Positions 1-64,000 of a stretch of DNA of 64,000 nucleotides are shown here, piece after piece (within the stretch, counting starts at the first letter, position 1; each line of letters begins with the position of its first letter). The stretch spans positions 2,053 through 66,052 of the forward strand of contig JAHIRY010000047.1 of assembly GCA_018818405.1 (NCBI GenBank), given 5' to 3'. The DNA comes from Patescibacteria group bacterium. GTDB taxonomy: Bacteria > Patescibacteriota > Patescibacteriia > UBA11705 > JABHMO01. Below the pieces are notes generated by a model, which searched no databases, was not told the origin of the DNA, and was given only the letters and a program-made list of their open reading frames with translations. The position numbers were made by a program, and so were the translations under genes.

Positions 1-2
1 AG

Positions 3-446
3 GAATGGATTGAGAGAACATTTGATTTGGCGGAATTTCCGAGAATGAAAGTAAAAGGAGGCGTTTTAGATTTAAGTAGAACTAATGTTTCATATTTGCC
101 ACGGTTTTTGGAGATGCGCGAATTGAATATTAGTTATACGCTAAATTTAACCAGATTGCCGGCTGGAATGGTTTGTGATGAACTTTTTGCCAGAAAGAGC
201 GTGTTTGCGACATTGGAAAATATTTATGTTAGAAAGGTATTAAATATAGGTGGTAATAAAAAAATAAAAATATTGCCGGACGGTTTGGTTTTGCAAGACC
301 TTTATGCAATGGATAGCGGTTTAGAGACTTTGCCGGATGATTTGATTGTTCATAGTGAATTGTGGGTTCGTGGTTGTGCTGACTCTGTAAAACAAAAAGC
401 GCGTGAACTGCAAGCGCGCGGTCAAATCGAAAAACTTGCTTTGTAG
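3..446 (+). CDS. C-terminal fragment, cut by the window edge, of an LRR-like repeat protein. It is a paralog of the 11381..12499 product.
   Basis: Frame 3 from nt 3 reads EWIERTFDL..VSYLP, matching the middle of the 11381 ORF. The C-terminal motif LPDDLIV..GCADSVKQKARELQARGQIEKLAL matches LPNDLIVSGTLLISGCSETVKQKARELYEKGQIGTLAL. Confidence 0.6.
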   Translation, partial: EWIERTFDLAEFPRMKVKGGVLDLSRTNVSYLPRFLEMRELNISYTLNLTRLPAGMVCDELFARKSVFATLENIYVRKVLNIGGNKKIKILPDGLVLQDLYAMDSGLETLPDDLIVHSELWVRGCADSVKQKARELQARGQIEKLAL

Positions 447-575
447 ATTTGTGAAGGAATGGATTTGATTCTGGTTAGTTTAAAAAGTTGTCCTCAATTA
501 AATTGATGCGCAAAAATTTTTATTGTGGTATTATAATTGCAGGATTGCGTTTTTAAACAAAAATAAAAAGTCAGT

Positions 576-1547
576 ATGAAATCATTTGAAGTCGTGACAA
601 TAGGCAGCGCGTTGAAAGACATCATGTTTCACAGTGATGATGTCGCGTTGGTTGCGGACAAGAAGAATTTGAAAAATTTTTTCAATATAGAAGCCGGCCG
701 AAAATTTTCCATCAGCGATGTTTTTGTCAATTACGGCGGAGGCGCGACCAATGCGGCGGTCGGTCTTAATAATTTCGGCATTATAGTTTCTCCGATGATT
801 ATGCTGGGCGCGGATCAGGTGGGACAAGAATTTTACAGCTATTTGAAAAAAAATAAAATAAATACCGCGCTCATAGAAATTTTGAAAAAAGAAAAAACCG
901 GTTTTTCCATCATTCTCTCGTCAAGCAAGACCAGGGAACATGTTGTTTTTTCTTTCAAGGGAGCGAGCGATTTTGTCAGGGCTCAGAATCTGGATGAATT
1001 CAAGACTGATTGGTTTTATGTTTCCGCATTGACAAACAAAAATTGGAAAGCTGAATTTGAAAAAATAACGCGGCAAGTAAAAAGAGGTTCTCGAATAGCT
1101 TGGAATCCCGGCTTATTGCAATTGAAAGATTACAAAACATTGTTGAAGTTTTTGCCGTTTGTGGAAATATTGATATTGAATTTGGAAGAAGCGGTTGATC
1201 TTGTCTCTCGATTGAATAAAAAAGCGAAAAAGTCGCAATTGAACAAGCCGGTTTATTTATTGAAAGAATTGAGCCGGTCGGGCGCGAAAAAAGTTGTGGT
1301 GACAAAAGGAAATAAAGGAGTTTTCGCAGTGGATGAGTTGGGACAATATCATTATTATCCGTCTGTGGCGGTAACGAAAAGAGTTGTTGACACAGTGGGC
1401 GCGGGCGATGCTTTTTCCTCGGGCTTGATCGCCGGAATGATTCGTTGGGAAAATTTTTCCCGAGCGCTTCAGCTCGGCATTCGCAACAGCGCTCATGTTT
1501 TGTACCGCGTCGGCGCGCAAAACGGATTGATGAAAATAAAATTGTAA
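576..1547 (+). CDS. PfkB-family (ribokinase-like) carbohydrate kinase
   Basis: 323-aa ORF with the C-terminal PfkB signature DTVGAGDAFSSGLIAGM and an N-terminal GG-containing motif. Confidence 0.75.
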   Translation: MKSFEVVTIGSALKDIMFHSDDVALVADKKNLKNFFNIEAGRKFSISDVFVNYGGGATNAAVGLNNFGIIVSPMIMLGADQVGQEFYSYLKKNKINTALIEILKKEKTGFSIILSSSKTREHVVFSFKGASDFVRAQNLDEFKTDWFYVSALTNKNWKAEFEKITRQVKRGSRIAWNPGLLQLKDYKTLLKFLPFVEILILNLEEAVDLVSRLNKKAKKSQLNKPVYLLKELSRSGAKKVVVTKGNKGVFAVDELGQYHYYPSVAVTKRVVDTVGAGDAFSSGLIAGMIRWENFSRALQLGIRNSAHVLYRVGAQNGLMKIKL

Positions 1548-1680
1548 TTGATAAAGCGGCGGATTGCGCACTGCCGTTTTTTGTTTTGGTTGAATTGTGG
1601 TATTATGTATATAAGTTTGAAAAAATAAAAAAATTATCAATCAAAGGTGAAATTTTTTTGCCTTTAATTTATAATTTCAG

Positions 1681-2259
1681 ATGAATTATATGCCAGAAAT
1701 TAAGATTGAAGTATCCGCTCGACATGTGCATTTGACACAGCAAGATTTGGAACAATTGTTCGGGGAGAATTATGTTTTGCAGGTGGAAAAAGAATTATCA
1801 CAGCCGGGACAGTTCGCCAGCACCGATGTTGTCACATTGGTCGGACCGAAAAGACAGCTCGAAAATGTGCGTGTCCTGGGTCCGTGCCGAGGCAACAGCC
1901 AAGTGGAAATTTCTAGGACCGACAGTTATTTTTTGGGCGTACAGGCGCCGATACGATTGTCAGGCAAGATTATCGGTTCAGGTTCAATAAAATTGGTCGG
2001 ACCGGCGGGAGAAGTGGAATTGAAAGAAGGCGTGATTGTCGCCAAACGGCATATCCATCTGAATCCGACGCAAGCGCAAAAATTGAATGTCAGCAACGGA
2101 CAAAATTTAAAAGTTGCCGTCGAAGGACAGAGAGCTTTGATTTTCGATCAGGTGGAAGTGCGCGTTAATGAGGAATTTGACGCGGCCATGCATGTTGACA
2201 CAGATGAAGCGAATGCCGCCGGACTCGAGAGAGAAAGCGTTGGAATTATTATGGAATAA
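1681..2259 (+). CDS. pduL: PduL-type phosphate acyltransferase (phosphotransacetylase)
   Basis: Two PduL repeats, ARHVHL and KRHIHL, plus HVDTDEANAAGL. It sits directly upstream of acetate kinase. Confidence 0.8.
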   Translation: MNYMPEIKIEVSARHVHLTQQDLEQLFGENYVLQVEKELSQPGQFASTDVVTLVGPKRQLENVRVLGPCRGNSQVEISRTDSYFLGVQAPIRLSGKIIGSGSIKLVGPAGEVELKEGVIVAKRHIHLNPTQAQKLNVSNGQNLKVAVEGQRALIFDQVEVRVNEEFDAAMHVDTDEANAAGLERESVGIIME

Positions 2260-2287
2260 TAATTTTGTAAATTAATCCGCGCGCAAT

Positions 2288-3424
2288 ATGTCGAAACATT
2301 ATATATTGGTAATAAACGCCGGAAGTTCCAGTCTGAAATTTAAATTGTTTGATGAATTATTGCGGGAAAAAGCCGGTGGCATTGTCGAGCGAATCGGACT
2401 TTCCGGATCGTTTATGGATTTTAAATTCGGGAAAAGCGAAAAGAAAACAATGATTAGCGTGAAAAATCACACTGACGCGATCAAAGGACTTTTGCACGCG
2501 CTGGCGGAAAACCGAATTGATTTTTCTCTCATTAAAAAAATCGGGCATCGCGTGGTTCATGGCGGAGAAAAATTCATCAAGCCGACATTGCTCACGAAAA
2601 AAATTGTCGCTGAATTGAAAAATTACAACAAGCTGGCGCCGTTGCACAATCCGAATAATATCGCGGGCATTGAATCATGCATGAAAGTTTTGCCGCAAGC
2701 GAAGAACTTTGCCGTTTTTGATACTGCCTTTCATTCGACTTTGCCTGATTACGCTTATTTATATCCATTGCCTTATAGATTTTATGAAAAGCAATCCATA
2801 CGGCGATATGGTTTTCACGGTATTTCCCATCAATATGTCGCTTTGCAAGCGGAAAAGAAATTGAAGAAGAAAAAAGCGAATTTAATTACTTGCCATTTGG
2901 GCAGCGGATGCAGTATTACTGCGATCAGCGCCGGAAAATCAGTTGACACTTCCATGGGATTCACTCCGCTCGAAGGATTGATGATGTCAACTCGAACCGG
3001 AGACATTGATCCGGCGATTGCGTTTTATTTGTTGAAAGAAGGAATGACTCCGAACGAAGTGAATGATTTATTCAATTTTCAATCAGGATTGAAAGGCGTT
3101 TCCGGATTGAAAGACATGCGCGACATTATGCTCGCCAGCGGATATAAAATTCGCGGATACAAAGCGAGCATCAAATTTTCCAATGAACAAAAATATTTGG
3201 CGCGATTGGCTTTGAAAATGTTTTTTTATCGAGTGATAAAATATATCGGAGCTTACGTGGCGATCCTGGGAAAAGTCGATGCCATTGTTTTTACCGCCGG
3301 AATAGGCGAGCGAAACAAAGATATCAGAGATTTGATTATGCGCGGTCTGCGAAATAAATACAAATCATTGGTGATCCCGACAAATGAAGAATTGATGATC
3401 GCTCGGTTGATCGCCAATAAATAA
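2288..3424 (+). CDS. ackA: Acetate kinase
   Basis: N-terminal ILVINAGSSSLKFKLF, the FHGISHQY motif and a length of 378 aa. Confidence 0.9.
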   Translation: MSKHYILVINAGSSSLKFKLFDELLREKAGGIVERIGLSGSFMDFKFGKSEKKTMISVKNHTDAIKGLLHALAENRIDFSLIKKIGHRVVHGGEKFIKPTLLTKKIVAELKNYNKLAPLHNPNNIAGIESCMKVLPQAKNFAVFDTAFHSTLPDYAYLYPLPYRFYEKQSIRRYGFHGISHQYVALQAEKKLKKKKANLITCHLGSGCSITAISAGKSVDTSMGFTPLEGLMMSTRTGDIDPAIAFYLLKEGMTPNEVNDLFNFQSGLKGVSGLKDMRDIMLASGYKIRGYKASIKFSNEQKYLARLALKMFFYRVIKYIGAYVAILGKVDAIVFTAGIGERNKDIRDLIMRGLRNKYKSLVIPTNEELMIARLIANK

Positions 3425-3442
3425 AAACATTTATTTAAAAAA

Positions 3443-5068
3443 ATGTTCAAAAAATTTTTTAATAAATCAAGTTCAATAACTTCTGCCGCGGCTGTCATTG
3501 CCGCGGCAGGTTTGCTGAGCCGATTGCTCGGAGTTTTGCGCGATCGCGTATTGGCATCGAGATTCGGAGCGGGCGACGCGCTGGATATTTATTATGCGGC
3601 TTTTCAGTTTCCGGATTTGATTTTCAATTTGCTGATATTGGGCGCGCTGTCAGCCGGATTTATTCCGCTTTTTGTCGAATTGCTCAGAGATGAGGAAAAA
3701 TTAAATTTTAAAGACAACCGGCCGGCTTGGAATTTTGTTAATAATATTTTGAATATTTTGGGCGTTTGTTTGATCGTGAGCGGAGCGCTTTTGGCGCTGT
3801 TCGCTCCTTTTCTGGTTTCAAAAATCGCGCCCGGTTTTTCTCCGGAAAAATTGGCCGCAACCGCGAACTTGACCAGATTGATGTTTTTGAGTCCCGTGCT
3901 TCTGGGTTTGAGCGCGGTATTCGGCGGAATTTTGCAATCATTCAAACGCTTTCTGGTTTTTTCGCTGGCGCCTGTCCTGTATAATTTGGGAATTATAATT
4001 GGAGCGCTTTTTTTCACTGACATTTGGGGAGTTTACGGCTTGGCGGCCGGCGTTATTTTGGGCGCGGCAATGCATTTGGCGGTGCAAATACCGGCGGCAA
4101 GAAATCTTGGCTGGCGGTACAAATTTGTCTGGCTGCCGACAAACAATAATTTTTTGAGATTATTGAAAATGACCGGTCCGCGCGTCTTGTCAATGGCAAC
4201 CAATCAATTGAATTTGATAGTGATAACGATCTTGGCGTCAACTCTGACTGCCGGCAGTCTGGCGATTTTCAATCTGGCCAATAATTTGCAAAGTTTTCCG
4301 CTGGGAATTTTCGGAATTTCGTTTGCCGTGGCCGCTTTTCCGACTTTGTCGCAATATTTCGCCAAAAAAGATTTTCATGAATTCAATCGAATATTTATAA
4401 AAACTTTCAAGCAAATAATGTTTTTCATTATTCCTTTTTCCGTCGCGCTGATCATTCTCAGAATTCAAGTGGTGAGAATAATTTTGGGCTCGGGAAAATT
4501 CGATTGGAGCGATACTGTCTTGACTGCCAATTCTCTGGGAATTTTCGCCATGAGTTTGTTCGCGCAATCCCTCGTTCCTCTGCTGACAAGATCTTTTTAC
4601 GCGGCGAAAAATACGCTCGTTCCGTTTATAATTTCTTTTGCGAGCGTGGCGGTGAATTTGATTTTAAGTTTGTATCTCATAAGAAAAATCGGAGTATTGG
4701 GTTTGGCAGTCGGTTTTTCGGTCGCGGCGATTGTTAATTTCGTTTTGTCGTTTGTAATGTTGAAAATAAAAATCGAGGAGATCGGACAGCAGGGAATTAT
4801 CCGTTCATTGTTCAAAATTTCAGTCGCGTCTCTGGCAATGGGCGTTGTGATACAGCAAGTAAAATCTTGGATCGGCTCTTTTAGCGATTTGAATACTTTC
4901 GGAGAAATTTTAATGCAAGGCGCGTTCTCGGCGATTGCCGGCGCGATTGTTTTTTTGCTGGTCGGATATTTTTTGAAAATCGAAGAATTGTCGATATTGA
5001 TCGCCAGTTTGCGCGCGAGATTATTGAAGCGCGTGCGCGTCAAAGACGAATCCATTATCGAGAAATAA
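3443..5068 (+). CDS. murJ: Lipid II flippase MurJ (MviN family)
   Basis: 541-aa polytopic membrane protein with the N-terminal RFGAGDALDIYYAAFQFPD motif typical of MurJ. Confidence 0.8.
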   Translation: MFKKFFNKSSSITSAAAVIAAAGLLSRLLGVLRDRVLASRFGAGDALDIYYAAFQFPDLIFNLLILGALSAGFIPLFVELLRDEEKLNFKDNRPAWNFVNNILNILGVCLIVSGALLALFAPFLVSKIAPGFSPEKLAATANLTRLMFLSPVLLGLSAVFGGILQSFKRFLVFSLAPVLYNLGIIIGALFFTDIWGVYGLAAGVILGAAMHLAVQIPAARNLGWRYKFVWLPTNNNFLRLLKMTGPRVLSMATNQLNLIVITILASTLTAGSLAIFNLANNLQSFPLGIFGISFAVAAFPTLSQYFAKKDFHEFNRIFIKTFKQIMFFIIPFSVALIILRIQVVRIILGSGKFDWSDTVLTANSLGIFAMSLFAQSLVPLLTRSFYAAKNTLVPFIISFASVAVNLILSLYLIRKIGVLGLAVGFSVAAIVNFVLSFVMLKIKIEEIGQQGIIRSLFKISVASLAMGVVIQQVKSWIGSFSDLNTFGEILMQGAFSAIAGAIVFLLVGYFLKIEELSILIASLRARLLKRVRVKDESIIEK

Positions 5069-5082
5069 AGGAACTGAAAATT

Positions 5083-5108
5083 ATCAACTTCAATGTTGAT
5101 GATTTTTT
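5083..5108 (+). terminator. Intrinsic terminator after murJ
   Basis: Hairpin atcaacttcaatgttgatgat followed by a T8 run. Confidence 0.5.
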
Positions 5109-5235
5109 TTATGTGGATTTGGCGGACAATTTTTTTCTATTGATTTTTTGGTCAAAATAACATATTATGTGAGAAGGTTTTCGTGAACATGGAGCAAGGT
5201 AAACAATAGATTGTTTTCCTGCTTAATAATAAAAT

Positions 5236-7491
5236 ATGAATAATATAAGAAATTTTTGCATTATCGCGCACATTGACCACGGAAAGTCAACTTTGGCTGA
5301 CCGTTTTTTGGAATTCACCGAAACAGTGGAAAAGCGGCACATGAAAGCTCAGCTTCTTGATTCCATGGATTTGGAGCGTGAAAGAGGGATTACAATCAAA
5401 CTACAGCCTGTCCAAATGAACTATATGACTCGGATTTGTGAGAATAAGAATGAGTCAAAATTACTTTATGAGGATCTTACTTATAAAATAAGGGGAGCCG
5501 CTTTTAATGTTAAGAAAAATTTGGGGTTGGGGCATAAAGAAAAAATTTATCAGAAAGCGCTGGAAGCGGAATTCAAAAAACTCGGTTTGCTGTATGAAAG
5601 TGAAAAATCGATTGAAGTTTTTTACGATGACAAAAAAATCGGAGTTTACCGCCCCGATTTTATCATTGAAAACAAAGTAATCGTCGAACTGAAATCATTA
5701 CCCTTTATCGGCGAAAGAGAAAATTCACAATGCCAATCCTACTTAAAAGGTTCTGAATACAAAGTTCTAGTATTAATCAATTTTTCAAAAACAGACGTCG
5801 AATTTAAACGATTCATTTACGATAGAGCGAGAAAGTCCGCGCAGTCCGCGAAGTCCGCATATATACTTAATTTGATAGATACGCCGGGTCATGTCGATTT
5901 CTCTTACGAGGTTTCCCGCTCGCTCGCGGCAGTCGAAGGCGCAATTCTCTTGGTTGACGCGGCGCAGGGCGTTCAGGCTCAGACTTTGGCGAATTTGTAT
6001 TTGGCGATTGAGCAGGGATTGGAAATAATTCCGGTGATAAATAAAATCGATCTGCCGGCAGCTGATGTGGAAAAAGTTTCAACCGAATTGATAAATCTTA
6101 TCGGCTGTAAAAAAGAAGAAATACTTTTGTGTTCAGCGAAAACAGGGCAGGGAATTGAGGCGATTTTGGACGCGGTGGTGGAGAAAGTTCCGCCGCCGAA
6201 AATCGAACCCGGCAAACCTTTGCGCGCTTTGATATTCGATTCTTTTTTCGATGAATACAAAGGAGTGGTCGCTTATGTCAGAATCGTTGACGGAGAGATT
6301 AAAAAAGGCGATAAAATATTGATTGTCGGAACTGACACTGAAGCGGAAGTTTTGGATGTGGGAATTTTAAAGCCGTCATTGGTCTCAACTCCGAAATTGG
6401 AAACCGGTGAAATCGGATTTGTTGTCAGCGGTTTGAAGGAAATTGAAAATTGCCGGGTGGGCGACACCATTACTTCGTACAGAGAACGGGGAAATATCGA
6501 GGTTTTACCCGGTTACAAACAAGCGACGCCAATGGTTTATGCGGGAATTTTTTGCAAAGAAGGCAATGAGTACGGCGATTTGAGAGAAGCGATCGGGAAA
6601 TTGAAATTAAATGACGCGTCCTTGGTTTATGAACCGGAAAGTTCACCTGTTTTGGGTTTTGGTTTTCGTTGCGGATTTTTGGGAATGTTGCATTTGGAAA
6701 TTTTTCAAGAACGATTACGCCGGGAATTTGATTTGGATTTGGTTGTGACTGTTCCGAGCGTTGCCTACAAGGTTGTGTTGAAGCCGGGAAGTTCCATAGA
6801 ACCGCAGATCAGGAAGGAGCAGATTGTGGCTGATGACGCGTACATTATAAAAAATCCCAATGAATTTCCGGACATGAGTCAGATCGATCACATGGAAGAG
6901 CCGATCATGAATGTTGATATTGTCAGTCCAAAGGATTATCTGGGAAATATCATGAGTTTGGTGCAGGAAAATCGCGGTGAATATTTGAACACGGAATTTA
7001 TCGATCCCACGCGCGTGATTTTGCATTACCGCATGCCGCTCGCAATGTTGATCGTTGATTTTTATGACAAATTGAAAACAGTCAGCTCGGGTTATGCGTC
7101 GATGAATTATGATTTTTTCGGTTATGCGCGCGCTGAATTGATAAAAATGGATATTCTGGTTGCCGATGAAATGGTGGAAGCTTTTTCCACGATTATTTAC
7201 AAGGACATGGCATTTCAAATCGGAAAGAAAATAGTGCAAAATTTAAAAGATACAATTCCAAAACAACAGTTCGTGGTAAAATTGCAGGCAGCCATCGGCG
7301 GAAAAATAATCGCGGCGGAAAGAATTTCCGCTTTGCGCAAAGATGTGACAGCGAAATTATACGGCGGAGATTGGACGAGACGGCAGAAATTATTGGAAAA
7401 GCAGAAAAAGGGAAAAAAGAAAATGATGGCGTTCGGAAAAGGCAAAGTGAATATTCCGCCGGAAGCGTTTCTTGCGGTGATTAAACGGTGA
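5236..7491 (+). CDS. lepA: Elongation factor 4 (LepA) carrying a 144-aa in-frame insertion
   Basis: IIAHIDHGKSTL P-loop, DTPGHVDF, and LepA-specific C-terminal domains. At 751 aa it is about 150 aa longer than canonical LepA of roughly 600 aa. Confidence 0.9.
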   Translation: MNNIRNFCIIAHIDHGKSTLADRFLEFTETVEKRHMKAQLLDSMDLERERGITIKLQPVQMNYMTRICENKNESKLLYEDLTYKIRGAAFNVKKNLGLGHKEKIYQKALEAEFKKLGLLYESEKSIEVFYDDKKIGVYRPDFIIENKVIVELKSLPFIGERENSQCQSYLKGSEYKVLVLINFSKTDVEFKRFIYDRARKSAQSAKSAYILNLIDTPGHVDFSYEVSRSLAAVEGAILLVDAAQGVQAQTLANLYLAIEQGLEIIPVINKIDLPAADVEKVSTELINLIGCKKEEILLCSAKTGQGIEAILDAVVEKVPPPKIEPGKPLRALIFDSFFDEYKGVVAYVRIVDGEIKKGDKILIVGTDTEAEVLDVGILKPSLVSTPKLETGEIGFVVSGLKEIENCRVGDTITSYRERGNIEVLPGYKQATPMVYAGIFCKEGNEYGDLREAIGKLKLNDASLVYEPESSPVLGFGFRCGFLGMLHLEIFQERLRREFDLDLVVTVPSVAYKVVLKPGSSIEPQIRKEQIVADDAYIIKNPNEFPDMSQIDHMEEPIMNVDIVSPKDYLGNIMSLVQENRGEYLNTEFIDPTRVILHYRMPLAMLIVDFYDKLKTVSSGYASMNYDFFGYARAELIKMDILVADEMVEAFSTIIYKDMAFQIGKKIVQNLKDTIPKQQFVVKLQAAIGGKIIAAERISALRKDVTAKLYGGDWTRRQKLLEKQKKGKKKMMAFGKGKVNIPPEAFLAVIKR
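5428..5859 (+). other. In-frame GxxExxY / PD-(D/E)xK nuclease-like domain inserted between the G2 and G3 motifs of LepA
   Basis: Contains GHKEKIY, the GxxExxY motif, and RPDFIIENKVIVELK, a D..ExK motif. It replaces the short beta-hairpin loop present in E. coli LepA (KASDGET). The 3' junction holds the direct repeats agtccgcgc/agtccgcga/agtccgca. Confidence 0.7.
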
Positions 7492-7606
7492 TTCGCAATT
7501 TTTACGTAGAGGCGGGTTGCACCCGCCTGCCATTTCGGATTAATTAAAAAATAAATGTAAAAATTCCTAATGTTGCGATTAATATTGTTTGATTAAAATA
7601 AAAAAT

Positions 7607-7641
7607 GCGGCCGATTGATTCGTCAATCGGCCGTTTTGTTT
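7607..7641. terminator. Bidirectional intrinsic terminator between lepA and the convergent minus-strand gene
   Basis: Hairpin gcggccgattgattcgtcaatcggccg flanked by T/A runs on both sides. Confidence 0.6.
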
Positions 7642-8190
7642 CTAGCGGTTCATCTCGAGCGCCTTGCGCAAGATGCTGAAATTTTTTGAAAAGTATCGTC
7701 CGAGGATTTCCGCTTTTTTCATGATCAGCTTCAGGTTTTTTTCTTCCGCATCTTCATTTTTTTGTGAGGGTTTGTTTCGATTCTTCGCGTCGTCTTCCTC
7801 TTCTTTTGTCATCAATGACAGCTGGAAGAGCTGAGTTAGAATCAAATAGCAAAGTCTTTGAATTTGCGCTTTTTCCGCAGCCGGATTTAGCGTATTTCTG
7901 AGATAAAGATCAAATTCTTGAAGTGTGTCAGAAATGTGCTCGCCATGTTTTTGCATGGTGTCAATCAGAAGTAAAGCAGATTCAGCATCTTCAATGTACA
8001 AATTCAGCCCTCCTCGCTGCTTGGCTTCCATGAAGCTAAGTATCAGTAGTTGCATTCCTTCTTCAAAAATGCGTTTGTTTCCGACCACGAAAAAGTATGT
8101 TGCCCCGCTCCAACCGTCGTTATGGCGCGCCCCATCTTTCTTTACCCAGTTTTCCAACTTGCGGCCTTCTTTTACAGATGGATAATCCAT
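7642..8190 (-). CDS. Hypothetical protein, 182 aa from the SD-supported start (MDYPSVKEGRK...)
   Basis: Strong SD AAAGGAGG sits 7 nt upstream of the ATG at 8188-8190. The ORF-track start at 8238 lacks an SD. No recognisable domain. Minus strand, GC slightly above local background. Confidence 0.5.
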   Translation of the reverse strand: MDYPSVKEGRKLENWVKKDGARHNDGWSGATYFFVVGNKRIFEEGMQLLILSFMEAKQRGGLNLYIEDAESALLLIDTMQKHGEHISDTLQEFDLYLRNTLNPAAEKAQIQRLCYLILTQLFQLSLMTKEEEDDAKNRNKPSQKNEDAEEKNLKLIMKKAEILGRYFSKNFSILRKALEMNR

Positions 8191-8297
8191 GGTCGACCTC
8201 CTTTTGCCGGACTGCAACCTGATATAGAAATCTAACAAAAAACAAAGTTTCCGTCAAGAGAAGCCTTGTTTTTGCGATAATAAAGTTTGTTGGCGAT

Positions 8298-8387
8298 CTA
8301 GAAAATAAAACTCATTGTCCAGAAAACCATGGAAATGATGATAATGACAACTGTCACTGTCCACACGAATTTTTGAGCCTTTTTCAT
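8298..8387 (-). CDS. Possible 29-aa hydrophobic peptide (MKKAQKFVWTVTVVIIIISMVFWTMSFIF)
   Basis: Short ORF lying upstream of, and on the same strand as, 7642..8190. It encodes a single predicted TM helix. There is no homology support. Confidence 0.25.
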   Translation of the reverse strand: MKKAQKFVWTVTVVIIIISMVFWTMSFIF

Positions 8388-8470
8388 AATAAGTGTAAAA
8401 TGGTTATTAGTTTATTGGCTGCAGATTTAAAGCTGATAAGCGCGCTCAGTTAAAGGTTAACAAGTCGCTT

Positions 8471-18209: not shown

Positions 18210-18860
18210 ATGGCTGATAATGCGATGGAAAATAAATTGAATCTCAAGAGCGCGCCGATAAATTCAGCGGCCGTCAAAAAAAGCTCGAAAAAAAAGAGCG
18301 CTTTTTCGGCAAACGCGGAAATTTTCATAAAGATGTATCAGCCCATAGTGTTGATTGTTTTTCTGGTTCTGATAATTGTCGGCGCGTTTCTGCTTGTCAT
18401 GTTTTACGGCAATGACATAACCGCGCTGAGAGAAGAAAATCAACGGCAGGAAAAAATATTGGAAACAAAGCGGCAGGAATTGGACAAATTGAAAGCGGTG
18501 AAAATCGATCCCGAGGCGATGGCCGCCACCGGGCAGAAAATATTGGAAATTTTGCCGCAGGAAAAAGATTTGCCTGATATTTTTTTGCAATTGGAAGCGA
18601 TGGCGGAAAAAAACAATTTGTTCATGAATATGATCAATGTGGCTGAGGATGCGGCAATGGAAACGGAAGAAGGCGCGCCCGCGAAAATAAAGAAGTTGAA
18701 TTTAAATATGAATCTGAGCGGAGGAGATTATTTTACTTTGAAAAGTTATTTGAATGATATGGAAAAAAATTTGCGGCTGATGGATGTGCAGTCAATCGTT
18801 TATTCGCCTGAATCAAAAACTTTCAATCTGAGCGTTAACACATATTATTTGGAACCGTAA
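18210..18860 (+). CDS. pilO: PilO-like pilus assembly protein
   Basis: Short N-terminus, one TM helix (IVLIVFLVLIIVGAFLLVMFY), then a coiled coil and an alpha/beta domain. It occupies the position after pilN. Confidence 0.55.
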   Translation: MADNAMENKLNLKSAPINSAAVKKSSKKKSAFSANAEIFIKMYQPIVLIVFLVLIIVGAFLLVMFYGNDITALREENQRQEKILETKRQELDKLKAVKIDPEAMAATGQKILEILPQEKDLPDIFLQLEAMAEKNNLFMNMINVAEDAAMETEEGAPAKIKKLNLNMNLSGGDYFTLKSYLNDMEKNLRLMDVQSIVYSPESKTFNLSVNTYYLEP

Positions 18861-18867
18861 GAGAAAT

Positions 18868-19155
18868 ATGGGGAAAAAAAGCGCAACAACTTTAATTATA
18901 TTTATTTTCGCGATAGTAATCGGTCTGATTCTCTCTGACTTGTTTTATTTTCGGCGCGCGGATGAAATTTCGAACGGAGTTGACGCCAGTTCTCTCCTGG
19001 TCGCGGGAAATCAAAAAGGATTTCAGCAAATTGAAGAAAAACTTTCAGCCAATGATGTTTATAGAAGTTTGGAAAAATTCGGCGATTGGCCGTTGAAAAT
19101 AGAACCGATTGAAAAAGAAAATCCGTTTGTATCAGCTAAAACGAATATTGAATAA
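18868..19155 (+). CDS. Small membrane-anchored protein of the pilus operon, possibly PilP-like, hypothetical
   Basis: 95 aa with an N-terminal TM segment. It is translationally coupled between pilO and pilB. Confidence 0.4.
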   Translation: MGKKSATTLIIFIFAIVIGLILSDLFYFRRADEISNGVDASSLLVAGNQKGFQQIEEKLSANDVYRSLEKFGDWPLKIEPIEKENPFVSAKTNIE

Positions 19156-20918
19156 TGATAACAAAAAATCAAACAAAATTATTGGAATTTTTGCAGAAGA
19201 GAGAAATAATTCGCGAGCCGCAAGCGCAGGAAATGAAGGAATTGTTAAATACGGTGGAAGAAAAAAATATCCGCCAAGTTTTGGTTAACGGCGGATTTGT
19301 CGATGCGGAAAAATTGGCTGAAATGGAATCTGAATTTTGGAGCATTCCGTATGTCAATCTATTGAAAGAACAAATAGATGAAGCGGCTCTGATTACTTTG
19401 CCGTTGAATCTGGCTGAACAGCATTTTTCGATTTGTTTTGCCAAGGATGGAAAAAATTTGAAAATAGCTTTGTCCGATCCTGATGATTACAATGCGCGGG
19501 AATCAATTGATTTTTGGGCCGCGGGAAAAGGATTTGATGTCAGTTATTATCTGTGCTCCGTTCCCGGCTGGCAGCAAGCCATTCGAAAGTATCAAGCGTT
19601 CGGAGAGGAAGTGAAAACGGTTTTGACTGAAGTGGAAAAAGAAAAAGAATTGGAAGAGATTGAAGCCGGACCGGTGTCAACCGAAAAAATCGAAGAAGTC
19701 ATTCGCAGCGCGCCGGTGTCAAAAATAGTTGCCATGATCGTGAAGCACGCGATAGAAAGTCGCGCGTCTGATATTCACATTGAACCTTACGGCAAGGCCG
19801 GACGCGTCAGATTTCGCATTGACGGCGTCTTGCAAACTGTTTTAACTTTGCCGGCTTACATTTACGATTCGGTTATTTCGAGAATTAAAGTTTTGTCTGA
19901 TCTGAAAATCGATGAAACGCGAATTCCGCAAGACGGACGATTTAAATATGAAGCGCCGGGAATTCATTTTGATTTGCGCGTTTCCATCATGCCTCTCTCG
20001 GGAAGAGAAAAAGCGACTTTGCGTTTGCTCGATACGTCAGGAAAAACCTTGACGCTGGAACAGCTGGGATTCAGCCTCGTTATTCGGGAAATTATCGATG
20101 AAGCGTTGAAACAAACATTCGGCATGATATTGGTGACCGGTCCGACCGGATCGGGAAAATCAACCACTTTGTCATCGCTTTTGAGCAAGATGAACAAGGA
20201 AGGCGTAAATATCGCGACACTGGAAGATCCGATAGAATATAATTTGTCCGGAGTAAATCAATCTCAAATTCGTCCTGATGTTAAATTCACTTTTGCGTCG
20301 GGTTTGCGCGCTTTGATGCGCCAAGATCCTGATATTATCATGGTCGGCGAAATTCGCGACAGCGAAACAGCGGAAATGGCGGTGCATGCGGCCTTGACCG
20401 GACATTTGTTGTTTTCCACTTTGCATACCAATGATTCTGTCGGTTCGATTCCCCGATTGATTGACATGAAAGTCGAGCCGTTTTTGCTGTCATCAACCAT
20501 TAATTTGATCATCGCACAGAGATTGAGCCGCCGTATTTGTTCAAAGTGCAAAGAATCTTATGAAATTCCGGCTGATACGGCGGAGAAAATCAGAAATGAA
20601 TTATTGAAAGTTCCGGCAAAGAGTTTGCCTGAAGGAATTGATCTGCATGCTGATAAATTTCTGGGATATCGCGGAAAAGGCTGTCCGGCGTGCAAGGAAA
20701 CCGGCTATTCCGGCAGAGTTGTAATTGCCGAAGCATTGCCGATTACAGAGAAAATGCGAGTGATAATCGCCGAAGGAATGAAACACGCGGAAATGAAAGA
20801 GGAATTGGAGCAGATCGGAATGGTGACTTTGTTGCAAGACGGATTGTTGAAAGTTCTGCAAGGAATTACAACGCTGGAAGAAGTTTTTCGCGTGAGCAAG
20901 GAAGTGGAAGAAGAATAA
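19155..20918 (+). CDS. pilB: Type IV pilus assembly ATPase PilB (GspE family)
   Basis: Walker A LVTGPTGSGKSTTL, Asp and His boxes, and the tetracysteine CSKC...CPAC motif, over 587 aa. Confidence 0.9.
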   Translation: MITKNQTKLLEFLQKREIIREPQAQEMKELLNTVEEKNIRQVLVNGGFVDAEKLAEMESEFWSIPYVNLLKEQIDEAALITLPLNLAEQHFSICFAKDGKNLKIALSDPDDYNARESIDFWAAGKGFDVSYYLCSVPGWQQAIRKYQAFGEEVKTVLTEVEKEKELEEIEAGPVSTEKIEEVIRSAPVSKIVAMIVKHAIESRASDIHIEPYGKAGRVRFRIDGVLQTVLTLPAYIYDSVISRIKVLSDLKIDETRIPQDGRFKYEAPGIHFDLRVSIMPLSGREKATLRLLDTSGKTLTLEQLGFSLVIREIIDEALKQTFGMILVTGPTGSGKSTTLSSLLSKMNKEGVNIATLEDPIEYNLSGVNQSQIRPDVKFTFASGLRALMRQDPDIIMVGEIRDSETAEMAVHAALTGHLLFSTLHTNDSVGSIPRLIDMKVEPFLLSSTINLIIAQRLSRRICSKCKESYEIPADTAEKIRNELLKVPAKSLPEGIDLHADKFLGYRGKGCPACKETGYSGRVVIAEALPITEKMRVIIAEGMKHAEMKEELEQIGMVTLLQDGLLKVLQGITTLEEVFRVSKEVEEE

Positions 20919-20930
20919 AAAGTTTTCATT

Positions 20931-22133
20931 ATGCCAATATATAATTTTCGCGCGAAAAAGGTTGATGAAGAAGAATTCATCGAAGGTTCGGTAGAAGCTG
21001 AATCGGAAAGTTTGGCGTCGGAAATTTTGGAGGAAAGGGGATTGATTGTTCTTTCCATTGAACAAAAGAAAAAAAATTTGTTTGAGTTGGATTTTCTCGA
21101 GCGGGTGAATACAAAAGATTTGGTTATTTTCGCCCGACAATTGTCAGTGATGATTTCCGCCCAGGTTCCGTTGGTTCAGTCATTGAAAGATATTGTGAAA
21201 CAGGATATAAACAAAAAATTGAAAAGAGTGGTGGCTGAAGTGGCGACAGAGGTGGAAGGCGGAATAAAATTTTCCGAAGCATTGGCTCGGCATTCGAAAT
21301 TTTTTGACAATTTTTTCGTGAATATCGTGCGTTCCGGAGAATCTTCCGGCCGGTTGGAAGAAGTGCTGATGTATTTGGCTGATCAGCTGGAAAAAGATTA
21401 TGAAATGAAAGGCAAGATCAAAGGCGCGATGATTTACCCTGCTTTCATTGTTTCGGGAATGATGGTGCTCGGAATTTTTGTCATGGTTTTTATTATTCCG
21501 AAAATGACGGAAATGCTGGCGCAGACCGGAGCGGAATTGCCATTGTCCACGAGAATATTGAAAGGACTGAGCGATTTTCTGGTTCAATACGGCTGGATGC
21601 TTTTGATGTTTGCCATAATTTTTGCGGTAATTGCGAGGATGGTGATAAAAACCGAGTCAGGCAGGAGGAGCGTTGATTTGTTGAAATTGAATCTGCCGAT
21701 TTTCGGAAAATTGAATCAATACATTTTGGTGATTCGTTTTGTCCGCGGATTGCGCACTTTACTGCTCGGCGGTGTGGACATTGTGGAAGCGTTGAATATT
21801 ACGGCCGCGCTGGTGGACAATTTGATTTATCGCGATTTGATATTGGAAGCGGTGAGCGTAATTGAAGACGGCGGATCAATGTCGGAAACATTTGAAAAAA
21901 GCAAATATGTGCCGAAAATCGTTTCGCAGATGCTCAGAACCGGAGAAGAAACAGGAAAAGTTGATATGGTTTTGGAAAAGATCAGCCAGTTTTATTCGCG
22001 GGAAGTGGACAGTCTGATCGGCAATTTGATGGCGCTCATGGAACCGATAATTATGGTTGTGCTGGGCGTAGCGGTCGGCGTGATGATCGCGGCTGTTGTC
22101 ATGCCAATGTATCAAGTTTCGACAAATATGTGA
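20931..22133 (+). CDS. pilC: Type IV pilus inner-membrane platform protein PilC (GspF family)
   Basis: Two T2SS-F domain repeats, 400 aa, three TM segments. Confidence 0.9.
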   Translation: MPIYNFRAKKVDEEEFIEGSVEAESESLASEILEERGLIVLSIEQKKKNLFELDFLERVNTKDLVIFARQLSVMISAQVPLVQSLKDIVKQDINKKLKRVVAEVATEVEGGIKFSEALARHSKFFDNFFVNIVRSGESSGRLEEVLMYLADQLEKDYEMKGKIKGAMIYPAFIVSGMMVLGIFVMVFIIPKMTEMLAQTGAELPLSTRILKGLSDFLVQYGWMLLMFAIIFAVIARMVIKTESGRRSVDLLKLNLPIFGKLNQYILVIRFVRGLRTLLLGGVDIVEALNITAALVDNLIYRDLILEAVSVIEDGGSMSETFEKSKYVPKIVSQMLRTGEETGKVDMVLEKISQFYSREVDSLIGNLMALMEPIIMVVLGVAVGVMIAAVVMPMYQVSTNM

Positions 22134-22173
22134 TAAAATATATTTATTAAATATTAATTAATCGAAAAAAATT

Positions 22174-22626
22174 ATGAAAAAAATCAAAGGTTTCACCTTA
22201 GTGGAATTGCTGGTGGTAATCGGTATTATCGGATTATTGTCAGCGCTCGCAGTCGTTTCTCTGGGGAATATCAGAGAAAAAGGACGCGATACGAAGCGCA
22301 TCAGCGATGTTGACACTTTGAAAACAGCGCTCGAATTGGTCAACAGCGAACAAGGCACTTACAATTTGGGTTGCAAGGCGGGAACAGCTGTCAGCGCTTG
22401 CACCGGCGGAAATTTGGAAGAACAATTGCCGGCAATCAAAAATATAAAAGATCCGTCAGGCACGACGAGTTGCGGCACTGATTGCACCAAGCCTTGCGAT
22501 TATGCTTTTGCTCAATTGAGCGACACGAGTTATGAAGTTAGATTTTATTTGGAAAAAGGCGCCGGCATTTACAAGGATCCGGGCTGCTATGCGCTGACTC
22601 CAAAGGGAATTGAGCGAACAAAATAG
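22174..22626 (+). CDS. Type IV major pilin candidate with a class III signal peptide
   Basis: MKKIKG|FTLVELLVVIGIIGLLSA prepilin leader plus N-methylation site. The C-terminal Cys pairs form the disulfide-loop region. Confidence 0.85.
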   Translation: MKKIKGFTLVELLVVIGIIGLLSALAVVSLGNIREKGRDTKRISDVDTLKTALELVNSEQGTYNLGCKAGTAVSACTGGNLEEQLPAIKNIKDPSGTTSCGTDCTKPCDYAFAQLSDTSYEVRFYLEKGAGIYKDPGCYALTPKGIERTK

Positions 22627-22652
22627 GATTGATTAAAAATAAATATAAGATT

Positions 22653-23126
22653 ATGCGGAAAAATCAACGAGGTTTTTCACTGGTGGAAATATTAATAGTT
22701 CTGGCGATCATCGGTTTGATATTGACTGTTTTTGTTTTTGCGCTCAATGCGAACCAAAAGGATGTCAGAGATTTGAAGCGCGCGGGCGATATTCAGTCTT
22801 TGCGAACCGCTATGGCATTGTTAAAGAATGAAACCGGTTTCTATGAACGCGCTTATTGCGATTTGGGGGCAGTGAATTTGTGCAGTCAAAAACAAGATTC
22901 GGAAATGGCGCGATTTATTCCGCAATTGCAAACAATGGTTGATCCGAGCGGATCGCTGACGAGTTGCGCTGACAAAGCGGCTTGCGAATCGAGCGATTGC
23001 AATTATACTTTTACGAAAATGGAGATTGATGATTATGAGATAAGATTTCATCTCGAGCGCGGAGTGGATGATCTGCCGGTTCCGGGATGTTACGCGGCAA
23101 CGCCGATCGGAATTGTTAAGTTATAA
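22653..23126 (+). CDS. Type IV pilin paralog
   Basis: MRKNQRG|FSLVEILIVLAIIGLIL leader. The C-terminus is homologous to the preceding pilin (DPSG..C..C, (Y/F)xLE(K/R)G, GCYA(L/A)TP(K/I)GI). Start chosen at ATG 22653, inside the TTG-initiated track ORF. Confidence 0.8.
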   Translation: MRKNQRGFSLVEILIVLAIIGLILTVFVFALNANQKDVRDLKRAGDIQSLRTAMALLKNETGFYERAYCDLGAVNLCSQKQDSEMARFIPQLQTMVDPSGSLTSCADKAACESSDCNYTFTKMEIDDYEIRFHLERGVDDLPVPGCYAATPIGIVKL

Positions 23127-23135
23127 AAGAAAAAT

Positions 23136-23185
23136 TTCGGCTTGACAATTGCCGTCAAGCCGAAATATACTTTTTTCAGAACAAA
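23136..23185 (+). terminator. Intrinsic terminator of the pilus operon
   Basis: Stem tttcggcttgac aattgcc gtcaagccgaaa followed by a T-run. Confidence 0.6.
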
Positions 23186-23256
23186 AGATTAAAGTGGGGT
23201 TAAATGGCGAATAAAATTTTTTGGTTGAAAAAAGTATTTGGGATTATTAATATTAA

Positions 23257-24480
23257 TTGCGTATGGATATCAGAAGATGGATAATTTTATTATCAATATT
23301 GGCGCTTTTTCTCGGAATTTACCGAGCGGCGCACGCTGAGATTTTGGATACGATAAATGTAAATTTCGATCAGCCGACTTTGCAAAAAGGTTATACGGTG
23401 AAAAGCGTGAACAAGCAACTGTGGATTCCGATTTTTCCGAAACAATTCGAAGATAAATTGTCAGTGAGAATATCAAAGGCTGATCCGATCGCGCCGGTGC
23501 CGAATGATTTACAGCCTGCTTCGGATTTTTTCATTTACAATGTCGCAGGCGCAGGAAATGAATTGCTTTCATCGAGAATTTTATTGTCATTCGCTTATGA
23601 TTCCGTGGAAACGAACGCGAAAACGATTTATTATTATGATGAAAACAAAAAAGAATGGGAGCCGCTCGATTCGAGAATCGTTGATTTGAAGAAAAAAATA
23701 ATTCAAGCGCGAATAAATTTATCCTCAGCGCAAGTGGTTGTGCTGGAAAAAAAGCCTAATTTGCTGGCTGCCGCGGCCATTGTAATGGACAAGAAAAGCG
23801 GAAATATAGTTTTTCAGCAAAATATAAATGAGGAACGATCGCTCGCCAGTCTGACAAAATTGATGACAGCCATGGTTTTTCTGGAGCACAGTTCGGATTG
23901 GAACAAACGCGTTACAATGCAAAAATCGGATTTTGTCGGCGGTTCATCATTGAATGTTCGCGAAGGCGATGTTCTTTCCGCCAGAGATTTGTTTCATTCG
24001 CTGCTCGTCGGTTCGAAAAACAACGCGGCTGAGGCGTTGATCAGAGCGACCGATCTTTCTCGCGATCAATTTATCTGGGAAATGAACAAAAAAGCGAAAG
24101 ACATGAATTTGGCGAAAACAACATTTGTCGATCCTTCGGGACTGGATGGAAAAAATATTTCCACTGCCGCGGAAATGCTTGCGATCGCCAATGCTGCTTT
24201 TAAAAATTCCGATATTGCAAAAGCCAGTTCAACGAAGATTTATACGGTTCATCTGATAAATAGAGAATGGGCGACCGGATTTGAAAACACGAGCAGAAAA
24301 ATATTGAATTCCAGTCTGACGATTGTCGGTTCGAAGACAGGACACATCGATGAATCCGGCTACAATCTGGTGACTGAAATAAAATCGGAAAACAACGAGT
24401 TGATCGCATTGGTTTTGGGATCTGACAACAAAGCGGACAGTTATGACGAAGTTTATCGTTTGTTGAAAAAATATTTATAA
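23257..24480 (+). CDS. Serine-type D-Ala-D-Ala carboxypeptidase (PBP5/S11 family) with an N-terminal extension domain
   Basis: SLTK (SxxK), SxN and GSKTGH (KTG) motifs. N-terminal signal anchor. Confidence 0.75.
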   Translation: MRMDIRRWIILLSILALFLGIYRAAHAEILDTINVNFDQPTLQKGYTVKSVNKQLWIPIFPKQFEDKLSVRISKADPIAPVPNDLQPASDFFIYNVAGAGNELLSSRILLSFAYDSVETNAKTIYYYDENKKEWEPLDSRIVDLKKKIIQARINLSSAQVVVLEKKPNLLAAAAIVMDKKSGNIVFQQNINEERSLASLTKLMTAMVFLEHSSDWNKRVTMQKSDFVGGSSLNVREGDVLSARDLFHSLLVGSKNNAAEALIRATDLSRDQFIWEMNKKAKDMNLAKTTFVDPSGLDGKNISTAAEMLAIANAAFKNSDIAKASSTKIYTVHLINREWATGFENTSRKILNSSLTIVGSKTGHIDESGYNLVTEIKSENNELIALVLGSDNKADSYDEVYRLLKKYL

Positions 24481-24643
24481 AAAAAATCGAACTTCGCGGT
24501 TCGTGAAGTTCTTTTTTATGCGGCTGTTATTTTCATGATGTTCTTGTTGATCAAAAGTTGTCGATACTTTTTAAATAGTGTATTTTATAGATATATATCG
24601 GTCGGAAAATTTTTGCATTAAATAACTCACAAATAATATTTTT

Positions 24644-25009
24644 ATGTCAGAAGTATTAGACCGCATCAAAGAGATGCATAAAGAAATTTTGGAAGCGCAA
24701 AAAAAGAAAAAGGATTTGAGCCAAGTGATCAAGGACGGATTCGCACAATATACGGAATACAAGGATATTACCGAAGAAATGAACAAATTGCGCGAGCGCA
24801 GAAAACAAATCGAATTGCAGGTGCGTCAGGAATATTCATCCGAATACACACAATTGGAAGATATTTCGACTGACATAAAAGACAGCAAAACGGTTCTTTC
24901 CGATTTGATCTGGAATGAATTGATGAAAAACAATACGGTGGAAGTGACAGATGAATGGGAAAATAAATATGTTCCGCAAGTGACGGTGATATTGAAAAAA
25001 GAGAGATAA
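24644..25009 (+). CDS. Hypothetical coiled-coil protein
   Basis: 121-aa charged helical protein with no recognised domain. Confidence 0.45.
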   Translation: MSEVLDRIKEMHKEILEAQKKKKDLSQVIKDGFAQYTEYKDITEEMNKLRERRKQIELQVRQEYSSEYTQLEDISTDIKDSKTVLSDLIWNELMKNNTVEVTDEWENKYVPQVTVILKKER

Positions 25010-25105
25010 GGGTTTTTTGGAAAATTTAAAATGAAAAACGCCCGTTTTCTCGAGAGAAACCAGGGCTTTTTTTTGTCTTAATTTACATATAATTTAGCGG
25101 AATTA

Positions 25106-25134
25106 TTGACAAAATTGTGTTTTTTTGTTATAAT
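25106..25134 (+). promoter_or_regulatory. Consensus sigma-70-type promoter, TTGACA-17-TATAAT, for the downstream ncRNA
   Basis: ttgacaaaattgtgtttttttgttataat. Confidence 0.6.
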
Positions 25135-25138
25135 ATAG

Positions 25139-25580
25139 GTGTTCTTGGAGAACGGCCTGCCGGTGAGACCCAGCAATAAGCCGGACGATGAATCAATCGA
25201 TGAAGTTGGTAGAGGGGTGTCACCCTCGGAAATCCAGCGGAGGTTGGTTCGCGGAACTCTGAACTCGTCAATGCGGCCGGGATGACACCCGGCTGCAATA
25301 CCGCGCTTTTAAGAGCGCGCCCCGGTAGCGTCGGAAAGAATATCATAGGAAGCGAGCAGGAGATTGGGCAACACCCGCATCTTCCCACTCCCTGTTTTCG
25401 CTGAGGCGGAGAGCGATACTGGACGCGGGCCAGTGCTCTTCATTAGCGACCTATGAGAAATCATTCCGACATTGCAATAGTCCTGGGATGGACTTCGGGG
25501 GAGACTAAGGGGCAATCGTTCCCCAAGAACAGCTTCATCAGGGCGTTGATTTCACGATCGCGCCCTGAATTTTTTTTTGT
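25139..25580 (+). ncRNA. Structured ncRNA of about 440 nt, class unassigned, with paired 5' and 3' ends and an intrinsic terminator
   Basis: GC-rich island in an AT-rich genome. The 5' guucuuggagaacg pairs with the 3' cguuccccaagaac. There are many internal hairpins, such as gccgggaugacacccggc and cgcgcuuuuaagagcgcg. The terminator is cagggcg..cgcgccctg plus T9. Only short spurious ORFs are present on either strand. Confidence 0.55.
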
Positions 25581-25770
25581 AAGGACGGTTTTTTTTATTG
25601 TGATCAAAAGTTATTGAATTCAAACCATATTAGTTTCCAATCAAAGTATATTCAGAGTTAGTCATTCCCGGATCCCCGGGTTTCCAGGTTCCCGGGTCGC
25701 CGGGTTTCCGCTTCCCTGGTCCCCTGATTCAGAGCCGGCCTACTTAACAAATCAGTAAAAATGTTTTATA

Positions 25771-26922
25771 TTGAATCCAATATTTATGAATAAAAAACCA
25801 GGAAAAATAAAAGTCGCTGTCGCAGTTTCCGGCGGAGTTGATTCTTCGGTTGCTTTGGCGTTGTTGAAAAAACAAGGTTTTGAGGTTTTCGGCGTGTTCA
25901 TGCATTTCTGGAGCGAGAATATCAGCGGAAAAGTTCGCGACAATATTTGTTGTTCTCTCGAAGCGCAGGAAGACGCGAGAAAAGTTTGCCGAAAGCTGGG
26001 CGTTCCATTTTATACCATGAATATGACATTGCCGTTCAAGAAAAAGGTGGTTGATGATTTTCTCGATCAATATGAAAATTGCCGGACGCCGAATCCTTGC
26101 GTTCTGTGCAACAAGCATATAAAGTTCGGCGAGTTTATCAAAAGAGCAACGGAGATGGGAGCGGATTTTGTGGCGACCGGACATTATGCGCGAAATCCTA
26201 AATCAGAAATTCTAAATTCTAAACAAATTCAAAATCCTAAATCCCAAAATACAAATATTATCAATAAGCTTTTAATTTCAAAGGATATAGCGAAAGACCA
26301 AACTTATTTTTTGCATCAATTGAATAAAAAACAATTATCAAAAATTATTTTTCCGATTGGGAAATATACAAAGGCGGAAGTTCGCGCGCTGGCAAAGAAA
26401 TTCAATCTGCCGACCGCGTCGAAAAAAGAATCGCAGGAAGTTTGTTTTGTTCCGGGCGGAAATTTGCAGAAATTTTTTGAGAAATATTTAAAATTGAAAT
26501 CAGGAGATATTGTCGACATTGAAACGAAAAAAGTTTTGGGAAAACACAATGGTTTGGCGCGATACACCATAGGACAGAGAAAAGGAATCGGACTTCACGG
26601 CGGACCGTGGTATGTCGTCGGATTGGATAAAGAAGAAAATATTTTGCGAGTTTCTAGAAATGAGAGCGATTTTCTCAGCAATGAATTGCAAGTCAAAAAT
26701 GTGAATTGGATTTCCGGCGTTTGTCCGGAATTTCCGTTGAAAGCGAAATGCAAAGTCCGTTATTGTTCAGAAGATGCGAATTCAATAATCGAAACAACGA
26801 ATGAGAAAAATATTTTTCGCGTAAAATTCAAAAAACCGGTTCGCGCCGCAACACCCGGACAGTATTGTGTTTTTTGGAAAGGCAAGGAATGTTTGGGCGG
26901 CGGCGTAATTCAACAAAGTTGA
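25771..26922 (+). CDS. mnmA: tRNA 2-thiouridine(34) synthase MnmA with a low-complexity in-frame insertion
   Basis: The PP-loop AVAVSGGVDSSV, the catalytic Cys residues and the conserved C-terminal domain. The extra segment NPKSEILNSKQIQNPKSQNTN is encoded by aatcctaaat-type repeat DNA. Confidence 0.85.
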   Translation: MNPIFMNKKPGKIKVAVAVSGGVDSSVALALLKKQGFEVFGVFMHFWSENISGKVRDNICCSLEAQEDARKVCRKLGVPFYTMNMTLPFKKKVVDDFLDQYENCRTPNPCVLCNKHIKFGEFIKRATEMGADFVATGHYARNPKSEILNSKQIQNPKSQNTNIINKLLISKDIAKDQTYFLHQLNKKQLSKIIFPIGKYTKAEVRALAKKFNLPTASKKESQEVCFVPGGNLQKFFEKYLKLKSGDIVDIETKKVLGKHNGLARYTIGQRKGIGLHGGPWYVVGLDKEENILRVSRNESDFLSNELQVKNVNWISGVCPEFPLKAKCKVRYCSEDANSIIETTNEKNIFRVKFKKPVRAATPGQYCVFWKGKECLGGGVIQQS

Positions 26923-27056
26923 TTGCAATAAACTTTGATTTTCGCTAAAATTAAGTTAATGGAATTTGAAGGGAATAGCGCTTGCGGATAATTATAATTT
27001 AGTTGAAATAACAAAGAATATTTTGTGTGCGGCGGGTAATTAATATATGTTGAATT

Positions 27057-28445
27057 ATGAAGTACATAATAGTTAAAAATATAAACAAAAATAATTTAAG
27101 GAATTTTTCCGTGAAAATTCCTTTGCAAAAATTGGTTGCCGTTGTAGGGCTGAGCGGGAGCGGAAAATCAACTTTGGTGAACGAAGTTTTGTATAAAAAT
27201 TCTTTAAAAAACGAATGGAATATAAAAAATTTGCCGCGAACGGTCGACATACTGGAACAAAAAGTTATTCTTCCGAAAAATTCAAAAATGAGCTTGGGCG
27301 AATTTAATTTAAACAAACTGAAAACAAAATTATCCGGCATGCAAAAAAACGATTTGTTGGTTGTCGATGAACCTTGCGCGGGATTTTGCAAAAAAGAACG
27401 AGAGATGATTTTGAAATTGCTGAAAGATAAAGTCAAAAAAGGTTATTCGATAATCGCGGTCGAACACAACAAGGAAATTATTACCAATGCGGATTATGTG
27501 ATAGAGCTTGGTCCGGGTTCAGGGCGATATGGAGGAAAATTAATTTTTGAAGGAAGTATCGCTGAATTCAAAAAATCCGGCACAGTCACCGCCAAACATG
27601 TTTTTAAAATAACCGAGAATAACCGGCCGCAAGAAGATTTGAGGAATTGCAAGAAAATCGCAATTTCAAAAATATCCGCCGGTAATTTTAAGAATTATAC
27701 TTTCAGTTTTCCGCTCAAAAAAATCGTTTGCATAACCGGATGTTCAGGCGCTGGGAAATCAACTTTATTGGATGTTGCTTACAGTGCTTTATTCAAAGGT
27801 AAGAACGCTTGGAACATAAAATTGAAAACGGTCAGTGTTAAAGGAAAAGAAAATGTGCGGCGGTCATTTATTGTGCCGCAATCTCCGATCGGGACTCATC
27901 CGTCGAGCACGCTCGCGACATATGCGAAAGTTTGGGACAATATCAGAGATATTTTTTCAAAGGAAAAAATGTCAAAGCGATTGGGTCTGACAAAATCCGA
28001 TTTTATTATTTCAAAAAATATTTTGGAGGCGAAAAGCGATTTTTCAAAAGATGCTTTGAGAGTTCGCTTTCAGGGAAAAAATATCAAAGATGTTATGAAT
28101 TTTACGATTGATGAAGCACTGGAAATATTCGGAAGAGACGCTTTGATAGTACGAAAATTAAAATTTTTGCAAGAAGCTGGATTGAGTTATTTGGTGCTTG
28201 GGCAAAAATCGAATTCTTTGAGCGGCGGAGAAGCCCAGCGGGTGCGAATCGCAAAAATACTTTCAAAAAAGTTGGGTGATAGATCGGTTTATATTTTTGA
28301 TACGCCTTCCAGGGGATTGCATTTGATGGATATTCCGGTTTTGATAAATATTTTCAGAAGAATCGTTGAAAAGAATAATACGATATTAATTGCAGACAAT
28401 AGAGAAGAAATATTTGATTATTGCGATTATAAAATAAATCTGTAG
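27057..28445 (+). CDS. UvrA-like tandem ABC ATPase, half-size and lacking the UvrA insertion and zinc-finger domains
   Basis: Two Walker A sites (GLSGSGKSTL and GCSGAGKSTL) and an ABC signature LSGGEAQRVRIAK. 462 aa versus about 940 aa for UvrA. Confidence 0.6.
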   Translation: MKYIIVKNINKNNLRNFSVKIPLQKLVAVVGLSGSGKSTLVNEVLYKNSLKNEWNIKNLPRTVDILEQKVILPKNSKMSLGEFNLNKLKTKLSGMQKNDLLVVDEPCAGFCKKEREMILKLLKDKVKKGYSIIAVEHNKEIITNADYVIELGPGSGRYGGKLIFEGSIAEFKKSGTVTAKHVFKITENNRPQEDLRNCKKIAISKISAGNFKNYTFSFPLKKIVCITGCSGAGKSTLLDVAYSALFKGKNAWNIKLKTVSVKGKENVRRSFIVPQSPIGTHPSSTLATYAKVWDNIRDIFSKEKMSKRLGLTKSDFIISKNILEAKSDFSKDALRVRFQGKNIKDVMNFTIDEALEIFGRDALIVRKLKFLQEAGLSYLVLGQKSNSLSGGEAQRVRIAKILSKKLGDRSVYIFDTPSRGLHLMDIPVLINIFRRIVEKNNTILIADNREEIFDYCDYKINL

Positions 28446-28621
28446 TTCCCGCCTTTCGTAAGGTGCGAGCAAAGAAATGTTTTGCAGTAAAATGCAAACA
28501 GCGGAGTTGCGTTTTACCGGACGATTGTAGCGCTTGCTGAATTCAAAAAATCATTGTGGTTTCATTGATAAATATAAACTGGGCGGTTGTTAATTGCTAA
28601 TTATTAAATTGAAAATATAAT

Positions 28622-30442
28622 ATGACTTCAAAAGAACTTCGCGAAAAATATTTGGAATTTTTCAAGGGAAAAGAACACGCGGTGATCGCGTCCGCTTCTT
28701 TGATTCCCGAGAATGATCCGACGGTTTTGTTTACCACTGCCGGAATGCATCCGCTCGTTCCTTATCTGCTCGGAGAAAAACATCCGGCCGGAAAAAGACT
28801 GGTTGATTTTCAGAAATGCATTCGCACCGGCGATATTGACGAAGTGGGCGATGATTGGCATCTGACTTTTTTTGAAATGCTGGGGAATTGGAGTTTGAAT
28901 GATTATTGGAAGAGAGAATCGCTGGGCTGGAGTTTGGAATTTCTGACATCCGAAAGATGGTTGAATATTTTGAAAGAAAAATTGGCTGTTTCGGTTTTCG
29001 CGGGCGACAGCGACGCGCCGTTTGATCAGGAGTCGTATGACATTTGGAAAGATTTGGGAATTCCCGAAGAAAAAATTTACAAATACGAAAAATCGGAAAA
29101 TTGGTGGGGGCCGGCCGGACAGACCGGACCGTGCGGTCCTGATTCGGAAATTTTTTACATTACAGACAAAGAACCTTGCGGATCCGATTGCCAGCCGAGC
29201 TGTTCTTGCGGTCGATACGTGGAAATTTGGAACAATGTTTTCATGGAATATTACAAAGATGAAAATGGAATTTTTCAAAAAGCGGATCAGCGCAATGTTG
29301 ATACGGGAATGGGACTCGAGCGAACGGTCGCGATATTGAATAAATTGCCGGATATTTATTCTTGTCCGCACATTGAGCCGATTGTCGAGGAAGTGAATGT
29401 TTTGCGCGATTACAAAAATTTGGGAATGGAAGGCGTTTTGGGAAATGACATGTACGGGAAAAAAGATTCCGTTGATTATGAAAAAAATAAAAAAGCGATT
29501 CGCGTGATTGTCGATCATATTCGAGCCGCGACTTTTATTCTCGGCGATGAGCGGGGAATCGAGCCGTCAAATGTTGATCAAGGTTATGTTTTGCGGCGTT
29601 TGATCCGCCGTGCCGTTCGATTCGGCAGACAGCTGGGAATTCAAGGCGTTTTCACTTTTAAAATCGCTGAAGTTGTCATCAGAATAATGGGAGAAACTTA
29701 TCCGGAATTGCAGAAGAATAAAGATTTTATTGTTAATCAATTGGTGCAGGAAGAAGAAAAGTTCGCGCTTACTTTGGAAAAGGGTTTGAAAGAATTTCAA
29801 AAAATGTCCGCTGATAATTTGATTTCCGGCAAAGAAGCGTTTATTTTGTTTTCCACTTACGGATTCCCGTTTGAAATGACTGCGGAATTGGCAAAGGAAA
29901 AAGGCGTTGAAATCAATAAACAAGAATTTGACGAAGAATTCAAAAAACATCAGGAGCTTTCCCGCGCCGGAGCTGAGCAAAAGTTCAAAGGCGGTTTGGC
30001 TGATGCTTCGGAACAAACTTGCAAGTTGCACACCGCGACTCATCTTTTGCAGTCCGCATTGAAAAAAGTTTTGGGCGAACATGTACAGCAAAAAGGAAGC
30101 AATATTACGGTTGAAAGATTGCGATTTGATTTTACTCATCCGGAAAAAATGTCAGACGAACAGTTGAAACAAGTTGAAAATTTGGTGAACGATTGGATTC
30201 GGCAGAATGTGGAAGTCAAATGCGAAGAATTGCCGTATGAAACCGCGAAAGAGCGCGGAGCAACAGGACTTTTTACCGACAAATACGGCGAAGTTGTAAA
30301 AGTTTATTCCATCGGCGATGTTTCCTGCGAAATGTGCGGCGGACCGCACGCGACAAGAACCGGAGAACTCGGCCATTTCAGAATTATCAAGGAAGAAGCA
30401 ATTTCCGCCGGAGTGCGAAGAATCAAGGCGGTTCTTGAATAA
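28622..30442 (+). CDS. alaS: Alanine--tRNA ligase, lacking the C-terminal C-Ala domain
   Basis: Class II core FTTAGM, WGPxG region, editing-domain HTATHLL...CGGPH, 606 aa. Confidence 0.85.
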   Translation: MTSKELREKYLEFFKGKEHAVIASASLIPENDPTVLFTTAGMHPLVPYLLGEKHPAGKRLVDFQKCIRTGDIDEVGDDWHLTFFEMLGNWSLNDYWKRESLGWSLEFLTSERWLNILKEKLAVSVFAGDSDAPFDQESYDIWKDLGIPEEKIYKYEKSENWWGPAGQTGPCGPDSEIFYITDKEPCGSDCQPSCSCGRYVEIWNNVFMEYYKDENGIFQKADQRNVDTGMGLERTVAILNKLPDIYSCPHIEPIVEEVNVLRDYKNLGMEGVLGNDMYGKKDSVDYEKNKKAIRVIVDHIRAATFILGDERGIEPSNVDQGYVLRRLIRRAVRFGRQLGIQGVFTFKIAEVVIRIMGETYPELQKNKDFIVNQLVQEEEKFALTLEKGLKEFQKMSADNLISGKEAFILFSTYGFPFEMTAELAKEKGVEINKQEFDEEFKKHQELSRAGAEQKFKGGLADASEQTCKLHTATHLLQSALKKVLGEHVQQKGSNITVERLRFDFTHPEKMSDEQLKQVENLVNDWIRQNVEVKCEELPYETAKERGATGLFTDKYGEVVKVYSIGDVSCEMCGGPHATRTGELGHFRIIKEEAISAGVRRIKAVLE

Positions 30443-30457
30443 TAAATTTTTACGAGT

Positions 30458-30991
30458 ATGCGCGGTAATAATTTCGCTTATATTGATGGAAATAATTTAT
30501 ATAAAGGCGTAAAAAATTGCGGTTGGAGCATTGATTTTGCAAGATTTAGAAAATGGTTGGCAGATAAGTTTCATGTTGAGCGGGCATATTATTTCATTGG
30601 CATGATTTCCAAAGAAAAAGATTTATATGTTGCTTTGCAAAAAGCCGGTTTTACTTTAATTTTCAAGGAAGTGGTTTACGACGGACTGGGCAAACCAAAA
30701 GGCAATTGCGATGCGGATTTAGTATTGCAGTCGGTAATTGATGCCTTTGAAAATAATTGCGAAAATCAGATTTTGGTTTCCAGTGACGGCGATTATTCCG
30801 GATTGGCAAAATTTTTACATTCGAAAAATAAATTGAGAGGAATTTTGTCGCCGAGCAATTCTGACCGATGCTCAATTTTGTTGAAGAGATTAAATGTTCC
30901 GATTATTTTTTTGAATGATGTGAGAAAAAAAGTTCGTTTAAAAGAAAAAGCCCCCGTTAAGGACGAAACCTTAAAAGGGTCTTTTTCGTAG
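30458..30991 (+). CDS. NYN-domain (LabA-like) predicted ribonuclease
   Basis: IDGNNLY, GNCDADLV and SSDGDYSGL match the NYN/PIN-like acidic motifs. Confidence 0.65.
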   Translation: MRGNNFAYIDGNNLYKGVKNCGWSIDFARFRKWLADKFHVERAYYFIGMISKEKDLYVALQKAGFTLIFKEVVYDGLGKPKGNCDADLVLQSVIDAFENNCENQILVSSDGDYSGLAKFLHSKNKLRGILSPSNSDRCSILLKRLNVPIIFLNDVRKKVRLKEKAPVKDETLKGSFS

Positions 30992-31105
30992 TGATTATGT
31001 TAATATTATAATAGATGAGAATTATTTTGTCAAATTCAATTTATTAAGAGTATTTTTCATTACGAGTAATTTGAGTGAGGATTTATTTTGAAATAATAAA
31101 ATCAT

Positions 31106-31351
31106 ATGACGCAAAAATGTTTAAAATGCAGAGCGCCGATCAGCGGATTTCTCGGGAAGATCGCTCGGCTGGCCGGAGTGAAGCCGTCGGAGACAAAGCC
31201 GGGCTATTGCAACAAATGCGAAAATGAAGCGCCGGAAGTTTCAGCTCAGCCGCAGAATCCGCAAGCGCTTGAAAGTTCCGGAGCGATTGAATCCATTGCA
31301 AAACCCGCTCCGTTGGATTTGTTTGAAGAAGAACAAAAGAAAACGGAATAA
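31106..31351 (+). CDS. Small zinc-ribbon protein (CxxC...CxxC), hypothetical
   Basis: CLKC...CNKC pairs. The terminator hairpin gaaagaagcttctttc plus T-run follows at about 31366..31395. Confidence 0.4.
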   Translation: MTQKCLKCRAPISGFLGKIARLAGVKPSETKPGYCNKCENEAPEVSAQPQNPQALESSGAIESIAKPAPLDLFEEEQKKTE

Positions 31352-31447
31352 TGGCGATTGAAAGAAGCTGATGCAAAGCTTCTTTTTTTCTCAATCTTTT
31401 GCTAATATAATGAAAGTTATAAATAATTTTGTAATTCAAATTCGTTT

Positions 31448-34009
31448 ATGCCGGAATTCACTCCCATGCAACGGCAATACAATGAAATAAAAGAAAAACA
31501 TCCGCAAGAAATTTTAATGTTTCGCTTGGGCGATTTTTATGAAATGTTCGGCGATGACGCGAAACAAGCTTCGAGCATTTTAAATATTGTTCTGACAGCC
31601 AGGCACAAAGGTTCTGAAAATGAAATGCCGATGTGCGGCGTCCCGCATCATGCGCTTGATAATTATTTGGTGAAATTGCTGAACGCGGGAAAGCGTGTGG
31701 CCATTTGTGAACAATTCGGCGATCCGTCTTTGCCCGGAATTGTGAAGCGGCAAGTGGCGCGCATTGTGACGCCCGGAACAACGCTCAATGATTCAGTCTT
31801 GAACAATAAAAAAAATAATTTTATTATCAGTTTGTTTTTGCAAAAAGATATTTGGGGATTGGCGCTGGCTGATCTGACCACCGGTGAATTCAAAGTGGCG
31901 GAAATTTCTGATTTGAATATATTGAAAAATGAAATTTTTCGTTTTCAAATTTCCGAGGCGATCGCGCCGAGTTCGCTGGGAAATGATGAGCGGCATCGGG
32001 ATTTTATCAATTCTTTGAATAATGTGAATTTTTTTCAATTGCAGCCGTATGAAAATGCTTGTCATGGTTTGACTGAACATTTTAAAATGAAAAATTTGCA
32101 GAGTTTTGGCATTGAAAATTTAAAAGCCGGAATCGAAGCCGCCGGAGCGTTGTTTGGATATTTGAAAGAAACTCAAAAAACGAATTTGGAACATATTACG
32201 AAAATCAGCCGTTACAATTTTGCGGATTTTATGGCATTGGACGAATCAACCATTCGCAATTTGGAACTTTTTCAAAATTCTTCCACCGGCGAATACAACG
32301 GCAGTTTTATTTCTATTATTGATAAAACCGTTACCGGACTCGGAGGAAGAAGATTGCGCCGCTGGCTCATGCTTCCGCTGGTAAATTCCGAGGAAATCAA
32401 TGCGCGGCTTTCCGCTGTCGCCGAAATAATTGAAGATCATTCGTTGATGAAAAATTTGAGCGAAGAATTGTCGCAAACGGCTGATCTCGAACGGCTGATG
32501 GGAAGAATCGGCTGCGGTCGAGCGACTGCGCGGGATTTGGTCGCTTTGAAAAACAGTTTGAATTTAATTCCGAAAATAAAAAATTTATTGAAAGAAAAAA
32601 AATCTCAGCTGTTGCGGGATTCTTTGACAGCGCTGGATGAATCGCCTGAATTGTTGAGATTGTTGGAGCAAGTTTTCGTCGATGAACCGCCGGCAAGCAT
32701 TCTCGAAGGAGGAATGATAAAAGACGGATACAATCCGGCGCTCGATGACTTGCGAACAATCGCGCGCGGCGGAAAAGATTGGCTGGCGAAATTCCAATCG
32801 CAAGAAATCGAACGAACCGGAATTTCTTCGTTGAAAGTTCGTTTTAACAGCGTTTTCGGATATTACATTGAAATCAGCAAAGCGAATTTGTCTCAGGTCC
32901 CGGCTGAATATTCCCGACGGCAAACATTGGTCAATGCCGAACGTTTCATTACTCCGGAATTAAAAGAATATGAAGATAAAATTTTGGGCGCTGAGGAAAA
33001 AATTTTCGCGTTGGAGCGTCAGATATTTTTGGAAACAGTGGAAAAGACTGTGAAACATTTTGAGAAAATTCAAATGTCAGCCGATGCGATTGCCGATCTG
33101 GATGTTTTTTTGAATTTCGCTCGCGTTTCTCTGGAAAATAATTATGTTTGTCCGACGGTGACTGACGGCGGAGAGCTTGCGATAAAAAATGGACGACATC
33201 CGGTAATTGAAAAATTTCAAAAAGAAAGATATGTGTCCAATGATTTGAAAATGGATCATAAAAAAAACGAATTGCTTTTGCTGACCGGTCCGAACATGAG
33301 CGGCAAGTCGAGTTTTCTCCGGCAAACCGCGTTGATTTGTCTCATGGCGCAGATTGGTTGCAATGTGCCGGCTGATGAAGCTGTTCTTTGCGCGGTTGAC
33401 CGTATTTTCACCAGAGTTGGCGCGTCTGACAATTTGACGCAGGGAGCTTCGACATTTATGGTGGAAATGCAGGAAGCGGCGAATATTCTGAATAATGCGA
33501 CTGAAAAATCATTGATAATTTTGGATGAACTCGGACGAGGCACTTCCACTTATGACGGCGTCAGCATTGCTTGGGCGATAATTGAATATTTGCACAATCA
33601 TTTGAGAGCGAAAACATTGTTCGCCACGCATTACCATGAACTGACGGAAATAATTGATAATTTGGAGCGCGCGGAAAATTATTGCGTGGCGGTGAGCGAG
33701 TCTCGGGGAAATGTGGTTTTTTTGCACAAAATTGTAAAAGGCGCAACTTCCCGGAGTTATGGCATTGAAGTGGCGAAATTGGCCGGATTGCCGCCGGAGA
33801 TTGTTCTCAGGGCAAATAATATTTTGGAAGATTTGGAAAATTCAAAGGAAATAAAGCTGGATAAAAAGGCGGAACAAGGAGCTTTGTTTTTGCCGGTTGA
33901 TAACAAGAAGGAAAAGGAATTGGCTGAGGAATTGAAAAAACTGGATATAAATTCATTGACTCCGCTTGAAGCGTTTCAGCGGATAGTTGATTGGAAAGAT
34001 AGATATTGA
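31448..34009 (+). CDS. mutS: DNA mismatch repair protein MutS
   Basis: Mismatch-binding N-terminus, Walker A GPNMSGKSS, HTH and dimerisation C-terminus, 853 aa. Confidence 0.9.
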   Translation: MPEFTPMQRQYNEIKEKHPQEILMFRLGDFYEMFGDDAKQASSILNIVLTARHKGSENEMPMCGVPHHALDNYLVKLLNAGKRVAICEQFGDPSLPGIVKRQVARIVTPGTTLNDSVLNNKKNNFIISLFLQKDIWGLALADLTTGEFKVAEISDLNILKNEIFRFQISEAIAPSSLGNDERHRDFINSLNNVNFFQLQPYENACHGLTEHFKMKNLQSFGIENLKAGIEAAGALFGYLKETQKTNLEHITKISRYNFADFMALDESTIRNLELFQNSSTGEYNGSFISIIDKTVTGLGGRRLRRWLMLPLVNSEEINARLSAVAEIIEDHSLMKNLSEELSQTADLERLMGRIGCGRATARDLVALKNSLNLIPKIKNLLKEKKSQLLRDSLTALDESPELLRLLEQVFVDEPPASILEGGMIKDGYNPALDDLRTIARGGKDWLAKFQSQEIERTGISSLKVRFNSVFGYYIEISKANLSQVPAEYSRRQTLVNAERFITPELKEYEDKILGAEEKIFALERQIFLETVEKTVKHFEKIQMSADAIADLDVFLNFARVSLENNYVCPTVTDGGELAIKNGRHPVIEKFQKERYVSNDLKMDHKKNELLLLTGPNMSGKSSFLRQTALICLMAQIGCNVPADEAVLCAVDRIFTRVGASDNLTQGASTFMVEMQEAANILNNATEKSLIILDELGRGTSTYDGVSIAWAIIEYLHNHLRAKTLFATHYHELTEIIDNLERAENYCVAVSESRGNVVFLHKIVKGATSRSYGIEVAKLAGLPPEIVLRANNILEDLENSKEIKLDKKAEQGALFLPVDNKKEKELAEELKKLDINSLTPLEAFQRIVDWKDRY

Positions 34010-34050
34010 GTGTAATTTTAGCTATTTGTATTCATTTGGTGTTATTGCTC

Positions 34051-34079
34051 TTGACAATAATTAATTTATGTGCTATAAT
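34051..34079 (+). promoter_or_regulatory. Consensus promoter TTGACA-17-TATAAT for the downstream ncRNA
   Basis: ttgacaataattaatttatgtgctataat. Confidence 0.6.
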
Positions 34080-34085
34080 TGTTTT

Positions 34086-34520
34086 ACAAGTTCGTTGATA
34101 ATAAAAAAAAGTGGTTTGGCTCCACCGTAAGGCTTCTCTCCCAGTCCCTGTATTCTTACATGGGCGCTGGATAAGAGATGGCCATGATAACGTGATTCTG
34201 AAGGTCGCATACCTGTCACCTGGCTTTTGCGGGTGACGGGTTGAGAGCGGCAATTGAGGAACGCGGAAAGTCGAGGTCTGGTCAACCTCGGCGATGGTTG
34301 CAAATCGCACCATTCAAAAGTCACCATACTGGCACGCGGAGTTTAGCTTCGCCAGGTATGGCGTTCGGCTGGTGGGATTTAAAATCTTATCAGCTGGCGA
34401 GTAAGTTGCCATCGAGCAACAATCGACAAGCGGGGCTTCGCATGTAGCATGTCTGTGAGATGTGCGAAACGAAGACTCCGGCCGGCGCGAATCCACATGG
34501 ATGCGCCGGTTCTTTTTTTG
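34086..34520 (+). ncRNA. Second structured ncRNA candidate, about 430 nt, class unassigned, between mutS and mutL
   Basis: GC-rich island covered only by overlapping short ORFs on both strands. Extended hairpins include accugucacc..ggugacgggu and ccauacugg..[gcggag..cuucgc]..ccagguaugg. The terminator is ccggcgcgaatccacatggatgcgccgg plus T-run. It contains a catgtagcatgt motif shared with the intergenic repeat family. Confidence 0.5.
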
Positions 34521-34571
34521 TTTTAAAAAGATAAATATGTTAAATTATAGCTGTGATAATTTTATTAATTT

Positions 34572-36374
34572 ATGAGCGAATCAAGAATAAATATTTTAGC
34601 TCCGCATCTTGTCAGCCAGATTGCGGCCGGTGAAGTGGTGGAGCGGCCTGCTTCGGTTGTAAAGGAATTGGTGGAAAATTCCATTGATGCCGGAGCAAAG
34701 AATATTGTGATGGAGATTGAAAACGGCGGTTTGAATTTGATTAAAATAGTTGATGATGGAATCGGCATGAATCGGGAGGATGCGGAAAAAAGCATTATTC
34801 AGCACGCTACCAGCAAGCTTTCCAATGAATCGGATTTGTACAAAATTTCCACGCTCGGTTTTCGCGGAGAGGCGTTGGCCAGTATTTCGGCGGTAAGTGA
34901 ATTCGAACTTTTGACCAAGGATGATGAATCGGTTGCCGGAACTTCAATTTCAGTGAAAAGCAATGAAGTTTGCGTGAATGATGCCGGATGCGCGAAGGGA
35001 ACTTCGATCAGCGTGAAAAATTTATTTTATAATATTCCGGCCAGAAAAAAATATTTGAAAACAGCGATCACGGAGTTCAACCATATTGTTGATCTTTTTT
35101 TTAATTATTGTTTGGCTTTTCCCGAGATTTCCTGGAAATTGATGCACAATAATAAAGTAATTTATCATTTTCCGCCGGCAGCGTGGATTCAGCGAATCAA
35201 TGATGTTCTTGGCGAGGAAATTATTAAAAATTTGTTGCAAATCGATTTAAAATTGAACGGCATTGTTATTAACGGCTACATCGGCCGGCCTCAGATCAGC
35301 CGCAACAATCGGAAATTGCAATTTTTATTTATCAACAATCGTCCGGTAAACGAATTTGTCGTTTCAAAACAAATCAAAGACGCTTATTCGACATTGATTT
35401 CAAAAGATTTGTATCCGGTTTATCTGCTGAATTTGGAAATCGATCCGGAAAAAATCGATGTCAATGTTCATCCTCGAAAATTGGAAGTGCGATTTTCCGA
35501 ACCGCAAATCATTTATCGAACAATGTATCAGGTTGTCAGCCGAGTTCTTGATGAAAATGATCTGACAATGAGAATGGAAAGCAATGAAAATAAAACATTT
35601 ATTCCATTGAAAGAAGTTTTGGCGGAGACGCAGGTGAGAATCCCCGTGGTCAGTCGATCAATACCGCCAATATCTTGGTCAAAGCCGGTTGCCGGAAATA
35701 ATCCGTTTGTTCCGAAATCGCAAGTTTATAAGCAACCGGCTGCATTGGATTTTTCGAAAAATTTATTGAAGCAATCGGAAGCCGTTCCTGAAGTTGAATC
35801 CTGTAAAATTTTGGGACAAGCGCAGAATTCATATATTATTGTTGAATTCAAAGAAGGAATTAGAATTTATGATCAGCACGCCTGTTCCGAACGAATCCAA
35901 TATGAGAAGATAAAAAATCAATGGCAGATCGGCAAGCTCGCCAGCCAGAAAAAGTTGTTGCCTGAAACAATCGAATTGACGCCGACCGAAGCGCGATTGA
36001 TCAATGATAATCAAGAAGTATTTGAACGGCTGGGTTATGATGTTTCCGGATTCGGCGGTAATACTTTCGTGATTTCAGCGATTCCGCAGTTTTTAATAAA
36101 TGAGAATCAGAAAGAAGTTATTTTGGAAATAATCGGCAATTTAACAGAATCGGAAATTTTGGAAAATGAAATTGTCGGACCTTTGGACAAAATTTTCAAA
36201 ATGATGTCTTGCAAGAGCGCGATCAAATTCGGCCAGCCGTTGATGCCGTTGGAAATTTCCGCGTTGATTTCTGAAATTGAAAGTCTGCCGAATCATTATA
36301 CTTGCGTTCATGGCCGTCCTTGCGTTATTGAATTTTCGATGAATGAATTGGAGAAAATGTTTAAACGAAAATAA
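34572..36374 (+). CDS. mutL: DNA mismatch repair protein MutL
   Basis: GHKL ATPase N-terminus (AAGEVVERPASVVKELVENSIDA) and the C-terminal dimerisation domain, 600 aa. Confidence 0.9.
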   Translation: MSESRINILAPHLVSQIAAGEVVERPASVVKELVENSIDAGAKNIVMEIENGGLNLIKIVDDGIGMNREDAEKSIIQHATSKLSNESDLYKISTLGFRGEALASISAVSEFELLTKDDESVAGTSISVKSNEVCVNDAGCAKGTSISVKNLFYNIPARKKYLKTAITEFNHIVDLFFNYCLAFPEISWKLMHNNKVIYHFPPAAWIQRINDVLGEEIIKNLLQIDLKLNGIVINGYIGRPQISRNNRKLQFLFINNRPVNEFVVSKQIKDAYSTLISKDLYPVYLLNLEIDPEKIDVNVHPRKLEVRFSEPQIIYRTMYQVVSRVLDENDLTMRMESNENKTFIPLKEVLAETQVRIPVVSRSIPPISWSKPVAGNNPFVPKSQVYKQPAALDFSKNLLKQSEAVPEVESCKILGQAQNSYIIVEFKEGIRIYDQHACSERIQYEKIKNQWQIGKLASQKKLLPETIELTPTEARLINDNQEVFERLGYDVSGFGGNTFVISAIPQFLINENQKEVILEIIGNLTESEILENEIVGPLDKIFKMMSCKSAIKFGQPLMPLEISALISEIESLPNHYTCVHGRPCVIEFSMNELEKMFKRK

Positions 36375-36423
36375 TCAATAAATTAAGACAAAAAAATACA
36401 GTTCCGCCTGTTGACAGCAGTAT

Positions 36424-36452
36424 TTGACAAAAATTCAAGAATTTACTATACT
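36424..36452 (+). promoter_or_regulatory. Promoter TTGACA-17-TATACT upstream of the infA/ribosomal-protein block
   Basis: ttgacaaaaattcaagaatttactatact. A second candidate, ttgacataattataaaaagatatataat, lies near 36562. Confidence 0.45.
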
Positions 36453-36608
36453 TTACTTGATATTAAAAAGATTGATTTGAAACCAAAATTTATCTATTTT
36501 GGGCAAAAATTAGAGTCATTCAAATGTTATGTCAATAAAAACATAAATATATATTTAATGTTGACATAATTATAAAAAGATATATAATTAAGCTACTTTT
36601 TCATTATC

Positions 36609-36824
36609 ATGGGAAAAAATGACATTATAGAAATGAGAGGCCTTGTCGACGAAATGTTGCCGGCCGGCGCCTTTAAAGTGAAACTGGAAAATGGGCATAT
36701 CGTATTGGCTCATTTGTCCGGAAAAATGAGATTAAACAAAATTAGATTGTTGGTGGGGGATAGCGTAAAAGTAGAGCTGACTCCATATGATCTAACTCGC
36801 GGAAGAATAGTCTACCGCTATTAA
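36609..36824 (+). CDS. infA: Translation initiation factor IF-1
   Basis: 71-aa S1-like OB fold with [13 protein letters not shown]. Confidence 0.9.
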
Positions 36825-36845
36825 TTTTGCTGAGAATTCAATTTT

Positions 36846-36959
36846 ATGAAAGTAAGATCGTCTGTAAAAAAGATTTGCAAGGATTGCAAGATTGTTCGCC
36901 GAAAGCGAATAGTCAGTGTTATCTGTAAAAATCCCAAACATAAACAAAGACAAGGATAA
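36846..36959 (+). CDS. rpmJ: 50S ribosomal protein L36, not in the ORF track
   Basis: [37 protein letters not shown], 37 aa with a zinc ribbon, between infA and rpsM. Confidence 0.85.
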
Positions 36960-37003
36960 ATTCAAATTAATTAGTAAAACTGCTATTTTATAGTAAAATT
37001 CGT

Positions 37004-37393
37004 ATGCCTAGACTTGCCGGTGTAAATATACCAAATGAAAAAAGAATAGTTATTTCGTTGACTTATATTTTGGGGATTGGCTCTGCAACCGCTGAAAAAA
37101 TAGTAAAGAAAGCGAATATCGGTTTGAATGTGAGAACAAAAGATTTGTCAGAAGACGAAACTAACAGATTGCGCACCATTGTGGAAAAAGAATATCAGGT
37201 CGAAGGAAATCTTCGGCGTGAAATTTTTGCAAATATAAAAAGATTGAAAGAAATCAAATCTTATCGCGGCATTCGCCATACCAGAAATTTACCGGTACGA
37301 GGTCAGCACACAAAGACAAACAGCCGAACCGTTCGCGGCAATGTGAGACGAACAATGGGCAGCGGCCGCAAGGATATAGGTCAAAAGACATAA
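37004..37393 (+). CDS. rpsM: 30S ribosomal protein S13
   Basis: ARIAGVNIP-type N-terminus, 129 aa. Confidence 0.9.
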
Positions 37394-37433
37394 TAATTTT
37401 AATATAATGATGAAATTGACTGAAGTTTAATCT

Positions 37434-37892
37434 ATGTCAGAAGAAAATAATAAAATTGAAGCAACAACCGATAAAAAAGCACCGGAAGCAAAGGGAAAAA
37501 TCGTGAAAAAGGCGATTAAAGGAAAAAAGAAAAAAGTCCAGAAAAATGTTCCCATCGGATGCGCGTATATCAAAGCGACATACAATAATACAATTGTGAG
37601 CTTGACTGATCAGGCGGGCAATTTGTTGGCGTGGTCCAGCGCCGGTCCGAATGGTTTTAAAGGCCCGAAAAAGTCAACTCCTTATGCTGCCGGAATTATT
37701 GTCAAGGACGCAGTTGAAAAGTCAAAGGTTTTCGGACTAAAAGATGTGAATGTTTATGTCCGCGGTGTTGGCATGGGTCGAGAGTCCGCTATTAGAGCGC
37801 TTAATTCAAATGGATTAACAATTTTATCAATAAAAGACGTTACGCCGATTCCGCACAACGGATGTCGTCGCAGAAAACCGAGACGGGTATAA
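37434..37892 (+). CDS. rpsK: 30S ribosomal protein S11 with a Lys-rich N-terminal extension
   Basis: The S11 core [16 protein letters not shown] and a conserved C-terminus. Confidence 0.9.
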
Positions 37893-37914
37893 CCTTATTA
37901 AAGAAGATGAAAAT

Positions 37915-38550
37915 ATGGCAAGAAATTTAGATCCAAAATGCAAACAATGTCGGAGAGAAGGCACCAAATTATTTTTGAAAGGTGAGCGTTGTAATACTTC
38001 AAAATGCGCATTAACCAGAAGAAATTATATTCCGGGAATGCATGGCGTAAAGCTGGGAAAAGGCGGACGGTTGACCGGTTATGGCATCCAGTTGAGAGAA
38101 AAGCAAAAAGCAAAACGCACATATCGACTGTTGGAGAAACAATTCAGAAGTTATTTTGACAAGGCGATCAGTGAAGTCGGAGACACCGGTGAAAATATTT
38201 ACAAGTTATTGGAAATGCGAATGGACAATGTCATTTATCGCGCCGGATTTTGCAATAGCCGAGACTTTGCGAGACAGATGGTGAATCATGGACATTTCTT
38301 GCTGAATGGCAGAAGAGCGTCAATTCCTTCAATCAATGTAAAGGTGAAAGACAAAATAACATTCAGACCGAAAAGTTTGGAAATTGAAGAAATCAAAAAT
38401 TTGCCTGAAAAGTTGAAGAACAAAGAAATGACGGATTGGCTGGTGGTTGAACCGGAGAGTTTGACCATTACCGTTCTGGATGTTCCAAGTTCAGAGAAGA
38501 GCAAACCGAATTTTGACTTGAGGGCGATCAATGAATATTATTCCAGATAA
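37915..38550 (+). CDS. rpsD: 30S ribosomal protein S4
   Basis: CKQCRREG N-terminus, S4 domain, 211 aa. Confidence 0.9.
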   Translation: MARNLDPKCKQCRREGTKLFLKGERCNTSKCALTRRNYIPGMHGVKLGKGGRLTGYGIQLREKQKAKRTYRLLEKQFRSYFDKAISEVGDTGENIYKLLEMRMDNVIYRAGFCNSRDFARQMVNHGHFLLNGRRASIPSINVKVKDKITFRPKSLEIEEIKNLPEKLKNKEMTDWLVVEPESLTITVLDVPSSEKSKPNFDLRAINEYYSR

Positions 38551-38597
38551 TGAATTATCGAAAATATAAATTATAAAATAAATTAGGAGGACTTAAT

Positions 38598-39347
38598 ATG
38601 GAAAATTTACTATTGCCGTCAAAAATTTCCTACGAGGAAAGCAAGGAATCGAATAAAGTGACTCTTACAATAGAGCCGTGTTATTTCGGTTATGGAACGA
38701 CAATTGCAAATGCACTGAGACGTGTATTGCTATCTTCACTCCCGGGCGCGGCAGTGACCGCGGCAAAGATAAATGGAGTGGAACAAGAGTTTTCAGCGAT
38801 TCCGAATGTAAAGGAAGATGCGCTGAATATTTGTTTGAATTTGAAAAATTTGCGCTTGAAGGTTTTCAGTGAAGAACCGGTAAAGCTTGTTTTGAAGGCA
38901 AAGGGAGAAAAAGTGGTGACAGCCGCTGATTTTGAAAAGAACAGCGATGTGGAAATAATCAATGAAAATTTGGAGATTGCTACATTGACCGATGAAAAAG
39001 CTGTTTTGGAAATGGAAGTGACTGTCCAGCAGGGACGCGGTTATCTTCCGACCGAGGAACGATCGAAGGAAAGTGTTGAAATTGGAACTATTTTGATAGA
39101 TGCAATTTTTACTCCGGTTCAGAAAGTCGGTTATCAAGTTGTGCCTACTCGTGTTGGTGATATTACAAATTATGATAAATTGATGATGGAGATAGAGACT
39201 GACGGAACAATCACTCCGGCTGACGCAGTGGAACAAGCATCAAAAATTTTAATGGATCATCTTTCATTATTAATTTCAAAAAAAGAAGAAGCTGAAGCGC
39301 CGATAGCGGTTGAAGCGCCGGTGGAAGTTGAAGTAACGGAAGAATAA
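38598..39347 (+). CDS. rpoA: DNA-directed RNA polymerase alpha subunit, N-terminal domain only, with no alpha-CTD
   Basis: Alpha-NTD motifs (GYGTTIANALRRVLLSS). The protein ends after about 249 aa in an acidic tail. The SD GGAGG is upstream. Confidence 0.85.
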   Translation: MENLLLPSKISYEESKESNKVTLTIEPCYFGYGTTIANALRRVLLSSLPGAAVTAAKINGVEQEFSAIPNVKEDALNICLNLKNLRLKVFSEEPVKLVLKAKGEKVVTAADFEKNSDVEIINENLEIATLTDEKAVLEMEVTVQQGRGYLPTEERSKESVEIGTILIDAIFTPVQKVGYQVVPTRVGDITNYDKLMMEIETDGTITPADAVEQASKILMDHLSLLISKKEEAEAPIAVEAPVEVEVTEE

Positions 39348-39364
39348 AATAAATTGCAGGTTTT

Positions 39365-39718
39365 ATGAGACATCAAAAGACAAATGTAAAGTTAGGCAGA
39401 AAGGCCGGACCGAGAAAAGCATTGTTGCGAGGGCTTGCGACCAGCTTTGTGATTTCCGGAAAAATCAAAACCACTGTAGCGAAAGCAAAAGCTGTTCGTC
39501 CTATTGTGGAAAAGTACATTACAGTGAGCAAGAAAAATGATTTGGCCAGCCGCCGAAGATTGTTGCGTTATTTTTATGAGGAAAAGGCGGTAAATAAATT
39601 GCTTTCCGAACTGGGGCCGAAGTACATCGATCGCAAAGGCGGATATACCAGAATTATAAAATTAAGCAATAAAAGAAGGGGTGACAATGCTCCTCTGGCA
39701 TTGATTGAACTTGTATAA
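39365..39718 (+). CDS. rplQ: 50S ribosomal protein L17
   Basis: MRHQKTNVKLGR N-terminus, 117 aa. Confidence 0.9.
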   Translation: MRHQKTNVKLGRKAGPRKALLRGLATSFVISGKIKTTVAKAKAVRPIVEKYITVSKKNDLASRRRLLRYFYEEKAVNKLLSELGPKYIDRKGGYTRIIKLSNKRRGDNAPLALIELV

Positions 39719-39720
39719 AT

Positions 39721-40068
39721 ATGAAAAGAGAAATTAACAAAATTGACGCAACAAATAAAGCATTGGGACGTTTGTCAACGGACGCGGCGGTTTTATTGAT
39801 GGGAAAACACAAGGTTGAATACGCGCCGAATACAGACATTGGAGATTTTGTGGAGATAATTAATTGCGACAAAATAAAATTTACCGGCAGAAAATTGGAA
39901 CAGCAAAAACATTATCGCCATTCAGGCTATCCGGGCGGATTGAAAGAATTCAAATTGAGCGATGAATTCGAGAAAAATCCGGAATTGTTGGTTCGAAATA
40001 CCGTTATGCACATGCTGCCAAAAAATAAATTAAGAAAAGAACGGATCAAAAGATTAAAATTTGTATAA
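39721..40068 (+). CDS. rplM: 50S ribosomal protein L13
   Basis: IDATNKALGRLST N-terminus and the HSGYPGGLKE motif. At 115 aa it is short for L13. Confidence 0.8.
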   Translation: MKREINKIDATNKALGRLSTDAAVLLMGKHKVEYAPNTDIGDFVEIINCDKIKFTGRKLEQQKHYRHSGYPGGLKEFKLSDEFEKNPELLVRNTVMHMLPKNKLRKERIKRLKFV

Positions 40069-40071
40069 TAT

Positions 40072-40536
40072 ATGGTTGAAGAAAAGAAAATTATTCTCGA
40101 AGAGAAAGAAGAAAATACAACAACTCCATCAGCTGAAAAAAAGAAAATGGAATATTTGTATGCTGTTGGCCGCAGAAAAACTTCAGTGGCAAGAGTTAAG
40201 GTAATGAAAAAAGGAACCGGCGCCATGACTGTAAATGAAAAAGATTTTAAGAAAGTTTTTCCTACTTTGGAATTGCAACGAAAAATATTGATTGCATTGA
40301 AGATTGTGGGACAAAATGACAAATTGGATGTTGTCGCCAAAATCGACGGCGGCGGCGTATCCAGCCAGGCTGACGCGTTGCGCCATGGAATATCCAGAGC
40401 ATTGATTCTTTTGAATCCGAATTTCAAAAAACCATTAAAAAAAGCCGGATTCTTGACAAGAGATTCCAGAAAAAAGGAAAGAAAGAAACCGGGATTGAAG
40501 CGCGCTCGCAAGGCGCCGCAATGGGCAAAACGATAA
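40072..40536 (+). CDS. rpsI: 30S ribosomal protein S9 with an N-terminal extension
   Basis: YAVGRRKTSVARV and a C-terminal KKPGLKRARKAPQWAKR. Confidence 0.85.
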   Translation: MVEEKKIILEEKEENTTTPSAEKKKMEYLYAVGRRKTSVARVKVMKKGTGAMTVNEKDFKKVFPTLELQRKILIALKIVGQNDKLDVVAKIDGGGVSSQADALRHGISRALILLNPNFKKPLKKAGFLTRDSRKKERKKPGLKRARKAPQWAKR

Positions 40537-40649
40537 AACTGAAAGTTTATATAAAAAAATTCGCGTAAGCGAATTTTTTTTTTGTATTAGCGCCGAAATT
40601 GCAATTTGCTCGGAAATTTGTTATAATTCACACGATTAATTGAATTTTT

Positions 40650-42119
40650 ATGCAAGCGGTTTCAGTGACGAAAAATACGACATATTTGACGCTATCATAC
40701 ATCGGACAAAAGATTTTGTCCTTTTTCTATTTTATTTTAATCGCCAGATTTATCGGTGTTGAGGATCTGGGAAAATACGCATTCGCCTTGTCATTCACTA
40801 CATTATTCGCGGTTTTGGTTGATTTCGGTTTGACGCAAGCCTTGATTCGAGAAGTGGCAAAATATGAAGAACGGACAAAAAGTTATTTGTCCTCTGTTAT
40901 CGGAATAAGATTGCTGTTTTCTTTGCTGGTTTACGGATTGGTTGCGGTTGCCATAAATTTGATGGGATATCCGGAAGTGACGAAACAGCTGGTTTATTTT
41001 TCCGGCGTGATCATGGTAATGGATCAGTTTACTTTGTGTTTTTGGGGAATATTCCGCGGATTTCGCAATTTGAAAATCGAGTCAATCAGCGTTGTAATAA
41101 ATCAACTCATTATTGTTGCGACCGGAATTGTAATTTTACTCTTGCATTTGCCGCTTATATTTTTGTTGCTGCCATTGTTTTTCGGCAGTTTGTTCAGCTT
41201 GATTTTTTCCGCGGTTTCGGTTCGAAAGAAACTGGGATTTGATTATTCAATTAAAATTGATAAAAAGATTTTAAAAGTTTTATTTCGAATTGCGATTCCG
41301 TTTGCGCTGATTGCCATATTCAGCCGCGTTTATGGAAATATTGATTCAATCATGCTTTCAAAAATGGCGGGAGACAAAGCTGTCGGCTGGTACAGCGTTG
41401 CCATGAAAATTCCATTCGCGCTTCAATTCATTCCGGCCGCATTGGCAGCGGCGATTTTTCCGGCATTCAGCCATCATTTCATTCATGACAAAGAACAATT
41501 GCGATTGACTTTTGACAGAGTGATGAAATTTTTGACGATTATCGTAATACCCATTTCCGTGGGAATTGCCGTCCTGGCAAATTCGATAATATTGTTTTTT
41601 TACGGCGCTGATTATATGCCCGCGGTTTTGCCCTTGCAGATTTTGATTTTTGGATTGTTTTTCGTTTTTTTGAATTTCCCGCTGGGTTCTCTGTTGAACG
41701 GCTGCGATCGGCAAGTGACCAACACCGTTTTGGTCGGAATTACCATGTCGATAAATATAATCTTGAATATTTTCTTGATTCCGAAATTCAATTTTGTCGG
41801 CGCAAGCATTTCTTTTTTGTTCAGCCATTCATTTTTATTTTGCGTGTCATTGATAATTGCGAAGAATATTATTCCTTATGCGAAAATGAAATTACTGATT
41901 AATTTTTTGAAGTCGCTCGTCAGCGCCTGCATTATGGGAATTGCAATTTATTATTTGATGCCGTTGGTGCATTTTATTGTAATAATTCCGATCGGCGCTT
42001 TAATTTACGGTTTTGTCATGTTCTTGATTCGCGGATTTGACAAAGCTGACATTAAATATTTTTATCAGACGCTTTTGAGAAGGGGAGCGCCGCCGGAGAA
42101 ATTTTCCCTTGACCAATAA
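40650..42119 (+). CDS. Polysaccharide biosynthesis flippase (Wzx/MOP superfamily)
   Basis: 489-aa protein of about 12 TM helices with PST-family topology, adjacent to a glycosyltransferase. Confidence 0.7.
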   Translation: MQAVSVTKNTTYLTLSYIGQKILSFFYFILIARFIGVEDLGKYAFALSFTTLFAVLVDFGLTQALIREVAKYEERTKSYLSSVIGIRLLFSLLVYGLVAVAINLMGYPEVTKQLVYFSGVIMVMDQFTLCFWGIFRGFRNLKIESISVVINQLIIVATGIVILLLHLPLIFLLLPLFFGSLFSLIFSAVSVRKKLGFDYSIKIDKKILKVLFRIAIPFALIAIFSRVYGNIDSIMLSKMAGDKAVGWYSVAMKIPFALQFIPAALAAAIFPAFSHHFIHDKEQLRLTFDRVMKFLTIIVIPISVGIAVLANSIILFFYGADYMPAVLPLQILIFGLFFVFLNFPLGSLLNGCDRQVTNTVLVGITMSINIILNIFLIPKFNFVGASISFLFSHSFLFCVSLIIAKNIIPYAKMKLLINFLKSLVSACIMGIAIYYLMPLVHFIVIIPIGALIYGFVMFLIRGFDKADIKYFYQTLLRRGAPPEKFSLDQ

Positions 42120-42122
42120 AAT

Positions 42123-43259
42123 ATGAAACGGACGCTTCTCGTTACAATGGATTTTGCGCCGATGTTTGGCGGAGTTGCCAATTATTGGACGAATTTGAAT
42201 CATTTTTTTCCCAGTGATAATTTTGTGGTGCTGGCGCCGGAATACGATAATTCACTTGATTTTGACATCAAACAAAATTATTTGATTTACCGGAAAAATC
42301 TCCTGACGAAAAATAAGTGGGTTTGGCCGAAATGGCTGCCGTTGTTATTTGAAACGATAAAATTGGTGAGGCAGGAAAAAATTGAGAAAATTATCGTCGC
42401 CAATGTTTTGCCGGTCGGGACGGTTGCGTATATTATTAAAAAATTTTTTCGTATTCCGTACATTGTTTCGGTTCACGGACTTGATATTGCTCTGCCTCAG
42501 GCGCATACGAGAAAAAATCGGTTGATGAAAAAAATATTGAATGAAGCGGAACACATTATTACCAATAGCAATTTTACAAAAGAATTGCTGATGAAATTGG
42601 AATGTTGCGGAGCTGATTCGGTTATTATCGTTTATCCTTGCGCCAATATAAATTTTGAAAAGCCGAGGCAAAATATTCTTGATACATTGGCCAATGGAAA
42701 ATTGAAAGACAAAAAAATAATTTTGACTGTCGGCCGATTGATCGAACGAAAGGGGCAGGACAAAGTGATTCAATCGATGCCGATGATTTTGAAGGAATGT
42801 CCGGACGCGGTATATGTGATTGTCGGACAGGGAAAGCAATTGAAATATTTGAAAGAATTGGTGTCAATGTTGAATTTGGACGAAGAGGTTTTATTTTTTT
42901 GCGATGTGATGAATTATGAATTGCCGGGATTTTATGAGAGCGCGGATATTTTCATAATGCCGAGCCGAAGATTGGAAAACGGCGACATTGAAGGTTTTGG
43001 CATCGTATATTTGGAAGCGAATTATTATGGCAAACCGGTGATCGGCGGCAAATCCGGCGGAGCGGTCGAAGCGGTGGAACATGATGTGAACGGATTGTTG
43101 GTTGATCCTCTGAGCATCAATGAAATCAGCGGCGCGATTGTCGAACTTTTGAAAAATCCGGAAAAAGCGAACAGACTCGGAGAAACCGGGCGTTTGCGCG
43201 TGGCAAAAAAGTTCAATTGGTTTGAGCAAGCGAAAAAAGTGATTGATATTTTGAATTGA
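42123..43259 (+). CDS. GT4-family glycosyltransferase
   Basis: C-terminal EGFGIVYLEANYYGKPVIG (the EX7E motif region) and GT-B architecture. Confidence 0.75.
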   Translation: MKRTLLVTMDFAPMFGGVANYWTNLNHFFPSDNFVVLAPEYDNSLDFDIKQNYLIYRKNLLTKNKWVWPKWLPLLFETIKLVRQEKIEKIIVANVLPVGTVAYIIKKFFRIPYIVSVHGLDIALPQAHTRKNRLMKKILNEAEHIITNSNFTKELLMKLECCGADSVIIVYPCANINFEKPRQNILDTLANGKLKDKKIILTVGRLIERKGQDKVIQSMPMILKECPDAVYVIVGQGKQLKYLKELVSMLNLDEEVLFFCDVMNYELPGFYESADIFIMPSRRLENGDIEGFGIVYLEANYYGKPVIGGKSGGAVEAVEHDVNGLLVDPLSINEISGAIVELLKNPEKANRLGETGRLRVAKKFNWFEQAKKVIDILN

Positions 43260-43349
43260 TCTTTAATTGCCAGATGAATTGCCGGCAGTTGTCCGGAGAG
43301 CGTTTGATCTCTTGGGAATATCGGTTAATTTACATGATTTCCATTTCTA

Positions 43350-43378
43350 TTGACAGTTTTGAAAAGTTTGGCTATAAT
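43350..43378 (+). promoter_or_regulatory. Consensus promoter TTGACA-17-TATAAT for the rplJ-rplL operon
   Basis: ttgacagttttgaaaagtttggctataat. Confidence 0.55.
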
Positions 43379-43505
43379 AATCGCAACAATAAATATTCCG
43401 CAGACAGCAGGCTTTCGAAATTATTCGAAATTAAGACCTGCCGAGGATTGGAAATCTTACTTTCGAGGTAAGTTTTGATCATCTGCGGAAACGCGGATTT
43501 TTTTA
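43379..43505 (+). promoter_or_regulatory. rplJ 5' leader with an attenuator-like hairpin plus T-run, a candidate L10(L12)4 autoregulatory leader
   Basis: atctgcggaaacgcggat forms a 7-bp stem with a GAAA loop, followed by T7 at 43481..43505, about 35 nt before the rplJ start. Confidence 0.45.
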
Positions 43506-43539
43506 ATTTTTATCTAATTTAATTAACAATTTAATCAAT

Positions 43540-44061
43540 ATGGCGAAAACAAAACAGCAAAAAGAGCAAATCGTCAATGAATTGGGCGAAAAAATAAAAG
43601 GCGCCAAATCAGCGGTTTTTGCGAATTATTCCGGATTGAATGTCGCGGATATGGAGGATTTGCGTAATAAATGCCGAGAACAAGGCGTTGAATTGACTGC
43701 CGTGAAAAAAACATTGTTGAGATTGGCTCTGGCTCAGCAAGATTTGAAGAGTCCTGAATTGGAATCAATGGAAGGTTCCATCGGCGTGGCAACCAGCCCT
43801 AGCGATGAAGTGGCAGCCGCAAAATTAATCAAAGAATTTGCCAAACTGCATTCTGACGTCACATTTCAGGGAGGTTTGCTCGAAGGCGAATTGATTTCAA
43901 GGGAAATGGTTGTGTCATTGTCGAATATTCCTTCAAAATTGGAATTGTTTTCAAAAATGGTCGGCTCAATGCAAGCGCCGATTTCCGGATTTGTCAATGT
44001 TTTGCAGGGAAATTTACGCGGATTGGTTTGCGTATTAAATGCAATTAAAGATAATAAATAA
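43540..44061 (+). CDS. rplJ: 50S ribosomal protein L10
   Basis: 173 aa with an L10 fold. It precedes L7/L12. Confidence 0.85.
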
Positions 44062-44123
44062 TCAAGCATAGCGGGATAACATTTTACAGATTATCTTGCT
44101 TGAAACTTGTAAATTATAAATTT

Positions 44124-44525
44124 ATGTCAGAAGAAAAAAAGGAAGTGATCGTACCGGAGAAATTCAAATCTTTGGTGGAGGAAATCGAAAAGATGTCAGT
44201 CATTGACTTGGCTGAATTGGTAAAAGTGTTGGAAGAAAAATTCGGCGTAAGCGCAGCAGCGCCGGTCATGGCAATGGCGGCGGCTCCGGGAGCGGCAGCG
44301 GCAGTGGAAGAAAAAACCGAATTTGACGTTGAATTGACAGCTGCCGGCGAAAACAAAATCGCTGTCATCAAAGCGGTAAAGGAAATTACCGGATTGGGAT
44401 TGAAAGAATCAAAAGATTTGGTGGAAGCGGCTCCAAAAGTTTTGAAAGAAGCGGTGAAAAAAGAAGAAGCGGAAGAAATGAAGAAGAAATTGCAAGAAGC
44501 CGGCGCAACAGTAAATTTGAAGTAA
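44124..44525 (+). CDS. rplL: 50S ribosomal protein L7/L12
   Basis: The Ala-rich hinge [20 protein letters not shown] and the C-terminal domain. Start taken at ATG 44124, inside the TTG-initiated track ORF. Confidence 0.9.
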
Positions 44526-44532
44526 ATTTTAC

Positions 44533-44570
44533 AAAAAAAATTCCCGCGTTTGCGGGAGTTTTTTTTATTT
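44533..44570. terminator. Bidirectional intrinsic terminator
   Basis: cccgcgtttgcggg hairpin flanked by A8 and T8 runs. It serves rplL (+) and the convergent 44589..46658 gene (-). Confidence 0.7.
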
Positions 44571-44588
44571 GCAATGAAGTGAATTTTA

Positions 44589-46658
44589 TTATTTCAAATC
44601 AAGTTTGAACACTTTGTTTTTGGTGGCAATGTATATTTTCGATTCATCGCCGGAAACCGTGAAGTCAACAATCGGATTGTCCAATGTTTCAAATTCAAAT
44701 TGTTTGATGAATTTTCCTTCTTTGGTGAAGACGGCAATCCTGTTTGACGCGGAATCCAGAATGTAAAGATTCGCCAAGTCAGTGCCGGTATTAATTTTGG
44801 CCGGCGCTTTCAGCGCGGGTTCGATCGGATTTAAGACGAAATTCTGGATTTCTCCGGAATGGAATTTGTAAACTTCGCCGATATTTGTCAAGACAAAGAT
44901 ATTTCCGTCAATCGCCAGATCGATCGCTTGGGACAAATCCGCTTTGCCGGCATCTTTTATCCACGATTGGGTGGAGCTGAATCCAGAAGATCCGGGCGTT
45001 GATTTTAAAACTTGTTTTTTTTCTCCGACAATCGCGTAAATTTTTTCATTGTAAATTTGAAAATCGTTTATTCGTCCGCTGTCCCATCCGTTTTCCGTTG
45101 ACGCCAGTTTTTTATTCGAATAATTGTAGGTCAGCAGTTTTCCTTCCGCTGTGATGAGGAATAAATTATTTTCTCCTGAGGCGGAAAGATAAATATCATT
45201 GGAATCGGATTTCAGGAATGATACGGCGTTGTTGTCATCGATGTCAATCGCTTGAAACGAGCCGTTTTCTCCGGCAGCGAAAACATGAGAACCGAATTGA
45301 GACAATGTTTTTATTGCGCCGGTTTCATCGGATTTGATTTCCGCGATCAGCTGCGGACTGACTTTTTCCAGATGAATCAAGCGGTTTTTGATTGAGCCCG
45401 ATTGGTCGAGCAATTCATTGTAATTGGCTTTTTCATTGCTTGATTCCCTGGGCAATTGTTGAATTTTCGTTTCAGCGGCTTTTAATATTTCCAGACTTTT
45501 TGTTTCATTTCCATTGATCAGATTGACTTGGGCGCTGTTCAGATCATTGCGCAATTCTTTTATTCGGGCGGAATACGCTTCTTCCAGATCTTTTAATTCC
45601 CGACTGTGTCTCAGCCAAAAAATGCTTGAAATCAATCCGGCGATGAGAAGTATGACAACAATAATAATAATTGTGCTGGAAGCGCGCCAGCGCTTTTTTG
45701 TTGTTTCTTGATTTTCTTTTTTGTGAATTTTCCCTTTTGGACTTTTTAATTTATTTTCGTTTTTTTTGCGTTTAAGGAAGCTGAACAGATTTCTGATTTT
45801 CGCTCCGATGTCCAACGCCAGGGTCGGCGTCAGATATTTTTCCGTTGTTTCTTTTGTGGAAATGAATTGCGCAATGGATTTTTGCGAGATGGGTTTTTCC
45901 GAGGTAAATCGTTTTTCTTCCATTTTTACGAAAATCGCGCTGTGCGTTAAATACGAACTGTTTTTTACATTGTTGATCAGTCCTTTGAAATAATCGATCG
46001 CTCGGCCAAAATCATTGCTCGCCATTATTTTGTTGACTTTGTGCGCGGGAATATAATTGTTGAAAATTTCCGACGCGATATAAATGGTGTCATTGTAATA
46101 AATTTTTCCGCCCAAAATACTGGAAAATATTTTCAATCTTTCGCCTGCATTTTGCGCGGTCGGAGTGCTGTTAATAATGTTTATCGCTTTAAAATTGTTT
46201 TGTTTCGTCTTGTGCAGAATATACGCCTGAATCAATCCTTGGTGGCTGAAAAAAAGATCGATTTCCTTGGTCGCAATATGCGGTTTTGCCGCGGCGATCA
46301 GGTAATTCAAATTTTCCAGCACAAAGTTGAGATGTCCGATTTCAATCAATTCGGTCAGAGTTTCATTTGTTTTTTGCAGCGCGTGTTCAAAGATTGTTTC
46401 AATGTTTAATTTTTGCGGATCAGGCGAAGCTTTTATTTGGTCGTAATATTTTTCTTTCAAGGTGTTGATCAGCGTTTTAATTATTTTTTCGCTTTCTCTT
46501 TTCGGAGTGGCTCTCATTTCAATAATGCCGAAAAGATATCCTCCGTTTTTTTCTTTCCCTTCCGGGTAAATTATAAAATTTTCGCATGAATAATTATCAT
46601 CGGATTGTTTTGACGGAATGAATAATTCCCTGAGCGCGATATCATGTTTGATCTCCAT
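44589..46658 (-). CDS. Large hypothetical membrane protein with a cytoplasmic N-terminal domain, one TM helix and a C-terminal beta-propeller-like extracytoplasmic domain
   Basis: 689 aa. TM helix IIIIVVILLIAGLISSIFWL at about aa 330. The C-terminal half is rich in beta-strand repeats such as YILDSASNRIAVF. Minus strand. Confidence 0.55.
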   Translation of the reverse strand: MEIKHDIALRELFIPSKQSDDNYSCENFIIYPEGKEKNGGYLFGIIEMRATPKRESEKIIKTLINTLKEKYYDQIKASPDPQKLNIETIFEHALQKTNETLTELIEIGHLNFVLENLNYLIAAAKPHIATKEIDLFFSHQGLIQAYILHKTKQNNFKAINIINSTPTAQNAGERLKIFSSILGGKIYYNDTIYIASEIFNNYIPAHKVNKIMASNDFGRAIDYFKGLINNVKNSSYLTHSAIFVKMEEKRFTSEKPISQKSIAQFISTKETTEKYLTPTLALDIGAKIRNLFSFLKRKKNENKLKSPKGKIHKKENQETTKKRWRASSTIIIIVVILLIAGLISSIFWLRHSRELKDLEEAYSARIKELRNDLNSAQVNLINGNETKSLEILKAAETKIQQLPRESSNEKANYNELLDQSGSIKNRLIHLEKVSPQLIAEIKSDETGAIKTLSQFGSHVFAAGENGSFQAIDIDDNNAVSFLKSDSNDIYLSASGENNLFLITAEGKLLTYNYSNKKLASTENGWDSGRINDFQIYNEKIYAIVGEKKQVLKSTPGSSGFSSTQSWIKDAGKADLSQAIDLAIDGNIFVLTNIGEVYKFHSGEIQNFVLNPIEPALKAPAKINTGTDLANLYILDSASNRIAVFTKEGKFIKQFEFETLDNPIVDFTVSGDESKIYIATKNKVFKLDLK

Positions 46659-46767
46659 TTTTCTTCGAAATTTAGCTGTTAAAATTTATAGAGTTGACTT
46701 CCTGTCGGCAACTATAATATACTATATTATATTGAAGCTGTCCATAAGCGAAATTAGCAAATAAAAT

Positions 46768-47364
46768 ATGTTTGAACAACTATTCGGCTCGAAGACGAGA
46801 GTGAAATTAATCAGGATTTTTCTGGATAATCCGGAAAAGAAATTTTTTGTCAGAGAATTAACGCGTTTGTCCGATTCATTGATCAATTCCGTTAGGAGGG
46901 AATTGGAAAATCTGGTTAGAATGGAACTGATTTTGATCGAGGAAAACACTGAAAAGAAGCCGGCTGAGACATCAGGGATAAATTCTAAAAAATATTATTC
47001 ATTGAATCCCAGAAATTTGTTCAGGCAGGATTTGATGAATTTATTTTCAAAAGGAAAATTGCTCTGGGAAAAGAAATTCATTGAAAAGGTGGAAAATTTG
47101 GGCGATGTGAAGTATGTTTGTCTCGGCGGAATTTTCGTGGAAGATGCGAAAGCGGAAACAGATGTTTTGATTATCGGAAATGTTGACCGGAATCGCGCCA
47201 ATTCATTGTTGCAGAAATTCGAGGAAGAGGTCGGGCAGGCGATAAAGTACACGATGATGGATGAAGTGGAATATAATTTGCGCCGGGAAATCGCCGACAA
47301 GTTTTTGGAAAATATTATTTCCAATCCGCGGAATTTGGTGATAGTTGATAATTTGGGTAAATAA
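46768..47364 (+). CDS. Predicted winged-helix DNA-binding protein, hypothetical
   Basis: N-terminal KTRVKLIRIFLDNPEKKFFVRELTRL, an HTH-like segment, 198 aa. Confidence 0.45.
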   Translation: MFEQLFGSKTRVKLIRIFLDNPEKKFFVRELTRLSDSLINSVRRELENLVRMELILIEENTEKKPAETSGINSKKYYSLNPRNLFRQDLMNLFSKGKLLWEKKFIEKVENLGDVKYVCLGGIFVEDAKAETDVLIIGNVDRNRANSLLQKFEEEVGQAIKYTMMDEVEYNLRREIADKFLENIISNPRNLVIVDNLGK

Positions 47365-47383
47365 TCATTTGAGATATTGCGTA

Positions 47384-48787
47384 ATGATGAGAAATTATAA
47401 AATTTTAAAAATGCTGGCCATCGGATGGTTGGTTTTTTTTGTTGCCGGAGCGGCCGAAGCGGCTGACAAGCAAAATGTTGATTTTGAGATTTATTCGGGC
47501 GATGATTTAACTTTTGAGAAATCTTTGGATATTATTCCCGATGATTTTGGCGGTTCGGCGAGAATAGCTTTGGTAAACGGGAAAAATGAGAAAAATATCG
47601 CGGTCAGTTTCGGCAATCAGGAAAAACCGGAAGTCCGCGTTATTGACAATGACGGCAATTTGATCAGCCGTTTCAATCCTTTTGCAGCCGGATTTACCGG
47701 TGAGATTGCACTTTGCTCGGCTGATCTGGACCATGACGGCAGCGATGAAATTATTGTCGGCGCGGGAGCGGGAGGCGGACCGCAAGTCAGAATTTTCGAT
47801 ATTAATGGAAATTTGAAAAAAGATTCGGATTTTTGGGCGTATGATGAAAATTATCGGAAAGGAATCGAAGTAGCTGCCGGCGATATCAATGGAGACGGCT
47901 ACAAGGAAATCATTGTCAGCCTGATTCACGGCGACAATCAAGGTTTGTTGAGATTTTTCGATCGATTCGGAAAACAAGTTTCAGATGAAGTTGTTTTTGA
48001 TATGAAAAATGTGTTTGAACCGGCAAAAGTCGGCGCATTGGATTTGGGAAGCGATGGAATCGAAGAAATCTTTCTTGCTGCCGGAGCCGGCAATGAGCCG
48101 AAGATGAAGATAATCAGAAAAGACGGTTCTGTGATAAATGAATTTTTGGTTTATAATGAAAATTTTCTCGGCGGCGTTAATTTCACTGTTTTAAAGGAGA
48201 ATAATGAAAATTTGATTATTACCGGAGCGGGCTTTAGCGGAGATTCTCATATTCGATTTTTCGATACATTCGGCAGAACGAAGAAAGATTCGAAATTTTT
48301 CAGCTATGAAAAAGGAATCCGCGGCGGAGTCAATGTCGCGTACGGAGATATTGACGGAGACGAAAAGTCCGAATTGATCGCGGTTCCTCAGCAGTTGACG
48401 AATGATAATGAAAAATTATTGTACAAATATATTGACATTGATATTTCCGAGCAGAAATTGAGTTATTATGAAAAAGGCAGGCTCATTGATGAATTTGCGG
48501 TTTCCACCGGCACCTGGACAATGCCGACGCCGTTCGGAGTTTTCGCGATTTGGCAAAAGTCGCCGCTCGCTTATTCCGCGAAATACTCATTGTTCATGCC
48601 ATGGTGGATGTCTTTCAAACCGGGCTATGGAATTCATGAGTTGCCCGAGTGGGCTGATGGAACAAAAGAAGGAGCAAATCACCTGGGAATGCGCGTTTCG
48701 CACGGTTGTGTGCGGCTGGGAATCGGAGCGGCAAAAAAATTGTATGATTGGGCGCCGATGGGAACTTTGGTGTTTATTCATGAATAA
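47384..48787 (+). CDS. L,D-transpeptidase (YkuD domain) with N-terminal FG-GAP/VCBS-like repeats
   Basis: C-terminal catalytic HLGMRVSHGCVRLGIGAAKKLYDW. Four or more DxDxDG-type repeats (DLDHDGSDEII, DINGDGYKEII, DLGSDGIEEIF, DIDGDEKSELI). Signal peptide after the ATG at 47384. Confidence 0.75.
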   Translation: MMRNYKILKMLAIGWLVFFVAGAAEAADKQNVDFEIYSGDDLTFEKSLDIIPDDFGGSARIALVNGKNEKNIAVSFGNQEKPEVRVIDNDGNLISRFNPFAAGFTGEIALCSADLDHDGSDEIIVGAGAGGGPQVRIFDINGNLKKDSDFWAYDENYRKGIEVAAGDINGDGYKEIIVSLIHGDNQGLLRFFDRFGKQVSDEVVFDMKNVFEPAKVGALDLGSDGIEEIFLAAGAGNEPKMKIIRKDGSVINEFLVYNENFLGGVNFTVLKENNENLIITGAGFSGDSHIRFFDTFGRTKKDSKFFSYEKGIRGGVNVAYGDIDGDEKSELIAVPQQLTNDNEKLLYKYIDIDISEQKLSYYEKGRLIDEFAVSTGTWTMPTPFGVFAIWQKSPLAYSAKYSLFMPWWMSFKPGYGIHELPEWADGTKEGANHLGMRVSHGCVRLGIGAAKKLYDWAPMGTLVFIHE

Positions 48788-48795
48788 GATTTAAT

Positions 48796-49197
48796 ATGTT
48801 TTTATTGATTTCCACGGAAAATACAACTCATTTCTCTGTTGCAGCGGGCAATGAAGCGATTGAAAAAATTAAAATTGTAAAAAAGCAATACAAACATTCA
48901 GAGCTTTTATTGAAAACAATAAATGAATTGGGACATGAAAAATGGCAAGCGATTTTCGTTGTCGCCGGTTCGGGAGCTTTTTCCGCGCTCAGAATAGGAA
49001 TCGCCACGGCAAACGCGTTTTCTTTTGCCTTGAAAATTCCGGTTGTCGGCGTGAAGATTGAAAAAGATTGGAATTATTCGGATGAAAAAGAAAAAATGGA
49101 AAAAGTTTGGAGCGCGGCAGTTGCTGAATTGAAAAGGAAAAAGAAAAAAGCGGATTTTGTTATACCGTTTTATGATAAGGAACCGAATATTACGTGA
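48796..49197 (+). CDS. tsaB: TsaB (YeaZ)-like N-terminal domain protein, truncated
   Basis: VVAGSGAFSALRIGIATANAFSFALKIPVVGV matches the TsaB GPGSFTGLRIG motif. Only 133 aa. Confidence 0.55.
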   Translation: MFLLISTENTTHFSVAAGNEAIEKIKIVKKQYKHSELLLKTINELGHEKWQAIFVVAGSGAFSALRIGIATANAFSFALKIPVVGVKIEKDWNYSDEKEKMEKVWSAAVAELKRKKKKADFVIPFYDKEPNIT

Positions 49198-49198
49198 T

Positions 49199-50184
49199 TT
49201 TTTCAGGGAGCAATTAGCAAGGAGCAGGGAGCACTACTCATGTATCATATAACATGTAGCATGTAACAAAAATCGATATTGAAATCCTGAATTTCGTAGA
49301 GGCGCAAAATCTTGCGTCTGCGATTCAATTAAAATGAAATTCTAACAAAAAACCGTCCGGAGAATTATCCGGACGGGGAGCGAGCGATGCGGTTTAGCCA
49401 AGGCTGACCGCATTTTTTGCGATATTGCGGGCAACTGAATCGAGTACGAGACTAACGACTAAATGTTTGCAAGTTTCAGCGAGTTGACGCAAAAAAGCGG
49501 CTCTTTCATGATTGCGCGAATCTCTCAGTACTTCGAGCGCGTCAATCAAATTGGCGCATTGCCTCGGATAATCGACAGAACTTTGAGAAATTTCATTGAG
49601 ACGCAAAATCGTTTCTTCCACCAGATTTTGCGCTTCCTGATATTTGTCGGCCATAATGTCCCTCCGTTGTTCGTCCCTTCTAATAATAAATTTAACATCA
49701 GCCGGCATATTTTGTCAATTTATAATTTGCTTGTGATTTAGTATTTCGAATTTATAATTTGTAATTTATGATTTCGAGCTTGTTTAGAATTTCGAATTTA
49801 GGATTTAGTATTTGGAATTTGTCCCGCAGCGTGCGGGATCCCGCTCACAGCGGCGATTTAGTATTTCGGATTTAGGATTTCACCAGTGTTCCCTGATTAG
49901 TGCTCCTTGTTCCTTGCCGTAGGTTGCTGCCACCGCAGCGTGCGGGGTTCCGCTCACAGCGGGACGAATTCGCCACCGCAGCGTGCGGGGTCCCGTCTCA
50001 CAGCGGGACGAATCATCACTAATTCTCCACCGCAGCGTGCGGGATCCCGCCCGCGGCGGGACGAATTATAATTTCGCAATTTAAGATTCATATTTTGTTA
50101 CATGCGAAGTGCTCCCTGCTCCCTGCTGATTGCTCCCTGCCAAGTGCTCCTTGCTCCCTGTTCAAAAAATCTGGGGATAAACGT
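49199..50184. repeat. Mosaic intergenic repeat region R1 upstream of the mraZ promoter
   Basis: The modules, in both orientations, are a GC hairpin unit (ccaccgcagcgtgcgggg.cccgctcacagcggg, tandem x4 at 49930..50068 plus one at 49822), agggagcac/gtgctccctg units (49203-49240, 49884-49915, 50108-50160), a catgtagcatgtaaca unit (49240-49270) and AT-rich (a)aatcctaaat/tttaggatt units (49737-49880). Confidence 0.75.
49394..49654 (-). CDS. Hypothetical 86-aa helical protein embedded in repeat region R1
   Basis: SD GGAGG lies 6 nt upstream of the ATG at 49652-49654. A dedicated minus-strand terminator (ccgtccggagaattatccggacgg plus U-run) follows the stop. The track ORF extends to 49708 without an SD. 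Confidence 0.5.
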   Translation of the reverse strand: MADKYQEAQNLVEETILRLNEISQSSVDYPRQCANLIDALEVLRDSRNHERAAFLRQLAETCKHLVVSLVLDSVARNIAKNAVSLG

Positions 50185-50185
50185 G

Positions 50186-50214
50186 TTGACGCGTGTCACT
50201 CGGTGGAATATAAT
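50186..50214 (+). promoter_or_regulatory. mraZ (Pmra) promoter, TTGACG-17-TATAAT
   Basis: ttgacgcgtgtcactcggtggaatataat. Confidence 0.6.
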
Positions 50215-50222
50215 GGAGCTAG

Positions 50223-50248
50223 AGTGAACGAAAGTGGGGAGAAGTGGA
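50223..50248 (+). promoter_or_regulatory. Candidate MraZ operator: three direct repeats AGTG(A/G)(A/G) at 10-bp spacing
   Basis: agtgaacgaa agtggggaga agtggagc immediately downstream of the -10, as in known MraZ-box arrangements. Confidence 0.5.
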
Positions 50249-50298
50249 GCATTCCTCAAATTATTTTTTGTTATCTTTTTTTCATTCATTTAGCAAAT

Positions 50299-50730
50299 AT
50301 GTTTATTGGCGAATACAATTATTCTGTTGATGAAAAAGGCAGAATTGCTATTCCCGCGAAATTTAGGGCAGCACTATCAAAAGGCGCGGTTGTGACGCGC
50401 GGACTTGATAACTGTCTTTTTGTTTATACCAAGACCGAATGGACATTGCTGGCTGAGAAATTATCAGCCCTTCCCATAGGCCAGGCGAATTCCCGCGCTT
50501 TTTCCAGATTGATGCTGGCCGGCGCAATGGATGTGAAGCCTGATAAACAGGGGAGAGTGATGCTGCCGGATTATCTCAGAAAATTCGCTGATGTGAAAAA
50601 GAAAGTTGTTATTGCCGGACTTTATAACAGACTTGAAATTTGGGATGAAGAACGATGGGATTCATACAAGAAAGAAACCGAAAAAGCGAGCAATGATATT
50701 GCGGAAAAATTAGGCGATCTCGGTGTTTAG
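50299..50730 (+). CDS. mraZ: Transcriptional regulator MraZ
   Basis: Two DXXXR-containing MraZ repeats (SVDEKGRIAIPAKFR and KPDKQGRVMLPDYLR). The start is the ATG at 50299. The upstream track-ORF extension translates repeat DNA. Confidence 0.9.
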   Translation: MFIGEYNYSVDEKGRIAIPAKFRAALSKGAVVTRGLDNCLFVYTKTEWTLLAEKLSALPIGQANSRAFSRLMLAGAMDVKPDKQGRVMLPDYLRKFADVKKKVVIAGLYNRLEIWDEERWDSYKKETEKASNDIAEKLGDLGV

Positions 50731-50747
50731 AAAAATGAATATTTTAT

Positions 50748-51677
50748 ATGATAATGCACAAACCCGTATTAGTTGATGAAGTCATGAAATTCCTCGATCC
50801 GAAGAAGAATGAGAATTTTGTGGATTGCACGGTCGGAGGCGGAGGACACGCGAAAAAAATATTGGAAATGACCAAGCCTGATGGAAAATTGCTCGGACTG
50901 GACTGGGATCCGCAGGCGATCGAACGGGCGAAGACAAGATTGAGTTCATTCAAAAAAAGAGCGATTCTGGTAAATTCTTCTTACACCGCAATAAAAGAAA
51001 TTGCGGAAAGAGAAAAATTTCAGCCGATTGCCGGAGTATTGCTGGATCTGGGTTTGTCTTCCGATCAATTGCAGGCGAGCGGACGCGGATTTTCTTTTCA
51101 GACGAATGAGATATTGGATATGCGATTTTCTCCGGATGACACTCAGACTCAAGCGAAAGATATTCTGAATGATTGGCCGGAAGAAAAAATACGGGAAATT
51201 CTCTGGAAAAACGGAGATGAAAAATTCGCCAGAAGAATCGCAGCGGGAATAATCGAATATCGAAAAACAAAAAAAATAGAAACAACCTTGCAATTGGTTG
51301 ATATCATAATTCACGCGGTGCCGAGACAAAAGACGAGGATTCATCCGGCAACGCAAACATTTCAGGCGCTTCGCATCGCGGTAAACAATGAATTCAATAA
51401 TATCCGAATAGGATTGCGGGACATTCTGGATATTCTGGAGCCGGGCGGGAAGATTTCGGTAATTACATTTCATTCATTGGAAGATCGAATCGTAAAACAT
51501 TTGTTCAAGCGGGAAAGCGTTGATTGCGTGTGCGAGCCGGAAATGCCGGTGTGCCAGTGCGGACACAAAGCGCAAATAAAATTGATTACAAAAAAACCGA
51601 TATTGCCCGGCGCGGAAGAAATTTCCGAAAATTTCCGCAGCCGTTCGGCAAAATTAAGAGTAGCGGAAAAAATATAA
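50748..51677 (+). CDS. rsmH: 16S rRNA m4C1402 methyltransferase RsmH (MraW)
   Basis: HKPVLVDEV start, SAM-binding DCTVGGGGHA, 309 aa. Confidence 0.9.
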   Translation: MIMHKPVLVDEVMKFLDPKKNENFVDCTVGGGGHAKKILEMTKPDGKLLGLDWDPQAIERAKTRLSSFKKRAILVNSSYTAIKEIAEREKFQPIAGVLLDLGLSSDQLQASGRGFSFQTNEILDMRFSPDDTQTQAKDILNDWPEEKIREILWKNGDEKFARRIAAGIIEYRKTKKIETTLQLVDIIIHAVPRQKTRIHPATQTFQALRIAVNNEFNNIRIGLRDILDILEPGGKISVITFHSLEDRIVKHLFKRESVDCVCEPEMPVCQCGHKAQIKLITKKPILPGAEEISENFRSRSAKLRVAEKI

Positions 51678-51702
51678 AAAACAAAAACAAAACAAAAAAA
51701 TT

Positions 51703-52050
51703 ATGACATGTTATTCACCATGCAACGGGAAAATTTTCAATCATAATGAAAATTATACAATGACAAAGGCGACAAAAAAAATAAGCATGATTATTCTCGG
51801 CGCTTTGATTGTCGGTTCGATCGGCGCTTATCTTTTTGAAGTCAATAGAATCGCGGCTCAGGGTTTTCAAATCCGCGAATTGGAAAATCAAATTTATTCA
51901 ATGCAAGAGGAAAATGAAAAGCTGAGCATTCAAATGGTGGAAATGCAATCAATGTCAGCAGTGGAAAGCAGAATAGAAAATATGGCAATGATTCCGGTCG
52001 ATAATATCGCTTATTATGATTCAGCCAGTCCGGTTGTCGCGAGAAAATAA
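51703..52050 (+). CDS. ftsL: FtsL-like cell division protein
   Basis: Small bitopic protein with a TM helix (ISMIILGALIVGSIGAYLF) and a coiled coil, after rsmH. The start may be the internal ATG near 51760. Confidence 0.5.
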   Translation: MTCYSPCNGKIFNHNENYTMTKATKKISMIILGALIVGSIGAYLFEVNRIAAQGFQIRELENQIYSMQEENEKLSIQMVEMQSMSAVESRIENMAMIPVDNIAYYDSASPVVARK

Positions 52051-52158
52051 AATTTAAAATTTTGAAAACGCTCTGGTTGAGCGTTTTTTTTTGTTGGAAA
52101 CAATGTAGGTTGGACAAACCGTTTGCGGAAAAACAAAGAACGGATTTTTCACTAGTGT

Positions 52159-53070
52159 TTAGATGTTTCTACGTTTTTTATCTGCGATTTCCTGTTTTAA
52201 TTCTGTAATATCGATATGAGCGATTTCTTTGATAATGGCGCGTAATTCTGATGAAAGATTTTTTTTGTCCGATTCACCGCCGGAAAATTTTTTGGTTGTC
52301 AGCTTACCTTCGTCTTCTGTGACTCCGATCATGTGCGGTTGTTTGAACCACGGAATTTGCAGCGCAGGTTTTTTATATCGCTGATTGAAGAAATGTACGC
52401 CAAATATTTCAGATTGAGGATACGCCTGCGCAAATACCGCTGCGGTCGCCCGCAAAGTTTCTCCTGTCATCAAAAGTTCATCAATGATAAGTACTTTTTT
52501 TTGCAGCTTTTTGCCGTAGCGAGAACGGATTTTCTCTATCAAATCCGGATGTTTTGCTACAATAGCCAGCCAAATTTTGGGAATGTTTTTTTTTGACAGC
52601 CAAATATCATCATCAATCGCCGTTCCTTCCGCAAAATTATTTTTTTTCCAAAACCATTCATCATCTTCGGTATACGATTTTTTTTCAATTTCGTCGAGTG
52701 ATTTATACATTGCTTCACCTTCTTCGGACATTTCTTCAATGATTGTTTTTTTTCCGCGAACCTCCATTGTTCCCATGTCAATATATTTTATCTTTGGATC
52801 GCTTTGTTTGTTGTTCCAGCGTTCTTGAAACAGCCAGGACAGCGGTCTCGCGCTCTTGTCTAGGAAGATTAATTCTTCAATGCCGCTGTTTTTTATTTGT
52901 TCAATAAGTTGGTCGATTCTTTCCACCAATTCCAGCCGCCATTCGGGATTCATCAATCTTGAATACGCAAACGGCTCAGCTGATTTCATGGTGGATTTTG
53001 ATTCTTCATCTTTTTTCGGTTCATTGTTTTGGGTGCTGATTCCTGCAAATTTTTCACTTGGAATTGTCAT
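52159..53070 (-). CDS. Phosphoribosyltransferase-domain protein with a roughly 150-aa unknown N-terminal region
   Basis: PRPP-binding motif VLIIDELLMTGETLRA. Minus strand, interrupting the dcw cluster. Confidence 0.5.
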   Translation of the reverse strand: MTIPSEKFAGISTQNNEPKKDEESKSTMKSAEPFAYSRLMNPEWRLELVERIDQLIEQIKNSGIEELIFLDKSARPLSWLFQERWNNKQSDPKIKYIDMGTMEVRGKKTIIEEMSEEGEAMYKSLDEIEKKSYTEDDEWFWKKNNFAEGTAIDDDIWLSKKNIPKIWLAIVAKHPDLIEKIRSRYGKKLQKKVLIIDELLMTGETLRATAAVFAQAYPQSEIFGVHFFNQRYKKPALQIPWFKQPHMIGVTEDEGKLTTKKFSGGESDKKNLSSELRAIIKEIAHIDITELKQEIADKKRRNI

Positions 53071-53297
53071 ATTTTTTTAGAAGATTACTGGCGTAAGATT
53101 TTGCGCGCCTATCTTGAATTGTTTAACGGAGGTCTTCGCAAAAGCATTGTCCGGATTCATCTTTTTTCCATCTTTGCCAAGCGGGCGACTGTCCCTGTAA
53201 TGTATTATAGCCTTTATTTTAACTGGAAACAAAACCTTGAAAAATTTGGCTAAATATATTATAATGTTGGACAAGGAATTAATCAATTTGATGCATT

Positions 53298-54407
53298 ATG
53301 TATAAAGTGTTGAACAAGAAGGGAAAAGCCCGCAGAGGAACATTGCAGACCGCTCACGGCCTTGTGGAAACGCCTTGCTTTATGCCGATCGCGACCAAGG
53401 GAAATGTAAAAGCCATTTCAGTTGAAGATCTGAAAAAGCTTGATCCGGCGGTGATACTGGGAAACACATATCATCTCATGCTCCGGCCCGGAGAAGAGGA
53501 AATCGCTCAGCTCGGCGGAATGCATCGGCTGATGAATTGGCGCAAACCGATTTTGACCGATAGCGGCGGATTTCAGGTTTTTTCTCTGGCAAAGATCAGA
53601 AAGCTTAATGAAGAAGGCGTTATTTTCAATTCCCATATCAATGGAAAAGAATTTTTTCTTTCGCCTGAAAACGCGATTAACATTCAATTTGCCATCGGTT
53701 CGGACATTATGATGGTTCTCGATGAATGCGTGAAATTGCCGGCTGAACGGAAATATTTGCTGGAATCAGTGGAAATGACGACTCGCTGGGCGAAGCGTTG
53801 CAAGGAAAAATTTGAGAGCGAATTGGAAAAGAAAAATATTATTGGAAATAAACCGCTTTTGTTCGGAATTGTTCAGGGCGGATTGGAAAAAGATTTGAGA
53901 ATGAAAAGCGCGAATGAATTGGAGGAAATAGGTTTTGACGGTTATGCGATCGGCGGACTTTCAGTGGGCGAGAGTGAACTGGAAATGTATGAAGTGTTGG
54001 ATTATGTTGCGCCGGAATTGCCGGAAGATAAACCGCGATATTTGATGGGCGTCGGTTATCCTCATCAAATTGTGGAAGCTGTGAAAAGAGGAATCGATAT
54101 GTTTGATTGCGTTATCCCGACGAGAGAAGCCAGACACGGCCGTTTGTATTTCATGAAGAGGGAAGAATGGAAAATGGAAGATAGTGAAAAATTTTATCAA
54201 ACGATAAATATCACTTCCGAAAAGTTCAAATTAGATCAAACGCCGATCAACGAAAAAAGTTCATTTGATGAATTGAAAAATTATTCCAGAGCTTATTTGC
54301 GCAATTTGTTTGTCAATAACGATCCGGCGGCCATGCGGCTGGCGACATTGAACAATCTGGAATTTTATTTGAATTTGATGAAAGAAATCAGAACACAATT
54401 GAGTTGA
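53298..54407 (+). CDS. tgt: Queuine tRNA-ribosyltransferase
   Basis: GTLQTAHGLVETPCFMPIATKG N-terminus, DSGGFQ and LMGVGYP motifs, 369 aa. Confidence 0.9.
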   Translation: MYKVLNKKGKARRGTLQTAHGLVETPCFMPIATKGNVKAISVEDLKKLDPAVILGNTYHLMLRPGEEEIAQLGGMHRLMNWRKPILTDSGGFQVFSLAKIRKLNEEGVIFNSHINGKEFFLSPENAINIQFAIGSDIMMVLDECVKLPAERKYLLESVEMTTRWAKRCKEKFESELEKKNIIGNKPLLFGIVQGGLEKDLRMKSANELEEIGFDGYAIGGLSVGESELEMYEVLDYVAPELPEDKPRYLMGVGYPHQIVEAVKRGIDMFDCVIPTREARHGRLYFMKREEWKMEDSEKFYQTINITSEKFKLDQTPINEKSSFDELKNYSRAYLRNLFVNNDPAAMRLATLNNLEFYLNLMKEIRTQLS

Positions 54408-54434
54408 AATATCGGAAATTTATTATTTAAAGAA

Positions 54435-55181
54435 ATGTTTATGTTTTATTATGTGTTTTTCGCGGCGCTGTTCATCTTTATGATCAGCTTGCGCCAGGTG
54501 AATCAGTTTGAACGCGGCTTGTTGTTTACAATGGGAAGATTCAGCCGGATAAAAGAACCGGGCTGGCGGGTTGTTCTGCCGATTTTCCAGAGCATGACAA
54601 AAGTTGATATGCGCACCAAAGCGGTGGATGTTCCCGATCAAAAGGCGATCACAAAAGACAATATCGCAGTGACGGTGAACGCGGTTATTTATTATAAAGT
54701 CGCAGACTCGATGAAAGCGATTTTGGAAGTGGAAAATTTCTTTTATGCTGTTTCTCAGCTCGCGCAAACAACCATGAGAAATGTGGTGGGCGAGGTGGAA
54801 TTGGATGATTTACTGGGACAGCGCGACAATATTTCCGAACGAATCAGAAATATCGTTGACGCGGCCACTGATGATTGGGGAATCCGCGTTGACAATGTGG
54901 AATTGAAAGATGTTTCTTTGCCGCCGGAAATGGAGCGAACGATCGCCAAGCAGGCAGAGGCTGAGCGCGAACGCCGAGCGGTGATTATCAAGGCTGAAGG
55001 CGAGATGATGGCAGCGGAAAATATGGGAAAAGCAGCGGACATTTTGAATCAATCTCCGGGCGCTTTGCATTTGAGAACATTGCAATCCATCAATGATATC
55101 AGCTCTGATCAATCGAATACGGTTGTTTTCGCCGTTCCGCTGGAAGTTTTGCGGGCGATTGAAAGTTTCAAAAAACAATAA
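54435..55181 (+). CDS. SPFH/band-7 (stomatin-prohibitin-like) membrane protein
   Basis: N-terminal TM segment then the SPFH domain (ERGLLFTMGRF...VDMRTKAVDVPDQKAITKDNI). Confidence 0.8.
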   Translation: MFMFYYVFFAALFIFMISLRQVNQFERGLLFTMGRFSRIKEPGWRVVLPIFQSMTKVDMRTKAVDVPDQKAITKDNIAVTVNAVIYYKVADSMKAILEVENFFYAVSQLAQTTMRNVVGEVELDDLLGQRDNISERIRNIVDAATDDWGIRVDNVELKDVSLPPEMERTIAKQAEAERERRAVIIKAEGEMMAAENMGKAADILNQSPGALHLRTLQSINDISSDQSNTVVFAVPLEVLRAIESFKKQ

Positions 55182-55313
55182 TCAAAGAAAAACAAGCGGT
55201 GAAAAACCGCTTGTTTTTTGTTTGCGCGAAAATGTCGAATCTTTATTATTCGAGTGAATTTTGCTATAATCAAAACAATAAAAGCTGATTAAATCAATGA
55301 GTTTTGTTTAATT

Positions 55314-57215
55314 GTGGCGATTTTAATAAAAAAGAAACAATTGGTAAAATATCCGGGCGGCAGTTTTTGCAAGCTGAACAAGCAGGGGACTGCGGATTAT
55401 CGCTTGATCGCGTTGTCTGTTTTTTTTATTTTGTTTTTTGGTTTGATCGTTGTTCGATTATTCAAGGTTCAAGTGTTGGAGCACAATTATTATATTACTC
55501 TCGCGTCGGATCAGCATGAAATTTTTCGCCAGCTTTATCCTGTTCGCGGAAATATTTTTGTGCAAGAAAAAAAAGGAAGCTTGGTCAGCAACAGCAAATA
55601 TTATCCGCTGGCAACAAATAAAAACATGAATTTGCTTTACGCGATTCCGAAAGACATCAAAGATCCGGATGCTGTTTTGGAAGTTTTGAAAGAAGTGTTT
55701 GAAATCGAAGAAAGCGAGGAAGAACCGCCGGGCGAGAATGAAGGAGTGGAAAATGCAGATGTAAATTTGACGCCCGAACAATTGCAACAAAAGAAAGATG
55801 ATGAATTGATTGAGAAATGGCGCGTTCAATTGGCAAAAGAAAATGATCCGTATGAACCGTTGAAACATCTTGCGTCCGATGAAGAAATGGAAAAAATAAA
55901 TTCATACAATTTGGAAGGAATTACCTCGATAAAGGAAATTTCCCGATATTATCCGGAAAAAAACAATGGCAGTCAGCTCCTCGGATTTGTGGGAAAACAA
56001 GCGGAAAATAATATGCCCGTGGGATATTATGGAATTGAAGGCTGTTTCAACAAAACATTGTCAGGCGAAGCCGGATTTTTGCGTTCCGAAATGGATAATT
56101 CCGGACGCTGGATCGCGATCGCGGGCAAGGATTTCAGTAAAGCGAAAAACGGACAGGATTTGGTTTTAACGATTGACAAATCCATTCAATATTTTGTCTG
56201 CGATGAGCTGAACAAAGCGGTGAAAGATCATTTGGCGGAAAACGGTTCGGTCATTATCATGGAGCCGCAAACCGGAAAAATTATTGCTTTGTGCAATTCT
56301 CCTGATTTTGATCCGAATAAATACAATGAAGTTGAGGATATTCAAGTGTTTAATAATTTGGCATTAACAGATACTTACGAACCGGGTTCGGTTTTCAAAG
56401 CGATAACAATGGCAGCTGCGCTTGATTCCGGAAAAATCGATCCGTTCAGCGGATATGAAGACACGGGCGAAGTTGTAATCGGCAAGGATATTATCAAAAA
56501 TTCGGACAGCAAAGCTCATGGCTGGCAGACGATGACGCAAGTTTTGGAAAAATCATTGAATACGGGAACCGTATTTGTCGCCAATAAAATTGGAATTGAT
56601 GAATTCAGGCGTTATGTTAAAGCATTCGGTTTTGGTTCAAAAACAGGTATTGATCTTTGCAGTGAAGGTGAAGGAAATATCGGTTCATTGGAAAGAGGCG
56701 GAGAAATTTATTTGGCCACCGCTTCGTTCGGACAGGGACTGACAACCACAGCGCTCCAATTGTTAAAAGCGTATGGCGCCATTGCCAATGAAGGGAAATT
56801 GATGGAACCGTATGTGATCGATTCGATTCTCGATGAAAATGGAGATGTGGTAAAACAGAATTCGCCGAAAATAGTTGGACAGGTAATTTCTCCGAATTCC
56901 GCGCGTCTGCTAGGAAGTATGCTGGTATCAGTGATAAAAAACGGACATGGCGCAAAAGCGGGCGTTCCGGGCTATATGGTAGCGGCCAAGACCGGAACCG
57001 CGCAAATGGCTGATCCGGTGAAAGGCGGTTACAGCGAGAAAACAGCGCACACGCTCGTCGGATTCGCGCCGTACAATAATCCTCGTTTTGTCATGGTTGT
57101 AAAGATAACCGCGCCGAAAAATGATCAATTCGCCGAAACTTCAGCTGCGCCGCTTTTCGGCAAAATCGCGAAATTCATGTTGGATTATTATGATGTGCCG
57201 CCGGATTTGCAATGA
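55314..57215 (+). CDS. ftsI: Penicillin-binding protein 2/3 (FtsI-type transpeptidase)
   Basis: N-terminal TM segment, a PBP dimerisation domain, and transpeptidase SVFK (SxxK), SDS (SxN) and KTGT motifs. Confidence 0.85.
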   Translation: MAILIKKKQLVKYPGGSFCKLNKQGTADYRLIALSVFFILFFGLIVVRLFKVQVLEHNYYITLASDQHEIFRQLYPVRGNIFVQEKKGSLVSNSKYYPLATNKNMNLLYAIPKDIKDPDAVLEVLKEVFEIEESEEEPPGENEGVENADVNLTPEQLQQKKDDELIEKWRVQLAKENDPYEPLKHLASDEEMEKINSYNLEGITSIKEISRYYPEKNNGSQLLGFVGKQAENNMPVGYYGIEGCFNKTLSGEAGFLRSEMDNSGRWIAIAGKDFSKAKNGQDLVLTIDKSIQYFVCDELNKAVKDHLAENGSVIIMEPQTGKIIALCNSPDFDPNKYNEVEDIQVFNNLALTDTYEPGSVFKAITMAAALDSGKIDPFSGYEDTGEVVIGKDIIKNSDSKAHGWQTMTQVLEKSLNTGTVFVANKIGIDEFRRYVKAFGFGSKTGIDLCSEGEGNIGSLERGGEIYLATASFGQGLTTTALQLLKAYGAIANEGKLMEPYVIDSILDENGDVVKQNSPKIVGQVISPNSARLLGSMLVSVIKNGHGAKAGVPGYMVAAKTGTAQMADPVKGGYSEKTAHTLVGFAPYNNPRFVMVVKITAPKNDQFAETSAAPLFGKIAKFMLDYYDVPPDLQ

Positions 57216-57545
57216 AGATTTGGCATGTAGCACACTTCCCCTAGATGCGACTCGGGACAGGCTTTCAGGCTCAGTGTGACAATTAATAAATCCTAAATCC
57301 TAAATACGAAATACTAAAAAAAATTACAAATTCGAAATTTCAAATACCAAGTAAATTATAATTCGTCTGCCCCGCACGCTGCGGCGGTGGCAATTTAAAT
57401 CAAGTAAATCAGTAGCAGATCAGTATATCACATGGAATGTCTCATGTGATAAAAGTTCAAATGGCTAATAAGCTAAGAAGCTACAAGCTAATAAGTCAAT
57501 CTTGTAAAACCGTGCAAAACTGATATACTGAATTTCATTAAACCA
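57216..57545. repeat. Mosaic intergenic repeat region R2 between ftsI and murF
   Basis: Contains the catgtagcac unit, aatcctaaatcctaaatacgaaatactaaa, accaagtaaattataattcgtctgccccgcacgctgcggcggtgg (the inverted GC unit), gctaagaagctacaagctaataag, a palindrome atcacatg..catgtgat and a murF promoter candidate. Confidence 0.7.
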
Positions 57546-58847
57546 TTGAAAAAATTACATAATATGAAAAAAATATTGGAAAGAATATTGGCGTCATGCG
57601 CCGAATCGATTTTGAAAAAATATCATCCGCGAGTGATCGGCATTACCGGCAGTATTGGCAAGACTTCGGCCAAGGAGGCGATTTATGCTGTGTTGAACAC
57701 CAAATTTAATGTTCGGGAAAATAAAAAAAATTATAACAATGAAATCGGCGTTCCGCTGACCGTTATCGACGCTGAGTCAGGCGGGAATTCAATTCTTGGT
57801 TGGATGAAAGTTTTTCGAAAAGCGATCAAATTGATTTACGGAGAAAATAAAAATTATCCGGAAATATTGATCATGGAAATGGGAGCGGATAAGCCCGGAG
57901 ATATTGAATATTTGGTGAACATTGCGCCTTGCAATATCGGAGTGGTGACGACTATCGGGCCGACGCATTTGCAAGCTTTCGGAACAGTGGAAAAAGTTGC
58001 CAGAGAAAAACAAAAAATTGTGAGCCATCTGAACAAAGACGGCGTCGCGATTTTGAATTATGATGATTTGTTGGTTCGGAAAATGGCGGAAAAGACAAAA
58101 GCGAAAGTTGTTTTTTTCGGTTATTCGGAAAAAGCGGATATTCATTCGGTTGATCTGGCGAATCATGGCGTGACAATGGATTTGCAAGGAATAAAATTTA
58201 AAATTTCCGACGGCCGAAGTTCTGTGCCGGTTTTTCTGCCCGGAGTGGTCGGCATTCATCAGATTAATTCCGCGCTCATTGCCGCGGCTGTGGGAAATTC
58301 CCTCGGAATGAATTTGATCGATGTTTCCATCGGATTGAAAAATTATCGGGCGCCAAAAGGAAGAATGAATTTGATCGAAGGAATTGAAAACAGTTTGATG
58401 ATTGATGATACTTACAATTCATCGCCAAAAGCGGCGGCAGCCGCGTTGGAAACCTTGGCAAAGTTGAATATTTCCGATGCTCGGAGAAAAGTGGCGATTT
58501 TGGGCGATATGCTGGAACTGGGAACTTTTTCAGAACAAGCGCATTATGAATTGGGAAAATCTGTGGCGGATTTGAAAATAGATTTTTTGATTTGCGCGGG
58601 AAATATGAGGCACAAAATAGTTCAGGGCGCAATGGAAAACGGTTTTTCCGGCGACAATATTGTTGAATTCCGCGATTCGGTCGAGGCTGGACAAACCGTG
58701 CGAAATTTGATAAAGTCCAATGAATTGATTTTGGTAAAAGGCTCGCAAGGCGCAAGAATGGAACTCATTGTAAAAGCGTTGATGCGCAATCCGGAAGACG
58801 CGAAAAAATTGTTGGTGAGGCAGACGGGAGAGTGGATTAAGAGTTAG
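57546..58847 (+). CDS. murF: UDP-MurNAc-tripeptide--D-Ala-D-Ala ligase MurF
   Basis: Mur ligase P-loop GITGSIGKTS plus the middle and C-terminal Mur ligase domains, 433 aa. Confidence 0.85.
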   Translation: MKKLHNMKKILERILASCAESILKKYHPRVIGITGSIGKTSAKEAIYAVLNTKFNVRENKKNYNNEIGVPLTVIDAESGGNSILGWMKVFRKAIKLIYGENKNYPEILIMEMGADKPGDIEYLVNIAPCNIGVVTTIGPTHLQAFGTVEKVAREKQKIVSHLNKDGVAILNYDDLLVRKMAEKTKAKVVFFGYSEKADIHSVDLANHGVTMDLQGIKFKISDGRSSVPVFLPGVVGIHQINSALIAAAVGNSLGMNLIDVSIGLKNYRAPKGRMNLIEGIENSLMIDDTYNSSPKAAAAALETLAKLNISDARRKVAILGDMLELGTFSEQAHYELGKSVADLKIDFLICAGNMRHKIVQGAMENGFSGDNIVEFRDSVEAGQTVRNLIKSNELILVKGSQGARMELIVKALMRNPEDAKKLLVRQTGEWIKS

Positions 58848-59069
58848 TTGCCACCACCGCAGCGTGCGGGGCAGGCGAATTATCTTTTGTGATTTGTGAT
58901 TTCGAGCTTGTCCCGCAGCGTGCGGGATCCCGCTCACAGCGGTGATTTAGGCTTTAGTATTTAGAATTTAGGATTTTAATTGTGCTACATGTTATATGTT
59001 ATATGAGCAGTGTTCCATGATTAGTGTTCCCTGATTAGTGCTCCCTGACAAGTGCTCCCTGAAAATCAC
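58848..59069. repeat. Mosaic intergenic repeat region R3 between murF and tRNA-Glu
   Basis: Two GC hairpin units (58852-58875 and 58907-58940), the AT-rich tttaggattt units, gtgctacatgttatatg and gtgctccctg x3 units. Confidence 0.7.
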
Positions 59070-59144
59070 GGCCTCATCGTCTAGTGGTTAGGACGCATGG
59101 TTCTCATCCATGTAACCGGGGTTCGATTCCCCGTGGGGCTACCA
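59070..59144 (+). tRNA. tRNA-Glu (anticodon CUC)
   Basis: A manual cloverleaf fits. Acceptor GGCCUCA/UGGGGCU (two G-U pairs), D-arm GUCU-AGUGGUUA-GGAC, anticodon loop UUCUCAU, T-arm CGGGG-UUCGAUU-CCCCG, and an encoded CCA. It is followed by a hairpin plus T-run terminator at 59148..59176. Confidence 0.8.
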
Positions 59145-59272
59145 AAAAATCATCATCGCGAGATGGTGATTTTTTGTTATTTAGGAAATTAATTTGAGTT
59201 ATCCACATTTAAATTTGCCGTTCGGTTTTTGTTTGGTATAATGAAGTTAGAACCGAACAGAAAGCGAACGTT

Positions 59273-59311
59273 AGTGAGTAAGAGATTGAGAGAATAAGAG
59301 ATTTAGAGATA
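59273..59311. repeat. Left arm of the inverted repeat flanking the four-helix-bundle gene, a degenerate (aagagatt)n array
   Basis: gagtaagagattgagagaataagagatttagagataaag. Its complement, (aatctctt)n, occurs at 59783..59825. Coordinates are approximate. Confidence 0.6.
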
Positions 59312-59429
59312 AAGTCAGAAATTCAATTTCGTAGATTCTAAGTCTCTCAGTTTCTGTCATTTTATCTAACTATTCTAAAGAATGAAGCATTCATATAAAT
59401 AATTAAGAATTTGGCAAAAAGGATATGAG

Positions 59430-59783
59430 TTGTTGATGAAAATTTATGAGGCAACTCGAAATTTTCCACAGGAAGAACGATTTGGATTGATATCAGATAT
59501 TAGACGATCGGCGAATTCCATTATCGCAAATATTGCAGAAAGTCATGGACGTTATTACTATCTCGATAAAATTCGTGTTTTATACATTGCTCGAGGTGAA
59601 ATAGAAGAAGTTAGTAGCCACCTCGCGGTTGCAACCGGTTTGCAGTATCTATCCATAGCGGAATCAACGGATTTTTTACAAGAATATGAAGGTTTACAAC
59701 TCGGATTAAATGATTTCATTGCGAGTTTATTACATCAATCAACTGCAATAAAAAAAAGTTCTAAAAAAAATAATTCCCAATAA
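59430..59783 (+). CDS. Four-helix-bundle protein (23S rRNA intervening-sequence / S23 / bAvd family)
   Basis: Family signature ...ATRNFPQEERFGLISDIRRSANSIIANIAESHGR...YIARGEIEEV. 117 aa, coordinates taken from the ORF track. Confidence 0.75.
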   Translation: MLMKIYEATRNFPQEERFGLISDIRRSANSIIANIAESHGRYYYLDKIRVLYIARGEIEEVSSHLAVATGLQYLSIAESTDFLQEYEGLQLGLNDFIASLLHQSTAIKKSSKKNNSQ

Positions 59784-59825
59784 CTCAATCTTCCAATCTC
59801 TCAATCTCTTAATCTCTTAATTATT
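59783..59825. repeat. Right arm of the inverted repeat flanking the four-helix-bundle gene
   Basis: ctcaatcttccaatctctcaatctcttaatctcttaatt, the reverse complement of the (aagagatt)n left arm. Confidence 0.6.
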
Positions 59826-59840
59826 CTAATATAATCACTT

Positions 59841-60446
59841 ATGACTAAACTAACCAAACGCCAAAGCGAAATACTCCGATTCGTCACCAACTTCGTAAAG
59901 GACTACGACTACGCTCCCAGTCAACGCGAGATTGCTGAGAATATGGGATTATCTTCACCGGCCACGGTTCACCAGCACTTGCAGCTTTTGAAAAGTAAAG
60001 GATTTCTCAAATGCGATCCTGATGTGCCGCGAGGAATCGAACTTACCAGCAAAGTTTTAAAACTGGGAAAAACAATTGAATTGCCGCTTGTCGGATTGAT
60101 TACAGCGGGCGAACCGATAGAAGCGATCGAAGAGAAGGAAACAATGGCTGTGCCGGCTGATCTGGTTTCCGATGAAAGTTCTTATGTCTTGAAAGTAAAA
60201 GGAGAATCAATGATCGAAGAAGGAATTTTGAGCGGAGACTATGTGATTGTTGAACGCAATCATTATCCGAAAAACGGAGATGTGGTAGTCGCTCTGTTGA
60301 ATAACGCTTATGCCACTTTGAAAAAGTTTTATCGCGAGACAAACAGAATCAGACTTCAGCCGGCAAATGCGACAATGAAACCGATTTTTTGCAAAGATGT
60401 GGCCATCCGCGGAGTGGTGAGAGCGATTATTCGCAAGTTCGCATAA
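59841..60446 (+). CDS. lexA: LexA repressor
   Basis: N-terminal winged HTH (LTKRQSEILRFV...SQREIAENMGLSSPATVHQHL), cleavage-site region, S24 peptidase Ser (GESM) and Lys (TLKKF), 201 aa. Confidence 0.85.
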   Translation: MTKLTKRQSEILRFVTNFVKDYDYAPSQREIAENMGLSSPATVHQHLQLLKSKGFLKCDPDVPRGIELTSKVLKLGKTIELPLVGLITAGEPIEAIEEKETMAVPADLVSDESSYVLKVKGESMIEEGILSGDYVIVERNHYPKNGDVVVALLNNAYATLKKFYRETNRIRLQPANATMKPIFCKDVAIRGVVRAIIRKFA

Positions 60447-60960
60447 TAAAATAAAAAAAGTAATTCATAAAAAGGCGCGGGAAAGAATTGTTTGTGACAA
60501 AAGCATGGACAAATAATCCTTTCCTCAGCCAAAAAAATTAATCTTATGTCAAAAAGAAAAGTTCGATCAATAGTAAGAAAATTTACCGGATTTTGGGAGG
60601 ATTTGACGATTAATGTGTGAGTTGTTGCAAGGAACAATCAGCAAGGAGCAGGGAACACTAATCATGTAGCATGTAACAATTCGCAGGGAGCAAGGAGCAC
60701 TAATCAGGGAACCCCGCCCTTCGCGAAGAGCGGGGGAACACAATTTAATTCCTAAATCCGAAATTCCAAACACCAAGTAAATTATAATTCGCCTGCCCCG
60801 CACGCTGCGGTGGCAGCAACCTACGGCAAGGAACAAGGAACACTAATAGGGGATCACAATATCAAATAGTTCGAAAGGTTTATAAATAGCTAAGAAGCTA
60901 TTTATCCCGCCCGCGGCGGGAATGAGCTACAAGCTAAAAAGCTAATTCGTAACAATTATA
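60447..60960. repeat. Mosaic intergenic repeat region R4 between lexA and the dinB-coupled ORF
   Basis: 60625-60690 is about 85 percent identical to 49203-49270. 60768-60815 is the same segment as 57336-57385. 60797-60847 is the reverse complement of 49897-49945. Also present are cccgcccgcggcggg and gagctacaagctaaaaagcta units. Confidence 0.75.
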
Positions 60961-61069
60961 TGAAAACAAACAACAAAGGAAAATTTATTATCACTTATTA
61001 TCCGCAGAATCAAAAATCAATCGGCATGTTCGTATCAATCAAAAAGTCATAACAATCAATTCAATCAAT

Positions 61070-61318
61070 ATGTATGAAACAATAGGACAACAAGTTGAAG
61101 TATTAGTCGCTTTTATGCGCGATCGCGTTTTACCTCTTTCGTTTCGGTGGAACAATAAAAAATATTCCATCAATAATGTAAATTTGGCTTATTACGATCG
61201 GGAAGGCAGGAAAAAATGCTATCATTATTCAGTGACCAGCGATGGCAGTTGTTTCAAATTGAGTTTTGACACGGAAAGCAATCAGTGGTTTTTGCAAGAA
61301 GCGTTTTATGCAGCTTAA
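61070..61318 (+). CDS. Hypothetical 82-aa protein translationally coupled to dinB
   Basis: It overlaps the dinB start by 11 nt. No recognised domain. Its position matches that of accessory proteins often found upstream of Y-family polymerases. Confidence 0.45.
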   Translation: MYETIGQQVEVLVAFMRDRVLPLSFRWNNKKYSINNVNLAYYDREGRKKCYHYSVTSDGSCFKLSFDTESNQWFLQEAFYAA

Positions 61319-62525
61319 AAGAATTATTCTGCATTTGGATATGGATTCGTTTTTTGCAACGGTTGAACAGCAGGCAAATCCGTTTTTACGGGGAAAGCCG
61401 ATTGTTGTTTCCGGAAAGGAAGGATCTCGCAGTGTAATTGTCGCTTCTTCGCGGGAAGCGAAAAAATGGGGAATCAAAACAGCCATGCTTCCGAGAGAAG
61501 CGAAAAAATTATGTCCGACATTGATATTTGTCGAGCCGGACGGAGTCAAATATGAATATTTAAGTCGAAAGTTTATTGAAATTTTGAAATTGTATACTGA
61601 TAAAGTTCAAGTGTTCAGTATTGATGAAGCATTTTTGGACTTGACCGGATTTGTCGCGGATTTTAACGGCGCGCGCGAGATTGCGCTTGAAATTAAGCGG
61701 AAATACAAAAATGAACTGGGCGATTGGATCAGTTGTTCCGTGGGAATCGCGGGAAATAAGTTGTTGGCGAAATTGGCATCTGATTTGGAAAAGCCGGACG
61801 GTTTGGTAATTATTGATGAAAAAAATAAAGAACAAATTTTAGATAAAATAAAATTAACGGATTTTTGCGGAATAGGCAGACAGCTGGAAAAAAGATTGGA
61901 TGCTTTGGGAATAAATTCGGTCTCCAAATTGAAAGATTATCCTCTTCATAATTTAATTAACGAATTCGGAAATGTTGCCGGACATCGGCTTCATGACATG
62001 AGCTTTGGCATTGATTTTGATCCGGTTGTTTCTTATCTCAATGAGTATGAACCGAAATCAGTGAGCCGAGCTTATACATTGCCGCGCAATACTTGGGAAA
62101 TTGAAGAAATTTTGGCTGTGCTCATGCATTTGTGCGAAAAAGCGGGCAGAGAACTTCGCCGAAAAAAATTGTCAGCCAAAACATTAATATTTTATTTGCG
62201 CTATGCTGATTTTTCTCATGGCGGCGCGAGAAAAACATTGCCGCGTTATGTGAATGACAGTTTTGAAATTTATCAAATAGGGGAATGTCTGTTAAAAAAA
62301 ATCAATTTGAAAAAGCCTGTTCGTTTGATCGGGCTTTGGCTCACTAATTTATCTCCGAGCTCTCAGCAGATTCCGCTCTGGCGAGAAGAAAGAAAAAAAC
62401 AAAAACTGATTCCTTTTTTGGATAAAATAAACGATATTTACGGAGAATTAACCATCAAGCCGGCATTTTTGTTAAAATTGAAAAGACTGAGGAAAAAGGT
62501 CGGCGGATTTAAAGTGAAAGACTGA
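61308..62525 (+). CDS. dinB: DNA polymerase IV (Y-family)
   Basis: ILHLDMDSFFATVEQ N-terminus, the catalytic SIDEAFLD motif and a little-finger domain. Start taken at ATG 61308. Confidence 0.85.
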   Translation: MQLKRIILHLDMDSFFATVEQQANPFLRGKPIVVSGKEGSRSVIVASSREAKKWGIKTAMLPREAKKLCPTLIFVEPDGVKYEYLSRKFIEILKLYTDKVQVFSIDEAFLDLTGFVADFNGAREIALEIKRKYKNELGDWISCSVGIAGNKLLAKLASDLEKPDGLVIIDEKNKEQILDKIKLTDFCGIGRQLEKRLDALGINSVSKLKDYPLHNLINEFGNVAGHRLHDMSFGIDFDPVVSYLNEYEPKSVSRAYTLPRNTWEIEEILAVLMHLCEKAGRELRRKKLSAKTLIFYLRYADFSHGGARKTLPRYVNDSFEIYQIGECLLKKINLKKPVRLIGLWLTNLSPSSQQIPLWREERKKQKLIPFLDKINDIYGELTIKPAFLLKLKRLRKKVGGFKVKD

Positions 62526-62566
62526 TGTGTTATAATTTAATTATTAACAAATAAACAAAAAATTTA

Positions 62567-62638
62567 TGGCATGCGGATGCAAACCAAAAGCAGGCTGTTG
62601 CAAGCCAAAAGCGAAAAAAACGGCTAAGAAAAAATAGC
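62567..62638 (+). CDS. Possible 23-aa Cys/Lys-rich peptide (MACGCKPKAGCCKPKAKKTAKKK)
   Basis: Short ORF followed by a terminator hairpin gtaagccgaacagggcttac plus U-run. No homology support. Confidence 0.25.
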
Positions 62639-62751
62639 AGAATAAGCATTTTGAAGCGAAAAACAAAAAAGTAAGCCGAACAGGGCTTACTTTGTGTTTT
62701 TCGCACAGTGTTGTTTCCTGATATCTGAAAATTCTGGTATAATTTATTTGT

Positions 62752-63732
62752 ATGGATCTGGGAGAATTGCAAAAATTTGTGGAAAACTTGCTGAGCGATA
62801 ATATTGTTTACGCGCCGATGAAAAAAGAGGCGAAAGTTTTTGTTTCTCCGATAAATAATTTTGCTGAGATTGATTGGACATCTGAGTTGCCGGCAAATTC
62901 ATTCAAATCGGTTTTTCTTCCGCCCGAGGAAATTTTGTGGAAAAATGCGGGCAAGAAATTTAAAACCGCATTTGCTTCAAAAAAAACAATCGCGCTTGCT
63001 ATGAATGTATTGGATCTGCAGGCGTTTACTTTATTTGAGCATGTTTTTGAAAAGGATATTTATTATCAGAGGAGAAGACAAAATACGTTTGTTGTCGGAT
63101 TTACCGCCGGACTGCCGGATGATTTTCGCAAATACAAAATTTTTCACGCTGATTATGAGGAAAATGTTTTGGAACATTTGATTTTTGATATTTTCATCGA
63201 AAAACAGAAAAATGGGAATTTCATATTTTTTTCCGGATCGGAAAAAGGACAGAAATTATTGGAGGAAAATAATGTCAAGGATTATGAGCATATAGAATTC
63301 GCCGGGTTGGTTCCCGAGTCCGGCATGAATCCTCGGCTGATTGCCAATAGAAAAGCTGTTGAACTGAGTTTTAACGACAAACTCTGGGACGAATTGGCGG
63401 AAATATGTCTGGCTTGCGGAAAATGCTCGGTTGTTTGCCCGACTTGTTTTTGTTTTAATTTGGAAGATGATCCGCAACTGAACGGCGTTGAGAGAAAAAG
63501 GCAATGGACGAGTTGTTTTTATCCGGAATTTTCAAAGATTTGCGGAAATAAAAAAGAATTGGCTGAGGTGAAAAAGAAATTATATTTTTGGTATTATCAT
63601 AAATTTGTCAGAATTCCCGAAGAATTGTCATATTACGGATGTGTCAGCTGTATGCGCTGTTTCAATGTTTGTCCTGTGGGAATAAATATTGCAGCCAATT
63701 TGCAGAGATTGGCGAAAAATCAACAAAAGTAA
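62752..63732 (+). CDS. 4Fe-4S dicluster oxidoreductase subunit (sulfhydrogenase beta / AsrA-like)
   Basis: Two ferredoxin-type motifs, CLACGKCSVVCP and CVSCMRCFNVCP. It precedes an FAD/NAD-binding subunit. Confidence 0.6.
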   Translation: MDLGELQKFVENLLSDNIVYAPMKKEAKVFVSPINNFAEIDWTSELPANSFKSVFLPPEEILWKNAGKKFKTAFASKKTIALAMNVLDLQAFTLFEHVFEKDIYYQRRRQNTFVVGFTAGLPDDFRKYKIFHADYEENVLEHLIFDIFIEKQKNGNFIFFSGSEKGQKLLEENNVKDYEHIEFAGLVPESGMNPRLIANRKAVELSFNDKLWDELAEICLACGKCSVVCPTCFCFNLEDDPQLNGVERKRQWTSCFYPEFSKICGNKKELAEVKKKLYFWYYHKFVRIPEELSYYGCVSCMRCFNVCPVGINIAANLQRLAKNQQK

Positions 63733-63735
63733 TTT

Positions 63736-64000
63736 ATGAAAAATAATTACGCTTACGAATTAGCGAGGGTCATAAAGGTTGTTCGCGAGAATCCTATAAC
63801 CAATACTTTGCATTTGAAATTGGCAAATCAAAAGCGTTTTCAATTTCTTCCTGGACAATTCGTGCAAATAGGAATTCCGGGGTTTGGCGAATGTCCGATC
63901 GCGATTTCTTCCGCTCCGCAGGATGCGGGTAAATTTATTTGTTTGACAATAAGAGGAGTGGGAGAACTGACGAAAAAATTGCTGACTTTGAAAGCGGGCG
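63736..64000 (+). CDS. FAD/NAD(P)-binding oxidoreductase subunit (sulfhydrogenase gamma / AsrB / PyrK-like), N-terminal fragment cut at the window end
   Basis: FLPGQFVQIGIPGFGECPIAISS FAD-binding barrel motif (RxxS-like). Partial. Confidence 0.55.
   Translation, partial: MKNNYAYELARVIKVVRENPITNTLHLKLANQKRFQFLPGQFVQIGIPGFGECPIAISSAPQDAGKFICLTIRGVGELTKKLLTLKAG

What the first reader, a model, noticed from the sequence alone, without database searches (positions are those of the whole stretch)
5428..5859. GxxExxY / PD-(D/E)xK nuclease-like domain inserted in frame into the GTPase domain of LepA
LepA is normally about 600 aa. Here a 144-aa segment lies exactly between the G2 region (GITIK) and the G3 motif (DTPGH), replacing a short beta-hairpin loop. 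The insert contains GHKEKIY (GxxExxY) and RPDFIIENKVIVELK (D..ExK). These are hallmarks of the GxxExxY protein family, which is typically a free-standing ORF inside 23S rRNA intervening sequences. The insert has no intein boundary residues. It therefore looks like a stably fused, possibly homing-endonuclease-derived, domain in an essential translation factor. The short direct repeats at the 3' junction (agtccgcgc agtccgcga agtccgca) hint at the insertion event.
Basis: partly seen in the sequence, partly recalled or inferred. Interest (0 to 1): 0.65.

Follow-up and report, generated by a model that had tools for sequence, protein, structure and literature searches.

The report
Mobile nuclease cassette inside LepA gene
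The LepA translation-factor gene of this candidate-phyla-radiation (Patescibacteria) bacterium carries, in frame, a complete small nuclease gene flanked by its own repeat array; it is one copy of an apparently undescribed family of cassettes that sit inside the coding sequence of many housekeeping genes and are read through as part of the host protein.

Summary
ORF 5236-7491 is a full LepA/EF4. A complete GxxExxY / PD-(D/E)XK domain (TIGR04256 1-116/116, E 5e-32) is inserted in frame at the tip of the beta2-beta3 hairpin, between G2 and G3.

The insert is not private to LepA. Its closest relatives (51-71% identity) are almost all embedded in frame in other housekeeping proteins. These include RecG, GatB, LeuRS, RtcB, SecA, DHFR, AsnB, transketolase and glycosyltransferases, mostly in Patescibacteria.

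Nearly every copy is bounded by inverted arrays of about 9-nt repeats, and the repeat cores of the two arms co-vary. Translated, the arrays give the 'TQTDAD...' and '...QRESA' linkers. The left arm has decayed here.

ORF-less hairpins built from the same repeat units occupy the same sites. LepA and insert histories are decoupled, and the nearest LepA relatives lack the insert.

Best reading: a selfish, intein-like but non-splicing nuclease cassette tolerated as a guest domain. Its mobility mechanism and nuclease activity are inferred. I found no paper describing it.

The parts
5236..7491 (+). lepA (EF4) gene with embedded cassette; 751-aa product
   Evidence: TIGR01393 scores 848.9 bits. G1 is at 5266-5292, G2 at 5383-5397, G3 at 5878-5892 and G4 at 6040-6051, all intact. 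The LepA part of the AF2 model superposes on Aquifex LepA 2ywe/2ywf with TM 0.94 and rmsd 2.5-2.7 A. MurJ-LepA-RecJ synteny is shared with the insert-less L005 and L091.
5236..5424 (+). LepA N-terminal exon-like part (G1, switch I/G2, strand beta2; aa 1-63)
   Evidence: GTP_EFTU profile positions up to about 65. The model has a strand at aa 58-64.
5425..5457 (+). Left linker, i.e. the decayed left repeat arm (MTRICENKNES; GACTCGGATTTGTGAG)
   Evidence: It aligns to the intact left array GCGGACTGACGCGGACTGATGCGGAC of L006. Complementarity to the right arm has been lost (z = -0.2). pLDDT is low here.
5458..5823 (+). GxxExxY / PD-(D/E)XK nuclease domain (aa 75-196). GxxExxY lies at 5530-5550, D141 at 5656-5658 and E151-x-K153 at 5686-5694.
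   Evidence: TIGR04256 and PF13366 match over their full length. AF2 gives pLDDT 93-98 within the fusion and 95 alone. Foldseek's best matches are Cas4 SSO0001, lambda-exonuclease-like enzymes and Hjc. All 24 residues that are invariant among 22 embedded copies are present.
5824..5859 (+). Right linker, i.e. the right terminal repeat array (RARKSAQSAKSA; three 9-nt units AAGTCCGCG/CAGTCCGCG/AAGTCCGCA at 5833-5858)
   Evidence: Direct-repeat family D2. It is homologous to the right arrays of L006, L013 and L015 (GTCCGC cores), which pair with inverted left arrays. It is the only such array in the 64-kb window.
5860..7491 (+). LepA C-terminal exon-like part (strand beta3, G3-G5, domains II-V, LepA_C)
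   Evidence: GTP_EFTU profile 65-188, GTP_EFTU_D2, EFG_C and LepA_C.

Best explanation
Window 5425-5859 is a copy of a selfish, nuclease-encoding cassette with this layout: left array of about 9-nt repeats, then the GxxExxY PD-(D/E)XK nuclease ORF, then an inverted right array. It has inserted into the DNA that encodes the solvent-exposed beta2-beta3 hairpin turn of the LepA G domain.

The cassette has no start codon, no stop codon and no splicing domain. Its repeat arrays have a 3-codon period. It is therefore translated straight through. The arrays become flexible low-complexity linkers and the nuclease folds as an independent guest domain, leaving the LepA fold and presumably its function intact.

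The family behaves like inteins or homing-endonuclease genes. It occupies the same sites next to highly conserved motifs (here about 5 codons upstream of DTPGH). It is present or absent sporadically among close relatives, and it is exchanged independently of the host gene. It also resembles Rickettsia palindromic elements and MITEs, because it has ORF-less hairpin derivatives built from the same repeat units.

Shown: domain identity, in-frame read-through, inverted repeat arrays with co-varying cores, multiple hosts, recurrent sites, host/insert incongruence and ORF-less derivatives.

Inferred: that the nuclease cuts DNA (at empty sites or at the arrays) to drive copying; that LepA stays active; and that this particular copy, whose left arm has decayed, can no longer move in cis.
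For: Identity and integrity.

Same site in other LepAs: 24 of 25 insert-bearing LepAs among the top 120 homologues and 38 of 38 scorable metagenome LepA loci.

Sporadic distribution: the nearest LepA relatives (79-83% identity over the host part, with the same MurJ-LepA-RecJ synteny) lack the insert. Insert-bearing LepAs are at most 72% identical.

Decoupled histories: across 253 LepA pairs, host identity and insert identity are almost uncorrelated (Spearman 0.16). P0070/P0089 have hosts 86.6% identical but inserts 52.5% identical. P0084/P0089 have hosts 57% identical but inserts 82.8% identical. Inserts in different hosts can be closer to each other than inserts in the same host: the GatB P0251 insert is 83% identical to the LepA P0069 insert, and the GT2 P0243 insert is 77% identical to the LepA P0053 insert.

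Many hosts: translational GTPases, RecG, GatB, LeuRS, RtcB, DHFR, GT2, GT4, Wzy, AsnB, riboflavin kinase, P-type ATPase, transketolase and SecA. Of the 30 best of 1.84e9 representative proteins, 23 carry the domain internally.

Read-through, tested independently of gene calling: 9 of 9 genome loci and 74 of 81 metagenome domains sit in open frames with at least 60 aa on both sides. Four of the remaining seven are cut by contig ends.

Inverted arrays: 12 of 14 and 70 of 74 cassettes have arm complementarity far beyond shuffled controls (median z -4.3). The cores are lineage-specific and co-vary: GCGGAC/GTCCGC, GCAGAA/TTCTGC, GCGGAT/ATCCGC and GCAGAC/GTCTGC. Free-standing family members carry the same 'NTD/NAD...' and '...KSA/SV' tails.

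ORF-less derivatives: a hairpin at the same LepA site in L090 (-32 kcal/mol). A hairpin of ACGCGGAT units in L014 LepA (-53.7 kcal/mol) lies at the site where P0116 carries a full cassette. An ATTCGGA hairpin lies beside an ATTCGGA-flanked cassette in L011.

Catalytic residues E28, D67, E77 and K79 are invariant in 22 of 22 embedded copies.
Against: No nuclease activity, target site or transposition/homing event has been demonstrated for any GxxExxY protein. Its function is listed as unknown in PMC3424549.

I could not define a target-site duplication or a common target sequence across hosts.

A purely selfish copy with a decayed left arm (z = -0.2) would not be expected to keep every catalytic residue. 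This copy does, which leaves room for a trans-acting role or a host-beneficial role.

Inserts evolve about as slowly as LepA itself (mean pairwise identity 61.0% versus 61.3%), which is stronger constraint than many intein endonuclease domains show.

No close relatives were found in viral contigs that could act as vectors.

Two of 80 metagenome copies carry an in-frame nonsense codon inside the insert. These are unexplained.

Whether the guest domain clashes with the ribosome was not tested.
Confidence: 0.62

Rival explanations
1. Domesticated accessory domain. The nuclease has been co-opted as a functional module of LepA, for example to cut mRNA or rRNA on stalled or mis-translocated ribosomes. 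On this view its presence in LepA is adaptive rather than parasitic.
For: Catalytic residues are fully conserved even though this copy's left repeat arm has decayed. The insert evolves as slowly as LepA. LepA is the most frequent host among the closest relatives, at 42 of 81. The nuclease can only be made as a chimera, because there is no conserved internal start codon and no stop codon.
Against: The same domain, with the same repeat-derived linkers, sits in at least 15 functionally unrelated proteins, including DHFR, glycosyltransferases, GatB and SecA. The closest LepA relatives do without it. Insert and host histories are incongruent. ORF-less hairpins occupy the same site. All of this fits a mobile element better than a LepA-specific function.
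Confidence: 0.15
2. RNA-level removal. The inverted arrays form a long stem in the lepA transcript, as in 23S rRNA intervening sequences or archaeal bulge-helix-bulge introns. The stem is cut by RNase III or by the encoded PD-(D/E)XK enzyme, and the exons are rejoined (for example by RtcB), so mature LepA lacks the insert.
For: Most copies have strong arm complementarity with co-varying cores. The fold shows distant similarity to tRNA-splicing endonucleases among other PD-(D/E)XK enzymes. From memory, not verified here, GxxExxY genes are reported in rRNA intervening sequences. Two copies with internal nonsense codons but otherwise intact host frames would be harmless under this model.
Against: The downstream junction is in frame and free of stop codons in essentially all copies despite linkers of variable length. 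That would be unnecessary if the insert were excised. The window copy and L001 have lost one arm yet keep the frame. Arm mismatches show no excess of sense-strand G.U over A.C (25 versus 36; 119 versus 173), and most mismatches are transversions. That is the opposite of what a selected RNA stem should show. No bacterial mRNA excision-ligation pathway of this kind is known.
Confidence: 0.07
3. Inert relic. An ancient insertion has been fixed in this lineage and no longer has any activity, selfish or useful. It persists only because precise deletion is rare and imprecise deletion would destroy LepA.
For: The left arm has decayed here. The nearly invariant W93 is replaced by Ser in this copy. Insert GC is 35.6% against 43.4% for the rest of lepA.
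Against: All 24 invariant residues, including the catalytic E, D and ExK, are retained. The AF2 model is very confident. Close LepA relatives without the insert, or with only short hairpin remnants (P0007, P0027), show that loss does happen.
Confidence: 0.12
4. Intein or other protein-splicing element, or alternatively an assembly or frameshift artefact.
For: It is an in-frame insertion next to a conserved motif of a conserved protein, as inteins are.
Against: There is no Hint/intein or LAGLIDADG match. The junction residues are variable, with no conserved Cys/Ser at the N junction and no His-Asn plus Cys/Ser/Thr at the C junction. The whole insert is accounted for by a PD-(D/E)XK fold plus disordered linkers. 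Against an artefact, the same architecture is seen in dozens of independent assemblies; for example P0067 occurs on 24 contigs.
Confidence: 0.02

Closest known systems
Inteins carrying homing endonucleases
   Same: Both are in-frame insertions in conserved housekeeping genes, right next to highly conserved motifs. Both show sporadic distribution at recurrent sites, a history decoupled from the host gene, and an encoded nuclease.
   Different: This element has no Hint splicing domain and no conserved splice-junction residues. The insert apparently stays in the mature protein. Its nuclease is PD-(D/E)XK rather than LAGLIDADG or HNH. It is bounded by inverted DNA repeat arrays, which inteins lack.
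Rickettsia palindromic elements (RPEs) and other coding-sequence MITEs (Ogata et al. 2000; cited from memory, see also PMC10969869 found)
   Same: [quoted passage not shown] The ORF-less hairpins seen here (L090, L014, L011) look just like this.
   Different: RPEs encode nothing. Here the full-length element carries its own nuclease ORF, which suggests an autonomous/non-autonomous pair. The repeat arms are tandem arrays of about 9-nt units.
Free-standing GxxExxY proteins (TIGR04256 / PF13366 PDDEXK_3)
   Same: It is the same domain with the same motifs and the same repeat-derived N- and C-terminal tails.
   Different: Free-standing relatives are only about 40-56% identical and form separate branches. 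They have their own start and stop codons. None of the 20 examined lies in rRNA. Their function is unknown.
23S rRNA intervening sequences with ORFs (e.g. 23S_rRNA_IVP; RNase III-excised stems)
   Same: Both have the architecture of an inverted-repeat stem flanking a small ORF, inserted into a highly conserved gene of the translation apparatus.
   Different: The host here is a protein-coding gene, and the insert must be translated. The arms carry no RNA-stem signature. A survey of CPR rRNA insertions reports LAGLIDADG, GIY-YIG and 23S_rRNA_IVP but not PDDEXK_3 (PMC11270868).
REPtrons (RAYT transposase gene flanked by inverted REP sequences, with dispersed non-autonomous REPs); named from memory
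   Same: In both, an enzyme gene is bracketed by inverted short repeats, and ORF-less repeat hairpins are dispersed elsewhere.
   Different: The enzyme class differs (HUH tyrosine transposase versus PD-(D/E)XK). REPs are intergenic, whereas these elements are intragenic and in frame.
PD-(D/E)XK homing endonuclease I-Ssp6803I and Cas4/RecB-type nucleases
   Same: They share the PD-(D/E)XK catalytic core. The best structural matches are Cas4 SSO0001 (4ic1), lambda-exonuclease-like enzymes and Hjc. I-Ssp6803I is a precedent for a PD-(D/E)XK enzyme acting in homing (from memory).
   Different: Similarity is only at the fold level (TM about 0.5, 10-22% identity). No solved structure matches by sequence.

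Membership tests
LepA / EF4 (TIGR01393) | Whole-protein score above the curated cutoff, with the five-domain architecture including LepA_C | tested here: met
   848.9 bits against a cutoff of 533.9. GTP_EFTU, GTP_EFTU_D2, EFG_C and LepA_C are all present. The model superposes on Aquifex LepA with TM 0.94.
LepA / EF4 (TIGR01393) | Intact G1-G4 GTPase motifs | tested here: met
   AHIDHGKST, RGITI, DTPGH and NKID are all present.
LepA / EF4 (TIGR01393) | Ribosome-dependent GTPase / back-translocase activity | not testable with these tools
   This needs biochemistry. Whether the insert clashes with the ribosome was not modelled, because no coordinates were available.
GxxExxY protein (TIGR04256 / PF13366) | Profile match above cutoff over the full length | tested here: met
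   TIGR04256 scores 110.6 bits (cutoff 35) over profile 1-116/116. PF13366 scores 109.8 bits (cutoff 22).
GxxExxY protein (TIGR04256 / PF13366) | GxxExxY motif plus the PD-(D/E)XK catalytic D...ExK on an alpha-beta-beta-beta-alpha-beta core | tested here: met
   G99-Y105, D141, E151 and K153 are present. The AF2 model has pLDDT 95 with the expected topology, and its fold matches are PD-(D/E)XK nucleases.
GxxExxY protein (TIGR04256 / PF13366) | Free-standing ORF of about 125 aa | tested here: not met
   The domain is embedded at aa 75-196 of a 751-aa protein, with no start or stop codon of its own.
23S rRNA intervening-sequence ORF | Located inside an rRNA gene helix | tested here: not met
   The window contains no rRNA. 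None of 20 free-standing relatives is in rRNA.
Intein | Hint splicing domain (blocks A, B, F, G) | tested here: not met
   Pfam finds no intein or Hint family. The insert is fully explained by the nuclease fold plus linkers.
Intein | Conserved nucleophiles at both junctions (Cys/Ser at position 1; His-Asn followed by Cys/Ser/Thr at +1) | tested here: not met
   The junctions are variable low-complexity sequence, and position +1 is Tyr, Phe or His.
Homing-endonuclease-type mobile element | Sporadic presence at one conserved site, with insert phylogeny incongruent with host phylogeny | tested here: met
Homing-endonuclease-type mobile element | The encoded enzyme cleaves the insert-less allele | not testable with these tools
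   This needs a cleavage assay on empty-site DNA such as L091 (CAAATGAAATATAAAGATCATATTTTGAATTTGATA).
MITE/RPE-like inverted-repeat element | Terminal inverted repeats | tested here: inconclusive
   The family meets this: 70 of 74 copies have z < -2. This copy meets it only in part, because the right array is intact and the left has decayed.
MITE/RPE-like inverted-repeat element | Non-autonomous ORF-less derivatives sharing the same ends | tested here: met
   L090, L014 and L011 hairpins.
MITE/RPE-like inverted-repeat element | Target-site duplication | tested here: inconclusive
   No consistent duplication is recognisable at the LepA or RecG junctions. The exact element ends are not defined.

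The most novel reading that the evidence does not exclude
GxxExxY cassettes are a previously unrecognised class of autonomous mobile element specialised for living inside coding sequence. The inverted arrays of 9-nt (3-codon) repeats would serve two purposes: they are the element's recognition ends, and once translated they are the flexible linkers that make insertion into conserved enzymes survivable. The PD-(D/E)XK nuclease is made only as a chimera with its host protein, and it mobilises both full cassettes and ORF-less hairpin derivatives. In effect this would be an 'intein lifestyle without splicing', widespread in Patescibacteria. A further-out variant is that the arms and nuclease, together with RtcB, form a bacterial protein-dependent mRNA excision-ligation system. 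I put that variant at about 0.05.
Probability: 0.45. Interest if true: 0.85.

Novelty: new variant of a known kind. Interest (0 to 1): 0.72.

Why it matters
If correct, this gives a first biological context for the large GxxExxY/PDDEXK_3 family: 8,462 representative proteins at E<=1e-3 with no known function.

It would also add a third strategy to the known ways selfish DNA survives inside essential coding sequence. Inteins splice themselves out of the protein. RPEs are tiny and encode nothing. These cassettes carry a folded enzyme and simply stay in the protein.

It would explain many 'oversized' housekeeping proteins in CPR genomes that pipelines mislabel. Some LepAs are named 'GxxExxY protein'.

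It marks naturally permissive domain-insertion sites in LepA, RecG, GatB, LeuRS, SecA and other proteins, which is useful for protein engineering.

It also offers a compact nuclease-plus-repeat system whose specificity can be tested directly.

Tried and rejected
- Other copies in the window: a tblastn search and a repeat-array scan found none.
- Rfam: there is no rRNA or known RNA at the locus, and none around 20 free-standing relatives.
- Word-indexed homologue search with the insert alone returned only free-standing proteins and missed the embedded clade. The exhaustive HMMER search was needed to find it.
- Literature: searches for GxxExxY, PDDEXK_3, PF13366, CPR in-frame insertions, palindromic elements and MITEs in Patescibacteria found no description of this arrangement.
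- Viral contigs: only weak partial matches, so there is no evidence for phage vectors.
- dN/dS was not attempted, because the available LepA DNA pairs are too divergent (57-72% aa identity) for meaningful synonymous rates. Residue invariance and a comparison of host versus insert identity were used instead.
- Target-site duplication or a common target motif: not found.
- The 13-aa extension in the closest insert-less LepA (P0007; CCAGCAC CCAGCAC CTAGCC) might be a deletion scar, but this could not be established.
- Docking on the ribosome was not possible, because model coordinates are not exposed.
Full report
**1. The observation**

The 751-aa ORF at 5236-7491 (+) is an unambiguous LepA/EF4. 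It scores 848.9 bits against TIGR01393 (cutoff 533.9) and has GTP_EFTU, GTP_EFTU_D2, EFG_C and LepA_C domains. The LepA profile match is interrupted between profile positions 65 and 66.

The interrupting segment is a complete GxxExxY domain. TIGR04256 matches over profile 1-116/116 (E 5e-32), and PF13366 PDDEXK_3 matches over 2-117/117 (E 1e-31). Those read QMKY-KDH-ILNLIDTPGH, whereas this protein reads QMNY[144 aa]YILNLIDTPGH.

GHKEKIY is aa 99-105, and RPDFIIENKVIVELK is aa 139-153. Three 9-nt direct repeats lie at 5833-5858. The G1-G4 motifs of LepA are intact.

AlphaFold2 models the chimera with mean pLDDT 86. The insert has pLDDT 93-98 and is flanked by low-confidence linkers. G-domain strands lie on either side at aa 58-64 and 208-215. 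The LepA part superposes on Aquifex LepA crystal structures with TM 0.94 and rmsd 2.5-2.7 A.

The insert modelled alone has pLDDT 95 and a PD-(D/E)XK-type topology. Its best structural matches are Cas4 SSO0001, lambda-exonuclease-like enzymes, Hjc and restriction enzymes, at TM about 0.5. No solved structure matches by sequence.

The exact protein is in GenBank as MBU1132554.1, 'translation elongation factor 4 [Patescibacteria group bacterium]'.

**2. It recurs in LepA, at one site, sporadically**

Among the 120 best LepA homologues, 25 carry PF13366. In 24 of them the domain is at exactly this hairpin. P0116 carries it at a second site, between domains II and III. A tblastn-based scan of metagenome contigs added 42 LepA loci, and all 38 that could be scored have the insert at the same site.

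The window's closest LepA relatives lack the insert. P0007 and P0009-P0012 are 79-83% identical over the host part and share the MurJ-LepA-RecJ synteny. Insert-bearing LepAs are at most 72% identical.

Across 253 pairs of insert-bearing LepAs, host identity and insert identity are nearly uncorrelated (Spearman 0.16), and some conflicts are striking. P0070/P0089 have hosts 86.6% identical and inserts 52.5% identical. P0084/P0089 have hosts 57% identical and inserts 82.8% identical. The insert therefore has its own history.

**3. It is not a LepA feature but a cassette family living inside many genes**

An exhaustive HMMER search of 1.84e9 representative proteins found 8,462 relatives. In 23 of the 30 best (51-66% identity) the domain is internal to a larger protein.

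Pfam and BLAST identify the following hosts:
- translational GTPases
- RecG (always between DEQHRFG and TATPIPRT)
- GatB
- LeuRS
- RtcB
- DHFR
- GT2 and GT4 glycosyltransferases
- Wzy-type ligases
- asparagine synthase
- riboflavin kinase
- a P-type ATPase
- transketolase
- SecA

The source genomes are mostly Patescibacteria (Saccharibacteria, Paceibacterota, Doudnabacteria, Moranbacteria).

Free-standing GxxExxY proteins are more distant, at 40-56% identity, and branch outside this embedded clade in a neighbour-joining tree.

Inside the clade, inserts from different hosts intermix. The GatB P0251 insert is 83% identical to the LepA P0069 insert. GT2 P0243 is 77% identical to LepA P0053, and RtcB P0246 is 70% identical to LepA P0067. 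This implies copying or gene conversion between genes.

**4. Anatomy of the cassette**

Every embedded copy, whatever its host, has an N-side linker resembling TQTDAD, TRTNAD or QKNAE and a C-side linker resembling QRESA, SPRKSA or SASS. Free-standing proteins begin and end with the same peptides.

At the DNA level these linkers are tandem arrays of about 9-nt units. The right array is the reverse complement of the left. In L006, for example, the left array is GCGGACTGACGCGGACTGATGCGGAC and the right is GTCCGCGTTAAGTCCGCGAAGTCCGC.

Arm complementarity exceeds shuffled controls in 12 of 14 cassettes and in 70 of 74 cassettes (z < -2; median z -4.3). The repeat core differs between lineages but co-varies between the two arms: GCGGAC/GTCCGC, GCAGAA/TTCTGC, GCGGAT/ATCCGC and GCAGAC/GTCTGC.

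The 3-codon period keeps the reading frame. In the window only the right array survives (5833-5858, encoding KSAQSAKSA). The left arm (5425-5457) is a decayed homologue of the L006 array and no longer pairs with the right arm (z = -0.2).

**5. ORF-less derivatives**

Some insert-less LepAs carry a short palindrome at the same hairpin. L090/P0027 has one of -32 kcal/mol. L014 LepA carries a full cassette with ACGCGGAT/ATCCGCG arms. It also carries a hairpin of -53.7 kcal/mol, built from the same unit, at the second site, which is exactly where P0116 has a full cassette. L011 shows the same pairing with ATTCGGA units. This is the pattern expected for autonomous and non-autonomous members of one element family.

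**6. Is it translated or removed?**

I tested the reading frame without relying on gene callers. In the genome scan, 9 of 9 loci with at least 52% identity to the embedded consensus sit in long uninterrupted frames. In the metagenome scan, 74 of 81 domains have at least 60 aa of open frame on both sides. Four of the other seven are cut by contig ends. By chance the downstream junction would be in frame only one time in three.

No Hint or intein domain and no conserved junction nucleophile is present.

For RNA-level excision I applied the wobble test. A stem selected in the sense transcript should tolerate G.U pairs but not A.C pairs. The observed counts were 25 versus 36 and 119 versus 173, and transversions dominate the mismatches. 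The symmetry of the arms therefore looks like a DNA-level feature, such as terminal inverted repeats or protein-binding sites, rather than an RNA stem.

In addition, the window copy and L001 have each lost one arm yet keep the frame. Read-through translation is thus the best-supported fate.

Two copies carry a single in-frame nonsense codon inside the insert: a TAG in L149, and a TAA replacing the motif Glu in L111. I cannot explain these. They could be sequencing errors, fresh pseudogenes or cases of bypass.

**7. Mechanism: what is shown and what is inferred**

Shown:
- The element is a self-contained IR-ORF-IR cassette.
- It is inserted in surface loops or inter-domain linkers, adjacent to highly conserved motifs.
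- It is read through as part of the host protein.
- Its distribution is sporadic and phylogenetically decoupled from the host.
- It has ORF-less derivatives.

Inferred:
- The PD-(D/E)XK enzyme promotes copying, either by cutting empty alleles (homing) or by acting on the repeat arrays (transposon-end or cruciform processing).
- The host protein remains functional because the linkers isolate the guest fold.
- The window copy is no longer mobile in cis.

The invariance of the catalytic E, D and ExK residues in 22 of 22 embedded copies, together with an evolutionary rate equal to LepA's, shows selection on the enzyme. That selection could be selfish, acting in trans on other copies, or it could benefit the host. 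I cannot separate these possibilities, so the domestication rival keeps 0.15.

**8. Comparison with known systems**

The lifestyle resembles inteins and homing-endonuclease genes, but the defining splicing domain is absent. The ORF-less forms resemble Rickettsia palindromic elements, but the full element encodes an enzyme. The IR-ORF-IR layout resembles rRNA intervening sequences and REPtrons, but the host genes are protein-coding and the enzyme class differs.

Literature searches found no description of this arrangement. PDDEXK_3 is listed with unknown function (PMC3424549). The CPR rRNA-insertion survey (PMC11270868) does not report it. The searchable library is incomplete, so prior description elsewhere cannot be excluded.

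**9. Verdict**

The feature is real and is already deposited, although it is annotated simply as EF4. It is best understood as one somewhat decayed copy of an undescribed family of in-frame nuclease cassettes.

I rate it a new variant of a known kind (selfish in-frame insertions), with interest 0.72. The main uncertainty is the activity and mobility mechanism of the nuclease, which only experiments or strain-level polymorphism data can settle.

Noticed in passing
window 7642-8238 (-): A 198-aa ORF lies between lepA and recJ. It has no Pfam match. The syntenic insert-less loci L005 and L091 have no called gene in this spacer.
   Followed up: partly
L007 1-11472: A single 13-kb CPR contig carries three free-standing GxxExxY genes squeezed between housekeeping genes. 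It also carries an FtsH gene containing an intein (Intein_splicing plus LAGLIDADG). Classical inteins and GxxExxY cassettes therefore coexist in the same genomes.
   Followed up: no
L012 1785-4019 and P0250: This LeuRS carries a GxxExxY cassette, a NUDIX domain inserted further downstream, and two short ORF-less TQ(T/K)NAE repeat patches. That makes several independent in-frame insertions in one aminoacyl-tRNA synthetase.
   Followed up: partly
L011 2876-5461: One membrane glycosyltransferase-like gene holds two different GxxExxY cassettes (repeat cores GCAGAC and ATTCGGA). It also holds an ORF-less ATTCGGA hairpin of -51 kcal/mol.
   Followed up: partly
L149 about 2549-2551; L111 about 980-982: Two embedded copies have a single in-frame nonsense codon inside the nuclease domain, while the host frames are otherwise intact. 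L149 has a TAG in RGAAF*VRKK. L111 has a TAA replacing the Glu of GxxExxY. They may be errors, fresh pseudogenes or evidence of bypass.
   Followed up: partly
P0275, P0277, P0289, P0296 and others; P0266, P0278 and others: Other GxxExxY architectures appear among the 150 best representatives. There are 31 N-terminal fusions, many to proteins with a transmembrane segment and a long extracytoplasmic part. There are also 17 tandem double-domain proteins.
   Followed up: no
L019 63-806: A contig labelled Pacearchaeota (DPANN archaeon) has an embedded copy with a different repeat core (CCACGGA / TCCGAGG). The phenomenon may therefore extend beyond Patescibacteria, or the bin may be mis-assigned.
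   Followed up: no
L005 6001-7863 (P0007), hairpin region: The closest insert-less LepA has a 13-aa extension at the insertion site that contains CCAGCAC CCAGCAC CTAGCC repeats. This may be a scar from a lost cassette. P0011, P0096 and P0100 have similar low-complexity extensions.
   Followed up: partly
74 cassette arm pairs: Mismatches between the left and right arms show an excess of A.C over G.U on the sense strand (173 versus 119, p = 0.002). This is probably a side-effect of coding constraints on the TQTDAD and QRESA linkers, but that was not tested.
   Followed up: no
window 5428-5859 versus the rest of lepA: Insert GC is 35.6%, against 40.1% and 43.4% for the flanking lepA parts and 40.6% for the whole window.
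   Followed up: no

Follow-up and report, generated by a model that had tools for sequence, protein, structure and literature searches.

A stretch of 64 kb of Patescibacteria DNA, hereafter the window, carries between a gene for a 121-aa protein and mnmA what we read, on balance, as an independent gene whose product is a highly structured non-coding RNA, which we call RNA1 (positions 25106–25580, plus strand). Judging from the sequence and from modelled structure, RNA1 would be a highly expressed orphan that acts as a folded particle; its predicted primary transcript is ~440 nt long, with a folded body of ~395 nt. The initial annotation had proposed an unclassified structured ncRNA gene at this place, and this part of the proposal stood: the locus is non-coding and strongly structured, has its own transcription signals and lacks any RNase P, tmRNA or signal recognition particle (SRP) signature. 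What found no support was the option of a divergent housekeeping RNA: the gene lies on an insertion of ~760 bp missing from 16 of 16 syntenic loci, and every defining motif of RNase P RNA and tmRNA is lacking. The other option then offered, a novel large ncRNA, is possible.

Transcription signals and coding potential

The locus begins with a sigma-70-type promoter (25106–25134, plus strand) that matched the consensus at 12 of 12 positions in a sequence scan, with a −35 box TTGACA at 25106–25111, a spacer of 17 nt and a −10 box TATAAT at 25129–25134. A TG extension (the spacer ends in TG-T) makes the latter an extended −10, and transcription would start at about 25138–25141. Sites of this kind are more frequent in the window than in shuffled sequence (n = 7 with ≤1 mismatch to TTGACA-17-TATAAT, n = 4 perfect; shuffle expectation 0.40). 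Another of the perfect promoters lies ~160 nt upstream of the L10–L7/L12 (rplJ/rplL) ribosomal protein genes, and the identity of form between the two suggests that RNA1 would be made at a high level. At the other end stands an intrinsic terminator (25538–25579, plus strand), in which a hairpin at 25538–25568 (−18.7 kcal/mol, z = −3.95) is followed by nine U at 25571–25579; a simple terminator scan passed over it.

The body of RNA1 has a G+C content of 55.8%, compared to 40.6% for the window, and the G+C peak of the entire window (0.58, in the 300-nt interval from 25151) falls within it. No open reading frame (ORF) longer than 86 aa overlaps the region. The codon-usage log-odds of the six frames (−0.15 to −0.35) are at the level that real genes show off-frame (−0.13 ± 0.21) rather than in-frame (+0.43 ± 0.13), and as this holds in all six frames, we consider the region non-coding. 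Consistently, the six-frame translation had no match at E ≤ 10 among 5.8 billion proteins. An exhaustive HMMER search of 1.84 billion representatives with an 80-aa minus-strand ORF returned four weak matches to long proteins, each in multiple stretches (best E = 3e-7), which we read as compositional. Together, these results bear out what had been noted for the locus from its letters, namely a perfect TTGACA-17-TATAAT promoter, a strong intrinsic terminator, a GC-rich island and only short spurious ORFs, and the check for an overlooked protein-coding gene was negative.

Predicted fold of RNA1

The minimum free energy of RNA1 is −173.8 kcal/mol (z = −6.15 and −6.57), and none of 100 shuffled sequences folded as well. 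Its ensemble diversity is 33, compared to 102 ± 26 for shuffles, none of which (0 of 60) was as low, and nearly all helices have a pair probability >0.95. The plus strand is the better folder of the two: the corresponding minimum for the minus strand is −162.1 kcal/mol, and the RNA1 helices threaded on the minus strand give −158.5; the G-U pairs number 13.

In the predicted fold, five arms radiate from a single central junction, and the two ends of the molecule are held together, as the initial annotation had claimed, by a closing helix of 15 bp (25140–25148/25523–25531 and 25150–25155/25516–25521; pair probability 0.97–0.98) that is extendable to 25137/25534 (~18 bp). The 5′ strand of this helix (25137–25155, plus strand, pairing with 25516–25534) sets in with the predicted first transcribed bases, and the helix stops 3–6 nt short of the terminator hairpin. 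With both ends sealed in this way, in 15 to ~18 bp beside a terminator hairpin, the RNA would probably be metabolically stable.

Within the closing helix, a 4-bp stem (25158–25161/25511–25514) closes the central junction. Arm A (25158–25224, plus strand, as are all parts of the fold; pair probability of the main helices 0.9–1.0) is an irregular hairpin composed of 25162–25166/25220–25224, 25168–25171/25215–25218 and 25186–25189/25196–25199, and an alternative local hairpin, GAGGGG-UGUCA-CCCUC, is possible at 25211–25226. Arm B (25226–25262) is predicted to stack three helices (5+3+5 bp) under a GGUUGG loop. It is followed by two regular hairpins, C (25272–25297; perfect 10-bp stem, loop AUGACA, probability 0.98) and D (25302–25319; perfect 7-bp stem, loop UUAA, probability 0.96), and then by the long and irregular arm E (25320–25500), which has a three-way junction at its end and contains sub-hairpins at 25354–25397 (uncertain, probability ~0.5) and 25398–25449 as well as a side hairpin at 25479–25494. 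The remaining segment (25501–25534) is predicted to consist of a single-stranded junction, GAGACUAAGG (25501–25510), followed by the 3′ halves of the 4-bp stem, which is the last internal one, and of the closing helix, these two being only 1 nt apart.

Distribution of RNA1 and a second RNA of the same design

The RNA1 gene and a spacer of 200 bp lie in the stretch from the stop codon of the 121-aa gene to the mnmA ATG (25010–25786), which is absent from relatives. Using MnmA and the upstream 121-aa protein, we reached 16 syntenic loci of relatives (135 kb in total), and neither nhmmer nor blastn found RNA1 at any of them; often there is too little room for it. The two genes that flank RNA1 abut with a 0-nt gap in the most compact relatives (L032–L034), and other relatives have different content, or nothing, between the 121-aa gene and the mnmA position. 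The absence of RNA1 from all 16 loci, together with the abutting flanking genes, points to an insertion of about 760 bp that is specific to this lineage. In the relative locus L001, two short blastn matches lie inside a real protein gene and were discarded. Pfam annotation of the window ORFs revealed no partner protein gene next to RNA1, and there is no prophage or tRNA context, nor are there associated protein genes, around it in the window.

Beyond the syntenic loci, we found no second copy of RNA1 within the window and no blastn match in phages and plasmids, and motif scans of viral contigs gave chance matches or none. Scans with frame-translated queries, each of which tests six 24-nt windows and tolerates third-position changes, matched 4, 153 and 266 stretches in one scan of viral contigs and two of JGI metagenomes (12 windows of RNA1 in all), with 0 confirmed by tblastn, a step at which homologs of less than about 85% identity may have been lost. 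Overall, the searches of protein databases, phages, plasmids, viral contigs, JGI metagenomes and the relatives' loci brought up no diverged homolog. The only copies elsewhere are in two further, independent assemblies from other sequencing runs. Both are 100% identical to RNA1, which is thus not an assembly artefact, and leave no base changes to compare.

A second gene of this kind, RNA2, lies between mutS and mutL (34051–34520, plus strand). It has a perfect promoter (34051–34079), a structured body (about 34086–34480), a terminator hairpin (about 34481–34508) and a T-run to about 34519, and its fold has z-scores of −6.6 and −7.95 with strong strand asymmetry. The design is that of RNA1 (promoter, structured body, terminator), which suggests that genes of this type recur in the genome, with at least two such RNAs. 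RNA1 and RNA2 have no sequence similarity, and we rejected the idea that they are paralogs; a translated-query scan of viral contigs with RNA2 found nothing.

Patescibacteria have genomes of ~1 Mb from which many functions are missing. To our knowledge, their ncRNAs other than rRNA, tRNA and RNase P RNA are essentially unexplored. Here, two unrelated folded RNAs of ~400 nt, with promoters of the form found at the L10–L7/L12 genes, sit between conserved housekeeping genes of a genome whose relatives are without them. Provided that the two are functional, a reduced genome spends transcription on lineage-specific RNA machines, and RNA1 and RNA2 would be new entries among the few large bacterial ncRNAs. 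Should they be relics, they illustrate how ncRNA prediction from one genome can be led astray by strong thermodynamic and promoter signals in repeat-rich genomes of the candidate phyla radiation (CPR). Tentatively, and as a conjecture we would not bet on, the two RNAs might stand for classes of large structured RNAs not described before, expressed at a high level and gained by a single Patescibacteria lineage. As ribozymes, or as particles that assemble themselves or organise proteins, they could bring RNA-based functions into an extremely reduced genome.

Alternative explanations and likeness to known RNAs

Rather unlikely, in our judgement, is that RNA1 is a transcribed relic or selfish element without cellular function, a decayed, hairpin-rich mobile remnant (MITE/REP composite, intron or IS fragment) whose structure reflects DNA palindromes and whose promoter and terminator are incidental or inherited. 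The setting fits such an origin, given that RNA1 lies on a lineage-specific insertion and that the spot upstream of mnmA has different cargo in each relative. Several intergenic regions of the window are palindromic or filled with repeats and reach z-scores of −6 to −8 on both strands; relatives have MITE-like elements of ~125 nt nearby and palindromic intergenic repeats with z-scores as extreme; and the minus strand of RNA1 is itself strongly structured (z = −4.6 to −5.5). Since palindromic repeats attain equal z-scores and the minus strand is structured, the thermodynamic scores of RNA1 are, by themselves, no proof of function at the RNA level. Against decay, however, speaks the exact mutual positioning of promoter, closing helix and terminator, which decay would not be expected to produce. 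Moreover, RNA1 is single-copy, with no other copy in the window, the 135 kb of relatives, phages, plasmids or the 12 windows scanned over JGI metagenomes, and it is not bracketed by terminal inverted repeats or target duplications.

An intron or mobile-RNA origin finds some favour in two short words of RNA1, GAGACUAAGG and AAUAGUCC, which we take to resemble the consensus R and S elements of group I introns. These R-like and S-like words are in the wrong order (S before R), and the hairpin at 25408–25441 has the right length for a group II domain V but its bulge is on the wrong strand. Nor was there any Rfam match to an intron or mobile RNA at E ≤ 10, including group I and group II introns (RF00028/RF00029 and related models). 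RNAs that work with a neighbouring protein were likewise rejected: annotation of all long window ORFs with Pfam revealed no gene for a reverse transcriptase, IscB/TnpB, IS110 recombinase, Nop-domain Tas or Cas protein, and retron ncRNAs, the RNA partners of IscB/TnpB, IS110 bridge RNAs and tracrRNAs therefore lack an adjoining partner gene here. An RVT_3 match at 12532–12930 is read as RNase H because an RNase_H match co-occurs with it. A TIGR-type stem-loop guide array (PMC12045711) was set aside as well, there being no Nop/Tas gene and no repeat array in RNA1.

Less probable still is a trans-acting antisense regulator whose 3′ end pairs with the mutS mRNA, and possibly with others, the fold being a stabilising scaffold. 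RNA1 positions 25523–25539 are a perfect 17-nt complement of mutS codons at 33372–33388 (blastn E = 0.001–0.007 within the window), covering the short single-stranded linker between closing helix and terminator, and a second complement of 15 nt exists in lepA (6133–6147; E = 0.02). Yet the closing helix ties up about 9 of the 17 bases and the terminator stem another 2, the mutS target lies deep in the reading frame and not at a ribosome-binding site, and this is a single match in one sequence, RNA2 having nothing comparable.

We give very little credence to the view that the Rfam models have missed in RNA1 a far-diverged RNase P RNA, or one of the other universal RNAs (tmRNA, SRP RNA or 6S RNA). 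With RNase P RNA (RF00010/RF00011), RNA1 shares a size of ~350–400 nt (~395 nt for RNA1), a G+C content that stands out from an AT-rich genome, a gene of its own with strong promoter and terminator, and a P1-like end-to-end helix, but a helix of this kind is not confined to RNase P RNA. With tmRNA (RF00023), it shares a similar length, high expected expression and paired termini. Neither rnpB nor ssrA was detected elsewhere in the window with Rfam, and CPR RNase P RNAs missed at standard thresholds are on record: in 10 of 35 circular CPR genomes, rnpB was found only with lowered Infernal thresholds (Lui et al. 2021, PMC8172020). The window amounts, by our estimate, to ~6% of a roughly 1 Mb genome, so that the true rnpB and ssrA most likely lie elsewhere.

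The family tests point the same way. Rfam 15, run on the entire window at gathering thresholds, left RNA1 unmatched, and when relaxed to E ≤ 10 with lax filters over 25000–25700 (701 nt) it gave only chance matches and no known family, with nothing for RNase P (bacterial A/B, archaeal and minimal models), tmRNA, SRP RNA or 6S RNA. The nearest approach to RNase P CR-I is GGAAAUCC in arm B, one base short of CR-I GGAAAGUCC; in the motif scan, CR-I was absent within 1 mismatch and CR-V (ACAGAANNCGGCUUA) within 3. A P4 pseudoknot partner was not found by eye, and the single nucleotide before the closing helix, where the 3′ strand of P4 should sit, leaves no place for one. As for tmRNA, ARAGORN and Rfam were negative, no T-loop was present within 2 mismatches, and RNA1 lacks a tRNA-like domain, a CCA end and a tag reading frame; the SRP domain IV motif is absent too. 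Finally, RNA1 is on an insertion that relatives lack at the syntenic locus. The earlier statements that RNA1 has no consistent CR-I/CR-V arrangement, no tmRNA tag frame or tRNA-like end and no SRP domain IV motif were thus all corroborated, and the Rfam check that had been proposed, covering RNase P, tmRNA, 6S and the large ncRNAs, matched no family at either threshold.

Folding back of the 5′ end on the 3′ end in a transcript of ~400 nt is typical of hok-family mRNAs. Least credible of all is that RNA1 is a cis-acting mnmA leader (riboswitch, T-box or attenuator), as its place upstream of mnmA on the same strand might suggest, or the mRNA of a small protein or hok-like type I toxin, with which it shares a highly folded transcript of ~400 nt, the fold-back and a lineage-specific intergenic insertion: 207 nt and a separate promoter-like site of mnmA (25744–25772) separate the RNA1 terminator from the mnmA ATG, Rfam has no riboswitch or T-box match at RNA1, in relatives mnmA comes straight after the 121-aa gene, or after other genes, with no such leader, and the plus-strand ORFs of RNA1 (48, 40, 30 and 54 aa) are not hydrophobic, have no Shine-Dalgarno sequence and show non-coding codon usage, nor is there the antisense promoter of hok-type loci.

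Apparently, then, RNA1 is neither an mRNA, a cis-regulatory leader nor a universal housekeeping RNA, and the reading we prefer is that of a stand-alone structured RNA. From its architecture, it would be a folded particle that works in trans, the likeliest roles being those of a protein-binding scaffold or decoy, or of a self-associating structural RNA. Among trans-acting RNAs, the CsrB/RsmZ sponges share with RNA1 a length of ~350–450 nt, strong promoter and terminator, many hairpins and the mode of action (proposed for RNA1), but in RNA1 the GGA motifs (n = 14) are mostly within stems rather than loops, and no motif is significantly repeated after multiple-testing correction (GCAAUA occurs three times, and half of the shuffles also have some 6-mer at least three times). 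We rejected a repeated-motif sponge on these grounds; a csrA gene was not seen within the window.

Like OLE, ROOL, GOLLD, raiA and HEARO, large ncRNAs of unknown or recently studied function, RNA1 is long, non-coding and folded into many helices, and its gene has transcription signals of its own. It matched none of these or the other large ncRNA models of Rfam 15, and those classes, in contrast to RNA1, are defined by many covarying homologs, RNA1 having none known, and no associated protein genes or prophage/tRNA context either. A very narrow distribution is also a feature of the smtA 'Soda Lake' motif, reported only in Thioalkalivibrio (PMC11109978). In RNA1, the five bases UGACA in the loop of hairpin C are the complement of UGUCA in arm A (25217–25221; 10/11 complementary). 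Homo-oligomers of ROOL, GOLLD and OLE are reportedly held by kissing contacts between hairpin loops, and by analogy the complementary UGUCA and UGACA loops of RNA1 could mediate contacts of this type.

Transcription signals and predicted fold of RNA1

Read from its sequence, the RNA1 locus (25106-25580, + strand), between the gene for a 121-aa protein and mnmA, has all the parts of a + strand transcription unit. Its promoter combines a -35 TTGACA (25106-25111) with a -10 TATAAT (25129-25134), together a 12/12 match to the consensus, and the 17-nt spacer between 25111 and 25129 ends in TG-T, giving an extended -10. Seven TTGACA-17-TATAAT sites with ≤1 mismatch (four of them perfect) occur in the 64-kb window, where shuffles predict 0.40. 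A perfect one, at 43350, precedes the L10-L7/L12 genes by ~160 nt, and one with a single mismatch, at 36424, precedes the S13-S11-S4-RpoA-L17 cluster; promoters of the RNA1 type therefore also occur ahead of ribosomal protein operons, for which high expression is expected. Another perfect site, on the minus strand (31005-31033), is directed into the 3' end of the + strand NYN-domain gene and has no evident minus-strand gene downstream. RNA1 ends in a terminator hairpin (25538-25568, + strand; -18.7 kcal/mol, fold-energy z-score against shuffled sequences, z, of -3.95) followed by a run of nine U (25571-25579), a terminator overlooked by a simple terminator scan. The body (25140-25535) has a G+C content of 55.8%, compared to 40.6% for the window, and includes the most G+C-rich 300-nt stretch of the entire window.

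The + strand of RNA1 has a minimum free energy (MFE) of -173.8 kcal/mol and a z of -6.15 (0/100 shuffles as good; z -6.57 in an independent run). The predicted first transcribed bases pair with bases just before the terminator hairpin, so that a helix of 15 to ~18 bp (25137/25140-25155 with 25516-25531/25534), whose 3' strand ends 3-6 nt ahead of that hairpin, encloses the whole body. Five elements are predicted to emanate from a central junction on the + strand: two arms, A (25158-25224) and B (25226-25262), two hairpins with perfect stems, C (10 bp; 25272-25297) and D (7 bp; 25302-25319), and a long, branched arm E (25320-25500). A predicted 10-nt single strand, GAGACUAAGG, stands just before the closing strands. 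The loop sequences UGUCA (25217-25221) and UGACA (loop of hairpin C) are complementary. With pair probabilities >0.95 in almost every helix and an ensemble diversity of 33, compared to 102 ± 26 in dinucleotide shuffles (minimum 56), the predicted fold is unusually well defined. The fold favours the + strand over the minus strand, judging from the MFE (-173.8 versus -162.1 kcal/mol, and -158.5 when the + strand helices are threaded on the minus strand) and from its 13 G-U pairs. Given that the minus strand is likewise strongly structured (z -4.6 to -5.5) and that several repeat-filled intergenic regions of the window have a z as extreme, the thermodynamics are supportive, not decisive.

Coding tests and comparison with known RNA families

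RNA1 is not coding. All ORFs overlapping the region are ≤86 aa, and a codon log-odds score trained on 24 long genes from the window, which for real genes gave +0.43 ± 0.13 in the coding frame and -0.13 ± 0.21 in the other frames, ranged from -0.15 to -0.35 across the six frames of the locus (-0.25 to +0.11 for single ORFs). Searched against 5.8 billion proteins, the concatenated six-frame translation had no match at E ≤ 10. An exhaustive HMMER search of 1.84 billion representatives with the longest open minus-strand stretch returned only four matches, all weak (best E 3e-7), in which long proteins aligned over several short segments; we read them as compositional, not as homology. On these coding tests, a small-protein mRNA is unlikely.

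At gathering thresholds, the sole Rfam 15 match in the whole window was tRNA-Glu, and at E ≤ 10 the interval 25000-25700 yielded four chance matches only (a snoRNA, a miRNA and two sRNAs; 9-20 bits). ARAGORN found no tmRNA, and motif scans of RNA1 found neither a T-loop nor an SRP domain IV motif, nor RNase P CR-I within one mismatch or CR-V within three. In arm B, GGAAAUCC comes nearest to CR-I, one base short of GGAAAGUCC; no pairing partner for it was seen by eye near the 3' end, and at the site of the P4 3' strand RNA1 has only 1 nt, between the last internal stem and the closing helix. The initial annotation, which had left the RNA unclassified after finding no RNase P, tmRNA or SRP features, is thus borne out, and its description of a GC-rich locus with a consensus promoter, a terminator, pairing ends and only short ORFs was accurate in every feature. 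According to Lui et al. 2021 (PMC8172020), some CPR RNase P RNAs score below Rfam thresholds and yet retain many of the features conserved in RNase P. In contrast to these, RNA1 has none of the conserved motifs tested. A diverged RNase P or tmRNA is unlikely, given the negative covariance models, ARAGORN and motif scans and the relatives without the gene, and the divergent housekeeping RNA that the annotation had allowed for is rejected on present evidence, as family motifs are absent and the insertion is missing in relatives. Some words resemble the consensus of group I R and S elements, but they stand in the wrong order, and in the hairpin that is as long as group II domain V the bulge is on the opposite strand to that expected; as neither intron type matched in Rfam at E ≤ 10, both were rejected. 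Family tests and the context in relatives also make a cis-acting leader of mnmA unlikely.

No match to RNA1 was found by blastn in phages and plasmids, nor by four motif scans of viral contigs. Frame translations of RNA1 were also used as queries (six 24-nt windows per scan, third-position changes tolerated; 12 windows, covering most of RNA1). Three such scans, one of viral contigs and two of JGI metagenomes, matched 4, 153 and 266 stretches, of which none was confirmed by tblastn, a step that would probably reject homologs below ~85% identity. It is safe to conclude that a close homolog is absent from the collections searched; distant ones are possible.

Genomic context and possible role of RNA1

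The window belongs to the core chromosome of a bacterium of the Patescibacteria (Parcubacteria-like). RNA1 follows genes for T2SSE, T2SSF, two pilins, a D-Ala-D-Ala carboxypeptidase and the 121-aa coiled-coil protein, and precedes MnmA, an ABC-F ATPase, AlaRS, the NYN protein, MutS, MutL and ribosomal protein operons; no reverse transcriptase, Nop/Tas, IscB/TnpB, Cas, RnpA or SmpB is encoded in the window. Elsewhere, a LepA (EF4) homolog (5236-7491, + strand) carries a PD-(D/E)XK nuclease domain (Pfam PDDEXK_3, residues 80-193) within its GTPase domain. The nearest MnmA among 5.8 billion protein clusters is just 65% identical, and the host lineage is therefore isolated. In 16 syntenic loci of relatives (135 kb), anchored on MnmA (60-65% identity) and the 121-aa protein (61-68%), the backbone gene order is kept, and nhmmer and blastn found no trace of RNA1. 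Three of these loci (L032-L034) have zero gap between the 121-aa gene and mnmA, and in other relatives the spot is filled by unrelated genes (for a 236-aa protein, TrmB and a radical SAM enzyme, a HicB-like protein, or membrane proteins). Because the spot is empty or otherwise occupied in relatives, sequence comparison places RNA1 on a lineage-specific insertion of ~760 bp, at a site whose content varies. Two independent assemblies (SRR6514274 and SRR2544004), reached through an exact match to the 121-aa protein, carry an RNA1 region 100% identical to the window; the sequence is thus real, and such identical copies give no variation for covariation. In the 200-bp spacer past the terminator, a 12-bp direct repeat, TATTGAAT(T/C)CAA, at 25612 and 25769 flanks five overlapping TTCCCGGGTxxCC units at 8-nt spacing (25665-25732), and this stretch (25612-25780) may be a separate small insertion.

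Promoter, terminator, closing helix from the start site, stable and well-defined fold, lack of coding signal and reproducible assembly agree, and these independent signals are positioned exactly relative to one another. The reading best supported by this agreement is that RNA1 is a genuine ncRNA, predicted to be highly expressed and stable, that would act in trans as a folded particle. We tentatively favour a role as a scaffold or decoy that binds protein, or as a structural RNA that associates with itself, since both ends appear sealed, almost no extended single strand is left for antisense pairing, no partner gene lies adjacent and two hairpin regions carry the complementary UGUCA and UGACA loops. 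The main rival, that RNA1 is the transcribed remnant of a mobile element rich in hairpins, is favoured by the lineage-specific insertion, by the repeat-rich intergenic regions of the host and by the MITE-like elements of its relatives; the unique sequence and precise gene architecture of RNA1 argue against it. Antisense regulation of mutS is unlikely: 25523-25539 is perfectly complementary over 17 nt to the mutS coding strand (33372-33388; blastn within the window, E 0.001-0.007), but mostly buried in RNA1 helices. The 3' end also has a 15-nt complement to lepA (6133-6147), and both complements may be chance matches. We regard RNA1 as a new, orphan example of the stand-alone large structured ncRNAs of bacteria, which may found a class of its own.

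A second candidate RNA gene and other structured regions

The promoter statistics brought up a second candidate, RNA2 (34051-34520, + strand), with a perfect TTGACA-17-TATAAT promoter (34051-34079, + strand) and a terminator hairpin with a T-run. It is ~430 nt in all, with a body of ~395 nt (51% G+C), non-coding codon usage and no Rfam match at E ≤ 10. Its fold has an MFE of -162 kcal/mol (z -6.6 and -7.95, versus -3.3 for the other strand) and includes 22 G-U pairs; its ensemble diversity is 26, compared to 99 in shuffles. RNA2 lies between mutS and mutL, and because these genes are ~60 nt apart in one relative (L013), it too is an insertion. RNA1 and RNA2 have no sequence in common, so this reduced genome has at least two unrelated genes of such design within 10 kb.

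Other structured regions are of different kinds. An intergenic repeat family (49205-49240, 49750-50170 and 58850-59065), with copies upstream of mraZ and of tRNA-Glu, consists of short hairpins that come in pairs (CCGCAGCGTGCGGG and CCGCTCACAGCGG), of AT-rich atttaggatttagtatttgg units and of AGTGCTCCCTG-like units in runs. The region 49200-50170, which is flanked by inverted copies of the AGTGCTCCCTG unit and encloses a 104-aa minus-strand ORF without Pfam match, may be a MITE/REP-like element. In the MnmA-AlaRS-MutS neighbourhood of two relatives (L024:13826-14290, three tandem copies, and L023:11225-11345) lie MITE-like elements of ~125 nt with termini TTGTCAT(G/T)C...GTCGGAATGACAA and a fold z of -8 to -10. 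Upstream of pilM, the long nested inverted repeats of intergenic 15456-15890 (z ~-6.7 on both strands) suggest a palindrome at the DNA level and not an RNA specific to one strand. Directly 3' of tRNA-Glu, 59145-59783 is strongly structured on the + strand (z -7.1); the gene after it encodes a 23S rRNA intervening-sequence protein (PF05635; weak bAvd-like match).

What the first reader, a model, noticed from the sequence alone, without database searches (positions are those of the whole stretch)
34051..34520. Second unclassified structured RNA between mutS and mutL
Again a consensus promoter and a roughly 430-nt GC-rich, ORF-poor segment with long nested hairpins. One is a 10-bp stem accugucacc/ggugacgggu. 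Another is ccauacugg..[gcggag..cuucgc]..ccagguaugg. It ends with a compound terminator. It contains ggaaagucgagg, which is reminiscent of but not identical to the RNase P P4 strand. It also contains a catgtagcatgt motif shared with the mosaic repeat family. Two independent large ncRNA loci in 64 kb is unusual. One of them may be the organism's RNase P or tmRNA in a divergent form.
Basis: seen in the sequence. Interest (0 to 1): 0.6.

Follow-up and report, generated by a model that had tools for sequence, protein, structure and literature searches.

The report
Orphan structured RNA gene between mutS and mutL
A candidate-phyla-radiation bacterium carries, between its mutS and mutL repair genes, a self-contained gene for a roughly 435-base, tightly folded non-coding RNA that matches no known RNA family, is not RNase P or tmRNA, and is absent from or replaced by unrelated inserts in every relative examined.

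Summary
At 34051-34520 there is a perfect sigma-70 promoter (TTGACA-17-TGcTATAAT). It is followed by a 435-nt, 51% GC segment (window 40.6%) and a hairpin-plus-U-tract terminator. The segment folds into about 17 helices at -182.8 kcal/mol (z = -6.4). It has no codon periodicity and no ORF with a real homologue.

The RNase P/tmRNA idea is not supported. Rfam 15 gives nothing even at E<=10, ARAGORN finds no tmRNA, and the GGAAAGUC string sits in local hairpins with no P4 partner.

The host is a Falkowbacteria-like Patescibacterium whose nearest MutL is only 60% identical. I examined the mutS-mutL junction in ten other lineages. Three have the genes abutting with no insert. Three carry unrelated protein genes. 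Four carry other GC-rich promoter-terminator RNA units with no detectable sequence or motif similarity to this one. One of those other RNA families shows real covariation, but its module is absent here.

Best reading: an independently transcribed, lineage-specific accessory structured RNA in a variable hot spot, function unknown, probably trans-acting. It is a singleton, so its structure cannot yet be tested by covariation. Interest is moderate to low.

The parts
31448..34009 (+). mutS (853 aa), the upstream flanking gene
   Evidence: ORF. MutS domains I-V are recorded on the identical contig L045.
34051..34056 (+). -35 hexamer TTGACA
34071..34079 (+). Extended -10, TGcTATAAT
   Evidence: 12 of 12 hexamer positions match and TG is present; 4 exact matches in the window against 0.02 expected.
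34086..34520 (+). Predicted 435-nt non-coding transcript. The start is inferred as the A seven nt after the -10. The end is the end of the U-tract.
   Evidence: MFE -182.8 kcal/mol, z = -6.44. 140 pairs, 22 of them G-U. 3-nt periodicity signal 0.98 against a coding median of 3.3. No Rfam match.
34090..34099 (+). 5' strand of the long-range closing helix (GUUCGUUGAU). It pairs with 34422-34431.
   Evidence: The MFE structure pairs 34094-34099 with 34422-34427, mean pair probability 0.68. Read by eye from the sequence, it extends to 10 positions with one C-A mismatch.
34131..34183 (+). Hairpin 2, a 21-bp interrupted stem
   Evidence: -25.4 kcal/mol, z = -4.2. Pair probabilities 0.96-0.99.
34191..34265 (+). 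Long composite hairpin. It contains the 12-bp stem ACCUGUCACCUG/CGGGUGACGGGU (34211-34241).
   Evidence: -36.4 kcal/mol, z = -5.5. Also.
34270..34314 (+). Two short hairpins (34270-34292 and 34293-34314). The first begins with the GUCGAGG part of the 'GGAAAGUCGAGG' string.
34324..34361 (+). Hairpin CCAUACU..[GCGGAGU/GCUUCGC]..GGUAUGG
   Evidence: -15.8 kcal/mol, z = -3.8.
34362..34399 (+). 17-bp hairpin with 5 G-U pairs. These pairs make the structure specific to the plus strand.
   Evidence: -18.7 kcal/mol, z = -5.6. Also.
34422..34431 (+). 3' strand of the closing helix (AUCGACAAGC)
34431..34480 (+). 3' hairpin holding the 12-mer CATGTAGCATGT (34441-34452), which is shared with the window's mosaic intergenic repeats
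   Evidence: -20.6 kcal/mol, z = -3.8. The 12-mer occurs 3 times against 0.08 expected.
34481..34520 (+). Intrinsic terminator: 8-bp GC stem with an inner 4-bp hairpin (34481-34510), followed by UUCUUUUUUU
   Evidence: -19.6 kcal/mol, z = -3.7. Sequence.
34552..34560 (+). Possible weak extended -10 (TGTGATAAT) for mutL, downstream of the terminator. This is inference only.
   Evidence: Read from the sequence. The promoter scan did not report it. A comparable TGTGCTAAGGT follows the RNA terminator in L047, L132 and L139.
34572..36374 (+). mutL (600 aa), the downstream flanking gene

Best explanation
The region 34051-34520 is a self-contained gene for a non-coding RNA of about 435 nt.

Shown:
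- A consensus sigma-70 promoter with an extended -10.
- A non-coding, GC-rich body.
- A predicted fold of about 17 helices. Eight hairpin domains are enclosed by a 5'-3' closing helix, and two further 3' hairpins follow.
- The last of those hairpins is an intrinsic terminator.
- The fold is markedly better on the plus strand, which carries 22 G-U pairs.

Also shown: the RNA is lineage-specific. The mutS-mutL junction of Falkowbacteria-like Patescibacteria is a variable hot spot. In different lineages it holds nothing, unrelated protein genes, or other unrelated GC-rich RNA units.

Inferred: the transcript is made at a high level and is stable. It acts in trans, as a multi-hairpin regulatory or protein-binding RNA, rather than as a housekeeping ribozyme or a leader of mutL. 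mutL is probably transcribed from a weak extended -10 just downstream of the terminator, or by read-through. The molecular target is unknown.
For: - Promoter: 12/12 plus TG. Exact matches occur 4 times against 0.02 expected, and two of the four drive the two GC-rich units.
- Fold: z = -6.44 on the plus strand against -4.48 on the minus strand. 140 pairs with 22 G-U, and most helices have pair probability above 0.88. Each hairpin is individually significant. The region is a plus-strand outlier after GC correction across the window.
- Non-coding: no 3-nt periodicity (0.98 against a coding median of 3.3 and a 10th percentile of 1.8). No Pfam hits for the five longest ORFs. The longest ORF has no real homologue among 1.84 billion representatives.
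- Not a known family.
- Lineage-specific hot spot: no insert in L137/138, L136 and L133-135. Protein ORFs in L046, L050/051 and L141. Other RNA units in L049, L047/L132/L139 and L140.
- The other RNA units are real RNAs. An 80-nt module in L047/L139/L132 has 6 of 20 pairs with compensatory changes.
- Own terminator, followed by a plausible separate -10 before mutL. An analogous conserved TGTGCTAAGGT lies downstream of the RNA terminators in L047, L132 and L139.
Against: - There is only one sequence. The second assembly, L045, is 100% identical. No covariation test of this RNA's structure is therefore possible.
- No expression data could be consulted.
- No homologue was found anywhere: relatives' spacers, phages and plasmids, and IMG/VR by an exact 29-mer.
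- GC-rich inserts in an AT-rich genome can fold well without being functional RNAs.
- No target or binding motif was identified. No k-mer is shared with the analogous RNAs apart from the terminator T-tracts.
Confidence: 0.6

Rival explanations
1. Selfish or decaying insertion. On this reading it is a piece of foreign or mobile GC-rich DNA, for example a degenerate relative of the genome's mosaic intergenic repeats. It landed in a permissive hot spot and carries hairpins, a promoter and a terminator, but the transcript has no organismal function.
For: - The locus is a variable hot spot with unrelated cargo in different lineages.
- The unit shares the exact 12-mer CATGTAGCATGT with the mosaic repeats.
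- It turns over fast: even L047 and L139, whose MutL proteins are 90% identical, align over only about 224 nt of their RNAs.
- No homologue of this RNA was found.
Against: - Apart from the 12-mer, it is single-copy in the 64-kb window.
- No convincing terminal inverted repeats or target-site duplication were seen. The best flanking direct repeat, 13/14 at 34060 and 34564, is about what I estimate by hand for AT-rich sequence.
- A perfect promoter, a clean terminator and 17 helices with 22 G-U pairs on the transcribed strand look maintained rather than decaying.
Confidence: 0.17
2. Cis-acting leader of mutL. The strong promoter, the long structured 5' region and a leaky or regulated terminator together set mutL expression, now that the insert has uncoupled mutL from mutS.
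For: - mutS and mutL abut in relatives, with gaps of 4, 21 and 61 nt. They are presumably co-transcribed there.
- In this genome the unit sits 51 nt upstream of mutL on the same strand.
- No strong promoter lies between the terminator and mutL.
Against: - The terminator is strong (-19.6 kcal/mol plus a U-tract), and no alternative anti-terminator pairing is apparent.
- A TGTGATAAT extended -10 lies between the terminator and the ATG.
- In L047, L132 and L139 a conserved TGTGCTAAGGT follows the RNA terminator.
- Equivalent units elsewhere are not tied to mutL. One lies at 25.1 kb in this window, and three lie in tandem in L140.
Confidence: 0.12
3. A highly divergent housekeeping RNA: RNase P RNA, tmRNA, SRP RNA or 6S RNA.
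For: - The size (about 435 nt), the GC-richness and the P1-like closing helix fit.
- It contains GGAAAGUC, similar to the P4 5' strand.
- Patescibacterial (CPR) RNase P RNAs are known to fall below Rfam thresholds (PMC8172020).
Against: - No match to RF00010, RF00011, tmRNA, SRP or 6S models even at E<=10 on a 671-nt search.
- ARAGORN is negative.
- GGAAAGUC is used in local structure, and I saw no complementary 3' strand when reading the sequence.
- There is no tRNA-like 3' end.
- Relatives at the same locus have no RNA or a non-homologous one, and no conserved core is shared. Even the diverged CPR RNase P RNAs in PMC8172020 were still found with the Rfam model at lowered thresholds.
Confidence: 0.03
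4. One or more small protein-coding genes, or an antisense (minus-strand) transcript, rather than a plus-strand non-coding RNA.
For: - ORFs of 93, 84 and 60 aa on the minus strand, and 68 and 41 aa on the plus strand, exist.
- The minus strand has a terminator-like hairpin at 34126-34110. It also has a TATAAT at 34549-34544, read from the sequence.
Against: - No codon periodicity.
- No Pfam hits.
- The only HMMER hit is an artefact. A weak match of 24-28 bits is summed over 9 identical tandem repeats of a low-complexity pseudo-protein.
- Gene callers called nothing here on the identical contig L045.
- The minus strand folds 40 kcal/mol worse.
- The only perfect promoter is on the plus strand.
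Confidence: 0.04

Closest known systems
Large multi-hairpin trans-acting regulatory RNAs such as Staphylococcus aureus RNAIII (514 nt). This comparison rests on my own knowledge.
   Same: Both have their own strong promoter and intrinsic terminator. Both are about 0.4-0.5 kb long, with many independent hairpins organised by a long-range 5'-3' helix. Both are lineage-restricted.
   Different: - No sequence or covariance-model similarity.
- No embedded peptide gene.
- The hairpin loops are not C-rich anti-Shine-Dalgarno loops.
- Targets are unknown and there is no experimental evidence.
Bacterial RNase P RNA (Rfam RF00010 and RF00011), including the diverged CPR forms described in PMC8172020
   Same: Similar length, GC-rich in an AT-rich genome, a closing P1-like helix, and the octamer GGAAAGUC.
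   Different: - No covariance-model match at E<=10.
- No P4 3' strand and no conserved regions CR-I to CR-V.
- Not conserved at all among relatives.
Large bacterial RNAs of unknown or recently studied function: OLE, GOLLD, ROOL, HEARO, raiA (all in Rfam)
   Same: Large, highly structured, non-coding, and detected as GC-rich intergenic islands.
   Different: - None of their models match.
- Those are families with many members and covariation support. This one is a singleton.
The GC-rich RNA upstream of mutL in related Patescibacteria (L047, L139, L132)
   Same: Same genomic position (immediately upstream of mutL) and same orientation. Consensus promoter and strong terminator. 55-61% GC. 440-700 nt.
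   Different: - That family is defined by an 80-nt covarying module (CCGCRCC...GGCAUCCCGUG...CGACGGGCACCUGUC...GGYGCGG).
- A covariance model of the module finds it 5 times in those loci but not in the window.
- Similarity to the window is limited to the promoter.
Polymorphic regions next to mismatch-repair genes, for example the enterobacterial mutS-rpoS region. This comparison rests on my own knowledge.
   Same: In both cases the junction next to mutS is a hot spot whose content differs between close lineages.
   Different: The enterobacterial case involves protein-gene cassettes between mutS and rpoS. Here the junction is mutS-mutL, and the cargo is often structured RNA genes.

Membership tests
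RNase P RNA (bacterial type A/B) | Match to the Rfam covariance models RF00010 or RF00011. Diverged CPR forms are still found at lowered thresholds. | tested here: not met
   No hit at the gathering threshold or at E<=10 on 33950-34620 with permissive filters. The precedent for lowered thresholds is PMC8172020.
RNase P RNA (bacterial type A/B) | Long-range P4 helix formed by the conserved GGAAAGUCC 5' strand and a complementary 3' strand near the 3' end | tested here: not met
   GGAAAGUC lies at about 34265-34272. Its GUC begins a local hairpin at 34270-34292. I saw no CGACUU-type partner when reading the sequence; no pattern search was run.
RNase P RNA (bacterial type A/B) | Conserved core sequence shared among related organisms | tested here: not met
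   No similarity to any RNA or spacer of relatives beyond the promoter.
tmRNA | tRNA-like domain (acceptor and T-arm) plus a tag-peptide reading frame | tested here: not met
   ARAGORN found only tRNA-Glu in the window. No Rfam tmRNA hit. The 3' end is an intrinsic terminator.
6S RNA / SRP RNA | Match to the Rfam models. 6S should be rod-like with a central bubble. SRP should have the domain IV motif. | tested here: not met
   No hits. The predicted fold is multi-branched, not rod-like.
OLE / GOLLD / ROOL / HEARO / raiA large RNAs | Match to the family covariance model | tested here: not met
   No hits in Rfam 15 at the gathering threshold or at E<=10.
mutL-upstream RNA family of L047/L139/L132 | 80-nt covarying module (model R1) | tested here: not met
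   R1 scores 82-95 bits on its members and 23.7 bits on a second L139 copy. It has no hit at E<=10 in the window.
Riboswitch or attenuator leader of mutL | Mutually exclusive terminator and anti-terminator structures, and dependence of the downstream gene on read-through | tested here: inconclusive
   No alternative pairing for the terminator 5' strand was seen by eye. A possible separate -10 lies at 34552-34560. Transcript mapping is not available.
Dispersed repeat or miniature mobile element (REP, BOX, MITE-like) | Multiple copies in the genome, and terminal repeats or a target-site duplication | tested here: inconclusive
   Only the 12-mer CATGTAGCATGT recurs in the 64-kb window. The flanking direct repeats are at roughly chance level by my hand estimate. 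The rest of the genome could not be searched.
Independently transcribed structured non-coding RNA (generic kind) | Own promoter and terminator, non-coding, and a fold more stable than composition explains | tested here: met
Independently transcribed structured non-coding RNA (generic kind) | Structure supported by covariation, and a transcript detected | not testable with these tools
   Only one distinct sequence exists (L045 is identical). No expression data are available.

The most novel reading that the evidence does not exclude
In Falkowbacteria-like Patescibacteria, the mutS-mutL junction (that is, the region upstream of mutL) is a dedicated landing site. Large, fast-diversifying, GC-rich structured RNAs with no sequence homology to each other are recurrently installed there under consensus promoters. 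They would form a functional class defined by architecture and locus rather than by sequence. Possible roles include modulating mismatch-repair expression, or acting in the episymbiont-host or phage interplay. The window's 435-nt RNA would be one member.
Probability: 0.12. Interest if true: 0.7.

Novelty: new member of a known kind. Interest (0 to 1): 0.35.

Why it matters
Non-coding RNAs of candidate-phyla-radiation bacteria are almost unexplored; my four paper searches found no study of them apart from a report of diverged RNase P RNAs. This locus shows that their small, AT-rich genomes carry strongly promoted, highly structured RNAs of 0.4-0.7 kb that current family libraries do not recognise. 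It also shows that these RNAs turn over very fast at a hot spot next to the mismatch-repair genes. If such RNAs prove functional, they would be a new source of large RNA classes. They would also affect genome annotation and completeness checks, because they should not be mistaken for RNase P. As a single orphan sequence with no expression or covariation evidence, the finding is a lead rather than a discovery.

Tried and rejected
1. Rfam at the gathering threshold and at E<=10 on both GC-rich loci and on five relatives' loci gave only noise.

2. ARAGORN found no tmRNA.

3. The genome-contig scan with MutL returned only distant MutL at 30-43% identity, from Bacteroidota and similar groups, because the exact 8-mer peptide patterns were too specific. 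It was no use for synteny.

It was no use either.

5. blastn, nhmmer and Smith-Waterman comparison of the spacer against all relatives' spacers showed only promoter similarity.

6. A shared k-mer search among the nine RNA units found only terminator T-tracts.

7. The covariance model R1 of the relatives' module is absent from the window.

8. blastn against phages and plasmids, and an exact 29-mer search of IMG/VR, found nothing.

9. Coding tests were negative.
 - Pfam on 5 ORFs gave nothing.
 - HMMER of the 93-aa ORF against 1.84 billion representatives gave one hit, P0121. It is an artefact of nine identical tandem repeats.
 - tblastn of the ORFs that occupy the spot in relatives against the spacer gave nothing.

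10. I first thought mutL in L132 abutted the RNA terminator, which would have implied a leader. I rejected this because the called start is 22 codons too early. The conserved MNKIKLL start lies 66 nt further downstream.

11. The 13/14 direct repeat ATTAATTTATG(T/A)GC at 34060 and 34564 was considered as a possible target-site duplication. I judged it to be about what chance gives in AT-rich sequence (my hand estimate). Deleting the interval would also not restore a sensible junction.

12. The 24-nt similarity between the two window RNAs (z about 3) lies in different structural contexts and was discounted.

13. Four paper searches found no description of such RNAs in Patescibacteria, only diverged RNase P.

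Full report
**What is there**

The window comes from a Patescibacteria (candidate phyla radiation) genome close to Candidatus Falkowbacteria. Its MutL is 100% identical to a protein named 'Patescibacteria group bacterium' in NCBI. The next-best MutL in a 5.8-billion-protein collection is only 59-60% identical, and many of the named best hits are called Falkowbacteria or Parcubacteria.

mutS (31448-34009) and mutL (34572-36374) lie on the plus strand, separated by 562 nt. Within that spacer:
- The promoter scan finds TTGACA, a 17-nt spacer and TATAAT, with TG before the -10, scoring 12/12. The exact pattern occurs four times in 64 kb against 0.02 expected.
- GC rises to 51-55% against 40.6% for the window.
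- The segment ends in a GC stem (34481-34510, -19.6 kcal/mol) followed by UUCUUUUUUU.

**Is it more than chance?**

- The 435-nt transcript predicted from 34086 to 34520 folds at -182.8 kcal/mol, z = -6.44, and no shuffle reaches it.
- The reverse complement folds 40 kcal/mol worse, z = -4.5. This is explained by 22 G-U pairs among the 140 pairs of the plus-strand fold.
- Each of eight separately folded hairpins has z from -2.8 to -5.6.
- After regressing MFE on GC for all 300-nt windows, seven consecutive windows over this locus are plus-strand outliers.
- The predicted architecture is a 9-of-10 closing helix (34090-34099 with 34422-34431). It encloses eight hairpin domains, followed by a 50-nt hairpin and the terminator.

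**Coding or not**

- The segment has no 3-nt periodicity. The signal is 0.98, against a median of 3.3 and a 10th percentile of 1.8 for coding windows of the same genome.
- The five longest ORFs have no Pfam match.
- An exhaustive HMMER search of the longest ORF (93 aa, minus strand) against 1.84 billion representatives returned one hit. It is a low-complexity tandem-repeat pseudo-protein, in which a weak match of 24-28 bits is counted nine times.
- Gene callers placed no gene here on the identical contig L045.
- I conclude it is non-coding.

**Known families**

- Rfam 15 finds only a tRNA in the whole window at gathering thresholds. It finds only noise at E<=10 on the 671-nt region.
- ARAGORN finds no tmRNA.
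- CPR RNase P RNAs can be diverged (PMC8172020). However, those were still recovered with the Rfam model at lowered thresholds, and here nothing appears.
- The GGAAAGUC octamer is not part of a long-range P4. GAAA is a linker, and GUCGAGGU is the 5' strand of a local hairpin.
- I saw no complementary 3' strand when reading the sequence.
- The look-alike unit at 25106-25580 is also negative.
- The RNase P/tmRNA reading is therefore not supported for either locus.

**Relatives**

My two single-use scans of genome and metagenome collections with MutL returned only distant homologues and were wasted. Exact-protein look-ups of MutL relatives gave the syntenic region in ten other lineages:
- mutS and mutL abut, with gaps of 4, 21 and 61 nt and no insert, in P0006, P0005 and P0014.
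- Unrelated protein ORFs fill the gap in P0003, P0011 and P0012.
- GC-rich promoter-to-terminator units fill it in P0010 (L049, about 465 nt), the P0002/P0015/P0048 lineage (L047 about 440 nt, L132 about 600 nt, L139 about 700 nt; counted as one lineage in the totals) and P0009 (L140, three tandem units of 100-210 nt plus a 78-aa ORF).

None of these has detectable similarity to the window's RNA beyond the promoter hexamers. No k-mer is shared among the independent units except terminator T-tracts. None matches Rfam.

The L047/L139/L132 RNAs are demonstrably structured RNAs. They share an 80-nt module in which 6 of 20 pairs show compensatory changes. A covariance model of it finds five copies in those loci but none in the window, L049 or L140.

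Even within that family only the first roughly 220 nt and a few modules align between genomes whose MutL proteins are 90% identical. These RNAs therefore evolve by rapid module gain and loss.

The window's RNA is also not a decayed copy of the ORFs found at this spot elsewhere. It has no match in phage or plasmid collections or in IMG/VR.

**Interpretation**

The evidence supports an independent, lineage-specific, non-coding structured RNA gene sitting in a variable hot spot next to the mismatch-repair genes.

That it is a separate unit rather than a mutL leader is suggested by three things, but not proven:
- Its strong terminator.
- A TGTGATAAT extended -10 between the terminator and the mutL start (34552-34560).
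- A conserved TGTGCTAAGGT in the same position in L047, L132 and L139.

An apparent direct abutment of the terminator and mutL in L132 proved to be a mis-called start.

By analogy with large multi-hairpin regulators such as RNAIII (my own knowledge), I consider a trans-acting regulatory or protein-binding role most likely. No target, motif or expression evidence exists. With a single sequence, the structure cannot be tested by covariation.

The main rival is a functionless or selfish insertion in a permissive site. This is hinted at by the shared 12-mer with the genome's mosaic intergenic repeats and by the hot-spot behaviour.

**Novelty and score**

This is a new, unclassified member of a known kind: bacterial stand-alone structured RNAs of unknown function. 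The more interesting pattern is that non-homologous GC-rich RNAs recur at the same junction across lineages. That pattern is real in this small sample, but its meaning is open. Interest 0.35.

Noticed in passing
window 25106-25580 (+): A second stand-alone GC-rich unit: a perfect TTGACA-17-TATAAT promoter, about 441 nt at 55% GC, MFE -192.5 kcal/mol, a 5'-3' closing helix (GUUCUUGG/CCAAGAAC) and a terminator at about 25540-25580. It has no Rfam match at E<=10, no codon periodicity, and no significant similarity to the 34-kb RNA.
   Followed up: partly
window 15470-15700: The strongest folding outlier in the window on both strands (GC-corrected z about -5). It is intergenic and includes a near-perfect 48-nt palindrome, aaaatattttgtaaagacgcatggccatgcgtctttacaaaatatttt, plus further inverted repeats.
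   Followed up: no
window 49198-49269, 49797-50153, 57288-57407, 58847-59061, 60622-60833: A family of mosaic intergenic repeats built from short units (AGTGCTCCCTG, CCACCGCAGCGTGCGGGG hairpins, GGATTTAG-type AT-rich units, CATGTAGCATGT). One block lies just upstream of tRNA-Glu (59070). The 12-mer CATGTAGCATGT also sits in the 3' hairpin of the RNA studied here.
   Followed up: partly
window 31033-30935 (-): A perfect consensus promoter on the minus strand (31033-31005). It points into the 3' end of the plus-strand gene 30458-30991, followed by a hairpin and a T-run. It is a candidate antisense RNA of about 60 nt, or a bidirectional terminator region.
   Followed up: no
window 31106-31351 (+): A small GC-rich ORF (81 aa) with two CxxC pairs, just upstream of mutS, followed by a terminator. 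It looks like a real small zinc-ribbon-like protein rather than an RNA, although its periodicity signal is only borderline at 1.8.
   Followed up: no
L047 303-382 and 521-601; L139 2292-2371 and 2795-2876; L132 223-304: An 80-nt structured module (CCGCRCC...GGCAUCCCGUG...CGACGGGCACCUGUC...GGYGCGG) occurs once or twice in the RNAs upstream of mutL in related Patescibacteria. 6 of its 20 pairs covary and it has no Rfam match. It is a candidate new RNA motif.
   Followed up: partly
L140 1860-2470: Three tandem small promoter-hairpin-terminator units (about 210, 100 and 170 nt) and a 78-aa Cys-rich ORF lie between mutS and mutL of another relative. None is recognised by Rfam.
   Followed up: no
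window 11867-12375 and 17227-17451: Tandem repeats: 117-nt units (3-4 copies at 66-71% identity) and 45-nt units (5 copies). I did not check their reading-frame context; from the sequences they may encode repetitive protein segments.
   Followed up: no

Follow-up and report, generated by a model that had tools for sequence, protein, structure and literature searches.

The 64,000-nucleotide stretch of DNA analysed here (the window) carries four repeat islands, R1 to R4, which are true copies of a repeat family dispersed in the genome of a Falkowbacteria-like CPR bacterium. The core of their GC-rich palindrome H1 (CCGCAGCGTGCGGG) occurs in eight exact copies in the window, on the plus strand at 49824, 49933, 49976, 50030, 58857, and 58913 and on the minus strand at 57371 and 60797. 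With up to 2 mismatches allowed, 11 matches to CCGCAGCGTGCGGG were found in the 64 kb, against 0.17 expected from shuffled sequences, and 17 of the 26 significant non-self matches in a self-BLASTN of the window join the four regions to one another. These counts exceed chance and bear out the original prediction that the regions share repeats, and the three segment pairs given as its examples are indeed similar: 49207-49254 and 60631-60678 are 87.5% identical, 57328-57384 and 60754-60810 are 93% identical, and 49886-49947 is 94% identical over 62 nt to the reverse complement of 60796-60857, in a match that spans array, linker, and H1. Segments spanning module junctions are 90 to 94% identical in both orientations. 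An assembly artefact is ruled out because an independent Logan assembly (L040) matches 59114-60720 at 100% identity.

The same set of modules recurs about 6 kb outside the window (L039) and on three unrelated contigs of metagenome Ga0180007 (L077, L089, and L092), while the GC doublet was found on four contigs of one Paceibacterota MAG and on about 20 more low-GC metagenome contigs. Besides this genome, at least 10 low-GC, CPR-like genomes carry the doublet, with some copies in frame within genes. This shows an interspersed family that is neither confined to the window nor the product of a single local duplication. As first proposed, such a family appears to be new for CPR genomes, a literature search having found no description of one. 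The source-genome sequence examined amounts to 70 kb, and the islands of the window all fall within 12 kb of it.

Apart from the GC-rich palindromes, the modules are mostly imperfect tandem arrays of 7-nt units, with one array type made of 8-nt units and at least five unit types in all; strict autocorrelation at periods 5 to 11 revealed arrays at periods 7 and 8 only. The arrays change by whole units, as seen in indels of 7, 21, and 42 nt. The 7-nt (one-unit) indel separates the paralogous copies in R1 and R3. The 42-nt (6-unit) case is a C-type (AAATCCT) array that lies in frame inside mnmA (26193-26256, plus strand), where it is translated and accounts for 14 amino acids in excess of solved MnmA structures (alignment gap versus PDB 9hln; Pfam); this array is 81% complementary to 49750-49813. 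Relative to transcription, arrays run either way, and syntenic sites in relatives hold either arrays of other sequence or short spacers. In this genome, the arrays sit in the leaders and intercistronic spacers of operons. Of the earlier description of shared modules in differing order, the sharing stands and the differing order for the most part does not, as the order is largely kept once orientation is normalised (A, B, C, H1, A, and later D).

R1, upstream of mraZ, is framed by two arms. Its left outer arm (49204-49273, plus strand) consists of an A array (CAGGGAG/CAAGGAG, 49204-49238) followed by a B array (CATGTAG/CATATAA, 49239-49273), both found by TRF at period 7, and is 89% complementary over 44 nt to 50096-50139 in the right outer arm. 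The latter (50065-50165, minus strand; inverted-repeat search, TRF, and RNA fold) comprises a C-like remnant, a B remnant (TTGTTACATGCGA), and a reversed A array (TGCTCCC), and stops 20 nt short of the mraZ promoter (50186-50214). The A/B arms form the outer stem in the predicted fold of R1 RNA, which has a z score of −12.9. MITEs have defined terminal inverted repeats and a target-site duplication; R1 has inverted ends of 44 nt, and a target-site duplication was not definable for R1 to R4. Inside the arms, two C arrays (GATTTAG/AATTTCG, 49736-49820 and 49854-49881; plus strand, TRF period 7, 12.6 copies) enclose H1-H2 doublet #1 (49821-49853), which lies exactly between two units, with the unit register continuing across the palindrome; this block (49736-49881) is 90% identical to 58908-58969. 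It is followed by a reversed A array (TGCTCCT/GTTCCCT) with the linker CCGTAGGTTGCTG (49885-49929, minus strand), part of the segment that matches the reverse complement of 60796-60857 at 94% identity, and by three tandem H1-H2 doublets (49930-49967, 49973-50011, and 50027-50064; plus strand, repeat search, TRF period 43) with ACGAAT-type units between them. The GC double hairpin had been taken to form four tandem copies; three are in tandem (49930-50064), and the fourth is doublet #1, located 109 nt upstream within an array.

R2 and R3 lie around murF and tRNA-Glu. The first part of R2 (57278-57393, minus strand) is a reversed C array (AAATCCT, 57278-57349) followed by a single H1 with conserved flank (57353-57393), and is 93% identical to 60754-60810. 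This block is also 94% complementary to 58848-58883, so that two copies bracket murF. The second part (57426-57500, plus strand; TRF and sequence) contains a hairpin, TATCACATG...CATGTGATA (57426-57451), and a D array (AAGCTAA, 57464-57500). R3 (58848-59064, plus strand; repeat searches, TRF, and self-BLASTN) is composed of a single H1 (58848-58880), a C array, doublet #5 (58910-58942), another C array, reversed B (58983-59008), and reversed A (59009-59064). Its single H1 begins 1 nt past the murF stop codon, and the island ends 5 nt before tRNA-Glu.

R4 is shorter than originally drawn, since 60447-60621 is non-repeat sequence with a 24-codon micro-ORF (MSKRKVRSIVRKFTGFWEDLTINV, 60546-60620, plus strand) that is conserved in the relative L041 (…WQDLTINV*) and forms the left edge of the insertion. 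In L041, the next micro-ORF follows about 11 nt on; here an island of about 330 nt lies between the two, R4 thus occupying the site of an 11-nt spacer. The island (60622-60948, plus strand; repeat searches, TRF, and self-BLASTN) carries A, B, and A arrays (60622-60712), a GC hairpin (60712-60736), a reversed C array (60738-60775), a reversed single H1 (60779-60820), an A array (60821-60850), and D arrays (60886-60948) around an H2-like palindrome, CCCGCCCGCGGCGGG (60904-60920). The D arrays and this palindrome are 90 to 95% similar to L092.

H1 is a REP-like GC palindrome found between array units, either singly or in the inverted doublet H1-H2. It is short, and all its copies in the window are extragenic. 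In essence, H2 carries the H1 stem reverse-complemented around another loop, and the doublet can fold into either a pair of hairpins or a single long one, alternatives that differ by no more than 1 to 3 kcal/mol. Across about 28 low-GC copies of H1-H2, the H2 stem is kept with at least 12 different loops and shows one covarying pair, C-G in 10 variants and T-A in 7. In other CPR contigs, H1-H2 lies in frame inside truB-like and cobO-like ORFs, and in the MAG JALNYN01 it is found within an element of about 150 nt with GTCGCCGGAC terminal inverted repeats. By the terminator check of the window, the hairpins are not intrinsic terminators.

Inverted arrays also flank small genes of the S23p/IVP family (23S intervening-sequence proteins, PF05635). 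The lexA leader contains such a cassette (59273-59832, plus strand), with an 8-mer array (TAAGAGAT, 59273-59315), an ORF at 59436-59783 (PF05635, Pfam E = 3.9e-25), and an inverted 8-mer array (59778-59832). Its arms of 37 nt are 78 to 88% complementary and are paired in both the MFE and centroid folds. A second such ORF (L039:17343-17699, annotated PF05635), between a hydrogenase gene and hypA, is flanked by B arrays (L039:17280-17840). R1, R2, R3, and R4 themselves contain no PF05635 ORF. The window holds no rRNA, and the cassettes are not in a 23S or 16S rRNA helix. Among the PF05635 ORFs tested, which span CPR, cyanobacteria, and Gemmatimonadota, inverted 7/8-mer arrays bracket 16 of 19 (7/7 CPR loci and 9/12 on cyanobacterial or Gemmatirosa plasmids), against about 5 of 131 control ORFs. 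As in IVP elements, the terminal inverted repeats form stems of at least about 25 bp with heptamers in the arm. The two arms of each cassette match each other and differ between cassettes. In orthologous Nostoc cassettes with ORFs about 98% identical, the arms differ by 21-nt and 7-nt indels and show complementary unit changes (CAGGAGT to CAGAAGT and ACTCCTG to ACTTCTG). The S23p pentamer is homologous to Avd, an accessory protein of retroelements.

As a whole, R1 to R4 are best explained as selfish, structure-forming, slippage-driven repeat islands with inverted arms, a reading whose chances we put at about even. The 7-nt (in part 8-nt) arrays expand and contract by whole units through replication slippage, the step documented by the indels. 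Along with their junctions, and in either orientation, they would also be transferred from island to island, probably by ectopic recombination or gene conversion. They are sequences of the same kind as the inverted arms that flank S23p/IVP ORFs, both here and in other phyla, and as the arms of the Coxiella 23S rRNA intervening sequence. The H1 palindrome, single or doubled, lies between array units; it is common to many CPR genomes and can land in frame within genes. Once transcribed, an array and its inverted partner in the same or the next island would form a double-stranded RNA stem of 30 to 45 bp, and by analogy with Coxiella such stems may be RNase III substrates, so that cassettes would be excised or polycistronic transcripts cut into units with paired ends. 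No RNase III gene was seen in 70 kb of the source genome, an uninformative scope for this question, and no enzyme or mechanism moving H1-H2 or whole blocks was identified. For most arrays of R2 to R4, the inverted partner lies 1.5 to 7 kb away, as opposed to about 400 nt, which makes pairing in vivo doubtful. Among the mismatches of 16 arm pairs, G·U is not in excess on the sense strand (17 G·U versus 18 A·C). Selection on the RNA therefore does not visibly keep the complementarity, which may simply stem from the way the arms arise in the DNA. Neither promoters nor intrinsic terminators, the islands are likelier to be parasites that are tolerated than adaptive elements.

A wider and more tentative proposal, to which we give roughly one chance in four, is that the S23p/IVP "four-helix-bundle" genes are pan-bacterial mobile IVS-like cassettes with inverted 7/8-mer array arms, a PDDEXK_3 gene type being a possible second cargo. 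The heptamer arrays of cyanobacteria, Xanthomonas, Bacteroidetes, and CPR, including R1 to R4, would then be arms, remnants, or ORF-less derivatives of such cassettes, and the S23p pentamer might aid propagation or RNA processing.

The original prediction had likened the islands to BIME/REP elements and named an unseen RAYT-like transposase as one possibility. In such a reading, the GC palindromes would be the active units, mobilised by a RAYT-type Y1 transposase encoded elsewhere in the genome, and the arrays merely their preferred landing ground. The likeness holds for the GC unit and its inverted doublet and fails for the bulk of the islands, the heptamer arrays, which are absent from BIMEs. 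A short GC palindrome with eight copies in 64 kb, an H2 stem that in essence reverse-complements that of H1, a doublet that can fold in two ways as REPINs do, an identical H1 sequence in many different genomes, and copies placed precisely between array units all agree with mobilisation of this kind. RAYT genes, however, are normally flanked by their own REPs, and among 106 ORFs within 1.5 kb of the approximately 28 copies, in a search that covered 70 kb of the source genome, none has an HUH+Y motif and none recurs across genomes. The conserved 5′ GTAG is likewise absent next to the palindrome, which is flanked by GCCA/TTGT, some copies are in frame within genes, and neither the arrays nor their link to IVP ORFs would be explained. 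Active REP-type palindromes are an unlikely account of the islands.

The arrays could instead be a purely mutational by-product, with heptamer microsatellites arising independently by slippage in AT-rich spacers and their likeness due to convergence and one local duplication, without mobility or function. In many bacteria, no long simple-sequence repeat is commoner than the heptamer, and slippage is the proposed cause (PMC4679880, PMC4692102); the whole-unit indels, the neutral G·U test, and the proximity of the islands fit this account. It is nonetheless quite improbable, given 62-nt segments at 94% identity that run in opposite orientations through array, unique linker, and palindrome, a multi-module repertoire at unrelated loci on other contigs, and IVP cassettes whose arms match within and differ between cassettes in an arrangement specific to those ORFs. 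Sites for a regulator or a nucleoid- or RNA-binding protein that reads 7-nt units (cold-shock/S1 type or the S23p pentamer) and tunes dcw, tRNA-Glu, and lexA expression seem very unlikely. CspB does bind one heptamer per protein, TAACTGA repeats have been suggested to act post-transcriptionally (PMC4679880), and the arrays lie in leaders and intercistronic spacers and co-occur with S23p genes. At least five unrelated units in one genome, a separate unit for each cassette, both orientations, sequences not conserved at syntenic sites in relatives, and a translated array in mnmA nevertheless count against it.

The bracketing of PF05635 ORFs by inverted arrays matches the 23S rRNA intervening sequence of Coxiella with its heptamer-bearing stem. 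The cassettes here and the S23p/IVP intervening sequences of 23S rRNA in Coxiella burnetii and Leptospira both have an ORF of about 120 amino acids (PF05635) between inverted repeats with a stem of about 28 to 37 bp, and tandem heptamers in the arm whose number is strain variable; the element is considered selfish (PMC4990558). In Coxiella, excision of the heptamer-bearing stem by RNase III is experimental, and strains vary in heptamer number (PMC4990558). The cassettes described here differ in lying in mRNA leaders or spacers (upstream of lexA; between hydrogenase and hypA) instead of rRNA helix 45, and most islands (R2 to R4) carry no ORF; a role of RNase III would be by analogy.

The tandem 7-nt units of the window, mainly intergenic and of several unit families by TRF and autocorrelation, are of the STRR type. 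The role of bacterial heptamer repeats has been an open question since 1990, the year in which Mazel reportedly described the STRR heptamer arrays of cyanobacteria. Like those of cyanobacteria, Xanthomonas (GGGAATC, PMC4692102), and Beggiatoaceae (TAACTGA, PMC4679880), the arrays found here are imperfect tandem 7-nt repeats that lie mostly between genes, are transcribed, come in several unit types per genome, vary in copy number, and now and then fall in frame within genes. They differ in their CPR host with a small genome and in forming mosaic islands joined with GC palindromes. The Xanthomonas arrays include 70 to 75 convergent (inverted) pairs (PMC4692102), and the papers on Xanthomonas and Beggiatoaceae do not connect the arrays to S23p ORFs (PMC4692102, PMC4679880). 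With REP/BIME/REPIN elements of Enterobacteria and Pseudomonas (PMC3116915), the family shares a short GC-rich extragenic multicopy palindrome, inverted doublets, and clusters with specific linkers; it differs in the lack of a detected RAYT and of GTAG, in unrelated sequence, in a palindrome embedded in heptamer arrays, in an identical core in distant genomes, and in some intragenic copies. Cyanobacterial, Xanthomonas, and Beggiatoa heptamer arrays together with heptamer-bearing S23p arms are closer analogues than BIME/REP. The small dispersed repeats (SDR) of Nostoc punctiforme offer a lead for comparison. They are said (Elhai et al., 2008, Genome Res 18:1484, cited in PMC3116915) to be tiny dispersed hairpin repeats that lie within other repeats, tandem heptamers among them, and are not known to have a transposase; in sequence they are unrelated. 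Rickettsia palindromic elements of 100 to 150 nt reportedly (Ogata, 2000) are tolerated in frame within protein-coding genes, as are the mnmA array and H1-H2 in truB- and cobO-like ORFs; the repeats here are unrelated in sequence and mostly intergenic.

CPR bacteria are thought to have streamlined genomes. Up to 1 kb of nested repeats between essential cell-division genes shows that the repeat-generating processes of large cyanobacterial and proteobacterial genomes also act in a CPR lineage. Exchange between CPR lineages may be marked by the H1-H2 palindrome that they share. The tight link between inverted arrays and S23p ORFs across phyla offers a testable proposal for the origin and mechanism of bacterial heptamer repeats, as IVS-like cassettes with double-stranded RNA stems cut by RNase III, and a way into the function of PF05635, a very common but uncharacterised family. 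In practice, such islands also fragment assemblies, give rise to spurious ORFs, and add peptides to conserved enzymes (mnmA, truB).

The regions had been described as intergenic, which needs qualification for R1, where the minus strand holds an orphan unit (49353-49718) of an 86-amino-acid ORF (49394-49654), an intrinsic terminator (49353-49376), and a promoter-like site (49689-49718). A Pfam search with this ORF gave no match, its sole database match is itself (NCBI KKC32_05130, Patescibacteria group bacterium), and AF2 predicts a three-helix model (pLDDT 68) with no fold match. R1 also contains a small hairpin of the AGACGCA-type module, GAGGCGCAAAATCTTGCGTCTG (49297-49323, read from the sequence), which is present in L089 as well and resembles hairpins at 15511-15675.

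The window (GC content, 40.6%) comes from a metagenome contig of 125.8 kb (ENA ERZ27247128, k141_731505). Its MurF has its best named relatives in Candidatus Falkowbacteria (Patescibacteria/CPR), but even the nearest are only 65 to 67% identical. The repeat islands R1 (49199-50184), R2 (57216-57545), R3 (58848-59069), and R4 (60447-60960) are set in the gene order tsaB-like, R1, mraZ, rsmH, ftsL-like, a minus-strand phosphoribosyltransferase-like ORF, tgt, a Band_7 gene, and ftsI, followed by R2, murF, R3, tRNA-Glu, a promoter, an ORF for a 23S intervening-sequence protein (S23p/IVP, PF05635), lexA, R4, and dinB. An Rfam scan of the window at gathering thresholds retrieved tRNA-Glu alone, a permissive search with R1 returned nothing above chance level, and the hairpins match no Rfam family. 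Two micro-ORFs downstream of lexA, at 60546-60620 (24 codons, …W(E/Q)DLTINV*) and 60960-61052 (30 codons, MKT(N/K)…(I/L)TY(Y/F)P…), are kept in the window and in the syntenic locus of a relative, L041, where their counterparts lie at about 16312-16450.

The mosaic repeat family across R1 to R4 is real. The core of H1, a short REP-like GC palindrome (CCGCAGCGTGCGGG), occurs in the window in 8 exact copies and in 11 at ≤2 mismatches, against 0.17 expected, and 17 of the 26 significant nonself matches in a self-BLASTN of the whole window connect R1 to R4, with E values down to 3e-20. The near-identical segments claimed between loci were confirmed, with three example pairs measuring 87 to 94% identity. 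Together with the 100% identity of 59114-60720 in an independent assembly (Logan SRR6514274) and the presence of the R1 orphan ORF in an NCBI MAG too, these observations rule out an assembly artifact. Some details of the original prediction need amendment. The description of all four regions as intergenic does not hold for R1, which contains the minus-strand orphan ORF; R4 is shorter than proposed, 60447-60621 being nonrepeat sequence; and the four tandem double hairpins are instead three doublets in tandem and a fourth apart. The modules do occur in both orientations, but their order, thought to vary, is for the most part kept (A, B, C, H1, A, later D) once orientation is normalized, so that the islands look like diverged copies of a composite block and not free permutations.

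Sequence reading and TRF show that all modules other than the GC one are built of 7-nt units (8-nt in one type) repeated imperfectly in tandem. The units are CAGGGAG/CAAGGAG in module A, CATGTAG/CATATAA in B, GATTTAG/AATTTCG in C, AAGCTAA in D, and TAAGAGAT in the 8-nt type E, and short remnants of ACGAAT type separate the GC doublets. Strict autocorrelation over periods 5 to 11 detected arrays only at period 7 (six segments) and period 8 (two segments), and none in shuffled sequence. The proposed likeness to BIME/REP elements thus applies to the GC palindromes and not to the remainder, which consists of tandem 7- and 8-nt arrays. H1 reads CCGCA-GCG-TGCGG and H2 reads CCCGC(T/C)-loop-(A/G)GCGGG; since H2 repeats the stem of H1 in reverse complement, around another loop, H1-H2 is an inverted doublet, for which folding predicts either two hairpins or a single long one. 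Solitary H1 copies, at 57353-93, 58848-80, and 60779-820, have a longer stem and a conserved flank, GGCAG(G/A)CGAATTAT. Doublets 1 (49821-53) and 5 (58910-42) each lie precisely at the boundary of two intact C units, so that the array stays in register on either side. A role of H1 and H2 as intrinsic terminators was rejected: they have no U-tails and were not called, and the true terminators are located elsewhere.

The R1 orphan ORF encodes 86 amino acids and has an RBS, a promoter-like site, and a canonical terminator; searches returned no homologue except itself and no Pfam match. Considered as a possible degenerate S23p, it gave a low-confidence three-helix model with no fold match, and the assessment leans against this identity. 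A separate palindrome family with AGACGCAT/ATGCGTCT stems occupies 15456-15680; one palindrome there (15606-15675) is 70 nt long and 97% perfect, and R1 (49297-49323) and the Ga0180007 metagenome contig L089 contain a related hairpin.

The modules of R1 to R4 form a dispersed family. In line with the original prediction of an interspersed family, they are neither confined to the window nor the result of a single local duplication, being present both in the ~6.4 kb of the same contig covered past the window (L039) and at unrelated loci on three separate Ga0180007 contigs (L077, L089, and L092). The islands on these contigs, 300 to 600 nt long and flanked by genes unrelated to those of the window, contain the window's module set, namely, A, B, C, and D arrays, ACGAAT units, H1, and H1-H2, with two further hairpins. 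In the Paceibacterota MAG JALNYN01, H1-H2 occurs once per contig on four contigs, within an element of ~150 nt that has GTCGCCGGAC terminal inverted repeats; in one case (JALNYN010000033.1, L012:1400-1560), H1-H2 and its flanking element are in frame inside a truB-like ORF. Scanning metagenomes for H1 recovered ~28 copies on low-GC contigs, set in heptamer arrays, in 9-mer arrays, inside GTCATTTCGA…TCGAAATGAC elements, or within covarying outer stems; in two cases the copy belongs to an ORF, in frame. Besides the truB-like ORF, a cobO-like ORF and another ORF on CPR-like contigs (L058 and L047) contain the doublet and its flanking element in frame. The in-frame doublets of L012, L058, and L047 are translated as …GPRTLRWQ… or …GHRSVRGPA…, an arrangement like that of the Rickettsia palindromic elements.

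The H2 stem persists in variants with at least 12 different loops, and covariation is seen at its innermost pair, C-G in 10 variants and T-A in 7 by a per-sequence stem tally; the constancy of H1 is partly an ascertainment effect, because the searches used the exact pattern. Matches discarded as chance or as a single actinobacterial gene comprise 34 of 38 among genome contigs and the GC-rich metagenome matches. A phage origin was rejected, H1-H2 being absent from IMG/VR. Period-7 coverage per 10 kb is 44 nt in the window, 43 nt in three relatives, 186 nt in the Ga0180007 contigs, and 114 nt in the JALNYN01 loci, versus 7 nt in GC-rich control loci. Another MITE-like family, GTCATTTCGAGC…GCTCGAAATGAC, is found in relatives and other CPR-like contigs (L041:4045-4145 and 5500-5790; L071, L076, and L091), sometimes with H1-H2 nested inside.

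Whole-unit slippage and composite-block dispersal are both shown. Of the paralogous blocks in R1 and R3, one has exactly one 7-nt unit more than the other, downstream of the doublet, and within mnmA an AAATCCT (C-type) array (26193-26256) is translated in frame, adding 14 amino acids (42 nt, six units) in a loop relative to solved MnmA structures. The two micro-ORFs downstream of lexA are ~11 nt apart in L041, whereas in the window the R4 island of ~330 nt stands between their counterparts. The ftsI-murF spacer measures 348 nt in the window and 134, 195, and 45 nt in the syntenic loci L041, L043, and L045, respectively. Arrays occupy the same intergenic positions in L041, those preceding mraZ and tRNA-Glu; the array before mraZ has A/B-like units in common with the window, and the other L041 sites have different unit sequences. 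The absence of R4 between the L041 micro-ORFs, the variable spacers, and the differing units indicate that the islands are lineage-specific insertions or expansions and not conserved regulatory sequence. The inverted H1 units on either side of murF are not conserved in relatives, so that this bracket is probably incidental.

The most interesting lead is a cross-phylum tie of S23p ORFs to inverted heptamer arrays. The PF05635 ORF upstream of lexA (59436-59783) has inverted 8-mer arrays on both sides. A second one lies ~3.2 kb past the window end, between the NiFe-hydrogenase large-subunit gene and hypA (L039:17343-17699), flanked by inverted CATGTAG/CATATAA arrays (L039:17280-17840) of the unit type of module B in R1, R3, and R4. 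When every PF05635 ORF in the loci analyzed was checked, all seven from CPR, representing at least five genomes, were bracketed by inverted 7- or 8-mer arrays of 30 to 37 nt, 365 to 495 nt apart, with a unit sequence particular to each cassette. A tblastn search of a plasmid collection retrieved almost only cyanobacterial homologues; 9 of 12 fetched (cyanobacterial L106, L108 to L110, and L112 to L117; L111 from Gemmatirosa, Gemmatimonadota) are bracketed in the same way, each with its own unit, the Gemmatirosa one included. These plasmid "four helix bundle"/S23p genes are single-gene insertions within operons, several of them between cas genes (e.g., cas6-IVP-cas4 and cas10-IVP-cmr3). In a control set of 131 non-IVP ORFs, drawn from the window and three relatives' loci, only ~5 have comparable flanking inverted repeats: murF (H1 units), the R1 orphan ORF, the housekeeping gene rsmH in L045 (3641-4570, TTACGGA heptamers), a PDDEXK_3 (PF13366) gene in L043 (18240-18638, CTACGAA heptamers), and one low-complexity case. 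The association of inverted arrays with S23p ORFs is specific; the PDDEXK_3 and rsmH cases show that the bracket is not exclusive to them. In orthologous cassettes of two Nostoc plasmids, the ORFs are ~98% identical and the arms (the flanking inverted arrays) differ by 21-nt and 7-nt indels and complementary unit substitutions. The identity between L041 and the window, 35% for the IVP upstream of lexA versus 81% for LexA, suggests cassette turnover at this site.

A selfish intervening sequence (IVS) of 428 nt in Coxiella 23S rRNA carries an S23p ORF and has in its arm tandem GACAGAT heptamers whose number differs between strains; experiments showed that RNase III excises it at the stem (PMC4990558). 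Xanthomonas has 70 to 75 convergent heptamer-array pairs, described without mention of S23p (PMC4692102). IVP genes are known in CPR rRNA insertions and within cas loci (PMC3936711). A literature search of incomplete coverage found no paper joining non-rRNA IVP genes to inverted heptamer arrays.

By analogy with Coxiella, transcribed inverted arrays would form double-stranded RNA stems open to RNase III, and cutting could lead to cassette excision or to segmentation of polycistronic RNA. R1 is predicted to be strongly structured (z = −12.9), with its A/B arms forming the outer stem, and in the IVP cassette the two arms are paired in MFE and centroid folds alike. Sense-strand mismatches in the arms, at 17 G·U versus 18 A·C, show no G·U excess as a sign of RNA-level selection, arrays are present in both orientations, and many array partners are kilobases away, all of which favors selfish or neutral repeats over an adaptive RNA role. 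In that case the arms would owe their complementarity to DNA-level processes, and RNA processing would be a by-product. A REP/RAYT system is a possible reading for the GC component only, but no RAYT-like or other recurrent neighbor gene was found within 1.5 kb of ~28 H1 copies. The components, namely, heptamer arrays, REP-like palindromes, and IVS-type cassettes, are all of known types; the host here is a CPR bacterium.

Elsewhere in the window, 25107-25585 (plus strand) may encode a GC-rich (~55%) noncoding RNA of ~430 nt, with a near-consensus promoter (TTGACA-17-TATAAT, ~25107-25135), a terminator (25540-25580), and a predicted long-range closing stem (fold z = −5.9). It had no Rfam match, even at E ≤ 1, and an 86-amino-acid minus-strand ORF within it (25128-25388) is probably spurious. 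Just upstream of mnmA, 25665-25724 is an array of ~8-nt (T)TCCCGGG-type units, a unit family unique to that site within the window. The tandem repeats in coding regions at 10217-12375 (117 nt × 3.8, with a 234-nt duplication between 10217 and 11372) and 17227-17451 (45 nt, proline rich, × ~5) are repeats of the encoded proteins and have nothing to do with the intergenic family.
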